Position numbers and translations under genes: made by a program. Below the pieces are notes generated by a model that saw only the letters and a list, made by a program, of their open reading frames with translations, did no database searches and was not told where the DNA came from. 64,000 nt of DNA from Chloroflexota bacterium (GTDB lineage: Bacteria; Chloroflexota; Limnocylindria; Limnocylindrales; CSP1-4), in the NCBI GenBank assembly GCA_044506615.1, contig JBIQKJ010000005.1:67344-131343 (forward strand), read 5' to 3'. Below, piece after piece: positions 1-64,000 of this stretch. Numbering within the stretch: position 1 is the stretch's first letter; the number at the start of each line of letters is the position of its first letter.

Positions 1-1
1 G

Positions 2-72
2 CAGGCGCAGCGGGCGGTGGCGCTCGACCTCGAGGCGTTCAAGCGCCGGATGGAGTCGGTCGCCGAGGGCTG
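2..72 (+). CDS. 3' end of an upstream gene (C-terminal fragment ...QAQRAVALDLEAFKRRMESVAEG*), product unknown
   Basis: Open frame from window edge to TGA at 70-72 with GC3-rich codons; too short to assign. Confidence 0.3.
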
Positions 73-146
73 AGCTCGGCGTGCGCGTCGGCGCCGCGCC
101 TGCGGGGGTCCCACGCACCGTGATGTGCGTGCCGCGGGGCCGCGAT

Positions 147-312
147 TTGCGTCCCACGAGAACAAGCGACGCACGCGCCGTGTTCGACGTCGCACGCTTG
201 CGCGGGACGAGAAACGGCGACGCGCGGCGTTGGGGATTTGCGTCGCACGAGAAGCTGCGACGGATTCGGGCCCGAGCACGTCGCCTGCTTGCGCCCCACG
301 AGAATCCGCGCA
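147..312 (+). repeat. Four direct copies of a 25-bp motif TTGCG-YSSS-ACGAGAA-NNN-GCGACG (copies at 147-171, 199-222, 238-262, 289-312)
   Basis: Read directly: TTGCGTCCCACGAGAACAAGCGACG / TTGCGCGGGACGAGAAACGGCGACG / TTGCGTCGCACGAGAAGCTGCGACG / TTGCGCCCCACGAGAATCCGCGCAG, spaced 39-52 bp, 250-400 bp upstream of the gene starting at 560. Confidence 0.55.
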
Positions 313-559
313 GGACCGCCCCTGACACTGACATTCGTCGATGCCGAATCGGCGGCACTCGTCGATGGGTTTGATGCGCGACGGGGGCTACGGTGTGGTC
401 ATCGGGATCGAGCCTCCCGGACACAACTGAAGAACAACTGAAGAACAACCGAATACCGGACCCTACACAGGCCGGACGCTGCTGCCCACGGTGTCCGGCC
501 TTTCCCATGCCCATTGCAGCGGGCACCGATGTCGCCCGCCACCCGAGGAGCCACCGACC

Positions 560-1102
560 ATGACCGCCGCCGCCCTTCCGACCGGTTCCGTGCCGCGTCA
601 TGCGCTTCGCCGCGGGACGCGAGGTGTTGCCGCCGTCGTCCTGTTCCTCACCTCGATGATCGCGTTCGGCGTTGTCGGCTTCGTCCTGCCCGCATCGGGG
701 ATCGACGGGCTCGCCCTGAGCTGGCTGATCCCGCTCGGGCTCGCCTTCGCCATCGCCCACCTCGTCGCCACCTACGGCATCATCCGCCGTCGCGGCTGGG
801 TCACGCCGCTCACGCTCTACCTGGCGGCGATCGGGATCGGCGTCGCGGTCTTCGTCCTGCTGCTGGTTCGCGCCGGGGTGCTGGGCGCGTCCGCGCCGGA
901 GGTTGCCGGCCTTGTGGTGTGGCTCATCGGCTCGTGGCTCGTCGCCGCGCGGTTCGTGCTGAAGGGCATGGCACCGCCGGTGCTCCGCCCGGTCGAGCCG
1001 GTCGCGCCCCGGACGGAGCCCGTCAACGTGCCGGCGTTCGGGGTGCCGGGCCGGGCCGGCACGGTGGGCATGGCGCTCCTCGGCGGGTCCGCGGGGCGCT
1101 GA
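560..1102 (+). CDS. Hypothetical integral membrane protein (4-5 predicted TM helices)
   Basis: ORF 491..1102 frame; ATG at 560 (MTAAALPTG...) precedes hydrophobic segments; no recognisable family. Confidence 0.45.
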   Translation: MTAAALPTGSVPRHALRRGTRGVAAVVLFLTSMIAFGVVGFVLPASGIDGLALSWLIPLGLAFAIAHLVATYGIIRRRGWVTPLTLYLAAIGIGVAVFVLLLVRAGVLGASAPEVAGLVVWLIGSWLVAARFVLKGMAPPVLRPVEPVAPRTEPVNVPAFGVPGRAGTVGMALLGGSAGR

Positions 1103-1192
1103 CATCGAGGCGGTGGCGGTTCCCGCCGCCACCGGCCCCCTTCCCGACGGTGACGCCGGTCCATCGGGCCGAGAGCGCGTAGACTCGCGCCC

Positions 1193-1600
1193 GTGCAGGA
1201 CACCCGAACCGAACCTATCCGAACGCCGACGACGACGCTCTACGCGATCGCCGGGGGCATGCCGTTCTTCGAGCGGCTCGTCGACCGCTTCTACGAGGGG
1301 GTCGCGACCGACCCCATCCTGCGTCCGCTCTACCCCGAGCAGGACCTCGCCGGCGCGCGTCGCCGGCTGACGCTCTTCCTCGCCCAGTACTGGGGCGGGC
1401 CGCGCACGTACGACGCCGAGCGTGGACATCCGCGCCTGCGGATGCGGCACGTCCCGTTCGGGATCGGTCCGGCCGAGCGGGACCGCTGGCTGGTCCACAT
1501 GCGCGCGGCGATCGCCGAGCTGCAACCACCGGCCGAGGTGGCCGACGCGCTCGAGCGCTACATCGCGCACGCAGCCGAAGCGATGCGCAACCGCGACTGA
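1193..1600 (+). CDS. glbO: Truncated haemoglobin, group II (trHbO/GlbO-like 2-on-2 globin)
   Basis: 135 aa; FFERLVDRFYEGV...DPILRPLY...HxxLxxFLAQYWGGPxxY...HPRLRMRHVPFxIG pattern typical of trHbO. Confidence 0.8.
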   Translation: MQDTRTEPIRTPTTTLYAIAGGMPFFERLVDRFYEGVATDPILRPLYPEQDLAGARRRLTLFLAQYWGGPRTYDAERGHPRLRMRHVPFGIGPAERDRWLVHMRAAIAELQPPAEVADALERYIAHAAEAMRNRD

Positions 1601-1604
1601 CCGA

Positions 1605-2861
1605 ATGGCGCGCCGCCTGTCTCCCGCGGCATTGGCGGCCGAGGCCGGGACCGCGACCGCGCGGATCGACGCGCTCGTCCGGATCGGCGCGCTCGTCCCG
1701 CTCGACGACGGCTCGTTCACGGCGGCCGACGTCCAGCGCGTCCGCGTCATCGATGCGTACGAGGCAGGCGGCATCGGGCTGGAGCTCCTCGCGACCGCGA
1801 TCGAACGGCGCTGGACGACGCTCGAGCACGTCCAGGACCTCTACCCGGAGCCCGCGGCGCGCTCCGAGCGGACGTACGACGAGTTCCGGGCAGAGCTGGG
1901 TGGTGACGCCGCCGGGGGCGATCGCGCCGCCCGGCTCGATGCCGTGCTCGCCGCCTTCGGGCTGCCCGTACCGGACGGTGACGCGCGTCTGACGACCCAG
2001 GACGAGCAGATGCTGGGGACGTTCATCCAGGTGTGGGACGTCGGCGCGGACGGCTCGATGCCCGTTCGGGCCGCGCGGCTCGCGGGCGAGTCCATGCGGC
2101 GTCTCGTCGAGGGCTGGCTCCAGCTCTTCCACGAGCAGGTGTCCCGACCGCTCGAGGACCGCACCCGGACGGTCGACGAGGTCGAGCCGCTGATCCTCGG
2201 TCCGGCGGCACGCATCGTGCGCGAGGTGCCCGACCTCCTCGTCTGGCTGTTCGAGCGCCACTTCGAGTCGGGCATGAACGAGCTGAACACGATGGCGATG
2301 GAGACCGGTCTCGCACGAGAGGGAATGCTGCCGCGGCCCTCGGCGCGACCGCCGGCGATCGCGTTCGCGGACCTGGCCGGCTACACCCGGCTGACGCAGG
2401 AGCGCGGCGACGAGCTCGCGGCAGCGTCCGCAGCACTGCTCGGGGACCTGGCGGCGGGGGTGGCGCGGACCCATGGCGGCCGGCTCGTGAAGCTGCTCGG
2501 GGACGGGGCGATGCTGCACTTCCCGCGGGCCGAGGGCGCGGTCGCGGCCTCGCTCGAGCTCGTGGCACGCATCGCCGACGCGGGGCTGCCCGCGGCGCAC
2601 GTCGGCGTCAATGCCGGCCCCGTCATCGGCCGCGACGGTGACTACTTCGGGCACACGGTGAACGTGGCCGCGCGGCTCGCCGCGCAGGCGCCGGCCGGTT
2701 CCGTGCTCGTGACCCGCGCGGTGGTCGAGGCCGTGGCCGGCGATGGCGGCGATGGCATGGCCGGACTCCGGTTCGAGCCGGTCGGGGAGCTGGACCTGCG
2801 CAACGTCCGCGACCCGATCGCCGCGTTCCGAGCGGTGCGGGAGCCTGCCGTCTCCGCTTGA
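1605..2861 (+). CDS. Class III adenylate/guanylate cyclase with N-terminal MerR-like HTH region
   Basis: C-terminal CYTH-independent class III cyclase motifs (IAFADLAGYT...LVKLLGDGAMLHF...YFGHTVNVAARL); N-terminus AEAGTATARIDALVRIGAL resembles a MerR HTH; ATG at 1605 is 4 nt after the globin stop. Confidence 0.8.
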   Translation: MARRLSPAALAAEAGTATARIDALVRIGALVPLDDGSFTAADVQRVRVIDAYEAGGIGLELLATAIERRWTTLEHVQDLYPEPAARSERTYDEFRAELGGDAAGGDRAARLDAVLAAFGLPVPDGDARLTTQDEQMLGTFIQVWDVGADGSMPVRAARLAGESMRRLVEGWLQLFHEQVSRPLEDRTRTVDEVEPLILGPAARIVREVPDLLVWLFERHFESGMNELNTMAMETGLAREGMLPRPSARPPAIAFADLAGYTRLTQERGDELAAASAALLGDLAAGVARTHGGRLVKLLGDGAMLHFPRAEGAVAASLELVARIADAGLPAAHVGVNAGPVIGRDGDYFGHTVNVAARLAAQAPAGSVLVTRAVVEAVAGDGGDGMAGLRFEPVGELDLRNVRDPIAAFRAVREPAVSA

Positions 2862-3125
2862 GCGCCTCGGTGCCGGTGGGAGCATCAACAAGGGGGGAGC
2901 GACAGCTGAAAGTGGGGTGTCGAGGGCCTCGTCGCCAGACAGCGGCGCGTCCTGCTGGTGTGAGCAGCACTCGGTGCCAGAAGCCCCCCGCGCGGGCCGG
3001 ATCCGAACCCGTGTGGCTCGCGTTGCCGCCGATTTGATGTTCGTGCCGGCACGGGCAGGGCTTTGCGGGCGCGGCGCGGACCGCGCTGCCCGCCTGCTCA
3101 GGTCGATGCCTGCCTGAGTGGCACA

Positions 3126-3279
3126 TCGGGGGTCGGCTGCCCTGCAAGCCGAGCCTCGACCGCTCGTCGAGCACCTTGGTCGGCCGACATGCCACTCGGA
3201 GTGGCAGCACGCCCGACAAGCGCACCCGATCCGCTCCCCTCGACCGCTTGTCGTCCATGAAGCCGCCGATGTGCCACTC
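3126..3279. promoter_or_regulatory. Candidate operator architecture upstream of guaA: central 17-bp perfect palindrome TGCCACTC-G-GAGTGGCA (3190-3206) flanked by inverted half-site copies GAGTGGCACATCG (3126-3138) and CGATGTGCCACTC (3267-3279)
   Basis: Read directly from sequence; located 230-390 bp upstream of the guaA ATG at 3512. Confidence 0.35.
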
Positions 3280-3376
3280 GTGCAGGCACGAAGAGTTCCA
3301 GGTTGCGCCGGGCTCCGCACGCGCGCGCCTGCCGGCTCCCGCCGAGCCCGCCCGACGCAGGCCCCGTGGGGCCCCG

Positions 3377-3432
3377 CCCATGCGGCTCCGCCCATGCGGC
3401 TCCGCCCATGCGGCTCCGCCCATGCGGCTCCG
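3377..3432. repeat. Perfect 4 x 14-bp tandem repeat (CCCATGCGGCTCCG)4 in the guaA upstream intergenic region
   Basis: Read directly; copies at 3377-3390, 3391-3404, 3405-3418, 3419-3432. Confidence 0.85.
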
Positions 3433-3511
3433 CCCCCGCCGGCGGTCTCGACCGGCCCACCGGCCGGTACACTGTCCGCACGGGACGCGGCGAGGAGGGC
3501 GGGCATCGAGG

Positions 3512-5320
3512 ATGGTCGAGGCGAGCGATTCGGAGGCGGCCCAGGTCGACGGCCCAACGTCCACGACGCCTCAGGGGGCGCCGGACCAGGCGGCCGAGTC
3601 GTCGCTGCGCCGGGGCAAGACCGTCCACGGCGAGGCGGCCAACGCCGGCCATCGCGTCCTCGCACCGGACGACGCCGAGGTCGAGGCCTACCTCGAGACC
3701 GCGCTCAACGCGCCGGCCCCCGACCGCACGACGACGGTCCGGGCCACCCCGACCACGACCGACGGCCCCGTCGTCGTCCTCGACTTCGGCAGCCAGTTCG
3801 CGCAGCTGATCGCACGGCGCGTCCGCGAGCTCGACGTCTACTCGGAGCTGTTGCCGTTCGACACGCCCTTCGCCGAGCTCGAGCGCCGCGGCACGCGCGC
3901 GATCATCCTCTCGGGCGGCCCGAACTCCGTCTACGACGAGGGCGCACCCAAGCCGGACGCCGCCCTCTGGTCGGGCCGGATCCCGGTCCTCGGCATCTGT
4001 TACGGCGCGCAGCTCATGGCGCGCGAGCTCGGCGGCGACGTCCTGCCGGCGGATCGGCGCGAGTACGGGCCGGCCAACGTCACGATCACCCGCGACGACG
4101 GCCTGTTCGGCGGCATCGATCGGGAGCAGCCGGTCTGGATGAGCCACGGCGACTCGATCACGCGGCTGCCCGAGGGCTTTGCCGCCACCGCCCAGACCGA
4201 CTCGACGCCCTACGCCGGCCTCGCCGACCCGTCCCGACGCCTCTTCGGCATCCAGTTCCATCCCGAGGTCGTCCACACGCCGCGCGGTCGCGACATCCTG
4301 CGCAACTTCGTCGTGGGGATCGCCGGCGTCAGCCAGTCCTGGACCGCCGCCAGCTTCATCGATACGACCGTCGCCGCAATCCGCGAGCGGGTCGACGCCC
4401 ACGCCCGCGAGACCGGCTCCGACGGCAAGGTCATCTGCGCGTTGTCGGGCGGCGTCGATTCGGCGGTCGCCGCGGCGCTCGTCCACCGGGCGGTCGGGGA
4501 CCGGCTCACCTGCATCTACGTCGACCACGGGCTCATGCGCAAGAAGGAGTCGGAGCTCCTGCGGGTCACCTTCGAGCGCGACCTCGGCATGAATCTCGTC
4601 ATGGTCGATGCCCGCGAGCGCTTCCTCGTGCGGCTGGCCGGCGTCGAGGACCCTGAGCAGAAGCGCAAGATCATCGGCGACGAGTTCATCCGGGTCTTCG
4701 AGGAGGAGGCGGCGAAGCTTGGGCGGATCGACTTCCTGACCCAGGGCACGCTCTACCCGGACGTGATCGAGTCGGCAACCGCCGAGACGAAGGCCGCCCA
4801 GAAGATCAAGACCCATCACAACGTCGGCGGGTTGCCGGCGGATCTCCGCTTCAAGCTGATCGAGCCGCTGCGCTACCTGTTCAAGGACGAGGTGCGCAAG
4901 GTCGGGCTCGAGCTCGGGCTGCCCGAGGCGATGGTGCTCCGCCAGCCGTTCCCGGGGCCGGGGCTCGCGATCCGGATCATCGGGGAGGTCACGGCGGAGC
5001 GGCTCGACACCTTGCGCGACGCCGACTGGATCGTGATCGACGAGATCAAGGGCGCCGGGCTGTACCGGAGCCTGTGGCAGAGCTTCGCGATCCTCACGCC
5101 GGTCCGCTCCGTCGGCGTGATGGGCGACGGCCGGACGTATGCGAACGTCGTCGCGATCCGGGCGGTCACGTCGGAGGACGGCATGACCGCGGACTGGGCG
5201 AAGCTCCCGTACGACGTGCTCGGGAAGATCTCGTCGCGGATCGTCAACGAGGTCCCGGGCGTCAACCGCGTCGTGTACGACATCTCGTCGAAGCCGCCCG
5301 CGACGATCGAGTGGGAGTAG
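3512..5320 (+). CDS. guaA: GMP synthase (glutamine-hydrolysing), class I GATase + PP-loop ATP pyrophosphatase + dimerisation domain
   Basis: [20 protein letters not shown]..., [14 protein letters not shown]-loop, C-terminal ...[14 protein letters not shown]; first in-frame ATG at 3512 gives ~80-aa N-extension so true start may be a downstream non-ATG codon. Confidence 0.9.
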
Positions 5321-5811
5321 CGCGGCGCCTCCGATCCGCGGTGGCGGCGGCCGCGCTCGTCGCCGGCTGCTCCCTCGTCCCCGCGCCCGAGCCGGTCGGC
5401 CGGGTCCAGCCGGACGGAAGCATGGTCGTGAGCACCGGGCAGTTCGCGGATGGAACGCAGTGGTCGGTGAGCGCACGCCGCGAGGGCGCTCAGCTGTGCA
5501 CCACGATCGTCATCGCCGACGTGCCGCAGGGCAGCGGCTGTACGGACGTGGCGAACGGCGGCTCCGGGTTGGGCACCTCCGGAGGCACCGACATGCCGAC
5601 GACGATGGAAGGCGTCTTCCTGCCGCCGGCCGTGGCGGTCCACGTCGAAGCGAGCGACGGTCTCCATCGGATCCCGCTCGTACGGCTGACCGAGCTCGGG
5701 TTCGCCGGCGGGGCGTTCGGCTACGTTGCCGCGAAGGACGTGCGGGTGACCGCGATCTTCACGGTGACGGCGGACGGCACCGTGGTCGAACGCTATCCGA
5801 TGAGCCCGTAG
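5311..5811 (+). CDS. Putative lipoprotein (signal peptide with lipobox LVAGC)
   Basis: GTG 5311 gives [24 protein letters not shown]...; overlaps guaA stop by 10 nt. Confidence 0.5.
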
Positions 5812-5886
5812 CCGGGTCACCGGCCGCGGTCGCGACGGGACCAATGGGGTATTCCCAGCGCCTTCCGGCACGCTAGAGTTCGCGCC

Positions 5887-6477
5887 ATGGTCGACGAGCA
5901 GGTTTCCGGGGGCGAGTCGGCTCCCTTCCGATGCCCGTGGTGCTCGGCTGCCCTTCCGGCGCCGAACCTCGAGGATTGCCCCTCGTGCGGGGCCACGCTG
6001 ACGTCGAGCACCGACGCGTCGCAGCTCCCCGGGGTGACCGCGATCGACCATGAGGCCATCGCCCGAAGCGCGCGCGAGGCGCTGCGCCAGCCCCGATCGC
6101 GGTTCCTCTCGTGGCTGAGCGGCGACTATGCCGAGGAAGGTCCGGCAGCGACCGAGGCGATCGCCCCGCCCGATCCCGCCGTTCGCCGGGAGATGCTGCG
6201 GCTCAAGCTGGCCGCCGAGATCGCCGACCGTCAGGCGGAGGCCGACGCGATCATGGCCGACGCCGCCGTCGAGGGCCGGCCGATCCCGAGCCTCGAGCCG
6301 GAGCCCTCGCTCGACGCCGAGCCCTCGCTGGGCGCCGAGGCCTCACTCGAGGCGGAGGAGGTGTCCGAATCCGCGCCGCCGGAGGCGGGCACCCCGGAGG
6401 ACGCCGCCGAGCCCGCGGCCCGGGTGAGCGACACGACCTCCGAGACGTTCCGCGCCGGGGACGAGGCTCCCCGGTAG
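5887..6477 (+). CDS. Hypothetical protein with N-terminal zinc-ribbon (CPWC-x14-CPSC) and acidic/Pro-rich C-terminus
   Basis: ORF with ATG 5887; Cys4 ribbon read from translation. Confidence 0.5.
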   Translation: MVDEQVSGGESAPFRCPWCSAALPAPNLEDCPSCGATLTSSTDASQLPGVTAIDHEAIARSAREALRQPRSRFLSWLSGDYAEEGPAATEAIAPPDPAVRREMLRLKLAAEIADRQAEADAIMADAAVEGRPIPSLEPEPSLDAEPSLGAEASLEAEEVSESAPPEAGTPEDAAEPAARVSDTTSETFRAGDEAPR

Positions 6478-6554
6478 TTCCCGCGGCGCCGGACGACGCT
6501 CGCGCCGGCGCCCGGCGGGCCGGCGTTGCGGCCGCCGGCGGGTATGCTCGATCC

Positions 6555-7010
6555 GTGCCTGATCGCCTGCCGCTGCCCGGCCCCTCGTACCTCAAGGAGA
6601 TCGACCTCCCGGTCGGGGAGCGGACCTATCGACTGGGGATGACGAACCCGTCGGGGACCGACGACGGCTGGTGGCTCGGGATCGTGTGGGTTGCCGACGA
6701 CGCGTCGGTGATCGCGTTCCGCGACCTTGCCCCCGAAGCCGGCCCCCCCGCCGACCCGCCGCTGGCCCGGATCGGGCCGGCCGTGTCGGGCGCGCTCTCC
6801 GGGCTGATCCTCGAAGATGCGGGTCGGCTCCAGATGCGGCTGGCGACCGTCGTCCCCGCCGACGACCCGACCCGCCCGTGGCGGGTCCCGGCCGCGATCC
6901 GGGCCGCGTTCCGCTTCGAGCCTGCACGCGTCGCGACAATGACCGCGAACGAGCTCGCCGCGACCGTCCTGCGGGCGTTCCGATCGGCGCTGGCGGGCCT
7001 GCACCGCTAG
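6555..7010 (+). CDS. Hypothetical protein
   Basis: ORF 6111..7010 frame; plausible GTG start at 6555 (VPDRLPLPGPSYLKEIDL...); no family assignable. Confidence 0.4.
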   Translation: MPDRLPLPGPSYLKEIDLPVGERTYRLGMTNPSGTDDGWWLGIVWVADDASVIAFRDLAPEAGPPADPPLARIGPAVSGALSGLILEDAGRLQMRLATVVPADDPTRPWRVPAAIRAAFRFEPARVATMTANELAATVLRAFRSALAGLHR

Positions 7011-7098
7011 CGCACGTGCCCGGCCCGTGCCGGGCGCCGGGAGCCAGCGCCTTCCGTACCTGCCCTCGGGCCGGCCCCAGCCGGTAGACTGAGCACGA

Positions 7099-10000
7099 AT
7101 GCGGGACCTCTTCGACGATTTCATGGACGAGCTCCGGCGCCGCGAGGCCGCCGCTCGCGGGGAGGATCCCGATGCAGCGGCACCCCGGCGAGCCCGCCGG
7201 GTCGGGCCCGACGACCCCACGGGCGGGCCCGACGGCCCACGCGACCCCGACGAACCCGGGCGCGGTCGCGGCGGCCCCGACGACAACCCTGATCCCGACC
7301 GTCCTCGGCGCGCGCCGGGCGCCGGCCCGGGTGGCCCCGGCGGTCCCCGCCGACCCGTGCGACGCCAGGGCGGCGGCCTTCGCAGCCGGCTCGCGGGTGC
7401 CGGCCGAAGCGTCGTCATCGCGCTGGCGGCGCTCGTGGTGCTCGCGCTCATCGTGCTGTTCGGTGTCGGGATCGACCTCTGGACGGACGCGCTCTGGTAC
7501 CGCAGCGTCGGGTACGACCCCGTCTTCTGGACGCGCATCGGCGCGCAGGCCGGGCTGTTCGCGCTCGGACTCGTGCTCGCGCTCGTCGTCCTCCTCGGCA
7601 ACCTCTGGCTGGCCGGGCGCCTCATGCCGCCGGCCGCGGCGGGCGGCGGAGCGATCCGCGGCCTGTTCGAACGGCTGAACGAGGCGGCGCGCCAGGCCGA
7701 GTACAACCGCCCCGGCGGCGCCCGTCGCTGGGATCCCGGCGCCGGCGGTCCCCGCCAGGTCGTGTGGGACCCGGACGAGCTGCCCGACTTCACGCCGATG
7801 GCCGGCTGGGTGCTCGGCGGGTTGGCGGTGTTCGTCGCCCTCGGACTGGCCGGTTCGCTTGCGGCGGCCTGGGAGACGATCCTGCTCTGGCAGCACCGTG
7901 TCCCGTACTCGGAGGCAGGCCCGGTCACCGACCCGATCTTCAATCGGGACATCTCGTTCTTCCTGTTCGATCTCCCGTTCCTCCGCCTCGTCCAGGCGGT
8001 CTTCAACGGGCTCGTCGTCGGCGGCCTGCTGATCGCGATCACGCGCTACCTCATCGGGGCGATGCGCGGCGGCGCCGTGTTCACGACCCCGGTCCGCGTC
8101 CACCTCGGCATCCTCGGGGCGCTGTTCCTCGTGTCGGTCGCGGTGGGCTACCAGCTCGACAAGTTCGAGCTCGTCTACAGCGCGCGCGGCATCGCCACCG
8201 GCGTCTCGTTCACCGACCAGAACGCGCAGTTCCTCGCGTACGACGTGCTGACCGTGCTGTCGGGCCTCGCTGCGGCGCTGCTCGCCGGCGGTGCGTTCAC
8301 ACGGATGCTGTGGCCGCTGGGCCTCGTGCTCGGCGTGTGGTTCCTGGCGTCGATCGTCGTCGGACGCATCTACCCGGAGGCCGTCCAGCGCCTCACGGTC
8401 GTCCCGAACCAGTACGCCCAGGAGCAGCGCTACATCGCGAACAACATCGCGATGACCCGCATGGCGTTCGGGCTCGACCAATGGGAGACCCGATCGTTCC
8501 GGGGCGAGGACGTCCTGACCGAGGAGGCGATCCAGGCGGAGGACGACACGTTCCGGAACGCGCGTCTGTGGGACTACCGGCCGCTCGGCGTGTCGCTCGA
8601 CCAGCTCCAGACGATCCGCCGCTACTACAACTTCACCGACATCGACACCGATCGCTACGTGATCGACGACGTCCAGCGCCAGGTGATGCTGTCCGGGCGC
8701 GAGCTCGACCTGTCGCGCCACCCGAATGCGACCGGCTGGGTCAACCAGCGCGTCATCTACACCCACGGCATCGGCGTGGCGATGGCGCCGGTCAACGAGG
8801 TCACGAACGAGGGTCAGCCACGGCTGTTCATCCGGAACCTGCCGCCGGTCTCCTCGGGCGGCGCCCCGGAGATCACCCAGCCGCGGATCTACTTCGGCGA
8901 GCGCGAGAGCCACTACATCGTCGTCGGCGCCCGACAGAACGAGTTCGACTTCCCGACCGGGCAGGGGGACGCGGAGGACGTCGAAGGCTTCGAGACCCGC
9001 TGGTCCGGGACGACCGGGATCCGGCTCGACAACACGCTCATGCGGCTGCTGTTCGCGCTGCGGTTCCGCGACTTCGACCTGTTGATCTCGGACCAGGTCA
9101 CCGGAAGCAGCCAGCTGCTCTTCCACCGCTCGCTGCCCGACCGGCTGCCACGGATCGCGCCGTTCCTGCGCTACGACAAGGACCCGTACATCGTCATCGA
9201 CGAGTCGACCGGCCGCCTCGCCTACGTGCAGGACGCGTTCACGATCTCCGACCGGTTCCCGCACGCGAACGCGTTCGATCCGCGGGCCCTCGAGGCGACG
9301 GGGCTCGGCCGTGTCCCGTTCAACTACATCCGGAACAGCGTGAAGGTCGTCGTGGACGCCTACGACGGCACCACGACGTTCTATGTCGCCGACGAGGCCG
9401 ACCCGCTGATCCGGGCCTACATGGCCATCTTCCCGACGCTCTTCCGGCCGATCGACGAGATGCCCGAATCGCTGCGCTCCCACATCCGCTATCCCGAGGA
9501 GCTCTTCAACACCCAGACGCGGATGTTCGAGCGGTACCACGTCGAAAACCCGCTCCGGTTCTTCCAGAACGACGATCTGTGGACGGTGCCGACGGGCCAG
9601 ACGAGCGACCAGTCGCTGCCGTCCGAGGCCTACTACGTGATCATGCGGATGCCCGGCGAGCCGCAGGCCGAGTTTCTCCTGCTCCAGCCGATGCTCCCGG
9701 TGAATCGGCCGAACATGATCGCCTGGGTCGCCGCCCGGAACGACCCCGAGAACTACGGCGCCATCCGCGTCTACCGGTTCCCGGCCGAGACGACGGTCTT
9801 CGGTCCCGCCCAGATCGAGGCGCGGATCGTCCAGGATCCGCTGATCAGCCAGCAGATCACGTTGTGGAGCCAGGCAGGCTCCAACGTCATCCGGGGCAAC
9901 CTCATCGTCGTGCCGGTCGGCGACTCGCTGATCTACCTGCAGCCGGTCTACCTCCAGTCGGAGGCGTCGGCGTTCCCCGAGTTCCGGCGCATCGTCGTCG

Positions 10001-10362
10001 CCTCCCCGCGCGAGGTCGTGTGGGCCGAAACGCTCGGCGAGGCGCTGCAGCTCCTGCTCGAGGCCGAGGGCGGCAACGGTCCGGCGCCCAGTCCTACCCC
10101 GGAGCCGACTCCGGAGCCTGAGCCGGGCGAATCGCCCGAGCCGGGCGCCTCGCCCGAGCCCACACCGCCGACGCCGGGCGAGACGCCGCCGGCCGACGAC
10201 CTGCAGGGACTGATCGAGTACGCCAACACGCATTTCGAGCTCGCCCAGCAGGCGCTGCGTGACGGCGACTTCGCGACGTACGGCGCGGAGATGGAGCTCG
10301 TCGAGGCGGCCTTGCGGCAGCTCGACGAGCTCGTCGGCGGCGCCGGCAGCCCCGCCCCATGA
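7099..10362 (+). CDS. UPF0182 family large conserved transmembrane protein (Rv3193c-like)
   Basis: 1087 aa; N-terminal multi-TM region followed by conserved segments (IYTHGIGVAMAPV..., YFGERESHYIVVGARQNEFDFP...) characteristic of UPF0182; Pro/Glu-rich tail. Confidence 0.85.
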   Translation: MRDLFDDFMDELRRREAAARGEDPDAAAPRRARRVGPDDPTGGPDGPRDPDEPGRGRGGPDDNPDPDRPRRAPGAGPGGPGGPRRPVRRQGGGLRSRLAGAGRSVVIALAALVVLALIVLFGVGIDLWTDALWYRSVGYDPVFWTRIGAQAGLFALGLVLALVVLLGNLWLAGRLMPPAAAGGGAIRGLFERLNEAARQAEYNRPGGARRWDPGAGGPRQVVWDPDELPDFTPMAGWVLGGLAVFVALGLAGSLAAAWETILLWQHRVPYSEAGPVTDPIFNRDISFFLFDLPFLRLVQAVFNGLVVGGLLIAITRYLIGAMRGGAVFTTPVRVHLGILGALFLVSVAVGYQLDKFELVYSARGIATGVSFTDQNAQFLAYDVLTVLSGLAAALLAGGAFTRMLWPLGLVLGVWFLASIVVGRIYPEAVQRLTVVPNQYAQEQRYIANNIAMTRMAFGLDQWETRSFRGEDVLTEEAIQAEDDTFRNARLWDYRPLGVSLDQLQTIRRYYNFTDIDTDRYVIDDVQRQVMLSGRELDLSRHPNATGWVNQRVIYTHGIGVAMAPVNEVTNEGQPRLFIRNLPPVSSGGAPEITQPRIYFGERESHYIVVGARQNEFDFPTGQGDAEDVEGFETRWSGTTGIRLDNTLMRLLFALRFRDFDLLISDQVTGSSQLLFHRSLPDRLPRIAPFLRYDKDPYIVIDESTGRLAYVQDAFTISDRFPHANAFDPRALEATGLGRVPFNYIRNSVKVVVDAYDGTTTFYVADEADPLIRAYMAIFPTLFRPIDEMPESLRSHIRYPEELFNTQTRMFERYHVENPLRFFQNDDLWTVPTGQTSDQSLPSEAYYVIMRMPGEPQAEFLLLQPMLPVNRPNMIAWVAARNDPENYGAIRVYRFPAETTVFGPAQIEARIVQDPLISQQITLWSQAGSNVIRGNLIVVPVGDSLIYLQPVYLQSEASAFPEFRRIVVASPREVVWAETLGEALQLLLEAEGGNGPAPSPTPEPTPEPEPGESPEPGASPEPTPPTPGETPPADDLQGLIEYANTHFELAQQALRDGDFATYGAEMELVEAALRQLDELVGGAGSPAP

Positions 10363-11354
10363 GCTGGGGAGCGGGGATGCTCGCCTCGCTCCTCGTCGTG
10401 CTGCCCCGACCGGGGACCTGGATGGTCGCGCTGGCGGCCTTCCTGCTCCGGGGCGGGCTGCTCGTCTTCCTCGTCCCGATCCTCGTCGTGCCGTCGCCGG
10501 TCGAGCTCGCGACGGCGTTCGGACCTTCGATCACGTCGTTCGTCTTCGGCGGGCTGTCGCCCGCGTTCGCGCTGGCCGTCGGGGCGATCTTCGCGACGTT
10601 CCTCGCCTGGCTGCTCGTCGGCGGCTGGATCGCGGCAGCCACCGAGCGGGTGCTCGTCGAGACCGTGGCCGCGGACGACGAGGTCGCGGCGCTCGGCGAG
10701 CCCTCCGCGCCGCCTGGTCCGCGGCGTGGAACGACGATCGCCCGGACGATCGTGCTGCGGCTGGCCGGCCACGTCCCGCTGGCGGTCGCGCTCGCCTGGG
10801 GCTCGCTTCGCGTCGTGCGGGCCGCGTACGCGGAGCTGACCCTGCCGAGCGACGTCACGGTGCCGATCGCGCTCCGGGTGCTCGCCGCCGTTCCGGACGC
10901 GGTGGCCGCGATCGTCGTGGCGTGGATCCTCGGCGAGGTGCTCGGGGCGCTGGCGACCCGGCGGGTGATGCTGCGCGGACAGCACGTCGACGCGGCGTAT
11001 CTCGGAGCATGGGCCGACCTGCTGCGACGACCCGCGACGACGCTCGCGACGTTCGCGGTGCCGGCCGCCGTCCTGGTCGTGGTCGTCGTGCCGATCGTGG
11101 CGGCCGCCGGCGTGGCGTGGGGCGCGCTGCGCGTCGTGCTCGCCACGTCGCGGAGCGCCAACCCGCTCGAGATCGTGCTGCTGCTCGCGGCCTTCGTGGC
11201 GGTGTGGTGCGTCGCGCTCGTCGTGGCCGGCCTCGTGTCCGCCTGGCGCAGCGCCGCGTGGACCGTGGAGGTGCTGCGCGCCCGGACGATCGGCTCAGCG
11301 CCGGCCCGCCAACCGGGGGACTGGATCGACCTCGAGCCCTCTGGCAGGCTGTAG
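10359..11354 (+). CDS. Hypothetical polytopic membrane protein, translationally coupled to UPF0182 gene (ATGA overlap)
   Basis: ATG 10359 overlaps TGA 10360-10362; 8+ hydrophobic helices. Confidence 0.6.
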   Translation: MSWGAGMLASLLVVLPRPGTWMVALAAFLLRGGLLVFLVPILVVPSPVELATAFGPSITSFVFGGLSPAFALAVGAIFATFLAWLLVGGWIAAATERVLVETVAADDEVAALGEPSAPPGPRRGTTIARTIVLRLAGHVPLAVALAWGSLRVVRAAYAELTLPSDVTVPIALRVLAAVPDAVAAIVVAWILGEVLGALATRRVMLRGQHVDAAYLGAWADLLRRPATTLATFAVPAAVLVVVVVPIVAAAGVAWGALRVVLATSRSANPLEIVLLLAAFVAVWCVALVVAGLVSAWRSAAWTVEVLRARTIGSAPARQPGDWIDLEPSGRL

Positions 11355-11413
11355 CCCCTTTCGGCCGGCTGCGTCCTTCGGGCGGAGGTTGCCGATCGCA
11401 CGAGGTACCGGGG

Positions 11414-12565
11414 ATGGCCCACGATCCGCTTGTCTGTCCGGAGTGCCACGAGACCGTTCCGCCGGGGCGGCTGTCGTGCCCGCACTGCGGCACGGTCCTC
11501 GCCGCGGTGGCGGGACGCGCCTGGGCCCGGCCGGTCGTCGCCACGGACCCCGGGGACGAGCCGGCGCTCGTGGCGCGCTCCGTCGCCGACGTGCTCGCCG
11601 ACGGCGCAGCCTCGGTCACCGCGGCCTCCGCCGCGATCCCGCCGGTGCTGCGCGATCCCGGCGAGCTGCCGCAGCCGGGGCTGTTCGACCACGGCGACGA
11701 CGACCTCGAGGCCGATGCGCCGCTCCCGGTCGCCCACGGCCCGACCGTGTGGGAGCCGGCACGGCTGCCCCCGCCGCCGTTGCTGCCCACGCAGGATCAG
11801 CTCCCTCCGGTGACGCCCTCCTACCTGCCCCGGCCGGGTCTGCGCCCCACGTCGGCGCCGGCGGGGCTTCCGGACGCGGACGTCGATGTGCCCGAGGACC
11901 CGACGCCCGCGCCGCCACCGCCGGGCGCATGGGTGCCGCCGGCGCCGGTCGCCCCCGACGCCTCGATGTCGGGGATCGCCGTCCCGGGAGCTCCGAACGG
12001 TGCCGCCGCGGCGGGCGGCGTCGGGTCGGTGGTCGCCGTGCCGCCGGCACCGTTCCTCGCCCGAGCCTGGGAGGGGACTGCCCCCGCCCCGAGTCCCGAC
12101 GGCGAGGCCGACGGCGCGCCCACGGTCGGCGATCGAGCGCGTCGGCTGCTGACCCTCGAGGGCGTCACCGACGCCGCGAACGCGGTCGTGCTCGCAGGTT
12201 CGATGGCGGTCGCGATCTCGTTCCTCGTCCCGTGGTCGCGAGTGATGATCGGCGCCCGGAGCAGCGGTTCCTACACGGACTCGTGGGGCCTCGCGGGCCC
12301 CGGGCACGCGTGGGTCTTCCTGGCCGCGATCGTGACGTGCGCGCTGGCCGCGATGCCGAACCGGGTCTCGGCCTGGTTCCGGTCGGGGGTCCTCGGGCTC
12401 ATCCTCGGGTCGCTCGTGCTCGGGCTGGCATGGCCGTACGCGCTGGGTCCGCTGGGAGCGGGCCCCGGCGTCGTGCTCGTGGTCGTGGCCGGGTTCATGC
12501 TCGTCGGGGCCGGGCTGACCGGCGTCGCGACGTCCCGTCACCGCGCGGAGCCGCCAGCCGTCTGA
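11414..12565 (+). CDS. Zinc-ribbon (CPEC-x12-CPHC) / Pro-rich linker / 4-TM membrane protein
   Basis: ATG 11414 (MAHDPLVCPECHE...); C-terminal hydrophobic helices. Confidence 0.55.
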   Translation: MAHDPLVCPECHETVPPGRLSCPHCGTVLAAVAGRAWARPVVATDPGDEPALVARSVADVLADGAASVTAASAAIPPVLRDPGELPQPGLFDHGDDDLEADAPLPVAHGPTVWEPARLPPPPLLPTQDQLPPVTPSYLPRPGLRPTSAPAGLPDADVDVPEDPTPAPPPPGAWVPPAPVAPDASMSGIAVPGAPNGAAAAGGVGSVVAVPPAPFLARAWEGTAPAPSPDGEADGAPTVGDRARRLLTLEGVTDAANAVVLAGSMAVAISFLVPWSRVMIGARSSGSYTDSWGLAGPGHAWVFLAAIVTCALAAMPNRVSAWFRSGVLGLILGSLVLGLAWPYALGPLGAGPGVVLVVVAGFMLVGAGLTGVATSRHRAEPPAV

Positions 12566-12686
12566 AAGACCCGGCCGGGCAAAGCGCCCGGATCGGCGGG
12601 ATCCCCCTGCTACACTGCCCCGGACGCCGGGCGGTCCGCCGTGGGGCGGATCGAGCCGCAGCGAACGGAGGCACCTACCCAGGCGC

Positions 12687-13316
12687 ATGGATCAGATCTT
12701 CGGCCAGATCGGCCAGGCGATCGCGGACTTCTTCGACAACGCGATCGTGCAGCTCGCGCTGCAGGCCATCTTCATCTACCTCACGGCGCTCTGGCTCGCC
12801 ACCGCCTACTGGGCCTTCCGGGACATGCAGCAGCGCTCGGCGAACCCGATCGCGCCGTACTTCGCTGCCGCCGGCATCATCCTGCTGACGCCCTTCTTCT
12901 TCGTCTTCGCGTTCTGGATCTACAAGATCGTCCGACCGCACGAGAAGATCGGCGAGGTCTGGGAGAGGAACCTGGCGGAGGAGGCGCTGCTCGCCGAGGT
13001 CGAGGCGATCCGTCACTGCCCGACGTGCGAGCGGCGGGTCAACGACGAGTGGATCATCTGCCCGACCTGTCGCACCCGGCTCAACCGCGTCTGCCCGAAC
13101 TGCAGCCGGCTCGTCGGGCTCGACTGGTCGCTGTGCGCGTGGTGCGGCAAGGACTTCGAGCGGCGTGACGTGCCGGCCGCCGCGCTCGAGCCGCTCCCCG
13201 GCGGCCTCGAGCCGACCGGTCGACTCGCCGCGGGGTCGCCGACCCGATCGTCGCTCCGGGCCGGACGCTCGGGTGCGGCGCGCGCCTCGGCGCCGGACGC
13301 CCTGCCCGAGCATTGA
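12687..13316 (+). CDS. Membrane protein with C-terminal double zinc ribbon (CPTC..CPTC..CPNC..CAWC)
   Basis: ATG 12687 preceded by GGAGG; 2 TM helices then 4 CxxC pairs. Confidence 0.6.
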   Translation: MDQIFGQIGQAIADFFDNAIVQLALQAIFIYLTALWLATAYWAFRDMQQRSANPIAPYFAAAGIILLTPFFFVFAFWIYKIVRPHEKIGEVWERNLAEEALLAEVEAIRHCPTCERRVNDEWIICPTCRTRLNRVCPNCSRLVGLDWSLCAWCGKDFERRDVPAAALEPLPGGLEPTGRLAAGSPTRSSLRAGRSGAARASAPDALPEH

Positions 13317-14386
13317 TCCCGCCCGACCGGGGCGGCGAGGCGCCGCCGCCGGCCGAGCCCACCGCGCTCGACGCGCCCGCTGCCGACCCTTCGGAGTCCG
13401 CCGACGTGCCGGGGCCGCGGCCCGGGACGTCGACGTTCACGATCGAGGGCCGCGCGGCCCCCGCGTTGTTCGTCGTCGGCTGGCTGGCCTCGCTCATGGG
13501 CCTCGGGCTGCTCGTCGTCAGCTTCCAGTCGGCGGCGGGACCGCCCCAGCTGATCCTGCTGATGGTCGGCCTTGCGCTCCTGTCGATCGGGCTCGTCGCG
13601 GGCGCGGGCTCGCAGGGCATCGAGCGTCGCTCGCGTGGCGTGCAGCCGTACCAGGGACCGTCGCCGCTGATCGTCTTCGCGGCGGTCATCCCGATCGCAT
13701 CGCTCGCGATCGTCGTCGCGGCGGCGCCCGTCTCCTTCCTCGGGTTCGACGTGGACAGCCCGGCGTTCCGCCTGCTGTCGGTCGTCGTCCAGGCGCTGCT
13801 GTACGTCGCGCTGATCCGGTTGCTCGTCGTCGACACCGGGGCGCTGTCGTGGGCGGAGATGGGGATCCGGCGTCCCTCGGGATCTCTGCTGCGAGAGCTG
13901 GCCGCCGGCGCCGTCTGGGCACTGCCGGTCATCGCACTGACCGTCCCGATCTCGGCGCTGCTCGTCGGGCTGTTCGACGCGGTGCCACCCAGCCCGCTCC
14001 CGCCCACCGGCGAGACCGCGGGGTTCCTCGTCCAGCTCGTGGCCGGGGCCGTGATCGCGCCACTCGGGGAGGAGCTGTTCTTCCGGGCGTTCGCGACCAC
14101 GGCCTGGGCGCGCTCGCTGGGCGCCGGAACGGCGATCGTGCGCGGCGGCCTGTTCTTCGCGTTCGTCCACGTCCTGACGATCGCGGGGACGTCGCTGGGT
14201 GAGGCCGCGGCGCTCGCGCTGATCGGGTTCGCGACGCGCGTGCCGATCGGGCTGGTGCTTGGATGGCTGTTCGTGCGACGCGGGACGATCTGGGCGCCGA
14301 TCGGGCTGCACGCGACGTTCAACGCGCTGCTGCTCATCGCGGCTGAGGCGGCCATCCGGTCGGGGGCGGGCGCGGGGCCGGCATAG
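13313..14386 (+). CDS. CPBP family intramembrane glutamic endopeptidase (CAAX protease/Abi family)
   Basis: EELFFRAF motif, FxxxH and HATFN motifs in TM helices; TTG start at 13313 overlapping previous stop (true start may be downstream). Confidence 0.75.
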   Translation: MIPPDRGGEAPPPAEPTALDAPAADPSESADVPGPRPGTSTFTIEGRAAPALFVVGWLASLMGLGLLVVSFQSAAGPPQLILLMVGLALLSIGLVAGAGSQGIERRSRGVQPYQGPSPLIVFAAVIPIASLAIVVAAAPVSFLGFDVDSPAFRLLSVVVQALLYVALIRLLVVDTGALSWAEMGIRRPSGSLLRELAAGAVWALPVIALTVPISALLVGLFDAVPPSPLPPTGETAGFLVQLVAGAVIAPLGEELFFRAFATTAWARSLGAGTAIVRGGLFFAFVHVLTIAGTSLGEAAALALIGFATRVPIGLVLGWLFVRRGTIWAPIGLHATFNALLLIAAEAAIRSGAGAGPA

Positions 14387-14494
14387 GACGCCCCGGCGAC
14401 GCCGACGGCGGGGTCCGTCCGCGTGCACGGTCCCGCCACGGTTCCGCCCGGACCCGTTGACGGTCCGGAGTCACGGCCGGCGCGTGCGCCCCCC

Positions 14495-14817
14495 ATTTCG
14501 CTCTCGCCGAAGTCCAGCGGACATTCGTGCGGGGCTCGGCCGTCATTCGAGCGAATCGCGTTTCGGCGCCGCACGAATGTTGCGGGGACTTCGGTCGGAG
14601 CGAAGTTGCCGGCGAGGCCGAGGCGGCCCGCGCGGCCGGGCTCGCGGCCGGGTTCCGTTCCGGCCCGGCCCGGGAGTTGGGCCACGGCCGGCGTGGGCGC
14701 CCCGCACTTCGCTCTCGCCGAACTCCGGAGGACATTCGTGCGGGGCTCGGCCGTCATTCGGGCGAATCGCGTTTCGGCGCCGCACGAATGTTGCGGGGAC
14801 TTCGGTCGGAGCGAAGT
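14495..14817 (+). repeat. Cluster 1 of the ~113-bp structured palindromic repeat family: copies at 14495-14606 and 14705-14817 (period 210 bp)
   Basis: Each copy: hairpin CTTCG-N7-CGAAG, box ACATTCGTGCGGGGC, ~35-nt centre, box GCGCCGCACGAATGT, hairpin ACTTCGGTCGGAGCGAAGT; the two copies are 98% identical. Confidence 0.85.
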
Positions 14818-15011
14818 CGCCGGCGCGGCAGGTGCGGCCTGCGCGAACCACGGCCTTGGCGCCGGCGCAGCTCCGCCTGACTGGCCGCTCCGTGCGCCAC
14901 GAGCCCCCTTCGGAGCGCGGGACACGGACGGACATCAGCCGCCCGGCCGCGATAAGCACCGCGTAAGCGCCGAAGAAGCAGTGGGTAATCGGCGGCCGCT
15001 ACCGTGTCAGG

Positions 15012-15491
15012 ATGGGCAAGCGCGCGAGAGGGTCACGGGCTCCCGGACAGGGGAAGGACGCCGCCCGGGAGACGCTCACCGTCAGGCGGGTGTTCGAGAC
15101 GTGGTGGGTGCCGGTGCCGGACGGCTTCGCCGAGCGATGGATCGCCGATGGCAACTACTGGCACGCGTGGGACGAGCGACGCTCGATCTCGGTGTCCAGC
15201 ACGGTCATCACCGACAGGGAAACGGGCCGGCCCGTCATGGCCGACGAGATCGCGCCCACGTTCGCGAGGTTGCTCACGGGCGAGCCCATCGACGATCTGC
15301 CGCCCGGACTTCGAGGGCGCGCGACAATCACGACGGTCGACGGCGATGCCCGCGCGGCACGAGCGTTGACCGGCTGCCTCGCCGCAGACGGGCGGATCCT
15401 GATTGCGACCATCACGAGCGACGACCTTGCCTGGGCGAAACGCATCTGGTGCTCGATCGCCTACCGTCCGCCGGCGGCGCGTCGGCGCTGA
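15012..15491 (+). CDS. Hypothetical protein (159 aa) bracketed by repeat-element clusters
   Basis: ATG 15012; codon usage slightly atypical (AGA, AGG, GAA, GAT present); no family recognisable. Confidence 0.4.
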   Translation: MGKRARGSRAPGQGKDAARETLTVRRVFETWWVPVPDGFAERWIADGNYWHAWDERRSISVSSTVITDRETGRPVMADEIAPTFARLLTGEPIDDLPPGLRGRATITTVDGDARAARALTGCLAADGRILIATITSDDLAWAKRIWCSIAYRPPAARRR

Positions 15492-15603
15492 ACCCGGCGG
15501 CCGCCGCGGTTCGACGGAAGGGTCGCCGGCCACGCGCCCGCCTGGAGCACGCGTCGCCTGGCCGAGTGATCCGAGGGTCCGTCTCGACTCGGCGAGCCTC
15601 GCC

Positions 15604-15716
15604 CACTTCGCTCTCGCCGATCTCCTCGGAACATTCGTGCAGGGCTCGACGCAGATTCCGCGGAATCGGGACCGACTCGTGCACGAATGTTGCGCACACA
15701 TCGGTGCGACCGAAGT
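15604..15716 (+). repeat. Cluster 1' copy of the ~113-bp palindromic repeat family (diverged copy)
   Basis: CACTTCGCTCTCGCCGA...GAACATTCGTGCAGG...GTGCACGAATGTTGCGC...CGACCGAAGT. Confidence 0.75.
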
Positions 15717-15720
15717 CGGG

Positions 15721-15840
15721 GGCCGGGCGAGGCCGGGCGAGGCCGGGCGAGGCCGAGGAGGTTGGGCGAGGCCGGCGAGGCCGGGCGCCGGGCCCCGCGT
15801 GGCGGGCGGGCGCCGCGTGGCGGGCCGGGCGCCGCGTGAT
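15721..15840. repeat. GC-rich short tandem repeats ((GGCCGGGCGA)3 and (GCGCCGCGTGGCGGG)~3)
   Basis: Read directly. Confidence 0.6.
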
Positions 15841-16091
15841 GGGAGCCGCAAGCACGGCCGGCGGCCCGCCCCGGGGTTACGGCCGCCGTCCGCACGCCCG
15901 GGTTCGGCAAGCCGACACAGCCCTCGGCCCGGTTGACGCCCCGTGCAGCCCGCGATGATCGACCGATGAGGGCCGCTCGCTAGGCTGCGCAGCGTCCTCG
16001 AGGTTCGGATGGCGGGAGGAATCGGCGGGCTTCCGTCGTTCGGGCCTCGAGGGCTCCGATCCCGCCGGTCCCCCGCAGCCAGGAGGTTCCG

Positions 16092-16859
16092 ATGGCCGAC
16101 GCGCACGCCCCCCGGACCGTCGGGCGCGCGATCCGCGAGCTGCCGGCCGCCGAGCGACCCCGCGAGCGGCTCGCCCAGCGCGGCGTCGGCGGTCTGACCG
16201 CGGCGGAGCTGATCGGGCTCGTGTGGGGCTCGGGAGGCCGCGGCCGCAGCGCGGTCGACATCGCGACCGACGCCCTCGCGGCCCACGACGGGCTCTCGGG
16301 CCTCGCCCGCGCGACCGAGCTGGAGCTCGCGTCGATCGGCGGCGTCGGGCCGGCCAAGGCGGCGCAGCTCCTCGCGGCCTTCGAGCTCGGCCGGCGGCTC
16401 CTTGCCGACTGGCCGGCCGGTCGCTGGACGGTCCGCAACCCGCGGGACGTCGCCGACCGGCTGATCCTCCAGATGGGCCGGCTCGAGCGCGAGGAGCTGC
16501 GGACCGTGATCCTCGACGCGAAGAACCACGTCCTCCGCGTCGCCACGGTCTACCAGGGCAACGTGAGCGCCTCGCTCGTGCGCGTCGGCGAGCTGTTCCG
16601 GGATGCGGTCCGGCTCAACGCGGCATCGGTCATCCTCGTCCACAACCACCCCTCGGGCGACCCGACCCCGAGCCCCGACGACCTGCATCTCACGGCGGAG
16701 GCGCTGGCCGCCGGCCGGCTGCTGGACATCGACCTGCTCGACCACCTCGTGATCGGGCACGACGCCTACGTGTCGCTGCGCGACCGGGGCGTGGCCTTCG
16801 ACCGGCCGTCGCTCGGGTCGGGGCTGCGGGCGGCATCGGCCACGCACGAGGCACGCTGA
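16092..16859 (+). CDS. radC: RadC-family JAB/MPN domain protein (UPF0758)
   Basis: HhH N-domain plus JAMM motif HNHPSGDPTPSPDD; ATG preceded by AGGAGG. Confidence 0.85.
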   Translation: MADAHAPRTVGRAIRELPAAERPRERLAQRGVGGLTAAELIGLVWGSGGRGRSAVDIATDALAAHDGLSGLARATELELASIGGVGPAKAAQLLAAFELGRRLLADWPAGRWTVRNPRDVADRLILQMGRLEREELRTVILDAKNHVLRVATVYQGNVSASLVRVGELFRDAVRLNAASVILVHNHPSGDPTPSPDDLHLTAEALAAGRLLDIDLLDHLVIGHDAYVSLRDRGVAFDRPSLGSGLRAASATHEAR

Positions 16860-17040
16860 CGGGCCGCCGCGACGTGCCGCCCGCCGGGCCGCCCGCAGCG
16901 CGAGCGGGGAGGCGGCCGCGGACCGGCGCCGGCGAGCGACCGGGTATACTGCGGCGGCTTCCCGCGTGATTTCACGTGCCCCGGCCCCGCACCGCCCCGC
17001 GCACGTCGCGATTCCTCCCAGGAAGGACCCGCCCGCCATC

Positions 17041-18093
17041 ATGTTCGACCGCCTGCTCGGCCTCTTCTCCCGGGACATCGGGATCGACCTCGGCACCGCC
17101 AACACGCTGGTCCACGTGCGGGATCGCGGCATCGTCATGAGCGAACCGTCGGTCGTCGCGATCGACGCGAAGACCAAGCGGGTGCTGGCGATCGGCGCCG
17201 AGGCGAAGCGGATGGTCGGTCGCACGCCCGCCAACATCATCGCGGTCCGCCCGCTCCGTGACGGGGTCATCAGCGACTTCGACGTCACCGAGCAGATGAT
17301 CAAGTACTTCGTGAACCGGGTGCACGACCGGGTCGGGCTCATCCCGCGGCCGCGGATGCTGCTCGGCATCCCGTCGGGCGTGACCGAGGTCGAGAAGCGG
17401 GCCGTCCGCGACGCCGCGCTCAACTCGGGCGCCCGCTGGGCCCGGCTCATCGAGGAGCCGATGGCCGCGGCGATCGGTGCCGGGCTGCCGGTCAGCGAGC
17501 CGTCGGGCAGCCTGATCGTCGACATCGGCGGCGGCACGACCGAGGTGGCGGTGATCAGCCTCGGCGGGATCGTCGTGAGCCGCAGCATCCGGATCGGCGG
17601 CGACGAGATGGACCAGGACATCGTCACATTCGCCCGGCGCGAGTACAACCTGTTCCTCGGCGAGCGGACCTCGGAGGACATCAAGATCGCGATCGGGTCC
17701 GCGTACCCCGGGGAGTGGGACCAGCAGCGGGTCACGCTCCGCGGTCGCGATCTGCTGACGGGGCTGCCGCGCAGCGTCGAGGTCGGCGCCGACCAGATCC
17801 GCGAGGCGATCGAGCCGTCCGTCGTCCAGATCGTCGACACGATCAAGGACACGATCGAGGAGACCCCGCCCGAGCTCGTCGCCGACATCATGGACCAGGG
17901 GATCGTGCTCGCCGGCGGCGGCGCGCTCCTCGTCGGGCTCGACCGGCGCGTCGCCGAGGCCACCCAGATGCCGGTCCACGTCGCCGACGACCCGCTCACG
18001 TGCGTCGCCCGAGGCACGGGCATGGTGCTCCAGGAGCTCGAGCGGATGGACCGCGTCCTCGTCTCGGACACCTACTCGCGTCCACCCCGCTAG
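17041..18093 (+). CDS. mreB: Rod shape-determining protein MreB (actin-like ATPase)
   Basis: MFDRLLGLFSRDIGIDLGTANTLV..., 350 aa, strongly MreB-like throughout. Confidence 0.9.
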   Translation: MFDRLLGLFSRDIGIDLGTANTLVHVRDRGIVMSEPSVVAIDAKTKRVLAIGAEAKRMVGRTPANIIAVRPLRDGVISDFDVTEQMIKYFVNRVHDRVGLIPRPRMLLGIPSGVTEVEKRAVRDAALNSGARWARLIEEPMAAAIGAGLPVSEPSGSLIVDIGGGTTEVAVISLGGIVVSRSIRIGGDEMDQDIVTFARREYNLFLGERTSEDIKIAIGSAYPGEWDQQRVTLRGRDLLTGLPRSVEVGADQIREAIEPSVVQIVDTIKDTIEETPPELVADIMDQGIVLAGGGALLVGLDRRVAEATQMPVHVADDPLTCVARGTGMVLQELERMDRVLVSDTYSRPPR

Positions 18094-18142
18094 CCGATCG
18101 CGCCGTTCGCGCTGCCCGCGCCGCGTAGACTGAGCCGACGCG

Positions 18143-19093
18143 ATGACCGCCATCCTTGCCACGAAAGCTGCGCGACGCAAGGCGATCACGTTCGCGATCC
18201 TGGTCGCGATCACGCTGCTGCTCATGGCGTTCTCGAGCAACCCGCTGCTCGTCGAGGTCCAGAAGGGCGTCGCGTTCGCGTTCCGACCGGCCCAGCAGGC
18301 CGTCGACGGCGTCGCCGGCGGCGTGGCCGGGGTCGTCGCGACGATCAGCGAGATCGACACGCTTCGCCGCGACAACGCCGCGCTTCGCGAGGAGAACGAC
18401 CTGCTCCGGGCCGAGAACGGTCGCCTCCAGGAGGTGCGCCGCGAGAACGATCTGCTGACCGGGCTCCTCCAGCTCCAGGCCGGCTTCGAGCACGAGACGG
18501 TGGCCGCGTCGATCGTCGGCCGCGAGCCGGCCGAGTTCCGACGGTCCGTGACGATCGACCGGGGCACCGAGGACGGGATCGAGGAGGGCGACGTCGTGAT
18601 CGCGGGCGGCGGCGCGCTCGTCGGCCGGGCGGTCGAGGTGGGGCCGAACTTCGCTACCGTGACGCTCCTCACGGACGGCTCCTCGACGGTCATCGGCCAG
18701 CTCGTCACCTCCGCCGCGACCGGCGAGGTCGTCGGGCAGCTCGGCGGCGCGCTGACGATGACGAAGATCGATGCGAGCGCGCGGCTCCAGCTCGGCGAGG
18801 AGGTCGTCACGGCCGGGATCGAGCTCGGCGGCGGGATCCGCTCGCCCTACCCGCGCGGCCTGCTGATCGGCCAGGTCATCGACGTGCGGCGGGACGCGAA
18901 CGACGTCGTCCAGACCGCCTTCCTCGAGCCCGCCGCGGCGCTCGACCGGCTCGAGTACGTGCTCGTCATCACCGACTACGACGGCGGGCTGCCACCGGCC
19001 GAGGAGCAGCCGATCGACTGCGAGAACCCGACCTCGAGCGACGGCGTCCTCCCGGAGGGCGAGCAGCCGTGCCTGCCGGAACCGACCCAGTGA
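18143..19093 (+). CDS. mreC: Rod shape-determining protein MreC
   Basis: N-terminal TM, coiled-coil (LRRDNAALREENDLLRAENGRLQE), C-terminal beta domains; directly downstream of mreB. Confidence 0.8.
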   Translation: MTAILATKAARRKAITFAILVAITLLLMAFSSNPLLVEVQKGVAFAFRPAQQAVDGVAGGVAGVVATISEIDTLRRDNAALREENDLLRAENGRLQEVRRENDLLTGLLQLQAGFEHETVAASIVGREPAEFRRSVTIDRGTEDGIEEGDVVIAGGGALVGRAVEVGPNFATVTLLTDGSSTVIGQLVTSAATGEVVGQLGGALTMTKIDASARLQLGEEVVTAGIELGGGIRSPYPRGLLIGQVIDVRRDANDVVQTAFLEPAAALDRLEYVLVITDYDGGLPPAEEQPIDCENPTSSDGVLPEGEQPCLPEPTQ

Positions 19094-19106
19094 CCGCGAG
19101 GGACGC

Positions 19107-19868
19107 ATGAAGGGGATCGTGCTCGCAGGCGGAACGGCGACCCGCCTCTTCCCGCTGACGATCGTGACCAACAAGCACCTGCTGCCGATCTACGACCGGC
19201 CGATGATCTACTACCCGATCGAGACGCTTGCCGGCATGGGCATCAGCGAGGTGCTCGTCGTCGTGGGCGGCAAGAGCGTCGGCGACGTCGTCGAGCTGCT
19301 CGCCGACGGCTCGCATTTCGGGCTCGATCTCACGTACCGCTATCAGCGGGGCGCGCTCGGGATCGCCCACGCGATCGGGCTCGCCCGGCGATGGGTCGGG
19401 GACGCGCCGTTCTGCGTCGTGCTCGGGGACAACATCCTGCGCGGGCCCGAGCTGGCCGACGTCGCGGCCGAGTTCGAGTCGGGGCCGTGGGGCGCGGGCA
19501 CGCTCCTCTACCGCGTGCCCGACCCGGAACGCTTCGGCGTGGCCGAGCTGGACGCCGAGGGCAGGGTCGTCGGCTTCGAGGAAAAGCCGGCGGTTCCGAA
19601 GTCCGACCTGATCCCGATCGGCGTGTACTTCCTCCGTCCCGATGCCTTCGACGTCATCGGCCGGCTCGCGCCGTCGGGTCGCGGCGAGTTCGAGATCACC
19701 GACGTCCTCAACCACTACGTCCGGGACGGGCGGCTCTTCAGCCGCGTCTACGACGGCCACTGGACCGACGCCGGGACGGTGCCGAGCCTCCTGCGCGCCG
19801 CTCAGCTCGCCGCGGACGACGACGCCGACGGCCGGCTGACCCGCCCACGCCAGCGACCGACCGAATGA
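19107..19868 (+). CDS. rmlA: Glucose-1-phosphate thymidylyltransferase-like sugar nucleotidyltransferase (short RmlA-type)
   Basis: MKGIVLAGGTATRLFPLT...K motif; stop overlaps rmlB start. Confidence 0.75.
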   Translation: MKGIVLAGGTATRLFPLTIVTNKHLLPIYDRPMIYYPIETLAGMGISEVLVVVGGKSVGDVVELLADGSHFGLDLTYRYQRGALGIAHAIGLARRWVGDAPFCVVLGDNILRGPELADVAAEFESGPWGAGTLLYRVPDPERFGVAELDAEGRVVGFEEKPAVPKSDLIPIGVYFLRPDAFDVIGRLAPSGRGEFEITDVLNHYVRDGRLFSRVYDGHWTDAGTVPSLLRAAQLAADDDADGRLTRPRQRPTE

Positions 19869-20968
19869 CCGGCGCCCACCACTTCGAGCACATCCTCGTC
19901 ACCGGCGGCGCCGGCTTCATCGGCTCTGCCTACGTCCGGGACGTCCTGGCGCGACGCGACGGGACCCGCATCACGGTCCTCGACAAGCTGACCTACGCCG
20001 GCAACGAGGCCAACCTGGGGCCGGCCCACGCGGACCCGGAGCAGGTCGCCCGGCTGCGGTTCGTCCGGGGCGACATCGCCGACCCTGAGATCGTCGCCCC
20101 GCTCGTCGCCGACGCCGATGCGATCGTCAACTTCGCAGCCGAATCGCACGTCGACCGCTCGATCCTCGATCCCGAGGCATTCCTCCGGACCGACGTGATC
20201 GGGGTCCACGTGCTGCTCGAGGCGTGCCGGCGCGAGGCGGAACGCGCCGCCCGGGGGGAGCGAGCGGCCGCCCCGCGCTTTCTCCAGGTCTCGACCGACG
20301 AGGTCTACGGCTCGGTCGAGCAGGGTGAGTCGACCGAGGCCGACCGGCTCGCGCCGCGCTCGCCCTACGCCGCCGCGAAGGCCGGCGGCGAGCTGCTCGC
20401 GCGGAGCTACCACGTGACGTACGGGCTCGACGTCGTCGTCACCCGGGGCTCGAACACGTACGGGCCGTACCACCACCCCGAGAAGCTCATCCCGCTGTTC
20501 GTTACGAACGCGCTCGACGACCGGCCGCTGCCGCTCTACGGCGACGGCCTGCAGCGGCGTGACTGGCTGTTCGTGTCGGACCACGCGGCCGCGGTCGACT
20601 TCGTGCTGCGAAACGGCGCGGCAGGGGAGACCTACAACGTGCCGGGTGGCACCGAGATGGCGAACCGCGACACGGTGGCGCTGCTGCTCGAGCTGCTCGG
20701 CAAGCCCTGGTCGCTCGTGCGGTACGTCGAGGACCGGCCGGGGCACGACCGGCGCTACGCGATGGACGGCGCGAAGCTGCGCGCGCTCGGCTGGGAGCCG
20801 TCGATGCCCTTCCACGAGGGCCTGGCCGCGACCGTCGCGTGGTACCGCGACAACGAGGCGTGGTGGCGGGCGGCGCGGTCGGGCGACTGGGATGCCTACT
20901 ACGAGCGCCAGTACGGCCGGCGGCTGCGCGAGGCGGAGACGGCGGCGAGCGCCACCGGAGAGAGCTGA
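19865..20968 (+). CDS. rmlB: dTDP-glucose 4,6-dehydratase
   Basis: ILVTGGAGFIGSAYVR..., YxxxK SDR extended family, ...PGHDRRYAMD... Confidence 0.9.
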   Translation: MTGAHHFEHILVTGGAGFIGSAYVRDVLARRDGTRITVLDKLTYAGNEANLGPAHADPEQVARLRFVRGDIADPEIVAPLVADADAIVNFAAESHVDRSILDPEAFLRTDVIGVHVLLEACRREAERAARGERAAAPRFLQVSTDEVYGSVEQGESTEADRLAPRSPYAAAKAGGELLARSYHVTYGLDVVVTRGSNTYGPYHHPEKLIPLFVTNALDDRPLPLYGDGLQRRDWLFVSDHAAAVDFVLRNGAAGETYNVPGGTEMANRDTVALLLELLGKPWSLVRYVEDRPGHDRRYAMDGAKLRALGWEPSMPFHEGLAATVAWYRDNEAWWRAARSGDWDAYYERQYGRRLREAETAASATGES

Positions 20969-20971
20969 GCC

Positions 20972-21895
20972 GTGCGGGTGGCTGTGACCGGCGCGAAGGG
21001 CCGGCTCGGGCGGGCCCTCGTCGGGGCGTTCGAGGAGGCTCCGTACACGGGGCCCTTCGGGCCGATCGCATGGGACCGGTCTGCCTTCGACCTCGACGCG
21101 CCAGACGCGATCGGCGCCCGTCTCGATGCGGACCGCCCCGAGGTCGTCGTCCATGCCGCGGCCTGGACCGACGTCGACGGCTGCGCCCGCGACCCCGAGC
21201 TCGCCATGACCCGCAACGCGACCGCGACCGGTGTGCTCGCGACGGCCTGCGCCGAGCGGGGGATCGACCTCGTCGTTGTCTCGACCAACGAGGTCTTCGA
21301 CGGCCGGCGGACCGATGGCTCCGGGTACACGCCCGACGACGAGCCGAACCCGATCAACCCGTACGGCGCCTCGAAGCTGGCCGGCGAGCGCGCGGCGGCC
21401 GACGCGTACGACCGCGCCGCGGCCGGCGCCCGGCTCGCGATCGTTCGGACGGCGTGGCTGTTCGGGCCGGGCAAGCCGGACTTCCCGACGAAGATCCTCG
21501 CCGCGGCGACGCGCGCTGCCGAAGCCCGCGAGCCGCTCCGCGTCGTCGGCGACGAGTGGGGGACCCCGACCTACGTCGCCGACCTGGCCGACGGGATCGC
21601 CGAGCTCCTCGCCGAGCCCGACGTCGGCGGCGTGCACCACGTCGTCAACGGGCTGTTCGCGAGGCGGTCCGACTGGGCGCGCTACGTCGTCGGTCGAGCC
21701 CAGCTCGACGTCGAGGTCGTCGACGTGCCGGCCTCGACCTGGGAGCGCGCCTCGACGCCGCCCCGATGGGGCGTGCTCGAGCCGACCCCGCTGCCGTCCG
21801 GCGAGCCGCTCCGTTCCTGGCCGGACGCCATGGCCGACTACGCGCCGATCCTGCTGCGCGAGGCCGGCGTCGGCGCCAAGGGACGGCGAAGATGA
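20972..21895 (+). CDS. rmlD: dTDP-4-dehydrorhamnose reductase
   Basis: GTG 20972; MRVAVTGAKGRLG..., RmlD-like throughout. Confidence 0.85.
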   Translation: MRVAVTGAKGRLGRALVGAFEEAPYTGPFGPIAWDRSAFDLDAPDAIGARLDADRPEVVVHAAAWTDVDGCARDPELAMTRNATATGVLATACAERGIDLVVVSTNEVFDGRRTDGSGYTPDDEPNPINPYGASKLAGERAAADAYDRAAAGARLAIVRTAWLFGPGKPDFPTKILAAATRAAEAREPLRVVGDEWGTPTYVADLADGIAELLAEPDVGGVHHVVNGLFARRSDWARYVVGRAQLDVEVVDVPASTWERASTPPRWGVLEPTPLPSGEPLRSWPDAMADYAPILLREAGVGAKGRRR

Positions 21896-22437
21896 CGACG
21901 CGGCACGAACCCTCGCGGCTGCCGGGTGTCGCGTGGGGCGCGGTCGAGCGCCACGCCGACGAGCGGGGCGCCTTCCGCGAGCTCTGGCGCCACAGCGTCC
22001 TGCCCGAGCCGTTCGTGCAGGCGAACGTGTCGACGTCGGCGCAGGGCGTGCTCCGCGGTCTCCACCTCCATCGCCGCCAGGCGGACCACTGGATCGTGCT
22101 GACGGGGCGCGCGTTCGTTGCCCTCGTCGATGCCCGGCCGCTCCTCGAGGGGACGGGCGATCGGCCGCTGGTCGAGACCCGCGAGCTCGAGGCCGATGGC
22201 ACCGTCACGATCCCGGCGGGCGTCGCCCACGGCTTCCTCGCGCTCGAGCCGCTCGAGCTCCTGTACCTCGTGACCAACGAGTACGACGGATCGGACGAGC
22301 TGGGCTTCGCCTGGGACGACCCCGCGGTCGGCGTCCCGTGGCCGCGCGTGCCGGGCACCGCGGAGGGTCTCCCCATCCTGTCGATTCGGGATCGCTCGAA
22401 CCCCTCGCTCGCGGAGCTCGTCGCGAGCCTTCGCTGA
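21892..22437 (+). CDS. rmlC: dTDP-4-dehydrorhamnose 3,5-epimerase (cupin)
   Basis: ATGA overlap with rmlD; RGLHLHRRQADHWIV..., 181 aa. Confidence 0.85.
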   Translation: MTTRHEPSRLPGVAWGAVERHADERGAFRELWRHSVLPEPFVQANVSTSAQGVLRGLHLHRRQADHWIVLTGRAFVALVDARPLLEGTGDRPLVETRELEADGTVTIPAGVAHGFLALEPLELLYLVTNEYDGSDELGFAWDDPAVGVPWPRVPGTAEGLPILSIRDRSNPSLAELVASLR

Positions 22438-22639
22438 CCCTGTGACGGGCGCCGTGCGCGGTGCCTCCCGGAAACCGCGCGAGGCCCCCGGACCCCACCG
22501 CTCCGCGCGATTCCGTACTCGGGTCGCGCTGAACGGGCTACCTGATCCCTGACCATCCCGCGATTGAGCCGCCAACGCGCTCGCGGGAGGCTCTGCGTGC
22601 ACTTATCCAGCACCCGGTCCTCATCCCGCGGAGCCCGCA

Positions 22640-24922
22640 TTGCGCAAGACCGTCGTCGTTCTCGCCTTCACGCTCGTCGCTGCCCTCGGCGCGTTCGTCC
22701 CTGCCCGCGCGGCAGCGTACGTGTCGGACGCCAAGGTCGTGATCATCGTAGGCGCCGTCCACGGCGCGACAGACGAGTACCGCCGGCGCGGCGACGCCGC
22801 CGCGGCCGTCGCGGACGATTACACCCCCAACGTCGTCAAGGTCTACAGCCCGAACGCGACATGGAAGAAGGTCAAGGCTGCGACCGCGGGCGCGAACATC
22901 GTCATCTACATGGGTCACGGCAACGGCTGGCCGAGCCCGTACGCGTACGACCCGAACTACACGACCAAGGACGGCTTCGGGCTCAACGCGACGTCCGGTG
23001 ACGGTGACTACAACAACAGGTACTACGGCGAGCCCTACGTCGAGCAACTCGACCTCGCGCCGAACGCGATCGTCCTGCTCCACCACCTCTGCTACGCCTC
23101 GGGCAACAGCGAGCCCGGCGACGCCGAGCCGACGGTCACCCGGGCGAAGAAGCGCGTCGAGAACTACGCCGCCGGGTTCCTGCGGTCGCCGGCCCGGGCC
23201 GTCATCGCCGATGGCCACATGGGCGCCGCGAACTACCTGCGCGCGCTGTTCACCACGAACCAGACGATCCTCTCGATGTGGCGGGGCATGCCGAACGCCA
23301 ACGGCAACGAGTTCAGCTTCGCCTCGGGCCGGAACAGCGGGTTCACCGCCTACATGGACCCGGACTCGGCGACGAAGGGCTTCTACCGCTCGCTCGTGAC
23401 GAAGCCGACGATCACGACGTCGCAGGTGACCGGCACAGTGGCTGCGACCGACGGCGTGCCCTCGACCTTCACGGTGCCCGGTCGCGCCGAGGTGATCGGC
23501 GACGGGGCCGAGCTGCTCGACTCGACGGGCCAGCCGCTCGGAACGACGCTGTCGACCGGGACTCGCCTCGCCGTCGTCGACAACCCCCTCGCGAGCGCCG
23601 GCGATGGCACCGGTCTGCTGCAGGTTGCGGGGCTCGACGACACCGGCATCACCGGCTACGTCCGCGTCGACGAGCTGGCCCCGCGCGACAGCACCGCGCC
23701 GATCGTGCTCGCCGCGGCAGCCTCGGCCGGCGCGATCTCACCGAACGGCGACGGCAAGGCCGACGAAACGACGGTGAGCGCCTCGTTCACCGAGTCGGTC
23801 GAGTGGCGGGTCACCTTCCGCAACGGGTCCGGTGCGGTCGTGGGGACGCGAAGCGGCTCGGGTCGCGACGCGGCGGCCGCGTGGGACGGGCTCGACGGCG
23901 GGACCGCGCTCCCCGACGGCGCCTACACGTACGAGATCCAGGGCACCGACGCCTGGGAGAACACCGGCTCGAAGAAGACCGGCACGATTCGGATCGACAC
24001 GACCGGCCCGACGCTGTCCGGGATGCCGGCCGACGGCGACCCCGTCCCGTGGTTCGCCCCGAACGGCGACGGGTACCGGGACACGGTGTCGGTGGGCGGC
24101 TCGGTCTCCGAGGCCGGCGACCTCGTCCTTCGCGTTCGCGACGCGTCCAACGCGGTGATCCGGAGCCAGACGGTCAAGGTGTCCAAGGCCGGCCCCTTCA
24201 CGCTCACCTGGGACGGGCGGACGGACGAAGGCACCGCCGCCACGGACGGCCGGTACGCCCTCCAGGTCACGCCGCGCGACGCGGTCTGGAACTCGGGCGC
24301 GTCGGCGACCGCGCCGGCCACGCTCGTCAACCTCGTCGGGCACGTGGCGGCCAGCAAGTCGCTCATCTACCCGCAGGACCGCGACGGTCTGGTCGACGGC
24401 ACCACGCTGTCGTTCCGCCTCGACCGCGAGGCGACGGTCACCTGGACGATCCGCAACGCCAAGGGCACGGTCGTCGACACGCTGCTGGACGGCGAGGTCC
24501 TGCCGGCCGGCACGCACAAGCGCGGGTTCTACGGCAAGCGCCTCGACGGCACGATGCTGCCGGTCGGCGTCTATCGCTCGGTCCTCCAGGTGAGCGACGG
24601 CACGCTGTCGGCGAGCCAGAGCGCGACGTTCGAGATGAACGCGTTCCGCGTCTCGGTCTCCGACACGACGCCGCGACGCGGCCAGAAGATCACGGTGACG
24701 GTCGTCTCGGCCGAACCGCTCGCCGACCGGCCGCGGCTCTACGTGACGCAGCCCGGCAAGGCGACGTACTCGTTCCGCATGAAGACCGTCGCGACCCGGA
24801 CCTACCGGACGACGTTCATGGTCAAGACCGGCGGCAAGGCCGGCACGCTGACGCTCCTCGTCAAGCAGAAGGACACGGGCGGGGGCCGGAACAGCAGCCA
24901 GCTCAAGCTCAAGCTGTCCTGA
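22640..24922 (+). CDS. Secreted multidomain protein: signal peptide, N-terminal ~250-aa domain with caspase-like His/Cys dyad pattern (inferred), three FlgD-Ig-like repeats, C-terminal beta-rich region
   Basis: TTG 22640 then RKTVVVLAFTLVAALGAFVPARAAA signal; IVIYMGHGNGW and LLHHLCYASGNSE strands; repeated SPNGDGxxD...WDG...DGxYxY modules. Confidence 0.7.
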   Translation: MRKTVVVLAFTLVAALGAFVPARAAAYVSDAKVVIIVGAVHGATDEYRRRGDAAAAVADDYTPNVVKVYSPNATWKKVKAATAGANIVIYMGHGNGWPSPYAYDPNYTTKDGFGLNATSGDGDYNNRYYGEPYVEQLDLAPNAIVLLHHLCYASGNSEPGDAEPTVTRAKKRVENYAAGFLRSPARAVIADGHMGAANYLRALFTTNQTILSMWRGMPNANGNEFSFASGRNSGFTAYMDPDSATKGFYRSLVTKPTITTSQVTGTVAATDGVPSTFTVPGRAEVIGDGAELLDSTGQPLGTTLSTGTRLAVVDNPLASAGDGTGLLQVAGLDDTGITGYVRVDELAPRDSTAPIVLAAAASAGAISPNGDGKADETTVSASFTESVEWRVTFRNGSGAVVGTRSGSGRDAAAAWDGLDGGTALPDGAYTYEIQGTDAWENTGSKKTGTIRIDTTGPTLSGMPADGDPVPWFAPNGDGYRDTVSVGGSVSEAGDLVLRVRDASNAVIRSQTVKVSKAGPFTLTWDGRTDEGTAATDGRYALQVTPRDAVWNSGASATAPATLVNLVGHVAASKSLIYPQDRDGLVDGTTLSFRLDREATVTWTIRNAKGTVVDTLLDGEVLPAGTHKRGFYGKRLDGTMLPVGVYRSVLQVSDGTLSASQSATFEMNAFRVSVSDTTPRRGQKITVTVVSAEPLADRPRLYVTQPGKATYSFRMKTVATRTYRTTFMVKTGGKAGTLTLLVKQKDTGGGRNSSQLKLKLS

Positions 24923-24962
24923 CCGGCTGGCCGGTGCACCGGCGCCGCTACACTTGCCGGCG

Positions 24963-25775
24963 ATGACGACCACCCCTGACGCCCGTCCCGACGCGTCCGC
25001 GACGACCGCCGGCGCGGGCGCCGGGACGTGGGTCGTGCTGCCGACCTACAACGAGGCCGAGAACCTCCGCCCGATCTCGGAGGCGATCCTCGCGCAGCTG
25101 CCGGGCGCGACGCTCCTCGTCGTCGACGACAACTCGCCCGACGGCACCGGCACGATCGCCGACGGCCTGGGTGCCGCCGACCCGCGCATCCGGGTCAGGC
25201 ACCGGGCACAGAAGCAGGGCCTCGGCCGGGCGTATCTCGACGGCTTCGAGACCGCGCTCGACGCGGGCGCATCGGTCGTCGTCCAGATGGACGCCGACTT
25301 CAGCCACGACCCGGCCGTGCTGCCGGCGCTCATCGGGCCGGTCGAACGCGACGAGTGCGACATCGTCATCGGCTCGCGCTACGTCACGGGCGGCGGCGTC
25401 GTCGACTGGTCGATCTTCCGCCAGGCGATCTCGCGCGGCGGCAGCCTGTTCGCGAGGACCGTGCTCCGGCTCGCGCCGCACGACCTGACCGGCGGCTTCA
25501 AGGCGTGGCGCGCGAGCACGCTCCGGGACGTGCCGTTCGACGGCGTGCACGCGGGCGGCTACGTCTTCCAGATCGAGATGACCTACCGCGCAAGCCGCGC
25601 CGGCGCACGCGTCCGCGAGATCCCGATCGTCTTCCACGATCGGCGCGTCGGGCAGAGCAAGATGTCGCGGCGGATCGTCGCCGAGGCGCTGGTCGTCGTT
25701 GTCCAGCTCTGGCTCGAGGAGCAGCGGGCGCGGTTCCGCCGCGGTCCGCGCACCGGGGACGCCGGTCGCGGGTGA
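24963..25775 (+). CDS. GT2 family polyprenol/dolichol-phosphate mannose synthase-like glycosyltransferase
   Basis: VVLPTYNEAENL..., DDNSPDGT, QMDADFSHDP motifs. Confidence 0.8.
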   Translation: MTTTPDARPDASATTAGAGAGTWVVLPTYNEAENLRPISEAILAQLPGATLLVVDDNSPDGTGTIADGLGAADPRIRVRHRAQKQGLGRAYLDGFETALDAGASVVVQMDADFSHDPAVLPALIGPVERDECDIVIGSRYVTGGGVVDWSIFRQAISRGGSLFARTVLRLAPHDLTGGFKAWRASTLRDVPFDGVHAGGYVFQIEMTYRASRAGARVREIPIVFHDRRVGQSKMSRRIVAEALVVVVQLWLEEQRARFRRGPRTGDAGRG

Positions 25776-27091
25776 CCGACGCGTCCCTCCCGCTCGGCCG
25801 GTCCCCGACACCCGCGGCACGGCCGCCGGGCGTCCGGATCGTGCTCGACGCTCGCCCGCTCCAGGACCCGGAGCGCGCGCCGGTCACCTCGGCCTACCTC
25901 GAGGGGCTGCTCTCGGGCTTCGACGCGACGCCACTCCCCGGGGAGTCGTTCGCGCTGTTCCTGCAGTCCGACCTCGACGACCCGACCGAGCGGTTCGGGA
26001 GTCTCGAGGTCGTCGGGCGGCGGCTCCTGCCGCCGACCCGGCTGCTCCGCTCCGCCGCGATGACCGTCGATCCGTTCGTGCTCCGTGGTGCGTCGCTCGG
26101 AGCGGCGTGGCGGGCGGAGCGCGGGGGCGCGGCCGGCGCGGTCTACCACGCGGCCGGCGGCGCGCTCCCGATCGGGTCGGGGCTGCCGATCGTCGTGACG
26201 CTGCTCGACCTCGCGCCCTGGGAGCTGCCGGGAGCCTTCCAGCGAACGGTCGTCACCCGCTTCGGGCAGCGGCTGCGCGGCCAGCTGATGCGCGAGGCGA
26301 GCGCGGTCATCGTGGGGAGCGATGCGGCGGCGACGCTTGCCCGTCGGGTCCTCCGTGTCCGGCGTGATCGCATCCGGGTCGTGCCGTTCGCGCCCAGCGA
26401 GGCGTTCCGGGCTTCCGGCCCGGCCGCGCGAGATGAGGCCGCCGTCGAGCGCGCCGCCCGGGAGGACCGGCATCGGCTCGGCCTCCCTGACCGCTATTTC
26501 ATCTATGCCGGCCGGTACGACGCCCGCCACGACCTCGCGACGCTGCTCCAGGCGCTGGCCGATCTCGCCGCCGCCGGCCGGCCCGCGGCACTCCCCGAGG
26601 ACGTGCCATGGCCGCCGCGCGTGCTGCTCGTCGACGCCACGCCCGACGACCGGGCGGCGCTGGCCCGGGCCGCGGCACGGGTCGACGTCGGCGACGCGCT
26701 GGCCTACGCGCCACGGCTCTCCCCGGACCGACTCGCGGCGCTCGTCGCGGGGGCGCGCGCTGCGCTGCTCCCGGTGCTGTCCGAGGTGGCGGGCTTCGCC
26801 GCGATCGACGCGCTCGCGGCTGGGACGCCGGTCATCGCGTCGACGGTCGGGGCACTCCCCGAGCTGATCGCGGGGACCGGGATCCTCGTCGAGCCGCGCG
26901 ACCCGAGCCGGCTGGCCGTCGCGCTGCGGACGGCCTGGTCGGACGACGACGTGCATGCCCGGATCGCCGAAGCCGCGCGCGAGCGGGCCGCGGCGGATCG
27001 GCGGACATGGCGCGACGTCGCCGAGGAGACGCGCCGCGTCTACGCCGAGGTCGCGGGCGCGAGCGCTCCCGGGGTCAGCGGCACGCCCTGA
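25772..27091 (+). CDS. GT4 family (GT-B) glycosyltransferase
   Basis: GTG overlapping previous stop (GTGA); C-terminal SEVAGFAAIDALAAGTPVIAS...ELI motif. Confidence 0.75.
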   Translation: MTDASLPLGRSPTPAARPPGVRIVLDARPLQDPERAPVTSAYLEGLLSGFDATPLPGESFALFLQSDLDDPTERFGSLEVVGRRLLPPTRLLRSAAMTVDPFVLRGASLGAAWRAERGGAAGAVYHAAGGALPIGSGLPIVVTLLDLAPWELPGAFQRTVVTRFGQRLRGQLMREASAVIVGSDAAATLARRVLRVRRDRIRVVPFAPSEAFRASGPAARDEAAVERAAREDRHRLGLPDRYFIYAGRYDARHDLATLLQALADLAAAGRPAALPEDVPWPPRVLLVDATPDDRAALARAAARVDVGDALAYAPRLSPDRLAALVAGARAALLPVLSEVAGFAAIDALAAGTPVIASTVGALPELIAGTGILVEPRDPSRLAVALRTAWSDDDVHARIAEAARERAAADRRTWRDVAEETRRVYAEVAGASAPGVSGTP

Positions 27092-27100
27092 GCCGACCGA

Positions 27101-28297
27101 TCAGCCGCCCGGCGACGCGGTGGGTGCAGGCGAGGCGTCGGGCTCGGGGTCGGTGCCCGGGTCCCAGCCGATGGCCGTCCCGGTCGGCACCACCTGGACG
27201 AACGTCTGGCCCGCGGTCAGCGTGATCGGGTTGCCGTCGTTGTCGAAGAAGCGCGTCGGCCGGTTGAGGCCCTCCTTCTCCCACGTGCCGCGGATGCGGC
27301 GGCCGTTGGTGAAGATCCAGGCCTTGCCGTTCCCGACGTAGTCCGCCTCGAGCCGGTGCTTCGGCGAGCCGTCGTTGAGCGGCCCGAACCGCATGAACAC
27401 CACGACGACGTTCTTCGGAGCGACCCGTTCCCTGGTTCCGGCATCGACCTGCTTGCCCTCGACGCTGACCGACCGACGCCAGGTGTTCGATGCGCGGTGG
27501 TACTGGTACGAGACCCGGTTGTACGGATACCGGACGACGATCGAGCCGCCGCTCGGGCGTTCCGCCTCCGGCGCGTCGGGTGCGAACCGCCAGGCCGACC
27601 TGTAGTCGCCATCCTCCGCGCCCAGCCGATTCCCGAGCCGGCGCAGCTCCCGCCCACTGGTGTAGACGTTGTGCGGCGGGGCGCGGAACGTCACCCGGTG
27701 GAAGAAGCGGCCCTCCCAGCGGAAGACCTCGGCGTTGAATACGGACTTGCCGTTGCCGCGCCGGGCCAGAATCTCCTTCGCCTGCGGCGAGCCCCCCGCG
27801 TGTGCGTAGACGGCCTTCCACTCGGCGGCCCACGCGATGTAGTAGAGCCGGGCGCTGCGGACGGGACCGATCTGCTCGGGCAGCGTGTCCTGGAAGATCG
27901 CCATGTAGCGCGGGATGCCGCCCTCCGCCGGCGCGTGCCACACGACGCTCGCTTCGCTCAGCCCCGACTGCGGCCGTGCCGGGCTGAGGTCGTCGATCAT
28001 CACGGCGATCGGGTGACGGCGGGCCACAGCGGGTGACACGGGCAGCCCGGTCAGGGGAGCGGCGACGGTCGTCGGGGTCGGCGTGGGCGAGGGGGTCGGC
28101 GTCGGGGAGGGTGTCGGCGTTGCCGACGGCGTGGGGGATGGCAGCGAGACGATCGGCGTCGGGGTGGGCGTGGGCGATGCGACGGCCACCGGGGACTGGC
28201 TCGCGCCCGGGCCGGGTGAGCTTGCGGCGATGACGCCGATGACGACGCCGATGGCGACGGCCGCGACGACCGCGGCGAGGACAACGGGCCGCTTCAT
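27101..28297 (-). CDS. DUF3048-like secreted/anchored protein with signal anchor and Pro/Thr/Ser-rich linker
   Basis: MKRPVVLAAVVAAVAIGVVIGVIA then (PTPSPT)n linker then conserved domain; start chosen at the Met preceding the TM segment. Confidence 0.6.
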   Translation of the reverse strand: MKRPVVLAAVVAAVAIGVVIGVIAASSPGPGASQSPVAVASPTPTPTPIVSLPSPTPSATPTPSPTPTPSPTPTPTTVAAPLTGLPVSPAVARRHPIAVMIDDLSPARPQSGLSEASVVWHAPAEGGIPRYMAIFQDTLPEQIGPVRSARLYYIAWAAEWKAVYAHAGGSPQAKEILARRGNGKSVFNAEVFRWEGRFFHRVTFRAPPHNVYTSGRELRRLGNRLGAEDGDYRSAWRFAPDAPEAERPSGGSIVVRYPYNRVSYQYHRASNTWRRSVSVEGKQVDAGTRERVAPKNVVVVFMRFGPLNDGSPKHRLEADYVGNGKAWIFTNGRRIRGTWEKEGLNRPTRFFDNDGNPITLTAGQTFVQVVPTGTAIGWDPGTDPEPDASPAPTASPGG

Positions 28298-28530
28298 GCT
28301 GCGGTATCCATGTGCGTGCGTTCCCCTCGGTGCGGCGTCGATCCCGGTTCCCCGCGGCCGGAATGCGCCGCCTGGAATGCCGCGCGCAGGATACAGCGCA
28401 CGGCGTCGGCTCGTGTGGGGCGGCGTCGATCGGCCGGTCGTCGAGACGAGCCCGTACGGTGGTTCGACGCGCGCGGTACGCTGCGTGTTGCGACGAGCCC
28501 GTGATTGCCCGCACCATCGAGGACCCAGCC

Positions 28531-29184
28531 ATGGCCGACACGCACGCAGGGGACGAGAAGCCCACGGAGTCGCCGAGCGACACGAGCGCTGCGACCGAGG
28601 ACGCGGCGACCGGTAACCCGCCTGAGGGGATCGCGCCGGCCAAGCCCCGCCGCGCGCGTGCCTCGGGCAAGCCGAAGGCCCAGTCCACGGGCGGCGCGAC
28701 GGCGGCCGAAGCACGGCAGCGACCGTCGGCGACTCCTGCCGAGGAGGTTCGCGACGTTCGGGGCGAGGTCCTCGTCGTGCACCAGGGCGGCGTCAACGCC
28801 GCCGACGCCCGTCAGATCGACCTCCGCCAGGGCGGCATCGGGCGGGCAACGGCCGACGACATCGCGGTCAGCCAGGGCGGCATCGGGATGGCCCGCGGGG
28901 ATCGGGTCTCGCTGGAGCTCGGCGGGATGGGGCTCGGGCTGGCCGGGGACCTGCGGGTCACGCAGGGCTTCGCCCGCACTGTCTTCGCGGGCAACGCCCG
29001 CATCGAGCAGGGTCTCGCCCGGACCGTCGTCGCCGGCCAGGCGACCCTCGACCGCAACGTCGGCGTGTTCATGCTGATCGCCGGGCGCGTCGAGGGGAAC
29101 GTGCGCACGGTGCTCGACTGGCGGGGTGCGCTGGCATTCGGCGCCGCGCTCGGCCTCGTCATCGGCCTCCTGCGGCGGCGCTGA
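28531..29184 (+). CDS. Hypothetical protein with Gly-rich beta-repeat region (QGGIG repeats) and C-terminal TM helix
   Basis: ATG 28531; no family assignable. Confidence 0.5.
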   Translation: MADTHAGDEKPTESPSDTSAATEDAATGNPPEGIAPAKPRRARASGKPKAQSTGGATAAEARQRPSATPAEEVRDVRGEVLVVHQGGVNAADARQIDLRQGGIGRATADDIAVSQGGIGMARGDRVSLELGGMGLGLAGDLRVTQGFARTVFAGNARIEQGLARTVVAGQATLDRNVGVFMLIAGRVEGNVRTVLDWRGALAFGAALGLVIGLLRRR

Positions 29185-29188
29185 ATCG

Positions 29189-29803
29189 GTGATCGACGAG
29201 GCGGCGCGCATCGACCCGACGGCGTCGGTCGACCCCGCCGTCGAGATCGGGCCCGAGACGACGATCGGGCGGGGCGTGCTGATCGAGGCGGAGGTCCGCG
29301 TCGGTGCGCGCTCGACGATCCACGACGGCGCGCGCCTCTACCGCGGGACGACGGTCGAGGACGGCGTGTTCGTCGGCCCGAACGCGATCGTCACCAACGA
29401 CCGCTATCCACGCGCGATCACCTGGGACGGCCGGCGCGCCGAAGCGGCGGACTGGGAGCCGACTTCCGTGACGCTCGGGGAGGGATGCTCGATCGGGGCC
29501 GGCGCGATCGTCGTCGCGGGCAATGACGTCGGCCGGTTCGCGCTCGTCGGCGCGGGTGCGGTCGTGACCCGGCCGGTGCCCGCCCATGCCCTCGTCGTCG
29601 GCACACCGGCCCACCGGATCGGCTGGGTGTGCGCCTGCGGTCGGCGGCTCGTCGACTCGAGCGGCGATCCGGCTCCGGCCGAGGTCGAGCGCTACCGGAT
29701 CGACCCGACGCTCGCCTGTCCGCGCTGCGGGCGCCACTACGCGTACGTGCCGGAGGACGACGACCTCAAGGAGCGCCGAGGCCCGACCGGCCCGCGAGGG
29801 TGA
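29189..29803 (+). CDS. Hexapeptide-repeat (left-handed beta-helix) acyl/acetyltransferase with C-terminal zinc ribbon
   Basis: GTG 29189; multiple [LIV]-G-x-x-x-x hexapeptides; CACGRR...CPRCGRHY. Confidence 0.7.
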   Translation: MIDEAARIDPTASVDPAVEIGPETTIGRGVLIEAEVRVGARSTIHDGARLYRGTTVEDGVFVGPNAIVTNDRYPRAITWDGRRAEAADWEPTSVTLGEGCSIGAGAIVVAGNDVGRFALVGAGAVVTRPVPAHALVVGTPAHRIGWVCACGRRLVDSSGDPAPAEVERYRIDPTLACPRCGRHYAYVPEDDDLKERRGPTGPRG

Positions 29804-29805
29804 GC

Positions 29806-30500
29806 GGGGGGTCCGGCCCTGCCAGGGCCCTCGGACCGAAGTTGGCCCGGGCCGGCCCAGCCCGGGCCCTCGGCCGGGCCCGGCCTGCCCGCGGCCCACG
29901 GCCCTTCGACCCGGCCGATTTCGGTCCGGCCGAAGCCCCGGGAACATTCACGCGGGGCTGACCACGGAATCCGCACAACTGGCCGCGATCCCTGCACGAA
30001 TGTTCGTGGGACTTCGCGCGGAGCGAAGTTGGCCCTGCCAGGGCCCTCGGCCCTGCCAGGGCCCTCCGCCCCAGGTTGGCCCGGCCCGCCCGCGATCCCT
30101 CGGCCCGGCCGGCCCGCGGCCCACGGCCCGTCGACCCGGCCGATTTCGGTCCGGCCGAAGTGCCGGGAACATTCACGCGGGGCTAATCACGAAATCCGCA
30201 CAACTGGCCGCGATCCCTGCACGAATGTTCGTGGGACTTCGCGCCGAGCGAAGTTGGCCCTGCCAGGACCCTCGGCCTGCCCGCGGCCCTCGGCCCCAGG
30301 TTGGCCCGGCCCGCCCGCGATCCCTCGGCCCGGCCTGCCCGCGGCCCACGGTCCTTCGACCCGGCCGATTTCGGTCCGGCCGAAATACCGGGAACATTCA
30401 CGCGGGGCCGACCACCAAGTCCGCACAACTGGCCGCGATCCCTGCACGAATGTTCGTGGGACTTCGCTCGGGGCGAAGTCGGCCTCGGTGGGCCCCCAGG
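29806..30500 (+). repeat. Cluster 2: higher-order tandem array (~225-bp unit x 3) each carrying one ~113-bp structured palindromic element (29917-30029, 30142-30254, 30366-30479) plus a ~110-bp GC-rich segment
   Basis: Units ~95% identical; element = TTCGGTCCGGCCGAAG hairpin, GAACATTCACGCGGGG, centre, CCTGCACGAATGTTCGTGGG, ACTTCGCGCGGAGCGAAGT hairpin. Confidence 0.85.
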
Positions 30501-30528
30501 CCACGGCCTGGACCGCCGCGGAACGCTC

Positions 30529-31341
30529 CTAGATCCGCCCCGCGGCCAGGCGCGCGGCCTTCGCCGCCTTGGCCTCCTGCATGTGCTGCTGGTGCAGCTC
30601 CACGACCGCCTGCGGCGCGCCCTCCAGCACGACCTGCCCCCGCTCGACGAGGATCGCCCGGTTGCAGTACTCGGTCACCCAGCCCATGTCGTGCGTCACC
30701 AGCACGACCGCCTTGGCCTTGCGCACGAGCTCGATGACCCGTGCCTTCGACTTCGCCCGGAACGCGGCATCGCCAGTGGCGAGCACCTCGTCGAGGAGCA
30801 GGATGTCGGGGTCGACCGACGTCGCGATCGAGAAGCCGAGCCGCGCCCGCATGCCGGACGAGTACGTCTTGAGCGGCGCGTCGATGAACTCGCCGAGGTC
30901 GGCGAACTCGATGATCGACGGGAGAAGCTCGCGAGTCACCGCGTCGTCGAGACCGAGGAACGCCCCGCCGAGCAGGATGTTGTCCCGTCCCGAGAGCTCG
31001 CTGTCGAACCCGGCGCCGAGCGTCAGCAACCCAGACACGTGCCCGTGGACGTCGACGGTCCCTTCGGACGGCTTGAGGATTCCGGCGAGCACCTGGAGGA
31101 GCGTGCTCTTGCCCGCACCGTTCGGGCCGATGATCGCCAGCGACTCCCCGTGGGTCAGGTCGAACGAGACGTGGCGGAGCGCCCAGAACTGCTTGCCGCT
31201 CTGCCGGTTGATCAGGTTCGACAGCTGCTGCCGGATCGTCACCTTCCGGTTGAAGCGCAGGTTGTAGTAGACCCCGAGGTCCCGGACCTGGATCGCGTAC
31301 GGCGCGCCGGCACGCAGCCGGGGCGGAGCCTCGACGGTCAT
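30529..31341 (-). CDS. ABC transporter ATP-binding protein, polysaccharide/teichoic-acid export type (Wzt/TagH-like)
   Basis: Walker A GPNGAGKST, signature YSSGMRARL, Walker B ILLLDE. Confidence 0.85.
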   Translation of the reverse strand: MTVEAPPRLRAGAPYAIQVRDLGVYYNLRFNRKVTIRQQLSNLINRQSGKQFWALRHVSFDLTHGESLAIIGPNGAGKSTLLQVLAGILKPSEGTVDVHGHVSGLLTLGAGFDSELSGRDNILLGGAFLGLDDAVTRELLPSIIEFADLGEFIDAPLKTYSSGMRARLGFSIATSVDPDILLLDEVLATGDAAFRAKSKARVIELVRKAKAVVLVTHDMGWVTEYCNRAILVERGQVVLEGAPQAVVELHQQHMQEAKAAKAARLAAGRI

Positions 31342-32231
31342 CACAGCACCTTGGCGAAGGTCGGCTCGAGGCGCTTGAAGAGGATCGTCGCGAGAGCCAG
31401 GAACACGACGCTCACGACGAGGAGGATGGCGAGCCCGACCCAGTCGGGTCCGAGCCCTGCCCCCGGCGCGTCGGGCGCCCCGTAGATCACGGCGCGGTAC
31501 GAGCTGAACAGCACCGAGAACGGGTTGAGCTGGAAGATCGTGAGGATGATCGGGTGCTCCTTGACGAAGTCGACGTCCGACAGCCGGTCGAGCCCGTACA
31601 GCCCGGGGCTCAGGTACCACCACAGCCGCAGCAGGTGGCGCATGACGTTGCCGAGGTCGCGGAAGAACACGTTGGCCGCCGACACGAGGATCGCCATTGC
31701 CAGCGAGAACACGTACTGCACGACCGCGATCACCGGGATCAGCAGCACGAACGGGGTGATCCGGTCGCTGTAGAACAGGAGGAGCGCGCCGAGCGGGATG
31801 AGCCCGAAGGCGAAACCGACGATCCCCGCGGTCGCCGACGAGATCGGCAGCACGATCTTCGGGAACGCGATCTGGCGGATCAGCTGGCTCGAGCTCACCA
31901 CCGACGACGACGCGTCGTTGACCACGCTCGAGAACCACTTCCACGGCAGGATCGCGCAGAAGATGAACAGCGGGAAATCGGGGTAGAGACCGCGCGCCAG
32001 GATCGTGATGAACACGAAGTACACGGCCATCTGGAGGAGCGGGTCGAGCACCCACCAGAAGTTGCCGATGAGCGTGTCGGCGCCGCGCTTCTTCATGTCC
32101 GCGCGAACGAGGTACCCGACCAGCCGCTGCCGCGATCGGACCTCCCCGATCGCCTCGGTCAGCAAGGCAATCGGGCTTCTCGCACCGGCCGTGTTGCTGT
32201 AGGCAGCCGGCGCTTCGGTCGTGGCGGACAT
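31341..32231 (-). CDS. ABC-2 type transporter permease (Wzm/TagG-like)
   Basis: 6 TM helices; 1-nt overlap (ATGA) with downstream ATPase gene; start at internal Met 32231. Confidence 0.8.
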   Translation of the reverse strand: MSATTEAPAAYSNTAGARSPIALLTEAIGEVRSRQRLVGYLVRADMKKRGADTLIGNFWWVLDPLLQMAVYFVFITILARGLYPDFPLFIFCAILPWKWFSSVVNDASSSVVSSSQLIRQIAFPKIVLPISSATAGIVGFAFGLIPLGALLLFYSDRITPFVLLIPVIAVVQYVFSLAMAILVSAANVFFRDLGNVMRHLLRLWWYLSPGLYGLDRLSDVDFVKEHPIILTIFQLNPFSVLFSSYRAVIYGAPDAPGAGLGPDWVGLAILLVVSVVFLALATILFKRLEPTFAKVL

Positions 32232-32490
32232 CGGGCCGAAGGGTATCACCTGACGGGGCCCCGGCAGGCGCGGTCGACCCCGTCCAGGGGCCGCGCCGGC
32301 CCTTGTGGCGAGCCGACCCGAGGGCCTATAGTCGCGGCGGCGGCATCCGGCGCCCAAGCTCCGATCGGGTCCCTGCGCGATCCGCTCGAGGAGCCAAAGG
32401 GGATCGCTGTCCTCCGGATGACTGACGGTCGTGTGCCTGATGGTCGTCGCTTCGGTGCGCAGGGCTGACGCGGTGGCCGGAGGGACATCG

Positions 32491-33468
32491 ATGACCGAGC
32501 AGAAGCACCGCAAGGCGCTCATCCGCGCGCGGATGGCGCGGACCGGCGAGTCGTACACGGTCGCGCGCAGCCACATCGTCGCGCGCGAGATTCCGCCGAG
32601 CCTGACCCCCACGGCCGCCTTCCAGGCCCACGACCGTCACTGCATGACGGTCGTGTTCACGCCCGACGACCAGGAGCTGATCAGCGGCGGCTTCGGTGGC
32701 CAGGCACGGATCTGGACCCTCGACGGCCGGCCCGCCGGCGAGCTGGCCGGACACGAGCAATCGGTGAACGTCGTGCGCATCTCGGCGGACGGCGAGACCG
32801 CGATCACGGCGAGCTCCGACAAGACGGTGCGCGTGTGGGACCTCCCGACACGCAGCGAGCGCGGGATCCTCGGGCGGCACCGTCGCCAGATCCTCTCGCT
32901 CGACCTCGATGCGGCGCGCGGTCGGGCGTGGAGCGGCGGTCACGACGGCAGGCTCATCGCCTGGGACCTCGAGCGCGGGGACGCGATCGTCGAGCTGGAC
33001 CTCGGCACATCGGTGACCGCGCTCGCGGTCCGTGCCTCGGACGGCGCGGTCCTCGCCGGCACGGCTGGCGGGGGGATCGCGATCGTCGACCCGGACGGAG
33101 CGCTCCTGACCCGGCTCGGGGATCCGGCAGCCGTGATCGGCTCGGCGTCCTGGGCCGCCGACGGCTCGTTCCTGATCGCCTCGACCCGGGACGGCTCCAC
33201 GATCTGGGCCGCGGACGGCTGGGAAGCGGTCCGCACCCTCGTCGGCGGGTCGGGCAGCATGCTCCCGGTCGCGCTGAGCCCGGACGGGAGCCGCATCGCG
33301 CTCGGGTGGGACAACCACCTCGGCCTGTGGAGCGCCGACGAGTCGGCGCCTGCGGTGACCGTCGACGGTCTGCCGAAGGGCGTCTACGGCTTGTCGTTCT
33401 CGCACGACGGTCGGCATCTTGCGATGTCGGCCGCCGACGGGCGCGTGCGGCTCTGGTCGGTCACGTAG
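32491..33468 (+). CDS. WD40-repeat beta-propeller protein
   Basis: Repeated ...GH...V..V.FSPDG...SDKTVRVWD... blades; ATG 32491. Confidence 0.75.
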   Translation: MTEQKHRKALIRARMARTGESYTVARSHIVAREIPPSLTPTAAFQAHDRHCMTVVFTPDDQELISGGFGGQARIWTLDGRPAGELAGHEQSVNVVRISADGETAITASSDKTVRVWDLPTRSERGILGRHRRQILSLDLDAARGRAWSGGHDGRLIAWDLERGDAIVELDLGTSVTALAVRASDGAVLAGTAGGGIAIVDPDGALLTRLGDPAAVIGSASWAADGSFLIASTRDGSTIWAADGWEAVRTLVGGSGSMLPVALSPDGSRIALGWDNHLGLWSADESAPAVTVDGLPKGVYGLSFSHDGRHLAMSAADGRVRLWSVT

Positions 33469-33516
33469 CGGACGAATCCCGGTGACGCGGCCGGGGCCCC
33501 GCCGATCGGTGCGGAC

Positions 33517-34641
33517 TCAGGAGCCGAGGAACCGCTCCACGAAGCGGTCGCTCGCGCGCCCGTCCGCGTCGCCGAGGTGCCGGGCGATGAACGCGTCCCA
33601 CGCCGCGTCGTCGACGCGGGACGATCGGACCGCCTCGATCACCTCGTCGGTCGTCGTCGCGATCGCGCCGACGAGGTCGCGGCGCATGTCGAGGTACAGG
33701 CCGGGATCGGCCTCGTAGGCCGCGAGATCGGGCACGATCAGCACGATCGGCCGACGCAGCAGCGCGAACTCGAAGACCGAGGACGAGTAGTCGGTCAGCA
33801 GGACGTCGGTCGCCGTGAAGACCTCGTTGATCTCCAGCCGGGGATCGATGACCACGTCGAAGCCGGCGGTCCACGCCGGGTCCACCGCGAGGTTCGGGTG
33901 GGTCTTGACCGCGAGCACGTGATCCGCGGGCAGCGCGGCTCGGAGCCGCGCGGTGTCGATCGGTGGGCCGGGGTGCTTGCCGCGACCGCGGCCGCGGAAC
34001 GTCGGGGCGTAGAGGACGACCCGGCCCCCCGCGAGCGCCGGATAGCGCCGGAGGACGGCCGCCCGGGCCGCGTCCATCGACTCACGGTCGAAGAAGAAGT
34101 CGGTGCGGGCCGAGCCGAGCGGGAGCACCCGCTCGAAGGGCGTGCGGAACGCGCGCGCCCACGGCTCGCGCGACGCCTCCGACGTCGTGACGACGTAGTC
34201 GTAGCCGCGGTGGAGGAACGACCGCTCGGGCTCCTCGAGCGGCTGGCTGGTGTCGGCCCCGAAGCGCTTGAGCGCCCCGACCGCGTGCCACACCTGGACC
34301 ACGGTGGTCGACGGGCGACGGGACCCCACGTGGACGGGGAGGTACGCGTTGTCGATGACGACCAGCCGCGCGGTCTGGAGGTGGTACATGCCGCGGATCG
34401 TCCGGAGCAGGTAGCCGAGCTTGGCGCGGAGGCCGTAGCCGTACGGCTCGAGCAGCAGCACGTACCGCAGGTCCGGCCGCCGCCGACGCATCGCGGCGAA
34501 GATCCAGGCCAGGTTGCCCTCCAGGGCGGTGTGGCGGGGGCTGGCGAGCACGACGCGGTTGGGTCGGACCGGGAGCAGGCGGCACAGGGCGGCAACGATG
34601 CGCAGGAGGGCCTGCGCGAGGCGGAACTCGAGCCGGCTCAT
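33517..34641 (-). CDS. CDP-glycerol/CDP-ribitol:poly(alditol phosphate) phosphotransferase, TagF/TagB family
   Basis: VVLYAPTFRGRGRG and LAVKTHPN motifs of TagF family. Confidence 0.75.
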   Translation of the reverse strand: MSRLEFRLAQALLRIVAALCRLLPVRPNRVVLASPRHTALEGNLAWIFAAMRRRRPDLRYVLLLEPYGYGLRAKLGYLLRTIRGMYHLQTARLVVIDNAYLPVHVGSRRPSTTVVQVWHAVGALKRFGADTSQPLEEPERSFLHRGYDYVVTTSEASREPWARAFRTPFERVLPLGSARTDFFFDRESMDAARAAVLRRYPALAGGRVVLYAPTFRGRGRGKHPGPPIDTARLRAALPADHVLAVKTHPNLAVDPAWTAGFDVVIDPRLEINEVFTATDVLLTDYSSSVFEFALLRRPIVLIVPDLAAYEADPGLYLDMRRDLVGAIATTTDEVIEAVRSSRVDDAAWDAFIARHLGDADGRASDRFVERFLGS

Positions 34642-36161
34642 CCGGGGCGACGCTGACCCCCCGGCAGTGCCTCCGCGGCGACGGAACCCGGCACGCCCTC
34701 GCCGGCGGCGGCCTCGCCGCCGGGGACGTCGACCGGGCCGGTCCTCGTCGGATCTCCCGCCGGCGCCGCGGCGCCGTCGTGACGCTTGATGTCGACCACC
34801 TGGCCCGTCAGGTCGGAGCGGAGCAGCCGGAGGGTGGCGACGGCCACCTCGGCCGCGGTGAGCATCCCGACCGGGGATTCGTCGGGGAACGCGCGCCGGC
34901 GCATCGGCGTGTCGGTGCGCTCCGGGCTCACCGCGTTGACGCGGATGCGGTCGTCGGCCCACTCGTCCGCGAGCCCCTGGACGACGTTGACGACCGCGGC
35001 CTTGCTCGCGGAGTAGGCGACGTATTCCGGGCGTCCGCGGGTGAACGAGCTCGACGCGAAGAGCGTCAACGAGCCGGCCGCGTCCCGGAGATGCGGGTAG
35101 GCCGCGCGGGCGACGTTGAGCGACCCGGTCAGGTTGACGTCGATGATCTCGGCAAGCTCCTCGGGCTGCGTCTCGCTGACCCGGCCGATCCGCAGCAGCC
35201 CCGCGGTGCACACGACGTGGTCGAGCCCGCCGAGCGCCTCCGCGGCGGCGTCGACCCGAGCCTGTACCGCCGCGGCGTCCCGGATGTCGAGCCCGAGCGA
35301 CCGGCCCTCGACCGCGGTCCGCGCACCGAGCCGCCCGGCCTCATCGGCAATCGCCTTGCCGATGCCGTTCGTGCCGCCGATCACGAGGATCCGATCGCCC
35401 TCGAGCGTCTCCTCCGCCACCCCGGGCGCGGGCGGGGCGAGGATGCGCATCTGGAGCATGCGGTCGGCGAGCACGAGGTCGATGCGCGTCGTGATCTTCA
35501 GGTTGACCTCGTCGCCGGCCACGGCCAGGACCCGCGCCGACGGCACGTAGCGCAGGACGAGGCTGCAGTCGTCGGTCGCCTGGAGGTCGCCCGCGTCGGC
35601 GGCCCGCTCGTACGCCGCGCGGAGCACGCCCGCCAGGAAGACCTGCGGGGTCTGGCCCCGGCGGTAGCGCGCCCGGTCGGGGATCTCGACGACGTCGTCC
35701 CCCTCCACCACGACGAGCGTGTCGGCGCTCGGAATGACGGTGTCGGTCGCCTCCGCGACGCCGGTCGCGACGGGCTCGATCGAGCGGCGAACGACGTCGA
35801 CCGGGACCAGCGGGCGGACGGCGTCGTGGACGACGACGACGTCCGAGTCGGCCGCGCCCAGCGCCCGAAGCCCGGCGAGCGTGCTCTCGTTGCGTGTCGC
35901 CCCGCCCGGCACGACCGACACGGGCACGCCCCCGACCGCCTCACCGACGGCCGCCGTGGTCTGGGGCACCCAGTCCGGATGCGACACGATCACGATCCGG
36001 TCGACGCCCGCCTCCGCGACCGCCCGGACGCTCCGGACGAGGATCTCCTCGCCGGCCAGCCGGATGAACTGCTTGGGCTTCTCGGCCCCGAAGCGCGTGC
36101 CGCCGCCGCCGGCGAGCAGGATCGCGAGGATGCGCCGCTCGGGCGTCGGGCGCTCGGTCAC
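34638..36161 (-). CDS. Bifunctional IspD/TarI-type cytidylyltransferase + SDR reductase (Bcs1-like CDP-ribitol synthase)
   Basis: N-terminal ILLAGGGGTRFG...K cytidylyltransferase; C-terminal GGTNGIGKA...YSASKAA SDR; GTG start overlaps upstream stop. Confidence 0.75.
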   Translation of the reverse strand: MTERPTPERRILAILLAGGGGTRFGAEKPKQFIRLAGEEILVRSVRAVAEAGVDRIVIVSHPDWVPQTTAAVGEAVGGVPVSVVPGGATRNESTLAGLRALGAADSDVVVVHDAVRPLVPVDVVRRSIEPVATGVAEATDTVIPSADTLVVVEGDDVVEIPDRARYRRGQTPQVFLAGVLRAAYERAADAGDLQATDDCSLVLRYVPSARVLAVAGDEVNLKITTRIDLVLADRMLQMRILAPPAPGVAEETLEGDRILVIGGTNGIGKAIADEAGRLGARTAVEGRSLGLDIRDAAAVQARVDAAAEALGGLDHVVCTAGLLRIGRVSETQPEELAEIIDVNLTGSLNVARAAYPHLRDAAGSLTLFASSSFTRGRPEYVAYSASKAAVVNVVQGLADEWADDRIRVNAVSPERTDTPMRRRAFPDESPVGMLTAAEVAVATLRLLRSDLTGQVVDIKRHDGAAAPAGDPTRTGPVDVPGGEAAAGEGVPGSVAAEALPGGQRRPG

Positions 36162-37573
36162 GTGAGCCGCCGCGACGACATGCCACGGGACGCGATGCGG
36201 CGAACACGTCGGATGAAGGGGCGCCAGGGCCGTCCGGCACGCCGCCGCCGGTGCATCTCGTGGGTCATGGGGGGCCGGATCCGGGGACGGGGCTCGGTCG
36301 CGACTCGGATGAGCTCGTCGGCATGCGCCTGCGTCCTCGGGTCTGCCATGCGCGCGCGCATGTCCCAGGCGCGCATTCGCTGCTCCTCACGCTCGGACAT
36401 GCGGCCGAGCCGTGCGTCCAGCTCAGCCACGACCCACGCGCGATGGCCGTCGGCGACTCCGTCGGCCGATGGGGCGTACCAGCGCTTGAGCCACGACAGG
36501 TTGGACGAGTCGGCGCGGACTCTCTCCCGAAGCAGTCGCATCAGCCGGCTCGAGCCCGGGTAGCGGGCGAGCGTGAACGCGACCACGTCCTCGTGGGGGA
36601 TCGGGACCTGGCTCAGGCGTTTCACGGAGTCGCGCCCCCTGATCATGTGCTCGAGATCTGCGTCGCTTGGCCAGACCCCGGTCAGCGCGGCATCGAGGGT
36701 CGACTTTCGGAAGCACTTCCAGCACGACCGGCACGGTTCGCCGGGCTGGCCGCGAATGCAGGACTGGACCAGATCACTCCATGGAGAGCCGGTGCAGATG
36801 CGTGCCGTCCCGACCTCGCTCACGCCGGCGACCGGGCTACCGAACTGGAGTCCGACGGCGGCGAATGCCGTCGCCCACGGCACGCGTCGCCGACTCCAGT
36901 CGAGGAACACGGGATGGCCAATCCCGTAGGCGCTCTCGGCGATCACGCCCCAGCTGACCGAGTCGAAGCACCGCTTGTCGGCGAGCAGGACGGCAGCGGC
37001 CGCGTTCGCCCAGTCGGTCGGGAAGCCAACGGCGTTGCGGAGGTGCTCGAAGTCGGACTCGACGACCGACACGAAGCGCCCGTGCCGGGTTTGTAGCTGC
37101 TCGATCGCGTACATCGCGGCGTCGTCACGATAGATGGACCGAATCTCGCCAGCCGGGGGATCGATCCGGCGATGGAAGACAGCCTGGGTGTGGGTCGGCA
37201 TCACGGTCAGCGCGGCGAACGAGTCGGCGCCTCCGCTGAAGGCCAGCGCCGGGAGACCGTCCGCGGGTGTCGACCGTGGTTCGAGCGTGGTGTCGATCGG
37301 TGCCAGATCAACCTTCAGGTGCTCGTGCACGGCGCGCGCGAACGGCTCCGAGACCCCGCGATCGAACGCCAGCGCGTTCGCCCACGGTCGAAGCAGGAGC
37401 ACGACGGCGAGCGCCTCCAGATCTGGGTGAACGTCGTCGGCCACGAGGTCGGCGATCCGGAAACGTGCTTCGAAACGGACCATGTTCCCGCGGGTCCGCT
37501 CGATCGGTTCGCCGTTCTCGGCGACGAAGCGGAAGGTGGGTCCGTCAGCGCCCCAGTCCGTGTGCACCCTCAC
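36158..37573 (-). CDS. PP-loop superfamily ATPase (SGGADS motif) with C-terminal Cys cluster; candidate sugar amidotransferase/amidoligase
   Basis: LAFSGGADSFAAL PP-loop; CIRGQPGEPCRSCWKC; Arg-rich tail. Confidence 0.6.
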   Translation of the reverse strand: MRVHTDWGADGPTFRFVAENGEPIERTRGNMVRFEARFRIADLVADDVHPDLEALAVVLLLRPWANALAFDRGVSEPFARAVHEHLKVDLAPIDTTLEPRSTPADGLPALAFSGGADSFAALTVMPTHTQAVFHRRIDPPAGEIRSIYRDDAAMYAIEQLQTRHGRFVSVVESDFEHLRNAVGFPTDWANAAAAVLLADKRCFDSVSWGVIAESAYGIGHPVFLDWSRRRVPWATAFAAVGLQFGSPVAGVSEVGTARICTGSPWSDLVQSCIRGQPGEPCRSCWKCFRKSTLDAALTGVWPSDADLEHMIRGRDSVKRLSQVPIPHEDVVAFTLARYPGSSRLMRLLRERVRADSSNLSWLKRWYAPSADGVADGHRAWVVAELDARLGRMSEREEQRMRAWDMRARMADPRTQAHADELIRVATEPRPRIRPPMTHEMHRRRRAGRPWRPFIRRVRRIASRGMSSRRLT

Positions 37574-37686
37574 GGCCGGTACTCTACAGGCTCACCTGTG
37601 CGAGCGGCCGCAGCCCCCGCTGCCGTCGACCGGGGCCCACGGCCGTCGTCGAATGCCGACCGCCCGCTCGGCCTATCCTCTCCGGG

Positions 37687-38871
37687 ATGCGCCGTGTCCT
37701 CACCCTGCTTCGCCTCGCCTTGGTCCGGGCGGGCTTCGCCGCCGGTCGCCGGCTCCCGCTCAGGCGTCGGGTCGTGCTCGCAACCGCGCACGCCGAGCGC
37801 ATCTCGGGCAACCTCGAGTTCATCCGCCGCGAGCTCGCAGCCCGGTACCCCGGGCTGCCAGTGACGGTCTTCGCGTTCCGCCAGTCGACCTCGCGAGGTG
37901 GCCGGATCGGGGCGGCGATCAAGGCGCTGCGGTCCGGCTTCCTGCTCGCGACCTCGCGGGTCGTCGTGGTCGACGACTACTTCTTCCCGATCTACGCGGT
38001 CACGCCGCGACCGGGCACGGTGCGCGCGCAGGTGTGGCACGCGTGCGGGGCCTTCAAGAAGTTCGGCTACTCCGTCGTCGAGAAGGAGTTCGGGGCGGAC
38101 GAGGACCTCCTGAAGCACGTCCGCATTCACAGCAACTACGACATCGTCCTGGTCTCGTCCCGGTCGGTCGCCCCGCACTATGCCGAGGCGTTCGACCAGC
38201 CGCTCGAGCTGTTCCGGTCCGATCTGGGCATCCCGCGCACCGACGTCTTCTTCGGGGAGGAGCGGATCGCCGCCACGGCCGCGTCGGTTCGTGCCCGCTA
38301 TGCGATCCCCGCCGACCGGCGGGTCGTCCTGTACGCCCCGACGTTCCGTGGTGCGACGATCGGCCAGGCCGCGCATCCCGCACACCTCGACCTTCCCCGG
38401 ATGCACGAGGCGCTCGGTGACGACCACGTCGTGCTCGTGCGGCTGCACCCGTTCGTCCGTGCCGCCGCGCCGATCCCGCCTGAGCTCGCCGGGTTCGCGA
38501 TCGACGTCTCCGATCACCCCGAGTTCAACGAGCTCCTGCTCGTGACCGACGTGCTCGTGACCGACTACTCGAGCGCGATCTTCGAGTTCGCGTTGCTCGG
38601 CCGGCCGATGGCCTTCCTCGCTCCCGACCATGCCGCCTACGAACGCGAGCGGGGGTTCTACTTCGACTACGCGAGCGGAGTTCCGGGTCCGGTCTTCGAG
38701 ACGACCGACGCACTCGCCGGGTGGCTTCGCTCGGGCGTGGTGGACCTCGATCGAGTCGCGCGCTTCCGGCAGGCGTCGTTCGACGTCGCCGACGGCGGGG
38801 CGACGGCCCGCTTCGTCGACCGCGTCGTCGTGCCCGGACTCCGCGATGGGAGCATCGCGCGTCCCTCCTGA
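37687..38871 (+). CDS. Second TagF/TagB-family alditol-phosphate transferase
   Basis: VVLYAPTFRGATIG and LVRLHPFV motifs. Confidence 0.75.
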   Translation: MRRVLTLLRLALVRAGFAAGRRLPLRRRVVLATAHAERISGNLEFIRRELAARYPGLPVTVFAFRQSTSRGGRIGAAIKALRSGFLLATSRVVVVDDYFFPIYAVTPRPGTVRAQVWHACGAFKKFGYSVVEKEFGADEDLLKHVRIHSNYDIVLVSSRSVAPHYAEAFDQPLELFRSDLGIPRTDVFFGEERIAATAASVRARYAIPADRRVVLYAPTFRGATIGQAAHPAHLDLPRMHEALGDDHVVLVRLHPFVRAAAPIPPELAGFAIDVSDHPEFNELLLVTDVLVTDYSSAIFEFALLGRPMAFLAPDHAAYERERGFYFDYASGVPGPVFETTDALAGWLRSGVVDLDRVARFRQASFDVADGGATARFVDRVVVPGLRDGSIARPS

Positions 38872-38929
38872 CCACGCGCGGAGCCACCGCCGACGGCGTG
38901 CGCAGGGGTCGTGATGTACCCTTCCGCCG

Positions 38930-40741
38930 ATGCTCGCGACCCGCGACGAACCGACCGAGTCCGGCGGCGCCCCGGCGACACCGGAGACTCCGGCGGCACC
39001 CGATTCCCCTCGACCGCAAAAGCGCCGCCCGCGGATCGCGTACCTGTCCTACTCGACGGCCGAGTTCGATTCGCGCACCCAGCGCATGGCCCGCTCGGCA
39101 CTCGACGCGGGCTACGACGTCGTCGTCTACGCACGCTGGCAGCCCGGGGTGCCGCCGACCGAGGAGGCCGACGGGTACCGGATCATCCGCGTTCCGTTCG
39201 ACTGGCGGCTCGCGTTCCCGATCTGGCGACGACGGGCGATGCGCCGTCAGAAGCGCCGGATGGCGGATCCCGCGAACCACGTGCCGAAGCCCGCTCTCCC
39301 GCCGCTCGACGGCGGCACGGACGGAACCGAGCAGGCCGAGGCCGCAGAGGCGGCGGCTGCCGAGGCGGAGGGTGTCGACGAGGCGGAGGGTGTCGACGAG
39401 GCGTCGATGGACCAGGCGGCGGCCATCGGAGCGGGCACGGTTGCGCCCGAGACCGTCGCAGACCCCGCCCTCGGGGCCGCCGAGCACGCCGCTCCGTCCG
39501 ACGAGGACGCCGATCGCGAGTCAGCGGTCGCGGTGCGCCGCCGCAAGCGCGCAACGTTCCTGTGGCGCACCACGAGGCGCCTGCCCCGACCACTGCGTCG
39601 ACCCGCGCTGCGCACCCTCCGGCCGCTGCGCGCGGTGGTTCGCCCGATCTGGCGCGTCGTCCGGTCGCCGAATCGCTCGACCCGCCGCTACCGACCGTCA
39701 CGGCCCGTGAAGCGGACCTCGCCCGAGCTGACCCGAACGATGCGCGGCAAGATCGACCAGTTCCGCCGCCAGGCCATCCTCTTCCCGTTCCGCCCCATGG
39801 GCTGGGCATGGGCGCTCGAGGAGGTCGTCGAGCCGGCCGACGTCTGGCACGGCATGTGGGCGGGCTCGCTCCCGGCGCAGATGCGGCTGCGCAAGCGCTT
39901 CGGTGGCCGCACGATCTACGACAGCCGCGACGTCTACATGCACGCGCGCACCTTCGGCTCGATGGGGCCGACGATGCGCCGCGTGTTCGAGATCGTCGAG
40001 CGCCGCTGGGCCCAGGCCGCCGACACCGTGCTGACCGTCAACGAGGCGTACGCCTCGATCCTCGAGCGCAGCCTGCGCGTGCCGCGACCACCGATCGTGA
40101 TGAACTGCCCGGCACGCTGGACACCGCCCGAGCCGCGCCCGGACCTCCTGCGCGAGGCGATCGGGCTCGATGCGGCGACGCGCGTCGTGCTCTACCAGGG
40201 CAACCTGATGACCGAGCGCGGGATCGAGGAGTCGATGGACGCGATCCTCGACGTGCCGAACGCGGTGCTCGCGCTGCTCGGCTACGGTCCACAGCGGTCG
40301 AACTACGCGGAGCGTGCCGCCGCCCCGCCGTACGCCGGCAAGGTGTTCGTCCTGCCGGCCGTGCCGCCGTCGGAGCTCCTGACCTGGACCGCGAGCGCGG
40401 ACGTCCTCGTGATGGCGATCCAGCCGACGACGCTCAACCATCGATACACGACGCCGCAGAAGCTGTTCGAGGCATGCGCGGCGGGCGTGCCGGTCGTCGC
40501 CTCGGACCTGCCCGGCATGGCGGAGGTCGTCAATGCGACCGGGGCCGGCGTGTTGTGCGACCCGACGTCGCCGGCCGATGTCGCGGCGGCGCTCCGGCGC
40601 GTGCTCGATGCTCCCCCGGAGGAGCGAGCGCGCTGGTCGGGGGCGGCGCTCCAGGCGGCCCACACGACGTACAACTGGGAGACCCAGGTGGAGACGCTGC
40701 TCGACGTCTACCGCCGGCTCGTCGCCGCGGGTCGCGGCTGA
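38930..40741 (+). CDS. GT4-like glycosyltransferase with ~190-aa low-complexity (Ala/Glu/Arg-rich) insertion between the two Rossmann halves
   Basis: N-half RIAYLSYSTAEFDSR...; C-half ...VLYQGNLMTERGIEE...PQKLFEACAAGVPVVASD; insert contains a 2 x 21-bp tandem repeat (~39358-39400). Confidence 0.7.
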   Translation: MLATRDEPTESGGAPATPETPAAPDSPRPQKRRPRIAYLSYSTAEFDSRTQRMARSALDAGYDVVVYARWQPGVPPTEEADGYRIIRVPFDWRLAFPIWRRRAMRRQKRRMADPANHVPKPALPPLDGGTDGTEQAEAAEAAAAEAEGVDEAEGVDEASMDQAAAIGAGTVAPETVADPALGAAEHAAPSDEDADRESAVAVRRRKRATFLWRTTRRLPRPLRRPALRTLRPLRAVVRPIWRVVRSPNRSTRRYRPSRPVKRTSPELTRTMRGKIDQFRRQAILFPFRPMGWAWALEEVVEPADVWHGMWAGSLPAQMRLRKRFGGRTIYDSRDVYMHARTFGSMGPTMRRVFEIVERRWAQAADTVLTVNEAYASILERSLRVPRPPIVMNCPARWTPPEPRPDLLREAIGLDAATRVVLYQGNLMTERGIEESMDAILDVPNAVLALLGYGPQRSNYAERAAAPPYAGKVFVLPAVPPSELLTWTASADVLVMAIQPTTLNHRYTTPQKLFEACAAGVPVVASDLPGMAEVVNATGAGVLCDPTSPADVAAALRRVLDAPPEERARWSGAALQAAHTTYNWETQVETLLDVYRRLVAAGRG

Positions 40742-40852
40742 GCGGTCAGGGTGCCCCGGGAGCGTGATCGATCGGTGCCTGTATTCTCGGCCCATTCCGT
40801 CCGACGCTGATTCGCGCGGCGCGCACGGTGCGCCGCGCGCCTTGGAGGTTCC

Positions 40853-42157
40853 GTGACCCAGGATCGCCGCGTGGCCGTCATCGGCCTTGGCTATGTCGGC
40901 CTGCCGCTCGCCATCGCGTTCGTCGAGGCGGGACTCGACGTCGAGGGCATCGACGCGTCGCCGGCCCGCGTCGCCGAGCTGTGCTCCCGGCGCTCGCCGA
41001 TCGACGACGTCTCCGACGAGCGGCTGTCGGCCGCGTTGGACCGGGGGCTGACGGTGGTTCCCACGATCGACGCCCACCTCCGCGACGCCGACGCCGTGTT
41101 CGTGTGCGTCCCGACCCCGATCACGACGACCAAGGACCCGGACCTCGGACCGGTGCTGTCGGCCGGCGCGTTCATCCGCGAGCACGTCCGGGCGGGTCAG
41201 CTCATCGTCCTGCAGTCGACGACGTACCCCGGGACCACGACCGGGCCGTTCCGGGCCGAGATCGAGCGCAGCGGGCTGAAGGCCGGAACCGACTTCGATC
41301 TCGCGTTCGCCCCGGAGCGCGTCAACCCGGGCGACCCCGCCAGCGCCTCGAAGGGCGTCCCCCGGCTGGTCGGCGCGACGACGCGCGAGGGGACCGCCCG
41401 CGCGGCGGCGCTGCTGCGCAACGTCAACGACCAGGTGGTCGAGCTGTCCTCGCCGGACGCGGCCGAGCTCGCCAAGCTCCTCGAGAACGTCTTCCGCAAC
41501 ATCAACATCGCCTTCGTCAACCAGCTTGCGCTGCTGTGCGAGCGGATGGGCCTCGACGTCTGGGAGGTGATCGACGCCGCCGCGACGAAGCCGTTCGGGT
41601 TCATGCGGTTCACGCCGGGACCGGGCGTCGGTGGGCACTGCATCCCGGTGGACCCCTACTACCTCGCGTGGCGAGCCCGCGAGTTCGACTTCACCGATCG
41701 GTTCATTGAGGCGGCCGGCGACATCAACTTCGCGATGCCCCGGCACGTCGTCGACCTCACCGGTGAGGCGCTCAACGAGCGCGGTCGCGCGATCAAGGGC
41801 TCGAAGGTCGGCGTGCTCGGAGTCGCCTTCAAGCCGAACGTCCAGGACGCCCGCAACTCGCCGGCCGCCGACGTGCTCGCGGGCATCGCCGAGCGCGGCG
41901 CGGAGGTCCGCTTCCACGACCCGCACGTCCCGGAGTTCCGTGACGCGGCGGGTGCGGTTCGGACGAACACGGACCTCGACGAGCTTCTCGGCTGGGCCGA
42001 CGTCGTCGTGGTCGTCACTCCCCACCGGGCGATCGACTGGGACGTCGTCTACGACCGGGCCGATCTCGTCGTCGACACCGTCAACAGCTCGGCGGGACGG
42101 GCCGTTCGGCCGCGCCAGGTCCTGCGTCTCGGAGCCGGCTGGTCGAGCGAGGGCTGA
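40853..42157 (+). CDS. Nucleotide-sugar 6-dehydrogenase (UDP-N-acetyl-D-mannosamine/glucosamine dehydrogenase-like, WecC/WbpA family)
   Basis: VAVIGLGYVGLPLA Rossmann, GGHCIP catalytic Cys, C-terminal UDP-binding domain. Confidence 0.85.
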   Translation: MTQDRRVAVIGLGYVGLPLAIAFVEAGLDVEGIDASPARVAELCSRRSPIDDVSDERLSAALDRGLTVVPTIDAHLRDADAVFVCVPTPITTTKDPDLGPVLSAGAFIREHVRAGQLIVLQSTTYPGTTTGPFRAEIERSGLKAGTDFDLAFAPERVNPGDPASASKGVPRLVGATTREGTARAAALLRNVNDQVVELSSPDAAELAKLLENVFRNINIAFVNQLALLCERMGLDVWEVIDAAATKPFGFMRFTPGPGVGGHCIPVDPYYLAWRAREFDFTDRFIEAAGDINFAMPRHVVDLTGEALNERGRAIKGSKVGVLGVAFKPNVQDARNSPAADVLAGIAERGAEVRFHDPHVPEFRDAAGAVRTNTDLDELLGWADVVVVVTPHRAIDWDVVYDRADLVVDTVNSSAGRAVRPRQVLRLGAGWSSEG

Positions 42158-42201
42158 GGAGCCGTGGCGCGCCGCGATTCCGTTCTGGCTATGCTCGGCG
42201 G

Positions 42202-44424
42202 ATGGGCGGCGCCACGCCGGCGAGGGACCGGGCCACGGGTGCCGCCGAACGGGGAGCGTCCGTGACGACCGCGACCACCGCGACGCACGTCCTGCGGATC
42301 AGCCACGCTGCGCGGGCGCCTGGACCCGACGAGGTCGTGCTCGTCACCGACACGACCTGGACACCGCGTGCCGGAGAGGCGCAATCGGGCCGCGTCATCT
42401 CGTTGCGCGATGTCGCCGAGCGCGTGATGCGCGAGCGCGACGTGATCGCCGAGACGGCCGGCCTCCTCGACGACTGGGCCGAGTCGACCGGCATCGCCGA
42501 GCTCCTCGCGGTGGACGGGACCTCGTTCTGGTACGGGATGCGCCTCCGCCACTGGACGTGGCTGCTCGACCAGCTGCTGTGGATCACGATCCTCGACGAC
42601 GTGCTGGCGGGTGCGGGCCCGCGTGCGATCGCGATCGAGCACGGCGTCGACGAGGGCCTCGTCGAGGCGGGACGGCTGGTGGCGGCGCGGGACGGCCTGC
42701 GCTTCGAGCCGCCACCGCCGGTCGCGGTCGCGGCGAGCGCGCCGGCCGGCCCGCCGGCGGCGGATGCGGCCGCTGCGGACGATCTCGACGCCGATCCGCC
42801 GGACCACCAACCGGCCGATCCCCCGGCCGCCGCCAGGGTGTCCGCCCACGCCGACGCACCACGAGCCCCGGTTGCACGCGTGGGCGCGCCTCGTCGGAAG
42901 GGCCAGGGCAAGGGCAGGCGCAGGGGCGGTGCCAGGGGGATCGTGAGGCGGATCCGACGACGGATCAGCGGTGCACGCCAGGAGTCCCAGCGGCTGCCGC
43001 GCGCCCCGGAGCCGCCGCGCGAGCCGATCCTGCAGCGGCTGAACCAGTCCCTGCGCGACCGATTCTTCCCACCGGAGCCGGAGCGCCGCCGACGGCTCGC
43101 GCTCAAGCGCCTCGACAGGATCGCGAACAGCAGGGTCCGGCCGCTGCTCGTCGTCCAGGCGCACGTCCGGCAGCGTGTCGACACGCCCGCCGGCTCACGC
43201 CTCGTCAACACGTACCTCGGCCCGGTCCTGGACCGCCTCCGGGGTTCCGACCTCGATCCGGTCGAGCTCGACATCCGCGGCTTCCTGGAGGACGACGAGA
43301 CATGGGAGCGGCTCCGGGAGCAGGGCGGTGAGCGGATGCTGCCGGCCGACGTCCTCACGATCGCCCAGGAGGATCCGGTCGTCCCGGGGCTGAAGGAGCG
43401 CGCAGCCGCCCTCTCGAACCGCCTCGCGACGCTCGACGCCCCGCTCGTCGTGTCCGGCATCGACCTGGGACCCGCGCTGGCGCGCCGCGTCGCCCAGCGC
43501 TCGCGTGCCGCGCTCGTCCGGGCGATCGTCGATGTCGAGCGCATCAGGCGGCTGATCCGGCGCATCCGGCCGGCCGGGATCCTGCTGGCGGACGAGTACC
43601 ACCGCCAGGACTGGCTCGCGGCCGCCGCGCGGGAGCGGATCCCGACCGCAGCCATCCAGCACGGCGTCATCTACCGTTGGCACACCGGGTACATCCACCG
43701 GACGCGACCCGCCTCGTTGCGGCTGCCGAACCGCACCTACGTCTTCGGTGAGTGGGAGCGCGACCTGCTGGTCACGCACAGCGTGTACCGGCCCGACGAG
43801 GTCGTCGTCGGTGGCTCGCCACGGCTCGACCTCCACGATCCCGGGCCCGTCGACCGGGAGGCCGTCCGCGCGGAGATCGGCGTCGACCCTGAGGACCGGA
43901 TGGTCGTGCTCTCGGGCACCTGGGGGCCCATGTACCGCCGATTCCACTACCCGATCGCGCTCGCGCGCCTGTTCGACCGGAGCGTCGAACGCGTCCACCT
44001 GGTCGTCAAGCTCCATCCGTCCGAGCGGGACGAAGGACCGTACCGGGAGGCGATCGAGCGCCTGGCCGCCGCTCGCGGGTTCGCGCCGCCCCGGATCTCG
44101 GTGGTGCAGCGGGTGGATCTCTACCGGCTGCTCGCGGCGGCCGATGCCCACCTCGGGATCCACTCCACGGTCCTCACCGAGGCCGTCGTGACCGGCACGC
44201 GGAACCTCCTGGCGGACGTGCTCGCGGCGAGCGACCTGCTGGGCTACGTCGACGCGGGAGCCGCACACCCGGTCCGCTGCGCCGACGACCTCGAGGCCGC
44301 CCTCGCGCGCCCGCGCGAGGCGCTCACGTCGGGTTCGGCGCGTGAGGCGTTCCTGCGCGCGCACTTCGAGCCGGGGGAGGCCAGCCGCCGGATCGCGGAC
44401 GACCTCCTGGCATGGCTGCGCTGA
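42202..44424 (+). CDS. Large GT-B-like polymer-synthesis protein with TagF/KpsC-S-like C-terminal domain; candidate nonulosonate or alditol-phosphate transferase
   Basis: C-terminal VVLSGTWGPMYRRF...LVVKLHPSERDE echoes the YAPTxR / KxHP motifs of the two TagF homologues; translationally coupled to the downstream NeuA-NeuB fusion. Confidence 0.55.
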   Translation: MGGATPARDRATGAAERGASVTTATTATHVLRISHAARAPGPDEVVLVTDTTWTPRAGEAQSGRVISLRDVAERVMRERDVIAETAGLLDDWAESTGIAELLAVDGTSFWYGMRLRHWTWLLDQLLWITILDDVLAGAGPRAIAIEHGVDEGLVEAGRLVAARDGLRFEPPPPVAVAASAPAGPPAADAAAADDLDADPPDHQPADPPAAARVSAHADAPRAPVARVGAPRRKGQGKGRRRGGARGIVRRIRRRISGARQESQRLPRAPEPPREPILQRLNQSLRDRFFPPEPERRRRLALKRLDRIANSRVRPLLVVQAHVRQRVDTPAGSRLVNTYLGPVLDRLRGSDLDPVELDIRGFLEDDETWERLREQGGERMLPADVLTIAQEDPVVPGLKERAAALSNRLATLDAPLVVSGIDLGPALARRVAQRSRAALVRAIVDVERIRRLIRRIRPAGILLADEYHRQDWLAAAARERIPTAAIQHGVIYRWHTGYIHRTRPASLRLPNRTYVFGEWERDLLVTHSVYRPDEVVVGGSPRLDLHDPGPVDREAVRAEIGVDPEDRMVVLSGTWGPMYRRFHYPIALARLFDRSVERVHLVVKLHPSERDEGPYREAIERLAAARGFAPPRISVVQRVDLYRLLAAADAHLGIHSTVLTEAVVTGTRNLLADVLAASDLLGYVDAGAAHPVRCADDLEAALARPREALTSGSAREAFLRAHFEPGEASRRIADDLLAWLR

Positions 44425-46139
44425 GCAGTCCGCTCCTGTTCCTCGTGCCGGCGCGCGCCGGCAGCGTTCGGGTCCCGGGCAAGAACCTGCGGCTCGTGGC
44501 GGGCATCCCGCTCGTCGGGTGGGGGATCCGGATCGCACGGCTCGCGGCGGCACGGCTGCCCGGCGGACCGCACGTCGTCGCCTGCAGCACCGACGACGCG
44601 GAGATCGGAGCGGTTGCCACGGCCTGGGGCGCGGACGCGATCATCGCCCGGCCGCCCGCGCTTGCAACGGCGACCGCGACCTCGGTCGATGTCGCGATCC
44701 ACGCGCTCGACGAGCTGGCAACCCCCGGCTCCATGTTCCGTGCGGTCGTGCTCGTCCAGGCCACCTCCCCGCTGACCCATCCCGGGGACATGGTCGCGGC
44801 CGTCGAGCGCTTCGATGGCGGCGCCGACTCGGTGGTGAGCGTCACGCCCAGTCACCCGGCCGCGTGGCACCTGGGGCTCGAGGCCGGCGAGGGCGCCGAC
44901 GCGCACGACGATGTCCTCACCGGCGCCTTCTACGTCGTCGCGCCCGAGGTCCTGCGGACCCGGCGCCGGTTCGTCGAACCCGGGCGCACGGAGCCGTTCC
45001 GGGTCCCGCCCGATCGCTCGATCGACGTCGACGAGCCGCTCGACCTCGTGCTCGCCGAGGGCATCCTGGCGGCGCGCCCGGTCCGGCCGCTGTCGATCGG
45101 GGACCGTGCCGTCGGCGGGGGCCGAGCGTTCGTCATCGCGGAGGCCGGGGTCAACCACGACGGCCGCCCCGAGCTCGCCCATCGCCTGGTCGACGCGGCG
45201 GCGGACGCCGGCGCCGACGCCGTCAAGTTCCAGACGTTCGACCCCGCGGCGCTGGCCGCCGCCGACGCCCCGACCGCCGACTACCAGCGATCGCGCGGCG
45301 AGACCGGGAGCCAGCGGGCGATGCTCGAGCGGCTCGCGCTGCCCGCGGACGCCTGGCTCGCACTCCAGGCGCACGCCCGCGAGCGCGGTCTCGCCTTCCT
45401 CTCGACACCGTTCGACCTGGTGTCGGCGGACCTGCTCGATCGGCTCGACGTTCCCGCATTCAAGGTCGGCTCGGGCGAGCTCACGAACATCCCGTTCCTC
45501 GCGGCGCTCGCCCGTCGGGGCCGCCCGATGCTGGTCTCGACCGGGATGGCGACGATGGTCGAGGTCGCCGACGCCGTGGACGCGATCGCCTCGGCGGGCG
45601 ACCCGCCGCTCGCGCTGTTCCACTGCGTGTCGAGCTACCCGGCACGGCCGGAGGACGCCAACCTGCGGGCGATCGAGACCATGCGGCGCGCGTTCGGCGT
45701 GCCGGTCGGCTGGTCCGACCACACGCTCGGCGTCGAGCTCCCGCTGGCGGCGGTCGCCGCGGGCGCCGTGCTCGTCGAGAAGCACGTGACGCTCGACCGC
45801 ACGATGCCGGGTCCCGACCACGCGGCCTCGCTCGAGCCGGGGGAGCTGCGCGCGATGGTCGTCGGGATCCGGGCCGTCGAGGCCGCGCTCGGCACGGGGC
45901 GCAAGGAGCCCGTCCCGGCCGAGCAGCCGATCGCGCGCGTCGCCCGCCGCAGCCTCCATTGGCGGCGCGCCCTTCCCGCCGGCGCCGTGATCGCGGAGGC
46001 GGACCTCGTTGCGCTGCGCCCGGGGACCGGGCTGTCGCCGGCCCGCGCGGCGGGCCTGGTGGGTCGCCGCACACGACGCGCGGTGGAGGCGGGAGCGCTG
46101 GCCCTCGAGGACGACGCCGAGCCCGGGACGCCGCGGTGA
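44412..46139 (+). CDS. Fused acylneuraminate cytidylyltransferase (NeuA/LegF-like) + N-acylneuraminate-type nonulosonate synthase (NeuB/LegI-like)
   Basis: N-terminal LVPARAGSVRVPGKN (CMP-sugar synthetase motif); C-terminal AFVIAEAGVNHDG, KFQTF and SAF domain. Confidence 0.85.
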   Translation: MAALSSPLLFLVPARAGSVRVPGKNLRLVAGIPLVGWGIRIARLAAARLPGGPHVVACSTDDAEIGAVATAWGADAIIARPPALATATATSVDVAIHALDELATPGSMFRAVVLVQATSPLTHPGDMVAAVERFDGGADSVVSVTPSHPAAWHLGLEAGEGADAHDDVLTGAFYVVAPEVLRTRRRFVEPGRTEPFRVPPDRSIDVDEPLDLVLAEGILAARPVRPLSIGDRAVGGGRAFVIAEAGVNHDGRPELAHRLVDAAADAGADAVKFQTFDPAALAAADAPTADYQRSRGETGSQRAMLERLALPADAWLALQAHARERGLAFLSTPFDLVSADLLDRLDVPAFKVGSGELTNIPFLAALARRGRPMLVSTGMATMVEVADAVDAIASAGDPPLALFHCVSSYPARPEDANLRAIETMRRAFGVPVGWSDHTLGVELPLAAVAAGAVLVEKHVTLDRTMPGPDHAASLEPGELRAMVVGIRAVEAALGTGRKEPVPAEQPIARVARRSLHWRRALPAGAVIAEADLVALRPGTGLSPARAAGLVGRRTRRAVEAGALALEDDAEPGTPR

Positions 46140-47326
46140 GCGCGGCAGGAAGCGAGGGCAGCCGGCCGGTGTGTCGGGTGGCGGTCCTGACGACGGGCCG
46201 CCAGGATTGGGGGATCCTCCGCTCGACCTGCGAGGCGCTTCGGGACACCCCCGGCATCGAGCTCCGTGTGCTTGCCGGCGGGATGCACCTCTCGAATCGG
46301 CACGGTCGAACCGTCGAGCGTGTCCGGGAGGCAGGTTTCGAGCCCGTCGAGCTGGCGTGGCTGTCCGAGGCCGGCGACGACGCCCCGGATCGCCAGGCCG
46401 CCGAGGCCCTGGCGCGGATCGGGGAGGCGCTCCGGGACGATCCGCCCGACGCGCTGGTCCTCGTCGGGGATCGCTTCGAGACCGCCGCAGCGGCGTTGGC
46501 CGCGACCCTGGCCCGGGTCCCGATCGTCCATCTCCACGGCGGCGAGCAGTCGCTCGGCGCGTTCGACGACGCCCTCCGGCACGCGATCACGAAGCTCGCC
46601 CACCTCCACCTCGTGAGCGCCGACGAGCACGCTCACCGCGTCGTCGCGCTCGGCGAGGACCCGGGGAGCGTCCGCGTCGTCGGGGCCCCGGGTCTCGACA
46701 ACGCCTTCCGAGCCGACCTGCCGGACCGTGCGGCGCTCGAACGCGAGCTCGGGATCGCGCTCGTGCCGCCAGTCGTCCTCGTGACGGTCCACCCCGCCAC
46801 GCTCGACCCGGATCCGGCCGCGGTCGCCGACGCGGTCGCGGCTGCGATGGCTGCCGTCCCGGCGACGTACGTCGTGACGCTGCCGAACGTCGATCCGGGC
46901 GGGGAGCGGGTCCGCTCCACGCTCGTCGCGTCCGTGTCCGCGATCAGGGCAGCGGGGACCCCGGCTGTGGCGGTCGAGGCGCTCGGCGAGGTCCGCTACT
47001 GGGGGCTGCTGCGCCTCGCGGACGCGCTGCTCGGGAACAGCTCGAGCGGACTCGTCGAGGCGCCCGCCCTCCGCGTGCCGGCCGTGAACGTCGGCGATCG
47101 GCAGGCGGGTCGACTGCGCTGGCCGAGCGTCGTCGATGCGCCGGCCGACGCGCGTGCCGTGACCGAAGCGCTCCGCACGGCGCTCGACCCCGCCTTCCGA
47201 GACGGGCTCGACGGCGCGTCGACGCCGCTGGCGGACGGTCGGGCCGGGCGGCGCGTTGCCGATATCATCGCGGCATGGCGACCGACCAGGCCACCGCGCA
47301 AGCCGCCGGTCCGGATCGAGGGGTGA
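46136..47326 (+). CDS. UDP/GDP-N-acetylglucosamine 2-epimerase (hydrolysing), NeuC/LegG-like
   Basis: GTGA start/stop overlap; VHLHGGE, DRFET motifs of non-hydrolysing/hydrolysing 2-epimerase family. Confidence 0.8.
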   Translation: MSAAGSEGSRPVCRVAVLTTGRQDWGILRSTCEALRDTPGIELRVLAGGMHLSNRHGRTVERVREAGFEPVELAWLSEAGDDAPDRQAAEALARIGEALRDDPPDALVLVGDRFETAAAALAATLARVPIVHLHGGEQSLGAFDDALRHAITKLAHLHLVSADEHAHRVVALGEDPGSVRVVGAPGLDNAFRADLPDRAALERELGIALVPPVVLVTVHPATLDPDPAAVADAVAAAMAAVPATYVVTLPNVDPGGERVRSTLVASVSAIRAAGTPAVAVEALGEVRYWGLLRLADALLGNSSSGLVEAPALRVPAVNVGDRQAGRLRWPSVVDAPADARAVTEALRTALDPAFRDGLDGASTPLADGRAGRRVADIIAAWRPTRPPRKPPVRIEG

Positions 47327-47943
47327 CGCGCCGATCGCTCGTGATCCTCGGGGCGGGCGGTCACGCTCGCGTCGTTGCGGACGCCGCCCGCTCGGACCCG
47401 ACGGCGTGGGACTCGGTGGAGCTCGTCGACGCCGACGGGGACGCAGCGCTGCTGACACGGCTCCGGGAGCTGCCCGGCGACGAGCGGCCTGCGCTGGTGC
47501 TCGGCTTCGGTGCAACCCCGGCCGGCCGAAGGGCGGCGGTCGAGTGGTTCGGTGACACGGCGCGCTGGGCGTCGATCGTTCACGCGACCGCCTCCGTTTC
47601 GCCGAGCGCGGTGATCGAGCCCGGCGCGGTGGTGCTCGCTCGGGCGGTCGTGAACGCAGGCGCGACCGTCGGCCGCCACGCGATCGTCAACAGCGGCGCG
47701 ATCGTCGAGCACGACAGCGTGGTCGGCGCGTTCGCCCACCTCGCGCCCGGCGCTGTGCTCGGCGGCGGCGCGGCGGTCGGGGATCGCGCGACGATCGGCA
47801 TGGGCGCGCTGATCCGCGACCATCGGACCGTCGGGGAGGACGCGGTTGTCGGGATGGGCGCGGTGGTCGTGCGCGACGTGCCGCTCGGTCGGACGGTCGT
47901 CGGCAACCCCGCCGGTCCGCTGCGCGGCCGGCGGCCGGGCTGA
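47323..47943 (+). CDS. NeuD/LegH-like hexapeptide-repeat sugar N-/O-acetyltransferase
   Basis: LVILGAGGHARVV N-terminal Rossmann-like then LbH repeats; start GTG 47323 (alternatively ATG 47275). Confidence 0.7.
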   Translation: MTRRSLVILGAGGHARVVADAARSDPTAWDSVELVDADGDAALLTRLRELPGDERPALVLGFGATPAGRRAAVEWFGDTARWASIVHATASVSPSAVIEPGAVVLARAVVNAGATVGRHAIVNSGAIVEHDSVVGAFAHLAPGAVLGGGAAVGDRATIGMGALIRDHRTVGEDAVVGMGAVVVRDVPLGRTVVGNPAGPLRGRRPG

Positions 47944-47946
47944 CGG

Positions 47947-48984
47947 ATGGAGGGCTCGTTCCGAGACTGTCTCGTCTCCGAGGCGGGATCCATCCGCGAC
48001 GCGATGCGTGCGGTCGATCGCGGCGCGAGCGGGATCGCCCTCGCGGTGGACGACCGCGGCCGGCTCGTCGGCGTGGCCACGGACGGCGACCTCCGCCGCG
48101 CGCTGCTCGCCGGCACCGACCTCGGCGAGCCGCTCGCTCCGTCGCTCAACCGCTCGTTCGTCGCGCTGCGCCCCGGCCAGACCCGCTCGGACATCCTCGA
48201 GCTCATGCAGGCCCGCCGGATCCAGGCGATCCCGATCGTCGACGATCACGGGAGGCCGATCGGGCTCCACCTGCTGCGCACGTTCCTCACCGCGACGCCA
48301 CGCACGAACTGGGCGGTCATCATGGCCGGCGGACGTGGGGAGCGCCTGCGACCGCTCACCGATTCGATCCCGAAACCGATGCTTCGCGTCGCCGGCCGAC
48401 CCATCCTCGAACGGATCATCCTCCACCTCGTCGGCTTCGGGATCTCGCGGGTGTTCATCTCGATCGGGTACCAGGGGCACGTGATCGAGGGCCACTTCGG
48501 CGACGGCCACGCGTTCGGCTGCTCCATCGAGTACGTCCGCGAGGAGGAGCCGCTCGGGACCGCGGGCGCGCTCGCGCTCCTGCCCGAGCCGCCGAGCGAG
48601 CCGCTGCTGCTGCTCAACGGCGACCTCGTCACGAACGTCGACGTCGATGCGCTGTTCACGTTCCACGAGACCGGCGGCTACGCGGCGACGATCGGCACGC
48701 GACGGTACGTCCACACGATCCCGTTCGGGTGCGTCGAGCGGGACGAGGGACGCGTCGTCGGGCTCGTCGAGAAGCCGGCGATCGCGCGCGAGGTGAACGC
48801 CGGGATCTACGTCGTGGAGCCGTCGGTGGTGGCGCGGGTGCCCGTGGGCGAACCGAGCACGATGCCGGGGCTCCTCGAGGGCCTCATCGCCGACGGGCGC
48901 CCGGTCGGGGCGTTCGAGATCGACGGCGACTGGATCGACGTCGGGCAGCGCGACGAGCTGAACCGGGCGCGGGAGGGAACGTGA
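47947..48984 (+). CDS. CBS-domain-containing sugar-1-phosphate nucleotidyltransferase (PtmE-like GlcN-1-P guanylyltransferase candidate)
   Basis: Tandem CBS motifs then VIMAGGRGERLRPLTDSIPKP nucleotidyltransferase motif. Confidence 0.8.
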   Translation: MEGSFRDCLVSEAGSIRDAMRAVDRGASGIALAVDDRGRLVGVATDGDLRRALLAGTDLGEPLAPSLNRSFVALRPGQTRSDILELMQARRIQAIPIVDDHGRPIGLHLLRTFLTATPRTNWAVIMAGGRGERLRPLTDSIPKPMLRVAGRPILERIILHLVGFGISRVFISIGYQGHVIEGHFGDGHAFGCSIEYVREEEPLGTAGALALLPEPPSEPLLLLNGDLVTNVDVDALFTFHETGGYAATIGTRRYVHTIPFGCVERDEGRVVGLVEKPAIAREVNAGIYVVEPSVVARVPVGEPSTMPGLLEGLIADGRPVGAFEIDGDWIDVGQRDELNRAREGT

Positions 48985-49982
48985 GCGGAGCGTTGCGCGG
49001 CGTCCCGGTCCTCGTGACCGGCGCCGACGGGTTCATCGGCAGCCACCTCGTCGAGCGCCTCGTCACCGAGGGCGCGTCGGTCCGCGCGTTCTGCGTCTAC
49101 AACTCGCGCGGGTCGGCCGGCTGGCTCGACACGGTCCCGGCCGAGGTTCGGCGGGCCTGCGACATCCGGCTCGGCGACGTGCGCGACGCCCGGTTCGTCG
49201 AGCGCGCCGCCGAGGGGATCGAGGTCGTCTTCCACCTCGCTGCGCTGATCGCGATCCCGTACTCCTACATCGCGGCCGAGTCGTTCGTCGAGACCAACGT
49301 GCGGGGCACGCTCAACGTCCTCGAGGCGGCCCGGCGGGCGGGGGTGCGCCGGCTCATCGAGACGTCCACGAGCGAGGTCTACGGAACCCCCGAGCACCTG
49401 CCGATCCGCGAGACGCACCCGCTCAATGCCCAGTCGCCGTACGCGGCGTCGAAGGTCGCCGCCGACCAGCTGTCGCTCGCCTTCCACCGCTCGTTCGACC
49501 TGCCGGTCGTCGTGCTGCGGCCGTTCAATACGTTCGGGCCGCGCCAGTCCGAGCGGGCCGTGCTCGCGACGATGCTCCGTCAGCTCCTCGACGGCCGGCC
49601 GGAGATCCGTCTCGGGCGGCTGGACACGCGGCGCGACATGACCTACGTCGCGGACACCGTCGACGGGTTCATCCGGGCGGCGACCGCCGATGGGATCGAC
49701 GGGCGCACGATTCAGCTCGGCACCGGGCGGACCGAATCGATCGGCGAGCTGCTGGCGATTGCGCGGCGGTTGACCGGCTCGAACGCCGAGGTCGTCGAGG
49801 ATGCCGACCGGCTGCGGCCCGACGCGAGCGAGGTCCTCGTCCTCCAATCCGACCCGACGCTCGCCCGCGAGCTGTTGGGCTGGGAGGCGCGGACGTCGCT
49901 CGAGGACGGGATCGCGGCGATGATCGACTGGCTGCGGTCGCAGCCGGCGTCGCCCGACGAGGTCGTGCGTGTCCAGCTCTGA
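48981..49982 (+). CDS. NAD-dependent extended SDR epimerase/dehydratase (candidate NDP-GlcNAc 4,6-dehydratase, LegB-like)
   Basis: VLVTGADGFIGSHL, YAASK catalytic motif; GTGA overlap with upstream gene. Confidence 0.8.
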   Translation: MSGALRGVPVLVTGADGFIGSHLVERLVTEGASVRAFCVYNSRGSAGWLDTVPAEVRRACDIRLGDVRDARFVERAAEGIEVVFHLAALIAIPYSYIAAESFVETNVRGTLNVLEAARRAGVRRLIETSTSEVYGTPEHLPIRETHPLNAQSPYAASKVAADQLSLAFHRSFDLPVVVLRPFNTFGPRQSERAVLATMLRQLLDGRPEIRLGRLDTRRDMTYVADTVDGFIRAATADGIDGRTIQLGTGRTESIGELLAIARRLTGSNAEVVEDADRLRPDASEVLVLQSDPTLARELLGWEARTSLEDGIAAMIDWLRSQPASPDEVVRVQL

Positions 49983-51138
49983 GGCCCGCACCCCCCAGGG
50001 ACGGATTCCGCTCGCGGAGCCGTCGATCGGCGGCAATGCGGCGCGGTACCTGGCCGAGTGCCTCGCGACCAACTTCGTGTCGTCGGTGGGGCCGTTCGTC
50101 GGGCGGTTCGAGGAGGAGTTCGCGCGCGCGGTCGGGGCCGGGCATGCGGTCGCCTGCGCGTCGGGGACGGCCGCGATCCACCTCGCGCTGCGCGTCCTCG
50201 ACGTCGGGCCCGGCGACGAGGTCCTCGTCCCCACGCTCACGTTCGTGGCGTCGGCCAACCCGGTCCGCTACGTCGGCGCCGAGCCCGTGCTCGTCGACGT
50301 CGAGCCCGAGACGTACAACCTCGATCCGGACGCGGTCGTTGCGGAGCTCGACCGGCGCTCCCGGACCGGCGAGCGGCAGCCCGCCGCCATCGAGGTCGTC
50401 CACCTGCTCGGGCATCCGGCCGCGATCGAGCCGGTCGTCGAGGCAGCCGAACGCCACGGTGTCCCGGTGGTCGAGGACGCGTCGGAGGCGCTCGGCGCGA
50501 CGTACCGCGGCGGTCGCTGGGACGGGCGCGCGGTCGGCACGATCGGGCGGGTGGGCTGCTTCAGCTTCAACGGCAACAAGCTCATCACGACCGGCGGGGG
50601 CGGGATGCTCGTCACCGACGACGAGGCGCTTGCCCGGCGCGCCCGCCACCTCTCCACGCAGGCCCGCCTGCCCGGGCCGGCCTACGACCACGACGAGGTC
50701 GGCTACAACTACCGGCTCTCGAACGTGGCGGCCGCCCTCGGGGTCGCCCAGCTCGAGCAGCTCGCGGATCTGCTCGCGGCGCGTCGACGCATCGCCGGCA
50801 GGTACGACGCCTGGATCGCCGGCCGTCCCGGGCTCGTCCCGGCGCCGCGCGCTCCGTGGGCCGACCCGTCGTTCTGGCTGTACACGACCGCCGCGGACCC
50901 CGACGCGACCGACTGCTCGCGCGACGACCTGCTCGCGGCGCTGGCCGCCGACGGGATCGAAGGCCGGCCGATCTGGACGCCGCTCCACCGGACCCGGCTG
51001 TACGCCGACGCCCGGCACATCGGCGGCGACACCGCGGACCGCATCTTCGCGCGCGCCTTCAGCCTGCCCTCGTCGTCGAGCCTGACGGACCTCCAGCAGG
51101 ACCGGGTCATGGCCGCGCTGGAGGCCGCGCTCCGGTGA
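49969..51138 (+). CDS. DegT/DnrJ/EryC1/StrS family PLP-dependent sugar aminotransferase (LegC/PseC-like)
   Basis: IPLAEPSIGG..., FSFNGNK PLP lysine motif. Confidence 0.85.
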   Translation: MSSSEARTPQGRIPLAEPSIGGNAARYLAECLATNFVSSVGPFVGRFEEEFARAVGAGHAVACASGTAAIHLALRVLDVGPGDEVLVPTLTFVASANPVRYVGAEPVLVDVEPETYNLDPDAVVAELDRRSRTGERQPAAIEVVHLLGHPAAIEPVVEAAERHGVPVVEDASEALGATYRGGRWDGRAVGTIGRVGCFSFNGNKLITTGGGGMLVTDDEALARRARHLSTQARLPGPAYDHDEVGYNYRLSNVAAALGVAQLEQLADLLAARRRIAGRYDAWIAGRPGLVPAPRAPWADPSFWLYTTAADPDATDCSRDDLLAALAADGIEGRPIWTPLHRTRLYADARHIGGDTADRIFARAFSLPSSSSLTDLQQDRVMAALEAALR

Positions 51139-51229
51139 CGGGGCGCCCCGCCTCGGCTGCGCCCGGCCGTTGCGGGACCGAGGTTGGGGTACGATACCGG
51201 CCCGTCCGTTGCCGGCTCCCTGCCGGCCC

Positions 51230-52978
51230 ATGCCAAAGGATCCTTCCTCGCCGATGACGTTTCGTGCCAAACCCGTCGTGAAGCGGTCGCGCCCGCAGTG
51301 GGAGTCGCAGGACCGCCGGACCTTCCTGACGAACCTCGCCTTCGGGCTCGTGATCGTGGCCGCGATCGTGATCCTCCTGATCGCCGTCGCCTTCACCTGG
51401 TACAACGATCACCTCGCCCCCGTCGGCAGCGTCGACGGGCAGACGATCACCCGGGACGAGCTCAACACCCGGATGCGGATCGAGGAGTGGCGCCTCGACG
51501 AGACGCTGCGGCGCATCTCGACCCAGGCGGCCGCCGGCCGGCTGACCGAGGAGGAGGCCAGCAGCCAGCGCAGCCTCGTCGACGCGCAGCGCCAGTCGCT
51601 CGACGCGATTGCGCTCGAGCGGATCATCGACAATCGGCTCCAGGCGAGGCTGGCCGGGGAGGAAGGGATCGCGGTCGCCGACGCCGACGTCGACGCCAAG
51701 CTCCTCGAGGAGGCGACGACGCCCGAGGCACGGCACGCGTGGGTCATCGAGGTCGAGCCAGCGGTCAGCGACGGCGCGACCGAGCCGACCGCCGCCCAGG
51801 TGGCCGACGCCCGTCGCACGGCCGAGGCCGCGCTCGCCGATCTGCGCGCCGGCAAGGCCTGGGAGGACGTGGCGAAGACCGTCTCGACCGACGCGTCGAC
51901 GCGCGAGCAGGGCGGCGACCTCGGCTGGATCCAGGCCGAGGACGCGAGCCTCGACCCGGCGTTCGTCGCCGCGCTGTTCGAGCTCGAGCCGAACGCCCCG
52001 AGCGAGGTCCTCGAGGGCGACGACGGCACGTTCCGCATCGGCCGGGTGAGCGAGGTGGCCGCCGAGTCCGTCGACGACCTGTACACGACGAAGCTGCAGA
52101 ACGACGGGGTCGACCTTGCCGCGTACCGCGAGGTCGTCCGGGGCGACGTGCTCCGCGACAAGCTCGAGGAGAAGATCGTCGCCGACGTCATCAAGCCGGG
52201 GCCCCAGCGGCGCGTCCAGGAGATCTTCATCCAGGACCCGCAGTCGGAGGTGCCCGAGGGCTCGCTCAAGGTCCGCCACATCCTCTACTCGCCGAACGAC
52301 GAGCCCAGCCCGACGACCCCGCTGCCCAGCGACGATCCCTCCTGGGAGGAGGCCGAGTCCGAGGCGCGCGACGCCTACGAGCGGCTCCAGGCCGACCCCG
52401 ACCTGTTCGACGAGATCGCTCGAACCGAGAGCGACGAGGACGTCGCGCTCGGGCCGACCGGCACGGGCGGCAAGCTCGGCGGCTACGTTGCCCCCGAGGA
52501 CAACCTGGTCCAGGAGTTCCTCGACGCGATCTTCGCCGACGGCGTCGAGGAGGGCGAGATCCTCGAGCCGGTCCGGACGCAGTTCGGGTGGCACGTCATC
52601 CAGGTGATGTACGGCCCGCCGGACATCGACCAGATGGAGAAGATCAAGCGCGAGGCGGATGCCGGCGCGAGCTTCGCCCAGCTCGCCCGCGACTTCTCGG
52701 AGTCCGACACGGCCGGCAACGGCGGCGAGGTCGGCTGGATCGCCCGGGGTCAGCTCGACGACCAGCTCACGGTCGCGATCTTCGGCGCGAAGGTCGGCGA
52801 GACGACCCAGATCGTGGAGGTGGAGGGCGACGGCCTGTACCTGTACAAGGTGCTCGAGGAGGAGACGCGCACGCCGCAGGGCCGCCAGCTCGAGCAGCTC
52901 CGCTCGACCGCGTTCAACGACTGGTACACCGAGAAGAAGGACGCGGCCGAGATCGTGCGCTTCGGCGACGCCGGGTAG
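51230..52978 (+). CDS. Membrane-anchored parvulin-type peptidyl-prolyl cis-trans isomerase (PrsA/SurA-like, two PpiC domains)
   Basis: N-terminal TM anchor; LKVRHILY... and GWHVIQV parvulin motifs. Confidence 0.75.
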
Positions 52979-52981
52979 GCC

Positions 52982-54154
52982 GTGCTGGACGCCCTCGTCG
53001 CCGAGGCACGGCTGCGCTGGGGGCTCGATCTCGCCGCCGGCCTCCAGGTGGTCGCCACCGAGCGACTCGTGGCGACCCCGGTCGAGCCGTCGCGGCCGCT
53101 CCTGCTCATCCCGCTCGCGGTGCTGCGGGTGAACGGCGAGGCCGCCGCGTCCGAGGTCGAGCCGCTGCCCGGCCGACACGGACCGGCGGGTCGCGACGCG
53201 CTTCGCCTGCTCGCGCGGCTCTACCCGTCCGAGCACGCGGTCGGGCGGTTCGGCGTCGAGGAGGGCACCACGGTGGGGGCGCTGGACGCGACGGCGCTCG
53301 GCGGGCCGCTCTACCTGAGCCCGGTCGCCCCGGAGCTCGCGGTCGCCGGTCCGTGGGCGATGCCCTGGATCTCGGACCGGCTGCGCCGCCCGGACGGCTG
53401 CCCCTGGGACCGCGAGCAGACCCATGCGTCGCTCCGCAAGCACCTGCTCGAGGAGACGTACGAGGTCTACGATGCGCTCGAGGCGGGCGCCACGCCCGAC
53501 CTCGCCGAGGAGCTCGGCGACCTGCTGCTCCAGGTCGTGCTCCATGCGCAGCTCGCGGCCGAGGCCGGCGTGTTCGACCTCGCCGACGTGCAGGCATCGA
53601 TCGCCTCGAAGATCGTCCGGCGGCACCCGCACGTCTTCGGCGAGGCCGAGGCCCGCACTGCCTCCGACGTGAACCGGCAGTGGGAGCGGATCAAGGCCGA
53701 CGAGCGGGCAGCGGCCAGCGCGGCCGGCGCCGCCGACGCAGGTGGCGAAGCGCAGCCGGCGAAGAGCGCGCTCGACGGGATCAGCCCGTCGATGCCGGCG
53801 CTCGCCGCGAGCCAGGAGATGCAGGAGCGGGCCGCGAACCTCGGCTACGACTGGCCGTCGATCGACGGCGTGCTCGACAAGGTCGTCGAGGAGGTCGGCG
53901 AGCTGCGCGAGGCGCCCGACGACTCCGCGTGGGCCGAGGAGTTCGGGGACCTGCTGTTCGTCCTCGTGAACGTCGCCCGCAAGCACGGCATCGAGGCCGA
54001 GGCCGCGGTCCGGGCGGCCAACGACAAGTTCCGCCGCCGCTTCCGGAGCGTCGAGCGCCAGGCCGCCGAGCGCGGTGTGGCGCTGCGCGAGCTGGACTTC
54101 GCGGCGCTCGACGAGCTGTGGGATGCCGCCAAGGCGGAGGAGACGACACGATGA
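52982..54154 (+). CDS. mazG: MazG-family nucleoside triphosphate pyrophosphohydrolase
   Basis: Two MazG EExxE/EExGD helices ([20 protein letters not shown]). Confidence 0.8.
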
Positions 54155-54888
54155 CGATCGGGAACCGCCCGCCGACGGTCCGCAGCGACGGCCGCGGCCC
54201 GAACGACCTGCGGCCGGTGAGCTTCCAGCTCGGCGTCCAGAAGTGGGCCGAAGGCTCGTGCCTGATCAAGGTCGGCGACACGCAGGTGCTGTGCGCCGCG
54301 ACGATCGCGGACCGCGTCCCGCCCCACCTCCGCGGCAAGGGCACGGGCTGGGTGACCGCCGAGTACTCGATGCTGCCCCGGGCGACCGCCGAGCGCACGG
54401 ACCGCGAGTCGTCGAAGGGCCGCGTCGGTGGGCGCACCCACGAGATCCAGCGGCTGATCGGGCGCTCGCTGCGCGGCGTCGTCGACCTGTCGCGGCTCGG
54501 GGAGCGCACGGTCACCGTCGACTGCGACGTGCTCCAGGCCGACGGCGGCACGCGCACCGCCTCGATCACCGGCGGCTACGTTGCGCTCGCCGCGGCGCTG
54601 ATCACGTACGGCATGGAGCGGCTGCTCGTCGCGAAGATCGCTGCGGTCTCGGTCGGGATCGTCGGCGGCACGCCCTACCTCGACCTCGACTACTCGGAGG
54701 ATTCGCGGGCGGAGGTCGACTTCAACGTCGTCGGCACCGACGCGGGCACGTACGTCGAGCTGCAGGGCACGGCCGAGGGCCGGCCGTTCGACCGAGCCGC
54801 CGCGAACAACCTGTTCGACCTCGCCGACGCCGGGCTCGCCCGGCTGTTCGAGGCACAGGCCGCCGTTCTCGCCACCGTCCGGCGGTGA
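54151..54888 (+). CDS. rph: Ribonuclease PH
   Basis: ATGA overlap with mazG; [28 protein letters not shown]..., 245 aa. Confidence 0.9.
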
Positions 54889-55565
54889 GCGACGCGGCCG
54901 GCGGGCCGGCCCCCGTGGCGCCCGTCGGGGAGCGTCGACGGCTCGTGATCGCCACACGATCTGCGCACAAGCTGCGTGAGCTGCGCGAGCTGCTCGCGCT
55001 CGAGCGGACCGAGCTCGTCTCGCTCGACGAGCTGGGCGTCCCCGGCGACCCGATCGAGGACGGCCGGACGTTCGAGACGAATGCTCGGATCAAGGCGCGC
55101 TTCGCGTACGCCGCGACCGGGCTGCCGTCGCTCGCCGACGATTCGGGGATCGAGGTCGATGCGCTCGGGGGCGGTCCGGGCGTTCGCACTCGGCGCTACG
55201 CCGGTGAGGACGCGACCGACGAGGACAACAACACGAAGCTGCTCGACGCGCTCGGCGAGCTGCCGCCCGAGGCGCGTGGCGCCCGGTACGTGTGCGTGCT
55301 CGCGCTGGCGCTGCCACCCCCGGATGGAGCCGGGCCGACCGCGCGCCCACGGATCCTGACCGCGCGCGGCACGTGCCGCGGCCGGATCGCCCGCGCGCCG
55401 AAGGGCACCGGCGGGTTCGGCTACGACCCGATCTTCGAGCCCGCGTCGGAGCCGCCCGGCGGCCGGACGCTCGGCCTGTGGTCGCCGGCCGAGAAGCACG
55501 CGATCTCGCACCGTGCCCGTGCGGCGCGGCGGATGGCCGGGCGGCTCGCGGCGCTCGGGTTCTGA
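54885..55565 (+). CDS. rdgB: Non-canonical purine NTP pyrophosphatase (RdgB/HAM1 family)
   Basis: GTGA overlap with rph; ...FGYDPIF... motif. Confidence 0.85.
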
Positions 55566-55567
55566 CC

Positions 55568-56152
55568 GTGCACGAGTTGCGCCGGATCTGCGTGTTCTGC
55601 GGCGCGAGTGCCGGCGGCGATCCCTCGCATGCGGCCCTGGCCAGGTCGGTCGGCACAGACCTCGCGCGGCGCGGCATCGGCGTCGTGTACGGCGGCGGTC
55701 GGGTCGGGCTGATGGGCGAGCTGGCCGGCGCGGCGCTGGCGGCCGGCGGCGAGGTGATCGGGGTCATCCCACAGGCGCTCGTCGACCGCGAGCTCGCGCA
55801 CCCGGGCGCCACCGAGATGCGGGTCGTCGGCTCGCTCCACGAGCGCAAGGCCGAGATGGCCCGGCTCGCCGACGCGTTCATCGCGCTGCCGGGCGGGCTC
55901 GGGACGCTCGAGGAGCTGGCCGAGGTCGCTTCGTGGGCCCAGCTCGACCTCCACGACAAGCCGATCGGCGTCCTGGGCGGGCGCTACTGGGCGCCGCTCC
56001 TCGGCTGGCTGGATCAGGCGGTGGCCGAGGGGTTCATCCCGCCGACGCATCGCCGGCTCGTGCTCGAGGCCGAGGACCTCGGGGCGCTGCTCGAGGCGTT
56101 CGCGGGGTGGGTCGCGCCGCGCGGCCGCTGGGAGGAGCCGGCGCCGAGTTAG
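55568..56152 (+). CDS. LOG family protein (cytokinin riboside 5'-monophosphate phosphoribohydrolase-like, TIGR00730)
   Basis: VFCGAS...GGGxxGLMG...PGGxGTLEE motifs. Confidence 0.8.
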   Translation: MHELRRICVFCGASAGGDPSHAALARSVGTDLARRGIGVVYGGGRVGLMGELAGAALAAGGEVIGVIPQALVDRELAHPGATEMRVVGSLHERKAEMARLADAFIALPGGLGTLEELAEVASWAQLDLHDKPIGVLGGRYWAPLLGWLDQAVAEGFIPPTHRRLVLEAEDLGALLEAFAGWVAPRGRWEEPAPS

Positions 56153-56280
56153 CGGGCGCGGGGCGCGGAGGCCCGGGTCGGGCCGGCCGGGTCGGGCCGG
56201 CCGGGTGGGCCAGGCCCCGACCCAGTTCGGCCCTCGGCCCCGCCAGTTCGGCCCTCGGCCCCAGCCCCCACTTCGGCCCC

Positions 56281-56950
56281 CACTTCGGTCCGAGCGAAGC
56301 CGTCAGCACATTCGTGCGTGGCTACCCGTCGTTCCGGCCAGGATCGCGGCCGCGTCCTGCACGAATGTTGCGAGCGCTTCGGTGCGAGCGAAGTGCCGGG
56401 TCCGCGAAGAAGGCGTGCCCTCGGCCCCCGCTCCCACTTCGGGCCCCACTTCGGTCCGAGCGAAGCCGTCAGCACATTCGTGCGCGACCACCCGTCGTCT
56501 TGGTCAGAATCGCGGTCGCGGCCTGCATGAATGTTGCGAGCGCTTCGGTGCGAGCGAAGTGCCGGGTCCGCGAAGAAGGGCGTGCCGCCCGGCCCCAGCC
56601 CCCACTTCGGCCCCCACTTCGGTCCGAGCGAAGCCGTCAGCACATTCGTGCGTGGCTACCCGTCGTTTCGGCCAGGATCGCGGTCGCAGCCTGCACGAAT
56701 GTTGCGAGCGCTTCGGTGCGAGCGAAGTGCCGGGTCTGCGAAGGAGGCGTGCCCCCGGTCCCGGCCGCCACTTCGGGCCCCGCCCCCACTTCGGCCCCCG
56801 GCCCCAGCCCTCACTTCGGCCCCCGGCCCCAGCCCTCACTTCGGTCCGAGCGAAGCCGTCAGCACATTCGTGCGTGGCTACCCGTCGTTTCGGCCAGGAT
56901 CGCGGTCGCAGCGTGCACGAATGTTGCGAGCGCTTCGGTGCGAGCGAAGT
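56281..56950 (+). repeat. Cluster 4: four tandem copies of the ~113-bp structured palindromic element (56281-56394, 56447-56560, 56616-56728, 56836-56950; periods 166/169/220 bp) separated by CCCCACTTCGGCCCC-type GC-rich linkers
   Basis: Each: CACTTCGGTCCGAGCGAAG hairpin, ACATTCGTGCGTGG, centre, CCTGCACGAATGTTGCG, CGCTTCGGTGCGAGCGAAGTG hairpin. Confidence 0.85.
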
Positions 56951-57002
56951 GCCGGGTCCGCGAAGGAGGCGCGCCGCCCCGCTCACGCGACCGGGCGCGC
57001 CG

Positions 57003-58496
57003 TCAGGGTGACGCCGACGGCCGGGGCCACGGCACCGGCGTCTCGCCGGGGGCCGGGAAGAGCCTGGCGGCGATCCGCCGGATCCGCTCGAGATCCGGCA
57101 CGAGCGACGAGCCGTACTGGGTGTCCTCCGACCGGACGAGCGGGTGCCGGATCACGGCCCGAACGATGTCCCGTCGCTTCACGCCGTCCATCGTGACCGC
57201 CATCTCGGGGAGCGCATCGATCGGGATGTCGGTGCTCGCCGCGTCGCCGACCGCGTCGAGGAGGTCGGGCAGATCGAACAGGAGACTCGAGCCGCTGGTC
57301 GCCTTCTCCGCGAGCGCGACGATGATCTCCTGCTGGCGCGCCGCGCGCGTGAAGTCGCTCTCGCCGTCGGCCTTGCGGGCCCGCGCGTAGGCGAGCGCGT
57401 TTGCGCCGTCGAGGTGGTGGCGGCCCTCGGTGATCGACCATGTCCGGGGCCTCCCGGGGATGCCGAACCCGTCATAGCGTGCGCTGAACCCACGGTCGAC
57501 CTCGACCTCGACGCCACCGACCGCGTCGACCATGTCGATGAAGCCGACGAAGTCCATCCGGGCGTAGTAGTGGATCGGGATGCCGAGCAGCGCGCCGAGC
57601 GCGTCCTCGAGCGTGCGCATCGGGCCCTTCGGGAAGAGGTCCGGGTTGCGCTCGGCGTAGCCGTAGAGCGAGTTGATCTTCGGGCCGTACGCGTCGCCGT
57701 TGCCGAGCGGGACGCCGACCAGGTCGCGCGGGATCGAGACCATCGAGACGGTCTTCCCGACCGGATCGAGCGAGGCGACGATCATCGTGTCGGTCAGGGT
57801 GGCCGGCCGCTTCGGTGTCTTGTCGATGCCGACGATCAGGATGTTGATCCGCTCGCCGGGCCCGGGCTGCGGGCCGCCGGCCGCCTCGCCGCCGCCGAGC
57901 GTCCCGCCGGCGAAGATCCGCGCGAACGCGCTCTGCGCCGCGCCGCCGACCTGCCAGGCATAGGCGTGCGGGGCGAGCACCGCGACCATGAGCACGACGA
58001 GCCCGACGAACCCGAGCCGTCCCGGGATCGCCGGGTAGCGACGGTCGAAGAACGCGTGCCCGACCGCGAACAGCCGCCAGGCCAGCACGACGACGTTGAG
58101 GACGAGCAGCGCCTGCAGGACCGACGGGGAGATGGCCCACGCGGCGAGCCGCATCGGCCCCTGCCACTGGAGGAGGAGCCATAGGAGTCCGGCCAGGAGC
58201 AGCGAGGGAACGAGCAGCCAGGCCGCCAGCCGGAGCCGGCGGTTGGCCGCCTGGCCGAGCCCGGGCACGAACGCCGACAGCAGCCCGGCGCCGAGCCGGC
58301 GCAGGTCGCGGATCCGCTCGTCCCGCCGGGCCGGTTCGGCCGGCTGGTCCGTCGTCTCGGCGTCGGTCCGCCGCACGCGCGCCGACGGGTTCGACGCGGC
58401 CGTGGCCGACGCGGACGCCGGGAGCGGACGCGCAGCGGGCGACCGCCGCGGCTCGCGACGCGGGTTCGGCGGCATGGGTCGAGCGTGGTTGGTCAT
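57003..58496 (-). CDS. LytR-CpsA-Psr (LCP) family glycopolymer-peptidoglycan ligase
   Basis: N-terminal TM, LCP core (INILIVGID...D...SIPRD...), C-terminal LytR_C-like region; start could be a downstream Met. Confidence 0.8.
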   Translation of the reverse strand: MTNHARPMPPNPRREPRRSPAARPLPASASATAASNPSARVRRTDAETTDQPAEPARRDERIRDLRRLGAGLLSAFVPGLGQAANRRLRLAAWLLVPSLLLAGLLWLLLQWQGPMRLAAWAISPSVLQALLVLNVVVLAWRLFAVGHAFFDRRYPAIPGRLGFVGLVVLMVAVLAPHAYAWQVGGAAQSAFARIFAGGTLGGGEAAGGPQPGPGERINILIVGIDKTPKRPATLTDTMIVASLDPVGKTVSMVSIPRDLVGVPLGNGDAYGPKINSLYGYAERNPDLFPKGPMRTLEDALGALLGIPIHYYARMDFVGFIDMVDAVGGVEVEVDRGFSARYDGFGIPGRPRTWSITEGRHHLDGANALAYARARKADGESDFTRAARQQEIIVALAEKATSGSSLLFDLPDLLDAVGDAASTDIPIDALPEMAVTMDGVKRRDIVRAVIRHPLVRSEDTQYGSSLVPDLERIRRIAARLFPAPGETPVPWPRPSASP

Positions 58497-58683
58497 TCGG
58501 TCAGGTCAGGGGAGATGCCGGCGCGATCGTACGCCGCCGGACATGGGGACGCCGGACGATCGATCAGCCTGCCAGAGATCGCCCGGCGTCTGGTCCTGTG
58601 ACGCGCGGGCCCCGGACGGCGTGACGCGCGGCGGACGGTGGCGATTGCGACCTCGGGTATCCTGCTCGCGCGGTCCTGCACTT

Positions 58684-58759
58684 CGGGGAGTGGCGTAGTT
58701 GGCAACGCACGTGCTTTGGGAGCACGAGATCGCGGGTTCGAGTCCCGCCTCCCCGACCA
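58684..58759 (+). tRNA. tRNA-Pro (anticodon TGG)
   Basis: Manual cloverleaf fold: acceptor CGGGGAG/CTCCCCG, D-arm GCGT-AGTTGGCA-ACGC, anticodon stem CGTGC/GCACG with loop TTTGGGA, T-arm GCGGG-TTCGAGT-CCCGC, discriminator A, encoded CCA. Confidence 0.85.
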
Positions 58760-58798
58760 TCGACCGCCGCCGCCGCCGCGGCTCCGCCCCATGAACCG

Positions 58799-60505
58799 TC
58801 AGTCGAGGTGGAGCTCCTCGTCGCTCGCGGCGGGCAGCCAGAAGCCGAACTCCGCCCCGCCGGTCTCGGCCGGCCGCGCCCAGACGCGGCCGTTCATCGC
58901 CTCGACCAGCTTGCGGCACACGAACAGGCCGATGCCCGCGCCGCTCGTGCTCGCGCTCGCCTCCGGTGCCCGGTAGAAGAGCTCGAACAGGCGGTCCGCG
59001 GGCCCGTCGGGCAGTCCCGGCCCGGCGTCGATGACCCGCACCGCCGCTCCGCCGTCCTCGGCGTCCGCCGTCACCCGGATCGTCGTGCCCGGCGGGCTGT
59101 ACTTGGCCGCGTTGCCCAGGTAGTTGCGAAGCACCTGCTCGACGTAGACGTCCTCCCCGAGCACGATCGGGAGCGAGTACGAGGTCTCGACATCGATCTC
59201 GTGGCTGGTCGCACGCGCCCCCTCGGCCTTGGCGGCGGCGCGCACGAGCGGTCCGACCGAGATCGGGTTCGGCGCAACCTCGAGCCGGCCGCCCTCGGCG
59301 CGGCTGAGCACCAGCAGGTCCTCGGTGAGGCGGCGGAGCCGTTCGGCCTCGGCGCCGATGTCGTCGAGCTGCTCGCCGACCTTCTCCGGATCCATGGTGT
59401 GGCGGCGCGTCCGGAGCAGCTCGGTCATCCCGTACAGCGTCGTGATCGGCGAGCGGATCTCGTGGCTGAGAACGCCGAGGAACGCGTCCCGGAACTCACG
59501 GGTCCGCTCGATCTCCGCGGTGTGGGCTGCCTGGCGACGAGCCATCTCACGCGAGTCCGTGAGGTCGCTCGCGAGCGAGGCGAGGACCAGCCCCGACGCC
59601 TGCTCGACGCCGAGGAAGACCTGCAGCAGCGTCGTGCCGTGGTCCGCCGCATCGAGGACCGTGAACGGGCCGATCCCGAACGCCGTGGCGACGTTCCCGA
59701 TGCCGGCGATCAGCAGCCCGATGAGCGAGGCGCCCCGGATCCCGAAGCGAAGGCCGGCCCACATGACGAACGGGACGATGAAGTAGGGCAAGGTGAGCGC
59801 CCACGTGCCGCCCCACTCGCTGAACACGAGGACCGTCACCGCGGTGGCGCTGACGGCGAGCAGCACCGCCTCCAGGCGCGACCGATTGGCCGACGGGTGC
59901 GACCAGCTCAGGAGCACGGGCGCGACCACCAGGACGCCGAGCCCGTCGCCGACGAAGTACTGGGGCCAGACCACCGTCGGGATGCCGTTCGCGAAGAGGA
60001 TCGTCCCGATGGACCCGATGGTCGCGCCGACGAGCGGACCCGCGATCGCGCCGAACGCGATGAACCCGATCAGCGCGGTCACCGGGGTCAGCGAGCCGCT
60101 CGGCGAGACGAGGCGACGGATGAGGACCGCGCCGACCAGCGGCTCCACGACGTTGCCGACGGTCCACAGCATGGACCCGCCGAGCGGGTAGCCTCGCACA
60201 AGATCGCCGCCGAACTCGGCGATCGCGACGCCCCCGAGGACCCACGGCCAGAGCCGGGTCGGGATCAGCAGGAGGAGCCCGAGCGACAGCCCTGCTGCCG
60301 GCCAGAAGACCGCCGTGCCGCTCGGAACGGGATCGCGCAGCCAAATGACCAGCTGCGCCAGCACGAGGTAGGCGGCCGCCACACCGATGAGCAGCGCGTA
60401 CCCGGGCGCCTCCGCCAGCCAGTCCTCGAGCGAACGGGCGGATCGGCGCGTCTGTGGACCGCCGAGAGCTGGGGCGGGGATGGCGGAGTCAGCCGTCGCG
60501 GCCAC
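58799..60505 (-). CDS. Sensor histidine kinase with N-terminal MASE1-type membrane sensor domain
   Basis: 8 TM helices then HisKA (LSHEIRSPIT) and HATPase_c (GAGIGLFVCRKLVE) motifs. Confidence 0.8.
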   Translation of the reverse strand: MAATADSAIPAPALGGPQTRRSARSLEDWLAEAPGYALLIGVAAAYLVLAQLVIWLRDPVPSGTAVFWPAAGLSLGLLLLIPTRLWPWVLGGVAIAEFGGDLVRGYPLGGSMLWTVGNVVEPLVGAVLIRRLVSPSGSLTPVTALIGFIAFGAIAGPLVGATIGSIGTILFANGIPTVVWPQYFVGDGLGVLVVAPVLLSWSHPSANRSRLEAVLLAVSATAVTVLVFSEWGGTWALTLPYFIVPFVMWAGLRFGIRGASLIGLLIAGIGNVATAFGIGPFTVLDAADHGTTLLQVFLGVEQASGLVLASLASDLTDSREMARRQAAHTAEIERTREFRDAFLGVLSHEIRSPITTLYGMTELLRTRRHTMDPEKVGEQLDDIGAEAERLRRLTEDLLVLSRAEGGRLEVAPNPISVGPLVRAAAKAEGARATSHEIDVETSYSLPIVLGEDVYVEQVLRNYLGNAAKYSPPGTTIRVTADAEDGGAAVRVIDAGPGLPDGPADRLFELFYRAPEASASTSGAGIGLFVCRKLVEAMNGRVWARPAETGGAEFGFWLPAASDEELHLD

Positions 60506-60637
60506 TGTTCCTCCGGTCGATGTCGCCGCGCGGGACGCCGCGGCGGCGAGACCGTCAAGGATACCCCGTCGGTTTCGGGCCGGCGGACGGCCCCGACGCG
60601 AGGAGCCGCCTCCGGTGGCGCCGAGGGCGGCTCGTGG

Positions 60638-61618
60638 TCAGGCCGGCGCCGGTCCGCGCAGTGCCGGGTTCGCAGCCCGGCGCGCCTTGCGGAAGGCGTC
60701 GATCGCATCCCAGGTCACGACGGCCACGACGCTGACGCCGATGATCACCGCGGTGACATCGATCCAGGCACCGCCGTCGGTCGCCTCACGGAGCTTGTTG
60801 ATGAGCTGCGGGTTGAACAGGAGGTCGTTCTGGAGGAGGTAGACGGCCGGCACGGCGAACGCCGCGCCGAGGACCGCGTTGGTCGCGGCGAGCGGGTACG
60901 TCCAGCGACCGCGGACGAAGACGACGATCGCGAGGAGGACCTCGGCGACGATCACGCCGAGGAACCACGGCAGCCAGAACGACCACAGTGCCGGGTCGAA
61001 GAGCGGGAACGACACGCCGTCGATGACGGTCGGCGGCTGCAGCTGGACCCAGAGCAGGCCGACCGCGACGATCCCGTTCGCGACCAGGACGCCGATGAGC
61101 TCCGAGACGGGCAGGCGTCCGGGATCCGGCAGCTCCGGGAGATCGTCGGGCGTCCACCGGTGCGCGGCGACCTCGTCGACCGCGACACGTTCGATGACCA
61201 CGAAGACGAGCGTGATCCAGAAGACGGTCTGGATCGCCACGCTGATCGCCGCTGAGCCGGCGGCGACGATCGACTCGCCGACCGGTCGCTCGCCGATCAG
61301 GTTGGCGCCCAGCACCACCGCGAAGAGGATCGGAACGATGATCGGCAGCAGGAGCGTGAGGAGCCGCTGCCAGTGCGGGTAGATGGTCGGCCCGATCAGG
61401 TGCTGCGGCCGCTCCGAGTAGCGCGCGGCGAGCACCGTCGGGTCGCCCAGCTCCGTGAGCGCGGAGCGCTCCGCCGTGTCGGCCGGCTCGCCGGCGCTGC
61501 GCCGCGCCTCGACGGCGTCGTCGACGAGCGCGCGGATCTCCTGCTCGAGCTCGGCGCGCTGGGAGCTCGGGACCGCCCGAAGGACGGCCCACACGTATCG
61601 GTCGGTCAGGTTGCTCAT
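60638..61618 (-). CDS. DUF1700/HAAS-like membrane protein partnered with PadR regulator
   Basis: ATGA overlap with PadR gene; N-terminal soluble helical domain then 5-6 TM helices. Confidence 0.65.
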   Translation of the reverse strand: MSNLTDRYVWAVLRAVPSSQRAELEQEIRALVDDAVEARRSAGEPADTAERSALTELGDPTVLAARYSERPQHLIGPTIYPHWQRLLTLLLPIIVPILFAVVLGANLIGERPVGESIVAAGSAAISVAIQTVFWITLVFVVIERVAVDEVAAHRWTPDDLPELPDPGRLPVSELIGVLVANGIVAVGLLWVQLQPPTVIDGVSFPLFDPALWSFWLPWFLGVIVAEVLLAIVVFVRGRWTYPLAATNAVLGAAFAVPAVYLLQNDLLFNPQLINKLREATDGGAWIDVTAVIIGVSVVAVVTWDAIDAFRKARRAANPALRGPAPA

Positions 61619-61959
61619 GGTCGATGCCCTCCCTGGGCGAGATCGCGGATCGACGCGTCGAGCCGCTTCCAGTCGGCGAGGAGCTCCTCGGCGAGACGGT
61701 CGCCGTCGGGGCCCGTTCGGTAGAACTTGCGTGGACGCGACTCGGCGGTGTTCCACTCGCTCGTGAGGACGCCCTGCGATTCGAGGCGACGGAGGAGCGG
61801 GTAGAGCGTGTTCGCGTCGACCCCGAACCCGAGCTCGCGCAGCTGGTCGAGCAGCGCGTAGCCGTAGCCGGGCGTGCGAAGCAGGAGTAGGCACGCAAGC
61901 ACGATCGTCCCGCGTCGCAGCTCCTGGCGGCCGCCGGTGAGGAGTTCCTCGATGTCCAT
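61615..61959 (-). CDS. PadR family transcriptional regulator
   Basis: Winged HTH ...GYGYALLDQLRELGF...TLYPLLRRLESQGVL... Confidence 0.85.
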   Translation of the reverse strand: MDIEELLTGGRQELRRGTIVLACLLLLRTPGYGYALLDQLRELGFGVDANTLYPLLRRLESQGVLTSEWNTAESRPRKFYRTGPDGDRLAEELLADWKRLDASIRDLAQGGHRP

Positions 61960-61969
61960 GGCCGAAACA

Positions 61970-61990
61970 ATAGTGTGTGTCACACACTAT
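61970..61990. promoter_or_regulatory. Perfect 21-bp palindrome ATAGTGTGTG-T-CACACACTAT, 11 bp upstream of the PadR start codon; candidate PadR operator
   Basis: Read directly. Confidence 0.6.
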
Positions 61991-62370
61991 GTCAAGACCC
62001 ACATCATCGTTCGTCGCACGACTGGGTGAGCGGCCGCCCGGCCCGGCCCGCGCCGGGCACAGCGTGACGATGGCGCTCCTCGCGTGCTGCTTATGCCGGA
62101 GGCGACTGTTCCGTCGGCGCCTTCGCTGGTTTGGTGCTGCCCATCCACCGGGAGACTGGTAGCAGGCCCGAGCAGGCGGGATCGGTCGCCGGCGGCCCCT
62201 GCCCTGTCGATAGCATGCTCGGGGGGATCCCCGCGAAGCGGATCCGGGCTGTGGGGTGGATACCAGTCTCCCGCGGACTGCGGCGAGAAGCTCCCGCGAA
62301 GGTGGCGGGCCGGGCGGGCCGGGCGCGCAGGGTGACGCGAGAGCCGGGGCCACGCGCCCACGACCCGCGC

Positions 62371-63021
62371 TCAGGACGCCGGAGCGGACTCCGCCTCGCG
62401 CGCCATCTCCAGCACGCGCACGAACACCTCGGTTGGCTGCGCCCCGGACACCCCGTAGCGCCGATCGACCACGAAGAACGGGACGCCCGTGATCCCGAGC
62501 GCGTGCGCCTCCTCGATGTCGCGACGGACGTCGGCCGCATACGCATCGGACGCCAGGACCGAGCGAGCCTCGCCGGCCGGGATCCCGACCTCCGACGCGA
62601 GCCGTACCAGCGTCTCGTGGTCGTCGAGGACCTCGCCCTCCTCGAGCTGCGCCGACAGCAGCCGCTCCTGGATCTCGCGCCCGAGCCCCTTCGCCTGCCC
62701 GAGGTGGGCGACGCGATGCGCGTCGAACGTGTTGATCACCTGGTACAGGTCGAACCGGTAGCGGAGCCCCTCGTCGGCGGCCAGCGCCACGACCCGCTCG
62801 TTCATCGTCGCGACCTGCTCCGGCGTCGCGCGCATCCTGGCCGCCAGGTAGTCGTCGTGCGACTGCCGATACCCCACCGGCAGCTCGGGGTTGAGCTGGA
62901 AGCTCCGCCAGACGACGTCGATCTCGTTGTCGCGCTCGAGAGTCGCGAGCGCGCGCTCGAACCGCCGCTTCCCGATGTAGCACCACGGACAGACGACGTC
63001 CGACCAGATCTCGACCCGCAC
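62371..63021 (-). CDS. DsbA/FrnE-family thiol-disulfide oxidoreductase
   Basis: GTG start; VRVEIWSDVVCPWCYIGKRRFE... Confidence 0.8.
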   Translation of the reverse strand: MRVEIWSDVVCPWCYIGKRRFERALATLERDNEIDVVWRSFQLNPELPVGYRQSHDDYLAARMRATPEQVATMNERVVALAADEGLRYRFDLYQVINTFDAHRVAHLGQAKGLGREIQERLLSAQLEEGEVLDDHETLVRLASEVGIPAGEARSVLASDAYAADVRRDIEEAHALGITGVPFFVVDRRYGVSGAQPTEVFVRVLEMAREAESAPAS

Positions 63022-63085
63022 GATGCTCCCTTTCCGTTTCGTTGCAGGAGCAACGATAGCCGAGGAACGGCTCAGGCGGCGGCCG

Positions 63086-63913
63086 CTACCACTCGAGGGT
63101 GCCGCCTCGATCGAGGAGCCTGAGCCGCTCGCCGAGACCCGCCGCCTCGATTGCGGCAACGAAATCCTCGAGCGGGGATTCGAAGGCGTCGTAGTCGTCG
63201 AAGTGGATCGGCACGACGACGCCCGGCGCGAGCAGCCGCACCAGCCCGAGCCCCTGCTCCGCGTCCATCGTGACGGTCACGCCCATGACCCGCGTCCCGC
63301 CGAGGTGGAGGACCCCGACATCGGGCGCGGGATGGCGTCGCGGGATCTCCTCGAGCCCGTCGTAGAGCAGGGTGTCGCCGCTGATGTAGAGGCGCGTCTC
63401 CGCGGGAGCGTCCCCAGCGGCCCCGGCCGCCCACGCCTCGACGAGCGAGCCCATCACGTCGGGGAGTGCCACCGACAGCACGCTCGGCGCGTGGCGCCCG
63501 GGCATCGAGGTGATGCGCACCCGGTGCTCCGGCGAGCCGACCTCGACCGACTCCCACGTCTCGAGCCCGCGAGCTGCGCGGAACCCGAGATCCTGGAGCG
63601 TGCCCGCGGCCTCGGGAGTCGTGACGACCTGCAGGTTCCGGTCGAGCTGCTCCTCGGCGACCCGGTCGAAGTGATCGCCGTGGAAGTGCGAGAGCAGCAC
63701 GAGGTCGATCGGCGGCAGCGCCTCGATCTCGATCGCGGGATCGAGCAGCCGCCTGGTGCTCAGCCCGTACCCCAGCGGCACCTCCTCGCCCGCGTGCACG
63801 AAGTTCGGGTCGGTCAGGATCGTCACGCCACCCACGCGAAGCAGCGTGGTCGCGTTGCCGATGAACGTGAGCGAGCCCCGCGCGGCGACCGGTGGGGGAG
63901 GATGGTCGGTCAT
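63086..63913 (-). CDS. MBL-fold metallo-hydrolase
   Basis: HFHGDHFD metal-binding motif; start at internal Met (MTDHPPP...). Confidence 0.75.
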   Translation of the reverse strand: MTDHPPPPVAARGSLTFIGNATTLLRVGGVTILTDPNFVHAGEEVPLGYGLSTRRLLDPAIEIEALPPIDLVLLSHFHGDHFDRVAEEQLDRNLQVVTTPEAAGTLQDLGFRAARGLETWESVEVGSPEHRVRITSMPGRHAPSVLSVALPDVMGSLVEAWAAGAAGDAPAETRLYISGDTLLYDGLEEIPRRHPAPDVGVLHLGGTRVMGVTVTMDAEQGLGLVRLLAPGVVVPIHFDDYDAFESPLEDFVAAIEAAGLGERLRLLDRGGTLEW

Positions 63914-64000
63914 CGGGGCGACCGTAGCCGCCCGGCCGTCCGCGCCGACCCCGGAAACCGGGGTCGAGGCTTGCGACGGCATCGCGGCCGCCGACCCGCC

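Follow-up and report, generated by a model that had tools for sequence, protein, structure and literature searches.

The reading frame studied here, which lies between a WecC/TviB-like dehydrogenase gene and a NeuA-NeuB fusion gene in the window (the whole stretch of 64,000 nucleotides that was analyzed), probably encodes an inverting CMP-nonulosonate (CMP-NulO) transferase of uncultured soil and freshwater Chloroflexota that works with a GT4 glycosyltransferase. We consider it reasonably likely that this protein, hereafter the candidate transferase, is a cytoplasmic peripheral GT-B enzyme that moves legionaminic acid (Leg) from CMP-Leg to a growing lipid-linked glycan. The preliminary description had proposed a TagF-like GT-B protein that acts as a CMP-nonulosonate transferase, and this proposal is supported by the predicted fold, by kinship to the BFO_1060 and TIGR04396 families and to TarL, and by linkage to NulO genes.

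Enzymes that attach Leg or Pse are among the least known glycosyltransferases. Named examples in the literature consulted here are the Maf proteins, which act on flagellin, KpsS1 (GT118; PMC12887879), and a genetically defined pair from Tannerella (PMC5420450). As of 2020, according to one study, a Leg transferase had yet to be reported from bacteria (PMC7439481). The family described here is large, unnamed and without a Pfam model. In different phyla its genes occur next to Leg and Pse pathways, and fusions with GT4 are frequent. The family offers candidates for the chemo-enzymatic synthesis of Leg and Pse glycans as well as a natural series of Leg versus Pse specificity. Its assignment would also provide initial insight into an acidic glycopolymer of the wall in a class of Chloroflexota that is uncultured, and would correct the database labels “hypothetical” and “CDP-glycerol glycerophosphotransferase.”

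The gene and its surroundings

The 740-aa reading frame initially reported on the forward strand is confirmed by the list of open reading frames and by a GC3 of 0.91. It is a real gene, with GC contents at the three codon positions (0.79/0.53/0.91) that are usual for genes of this 73% GC DNA. A recorded protein (P0001) is 100% identical to it and has 720 aa, and a GGGGAG Shine-Dalgarno sequence is located 5 nt upstream of GTG 42262; therefore, the true start may be this GTG and the true length 720 aa. A Pfam search of the protein (E<=0.01) returned zero matches, and no transmembrane segment was predicted in it.

The gene ends with TGA 44422-44424 and overlaps the next reading frame, which opens with ATG 44412, by 13 nt. 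Both this overlap and the identity of the next frame as a NeuA-NeuB fusion agree with the preliminary description: the same 13-nt overlap is present in an independent gene call (Logan contig), and the fusion protein consists of CTP_transf_3 (aa 10-134) and NeuB (aa 259-498) domains followed by SAF. Overlaps recur in 26 of the 36 related loci that have NeuA downstream (13 nt in 20, 4 nt in 6), which exceeds chance, with the caveats that the start codon at -13 arises from the nearly invariant codon of Trp738 (xTGG) and that [A/G]TGA at -4 is also present in many related loci; in this window, the -13 ATG is the only canonical NeuA start. Judged by their family matches, the genes 3' of the candidate transferase constitute a full GDP-GlcNAc-type legionaminic acid pathway (Table 1). 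Within it, the PtmE role is one that we presume from the two domains and by reference to the C. jejuni Leg pathway, and the LegB-type frame, which opens at 48729, likely starts at GTG 48981 with a 4-nt overlap with the PtmE-like stop.

On the other side, the best equivalogs of the WecC/TviB-like protein are UDP-ManNAc dehydrogenases, with scores below their cut-off, and the GT4 protein has an N-terminal region of ~270 aa that includes an acidic-then-basic disordered insert. The alditol-phosphate genes reported further upstream are indeed present: a TarI/TarJ-like fusion (IspD+SDR) accompanies two genes of TagF type, which match PF04464 with E 4e-73 and 1e-66. TarL/TagF-like gene A, whose frame opens at 37267 and likely starts at ATG 37687, is situated upstream of the GT4 gene and is not a conserved partner; the divergent operon is likewise not conserved with the family of the candidate transferase. 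Also upstream in the window are genes for a GT2 enzyme and for a surface protein of 760 aa.

Table 1. Features of the candidate transferase and of its neighborhood, with positions in the window
Feature	Position	Strand	Details
Polymer exporter: TagH/Wzt ATPase 30529-31341, Wzm/TagG ABC-2 permease 31341-~32231	30529..32231	-	
Divergent operon: DUF6395 36158-37573, TarI-TarJ-like fusion 34638-36161, TagF-like B 33517-34643	33517..37573	-	
TarL/TagF-like alditol-phosphate transferase A	37687..38871	+	PF04464 4e-73; TarL 198 bits, below cut-off
GT4 glycosyltransferase, conserved, often fused partner	38930..40741	+	PF00534, PF13692
WecC/TviB-like NDP-N-acetylhexosamine 6-dehydrogenase, conserved partner	40853..42157	+	TIGR03026 393 bits
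Candidate CMP-legionaminic acid glycosyltransferase	42202..44424	+	740 aa from ATG 42202; 720 aa if GTG 42262
N-terminal alpha/beta accessory domain, aa ~30-170	42289..42711	+	pLDDT >90 in both AF2 models
Disordered Pro/Ala-rich linker, aa ~171-275	42712..43026	+	By composition
Predicted GT-B catalytic core, aa ~300-740, two Rossmann-like halves	43099..44421	+	AF2 pLDDT mostly >90
Glu465 in ADEYH segment, candidate general base	43594..43596	+	E in 41/42, D in 1/42 aligned members
Gln486-His487-Gly488, candidate catalytic His	43657..43665	+	42/42 aligned members
SGTWG, aa 571-575, counterpart of TagF-family APTFRG phosphate-binding loop	43912..43926	+	S571 is S or T in 41/42 aligned members
KLHPSE, aa 603-608: K-x-H-P, “HP” motif common to CMP-donor GT-B enzymes	44008..44025	+	K603, H605, P606 in 42/42 aligned members
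NeuA (CMP-NulO synthetase)-NeuB (NulO synthase) fusion	44412..46139	+	PF02348, PF03102, SAF; NeuB_NnaB 396 bits
LegG/NeuC-type hydrolysing 2-epimerase	46136..47326	+	TIGR03568 330 bits, above cut-off; gene call in L001
LegH/NeuD-PglD-type N-acetyltransferase	47323..47943	+	TIGR03570 175 bits, above cut-off
CBS + nucleotidyltransferase, putatively PtmE-like (GDP-GlcNAc route)	47947..48984	+	PF00571, PF00483
LegB-type 4,6-dehydratase	48981..49982	+	TIGR04180 409 bits
LegC-type aminotransferase	49969..51138	+	TIGR04181 401 bits
LCP (LytR-CpsA-Psr) glycopolymer-peptidoglycan ligase	57003..58496	-	PF03816; TIGR00350 104 bits, above cut-off

Predicted fold, motifs, and family relationships

The AF2 model of the candidate transferase (pLDDT 86, pTM 0.83) places it in the GT-B glycosyltransferase superfamily, with two predicted Rossmann-like domains and C-terminal helices that cross back. 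A Foldseek search of the PDB agrees with this prediction and with the fold first proposed: it returned 267 chains at E<=1e-3, and the best 50 of these are all GT-B-fold proteins. Neither TagF (structure 3L7I) nor KpsC is among these best 50 of 267 matches. The GT-B core is the portion kept in all fusion proteins of the family. It is preceded by a linker with an acidic first half and a strongly basic second half (RRKGQGKGRRRGGARGIVRRIRRRI), where pLDDT falls below 50 at aa 184-265, and by the N-terminal alpha/beta domain, for which a PDB fold search gave no structural match (best E 0.037). In this domain W92, W110, and R114 are conserved; one family member (P0059) has a GNAT domain in its place.

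An alignment of 42 family members (23-100% identity) revealed that W110, Q486, H487, G488, G516, G538, K603, H605, P606, and S655 are invariant, and that R114 and E465 are each found in 41 of the 42. Glu465 is followed by Y or G and may correspond to the D/E-D/E-G motif found in bacterial sialyltransferases, with a possible catalytic role; the acidic element of the family reads x-E-Y/G rather than strictly D/E-D/E-G. In the comparison with the epimerase CapG, Glu465 aligns with the Asp of GDT, and Gln486-His487-Gly488, which is kept also in relatives from 40-51% GC contigs, aligns with MEAG, such that the catalytic Glu of the epimerase becomes His. The TagF homologues of the window contain QVWHA at a place that we infer, rather than align by tool, to be comparable. 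In the C-terminal half, SGTWG aligned to ILFAPTFRG of TarL and to the window TagF homologues, and KLHPSE aligned to FKMHP of TarL and to RLHP and KTHP of the same homologues. The NulO transferases of T. forsythia, like sialyltransferases, are known to contain an HP motif (PMC5420450). The preliminary description had spoken of one LSGTWG/KLHPSE signature shared with the TagF homologues. The two strings do occur in the candidate transferase (aa 570-575 and 603-608), but the signature is not identical: the TagF homologues carry YAPTFRG and RLHPF or KTHPN, different strings at homologous positions (S/A-x-T and K/R-x-H-P).

The family, whose members have ~640 aa, numbers 200 clusters at E<1e-30 and >1200 at E<1e-10. 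The closest sequence families are BFO_1060, the Pse/Leg transferases of T. forsythia, and TIGR04396, with weak matches below threshold. The best NCBIfam match of the candidate transferase is TIGR04396 (E 6e-9, 35.5 bits, cut-off 125), followed by BFO_1060_trans (NF046086; E 2.6e-4, 20.2 bits, cut-off 200), both in the HP region. Among the 42 diverse members, 33 match TIGR04396 and 21 match BFO_1060, and 10 more distant members, which match the family profile with E between 1e-41 and 1e-55, reach 2e-22 for BFO_1060_trans and 5e-18 for TIGR04396; their best scores, 79.9 and 65.5 bits, are likewise under the respective cut-offs of 200 and 125. The TIGR04396 matches of the distant relatives cover both GT-B halves; this “surface carbohydrate biosynthesis protein” model carries no assigned function and speaks for kinship, not for mechanism. 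The nearest sequence of solved structure is TarL (8va1, E 0.0028), aligned in the C-terminal half at GxPRxD, SxT, KxHP, and D..S-S/T..E.

BFO_1060 is the orthologue, in strain 92A2, of Tanf_01245 and TFUB4_00887. T. forsythia mutants deleted for these genes lose the Pse or Leg derivative at the end of the O-glycan (PMC5420450); this evidence for NulO transfer is genetic, not enzymatic. The candidate transferase resembles these proteins in its TagB/TagF-like GT-B architecture, in its HP motif and possibly in an acidic element akin to D/E-D/E-x, and in being encoded with a CMP-Pse or CMP-Leg locus, with members paired with either sugar. The acceptor in T. forsythia is a HexNAc-uronic acid (ManNAcA), and a WecC-like dehydrogenase is conserved beside the candidate transferase. 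It differs in scoring 20-80 bits across its family against the BFO_1060 cut-off of 200, in length (640-740 aa versus a 365-position model, with the N-terminal domain and disordered linker in addition), and in setting: T. forsythia caps protein O-glycans, whereas the present family belongs to Chloroflexota with Wzm/Wzt and LCP genes and is often fused to GT4.

Kinship to KpsC and KpsS, which had also been suggested, does not extend beyond the shared H-P region. The KpsC/KpsS/WbbB/KpsS1/KrkA enzymes (GT107, GT99, GT118, GT140) are retaining and use CMP-activated ulosonic acid donors; KpsS1 transfers Pse, and a QxxxKD motif with an Asp nucleophile marks the KpsC/KpsS type (PMC12887879). A regular-expression search of the candidate transferase found no QxxxKD, and PF05159 does not match it. 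Weak PF05159 or KpsS matches around the HP region occur in a few distant relatives (PF05159 in 2 of 10, E 0.002-0.003). Unlike the KpsC group, the candidate transferase is predicted to be a plain GT-B enzyme and expected to be inverting, without double displacement.

Conserved genomic context

The 79 related loci are almost all from Ca. Limnocylindria (Chloroflexota). The actinomycete framing of the preliminary description does not fit this distribution, as all near relatives come from Ca. Limnocylindria/Chloroflexota MAGs with common downstream synteny. A NeuB homologue is found within 10 kb in 53 of the 67 Limnocylindria loci, and in ~25 loci the family member is followed by a full Leg pathway on the same strand. 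Another set of loci contains a PseB/PseC/PseG/PseI cassette instead and retains the module of dehydrogenase, GT4, and transferase. In the family tree, members from Leg and Pse contexts are largely apart. Three distant relatives (23-28% identity, on contigs of 40-51% GC) are also located within NulO clusters.

Among the partners, the WecC-like dehydrogenase is present in 43/67 loci (~75% identity), the GT4 gene in 35/67, and Wzm/Wzt homologues within 10 kb in ~31/79. TagF-like genes were found in 2/79 loci and TarI in 1/79, in a count of CDP-alditol partners that covered these two gene types. The idea of a polymer in which Leg alternates with, or caps, alditol phosphate is thus not supported; the conserved dehydrogenase, GT4, and Wzm/Wzt genes instead indicate a phosphate-free uronic-acid/NulO glycan, which also suits the term “teichulosonic-acid-like” better than an alditol polymer does. 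Teichulosonic acids of actinomycetes, such as the Kdn polymer of Streptomyces coelicolor (SCO4873-SCO4882), are comparable as phosphate-free acidic NulO wall polymers in envelopes of monoderm type that also have an LCP ligase, features that are predicted for the present locus as well; the S. coelicolor polymer differs in phylum and in containing Kdn, not Leg or Pse.

GT4 orthologues (~60% identity) are fused N-terminally to proteins like the candidate transferase in at least 10 proteins. The W and Y capsule polymerases of N. meningitidis similarly unite a GT4 hexosyltransferase and a sialyltransferase in one chain, with the NulO domain assigned to GT97. The joining of GT4 and a candidate CMP-nonulosonate transferase in one polypeptide, as in N. 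meningitidis, suggests a polymer in which the two units alternate, [hexose-type sugar - NulO]n. Unlike in N. meningitidis, the two domains are separate genes in the window, with the dehydrogenase gene between them, and the polymerase role is putative.

Proposed mechanism and alternatives

The NeuA-NeuB fusion, to which the candidate transferase is translationally coupled, and the downstream pathway of six genes would supply CMP-Leg, from which the candidate transferase would pass Leg onto the growing lipid-linked glycan. The C-terminal Rossmann half would hold the CMP leaving group through K-x-H-P, S-x-T, and D...S-T...E, which are common to TagF/TarL, and the general base would come from the N-terminal half (His487 of Q-H-G and/or Glu465) in a metal-independent, inverting transfer from CMP-beta-Leg to alpha-Leg. 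The GT4 two genes upstream, which elsewhere is part of the same polypeptide, would be the working partner, and the neighboring WecC-like dehydrogenase would likely supply the second sugar as an N-acetylhexosaminuronic acid. The resulting glycan would be acidic and free of phosphate, and would consist of either [sugar-NulO]n repeats or a chain capped with NulO. The Wzm/Wzt (TagGH-like) ABC transporter would export this glycan, and the LCP ligase of the window would link it to peptidoglycan. More tentatively, the candidate transferase and GT4 may form a dedicated polymerase of an alternating uronic-acid (or hexose)/Leg phosphate-free wall polymer, a teichulosonic-acid analogue, and the family may be an unrecognized, CAZy-level group of inverting Leg/Pse transferases that switched between Leg and Pse donors at least twice. 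In B. subtilis, the TagB-like protein SpsB, which is encoded beside a Leg pathway, is dispensable for Leg transfer (PMC7439481); therefore, adjacency and a TagB-like domain are no proof of a Leg transferase.

A somewhat unlikely alternative, which nonetheless survives best, is that the NulO transferase acts outside a wall polymer, either by capping a protein O-glycan (of an S-layer or other protein, as in Tannerella) or by adding a chain-terminating residue that is read by the ABC transporter, as beta-Kdo is in WbbB systems. The sole validated relatives cap a protein O-glycan on ManNAcA, and a WecC-like dehydrogenase is a conserved neighbor here; the surface protein and GT2 genes upstream, and one distant relative with a Wzx flippase instead of Wzm/Wzt, point in the same direction. 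Against this, the single-chain GT4-transferase fusions look more like bifunctional polymerases than like cappers, the window holds an LCP ligase and a TagGH-like exporter, and an unsystematic look noticed no oligosaccharyltransferase.

It is improbable that the protein is a TagF/TarL-type phosphotransferase that transfers ribitol phosphate or glycerol phosphate from a CDP-alditol donor to the polymer as a third teichoic-acid enzyme and neighbors the Leg genes only through a shared locus. The enzymes of the TagF/TarL/TagB group (PF04464; 8VA1) share with it the GT-B fold, CMP as the presumed leaving group, and K/R-x-H-P and (A/S)-x-T in the C-terminal half; TarL is the closest sequence of solved structure, and four C-terminal TagF motifs align. 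Two of the 10 distant relatives pass the PF04464 gathering score of 22.1 bits (P0252 with 28.7, P0255 with 32.7), and one relative is labelled CDP-glycerol glycerophosphotransferase family protein by NCBI. The window also encodes a TarI/TarJ-like CDP-ribitol synthase, and the TarL-like gene stands at the head of the same-strand run of the candidate transferase, so that a CDP-ribitol role is possible on sequence alone. However, PF04464 does not match the candidate transferase itself, its family profile scores the two window TagF homologues at 21 and 11 bits (3-sequence search), hhalign against TagF A gives a probability of 1%, and the relatives score higher against BFO_1060 (up to 80 bits) than against PF04464 (at most 33 bits). 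The N-terminal halves share a His after Gln (Q-H-G versus Q-x-W-H) and are otherwise not alignable: the QxWHxxGxxK of both window TagF homologues (QVWHACGAFKKFG, QVWHAVGALKRFG) is missing, and the candidate transferase has Q-H-G-x-I-Y (IQHGVIYRWHTGY). The expected donor is a CMP-sugar and not CDP-alditol, consistent with the scarcity of CDP-alditol genes compared with NeuB in related loci and with a Leg/Pse cassette swap that tracks the family phylogeny.

Finally, a GT-B-fold sugar-nucleotide 2-epimerase (a WecB/MnaA analogue providing UDP-ManNAc to the WecC-like dehydrogenase) is very improbable. In its favor, the resemblance in fold is real, and UDP-GlcNAc 2-epimerases make up nearly all of the top 25 Foldseek matches (E values as low as 6.5e-11, with TM to target ~0.6); the NeuC-type epimerase of the window gives the best of three hhalign probabilities (43%), distant relatives show sub-threshold PF02350 (best 29.6 bits versus GA 30.6), and the gene is directly 3' of the dehydrogenase gene in a window where WecB was not seen. 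Against it, Foldseek resolves GT-B subfamilies poorly (GT1, GT4, GT5, and pseudo-GT chains score nearly alike), PF02350 does not match the protein, an epimerase is not expected to co-vary with Leg versus Pse or to overlap the start of a CMP-NulO synthetase, and the CapG profile alignment places the invariant His487 where (H/M)-E-A-G of the epimerase has its catalytic Glu.

Sequence family and predicted fold

The 740-residue protein is probably a CMP-legionaminic acid (Leg) glycosyltransferase, a reading from sequence that draws on C-terminal nucleotide-binding motifs common to TagF/TarL and the Tannerella nonulosonic acid (NulO) transferases, whose leaving group is CMP, on coupling to a CMP-NulO synthetase gene, and on tracking of the type of the adjacent NulO cassette. 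Since G+C content is 70–76% throughout the window, genes were picked by codon-position GC, and the values of this ORF (GC1/2/3 of 0.79/0.53/0.91) are comparable to those of other real genes there. A recorded protein of 720 aa (P0001) is 100% identical to it and starts at GTG 42262, which has GGGGAG upstream with a 5-nt spacer, whereas ATG 42202 lacks a comparable site. Because residues 1–24 are, in addition, disordered in the AlphaFold2 model, the protein is either 720 or 740 aa long.

Pfam gave no match at E ≤ 0.01, and NCBIfam gave two weak, sub-threshold matches in the HP region, TIGR04396 (6e-9) and NF046086, "BFO_1060 family glycosyltransferase" (2.6e-4), neither of which is mentioned in the literature searched. 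A word-indexed search returned 135 relatives, mostly of 640–690 aa and without a Pfam domain, and HMMER, run exhaustively over 1.84 billion representatives, yielded 200, 1210, and 3294 clusters at E<1e-30, E<1e-10, and E<1e-3, respectively. Ten full-length members from farther out in the family (E 1e-41 to 1e-55) reach E-values as low as 2e-22 against BFO_1060_trans and 5e-18 against TIGR04396, and match PF04464, PF02350, and PF05159 only weakly. In an alignment of 42 diverse relatives (A2; 23–100% identity), TIGR04396 matches 33/42 sequences and BFO_1060 21/42. Invariant positions are W110, Q486-H487-G488, G516, G538, K603, H605-P606, and S655, with E465 present in 41/42; the QHG and KLHP motifs are retained in relatives from contigs of 40–51% GC.

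Against PDB sequences, phmmer with the protein and hmmsearch with a 56-sequence profile found nothing meaningful (a spurious augmin match only), and reaching TarL took the more diverse A2 profile. This matched one TagF-family structure, TarL 8va1 (E 0.0028), across all of the C-terminal Rossmann half, pairing GsPRlD with GVPRTD, the S-x-T loop with APTFRG, VKlHP with FKMHP, and D..hSTVLtEAV with D..YSSLIYEYAV. The second match was the epimerase CapG (E 0.007), whose M-E-A-G stands opposite the invariant Q-H-G, which puts His487 in place of the catalytic Glu of the epimerase. The LSGTWG (residues 570–575) and KLHPSE (603–608) motifs named in the preliminary description were both found; that the two TagF homologues in the window carry the same signature is only loosely true, as theirs read YAPTFRG and RLHPF/KTHPN. 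Comparison of the family with single window sequences by hhalign (TagF_A 1%, GT4 4%, NeuC 43%) is uninformative, the templates being single sequences.

The AlphaFold2 model, built on the 56-sequence alignment, has a pLDDT of 86 and a pTM of 0.83, and no transmembrane segment was found (the 19-residue Kyte–Doolittle mean peaks at 1.3). Foldseek matched it to 267 PDB chains at E ≤ 1e-3; the best 50 of the 267 are all GT-B-fold, headed by UDP-GlcNAc 2-epimerases (E 6.5e-11, TM ~0.6 on the query) and followed by VldE, CalG glycosyltransferases, and GlgM. TagF and KpsC are not among these best 50, which are filled by generic GT-B chains (epimerases, GT1, VldE). Modeled alone (pLDDT 94), the N-terminal domain had no significant fold match in the PDB (best E 0.037). 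The GT-B fold described earlier is thus upheld by AlphaFold2 and Foldseek, and likeness to TagF is confined to the nucleotide-binding half. The QxxxKD motif of the KpsC type is absent, and a retaining mechanism of that type was rejected; the protein is not an enzyme of the KpsC/KpsS type.

Gene neighborhood and NulO cassettes

Gene calls and Pfam/NCBIfam matches agree with the earlier account of the neighbors. Upstream on the same strand lie genes for a WecC-like NDP-sugar dehydrogenase, a GT4 glycosyltransferase, and a TarL-like protein; DUF6395, a TarI/TarJ-like fusion, and a second TagF-like gene are divergently transcribed. The genes from the NeuA–NeuB fusion to LegC form what we take to be, from family names and the C. 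jejuni pathway, a complete GDP-GlcNAc-type Leg route.

Features of the window and of the candidate transferase
Feature	Position	Strand	Remarks
MreB, MreC, RmlA, RmlB, RmlD and following genes	16966-25775	+	upstream of island
Region without codon-position GC signal	29860-30340		~480 bases
WD40 beta-propeller protein	32431-33468	+	345 aa
TagF_B, TagF-like	33517-34643	-	ORF 33517-35211; probable start ATG 34641 (4-nt overlap with TarIJ stop)
DUF6395 protein	36158-37573	-	471 aa; Pfam E 3e-52; no NCBIfam match; first in divergent operon
TagF_A, TarL/TagF-like	37687..38871	+	ORF 37267-38871; probable start ATG 37687
GT4 glycosyltransferase	38930-40741	+
WecC-like dehydrogenase	40853-42157	+
Candidate Leg transferase	42202..44424	+	740 aa
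Alpha/beta domain	aa 30-170		AlphaFold2
Disordered Pro/Ala-rich linker	aa 171-275 (42712-43026)	+	first half acidic, second half very basic
Two-Rossmann GT-B core	~aa 300 to C-terminus		AlphaFold2
NeuA–NeuB fusion	44412-46139	+
NeuC/LegG-type epimerase	46136-47326	+
NeuD/LegH acetyltransferase	47323-47943	+
CBS-nucleotidyltransferase (PtmE-like)	47947-48984	+
LegB	48981-49982	+	ORF 48729-49982; probable start GTG 48981 (4-nt overlap with PtmE stop)
LegC	49969-51138	+
PPIase protein, then MazG	51170-54154	+	602 aa, three parvulin domains, SurA-like N-terminus; directly after Leg pathway

For LegB, TagF_A, and TagF_B, mechanical ORFs are far longer than the genes. The 13-nt overlap between the transferase stop and the next ATG was confirmed, and a gene caller drew the same overlap on an independent Logan contig. 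Among 36 related loci, 20 share the 13-nt overlap and 6 have one of 4 nt. The −13 start of NeuA (44409-44424 in the window; the same junction in 20 loci) is made up of the final base of the codon before Trp738 and the first two bases, TG, of the conserved Trp738 codon itself (xTGG). An [A/G]TGA at −4 is present as well in many loci; in the window, the −13 ATG alone is canonical. NeuA may thus truly start at different sites in different genomes, and under either start the two ORFs are tightly coupled. A promoter and terminator scan of 36–55 kb of the window found no signal exceeding shuffles, and operon boundaries were drawn from spacing and overlaps only.

With each GTDB species represented by one genome, a scan yielded 79 loci with a homologue, nearly all in MAGs of Ca. 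Limnocylindria/Limnocylindrales or "uncultured Chloroflexia", with a few labeled Anaerolineaceae, Verrucomicrobiia, or Polyangia. Several keep the downstream synteny of the window, the PPIase and MazG genes lying at the same offsets (24/67 and 14/67 loci). The actinomycete framing of the preliminary description is not supported by this taxonomy, and an actinomycete origin was rejected on the same grounds and on the shared Limnocylindria synteny. The window almost certainly comes from Limnocylindria, an uncultured class of ~69% GC (PMC10608941), and the literature searched contains no link of NulOs to Chloroflexota or Limnocylindria. A tblastn search of PLSDB plasmids with the GT-B core gave no match.

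Of 67 loci, those with a given gene within 10 kb of the homologue number 53 for NeuB, 43 for the WecC-like dehydrogenase (~75% identity), 43 for LegC-like, 42 for LegB-like, 35 for GT4, and 31 for NeuA, and in ~25 loci the homologue is directly followed, on its own strand, by the entire Leg pathway. In a second group of loci, NeuB has ~50% identity and is encoded on the opposite strand; in one locus (L049), that cassette consists of PseB, PseC, PseG, and PseI, with Wzm, dehydrogenase, GT4, and a GNAT-fused transferase kept upstream. Relatives at 23–28% identity likewise lie inside NulO clusters (three loci): one adjoins a Wzx flippase and a PseBCFGHI-like set, another adjoins NeuB, CTP_transf_3, and DegT genes, and the third directly follows PtmE-, LegB-, and LegC-like genes. 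A neighbor-joining tree built on the GT-B core largely separates proteins of Leg context from those of Pse context, with at least two switches.

A Pse-type cassette on the opposite strand, at ~+3 to +10 kb, replaces the Leg cassette in 13 Limnocylindria loci (L003, L004, L016, L037, L044, L047, L049, L050, L058, L059, L065, L075, L079) that otherwise keep the dehydrogenase–GT4–transferase module, which looks like natural swapping of NulO cassettes.

Orthologues of the window GT4 (~60% identity) are fused N-terminally to complete relatives of the transferase in at least 10 distinct proteins of 980–1200 aa, a classical Rosetta-stone link by which both should act on the same product. In P0059 (L049:7865-11845), a GNAT acetyltransferase domain takes the place of residues 30–170, which we therefore regard as an accessory domain outside the catalytic core; P0061 carries ~165 extra residues with GNAT matches C-terminal to the transferase-like part. 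These GNAT fusions hint that the transferred sugar is also O- or N-acetylated in a coupled step. The window GT4 has its own acidic-then-basic disordered insert, closely resembling the transferase linker. Both inserts are long, Ala/Glu/Asp-rich and then Arg-rich, and this shared style may represent a membrane- or polymer-tethering device.

Proposed reaction and alternative readings

In the proposed reaction, the CMP phosphate would be held by the K-x-H-P histidine and the hydroxyls of S-x-T and S655, His487 and/or Glu465 would serve as general base, and inverting transfer would give alpha-Leg. The partner GT4 would add the sugar to which Leg is attached, or which is itself attached to Leg. Judging from the adjacent dehydrogenase, this second sugar may be a HexNAc-uronic acid, recalling the ManNAcA acceptor of Tannerella. 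Since the window contains a TagH/Wzt ATPase, a Wzm/TagG permease, and an LCP ligase, the glycan is probably assembled in the cytoplasm on a lipid carrier, passed out through the ABC transporter, and then linked to peptidoglycan; Wzm/Wzt occur in ~31/79 related loci. Leg could be internal, in a repeating polymer that resembles teichulosonic acid, or could cap the chain end, and the fusions lean to a polymerase. A role in capping with Leg or in a protein glycan, rather than in a wall polymer, is a variant compatible with the main reading and a tentative option.

Less likely, and in our judgment improbable, is a TagF-type phosphotransferase. The TarL match and the local TarL and TarIJ genes speak for it, but the N-half signature is missing, kinship to the NulO-transferase family is stronger, and CDP-alditol genes are not conserved: TagF-like genes occur in 2/79 related loci and TarI in 1/79. 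By the same counts, the previously predicted alditol-phosphate/Leg copolymer is no family-wide property and is possible for this genome only. A WecB-like epimerase, to which the Foldseek ranking and the position behind the WecC-like gene would point, is very improbable given the Glu-to-His replacement and the covariation with NulO type.

The Leg-transferase reading is unsurprising in kind, the idea having been predicted in the preliminary description. In strain 92A2, the orthologue of Tanf_01245 and TFUB4_00887 is BFO_1060. The former two are TagB-like proteins, and when they are deleted the T. forsythia O-glycan loses its terminal Pse or Leg derivative, the acceptor being ManNAcA (PMC5420450). 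The window protein is related to them by sequence and, as proposed, alike in mode of action, but it falls below the NF046086 cut-off, is twice as long, and differs in architecture and context. SpsB of B. subtilis counsels caution, as it is TagB-like and adjoins a Leg pathway, yet is dispensable for Leg transfer (PMC7439481). Few Leg or Pse transferases are described in the literature; the large, unnamed, and consistently placed family offers a testable set of candidates for both, and also a possible two-domain polymerase.

Other genes and regions of the window

DUF6395 shares its operon with a TagF-like gene and the TarI/TarJ-like fusion, which suggests a role in ribitol-phosphate polymer synthesis; it occurs in 0/79 related loci. 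The WD40 gene, with the Wzm/Wzt exporter genes on one side and the TagF operon on the other, is an unusual neighbor of glycopolymer genes. The region between the hexapeptide acyltransferase and TagH-like ATPase genes, where no frame shows a codon-position GC signal, may be non-coding or a degraded gene. Upstream of the island, the MreB-to-RmlD genes are followed by two others, one for a surface protein of 760 aa that has FlgD_ig and CHU_C domains and one for a GT2 similar to polyprenyl-phosphate sugar synthases. Most of the 64-kb window can be described as a cell-envelope region.
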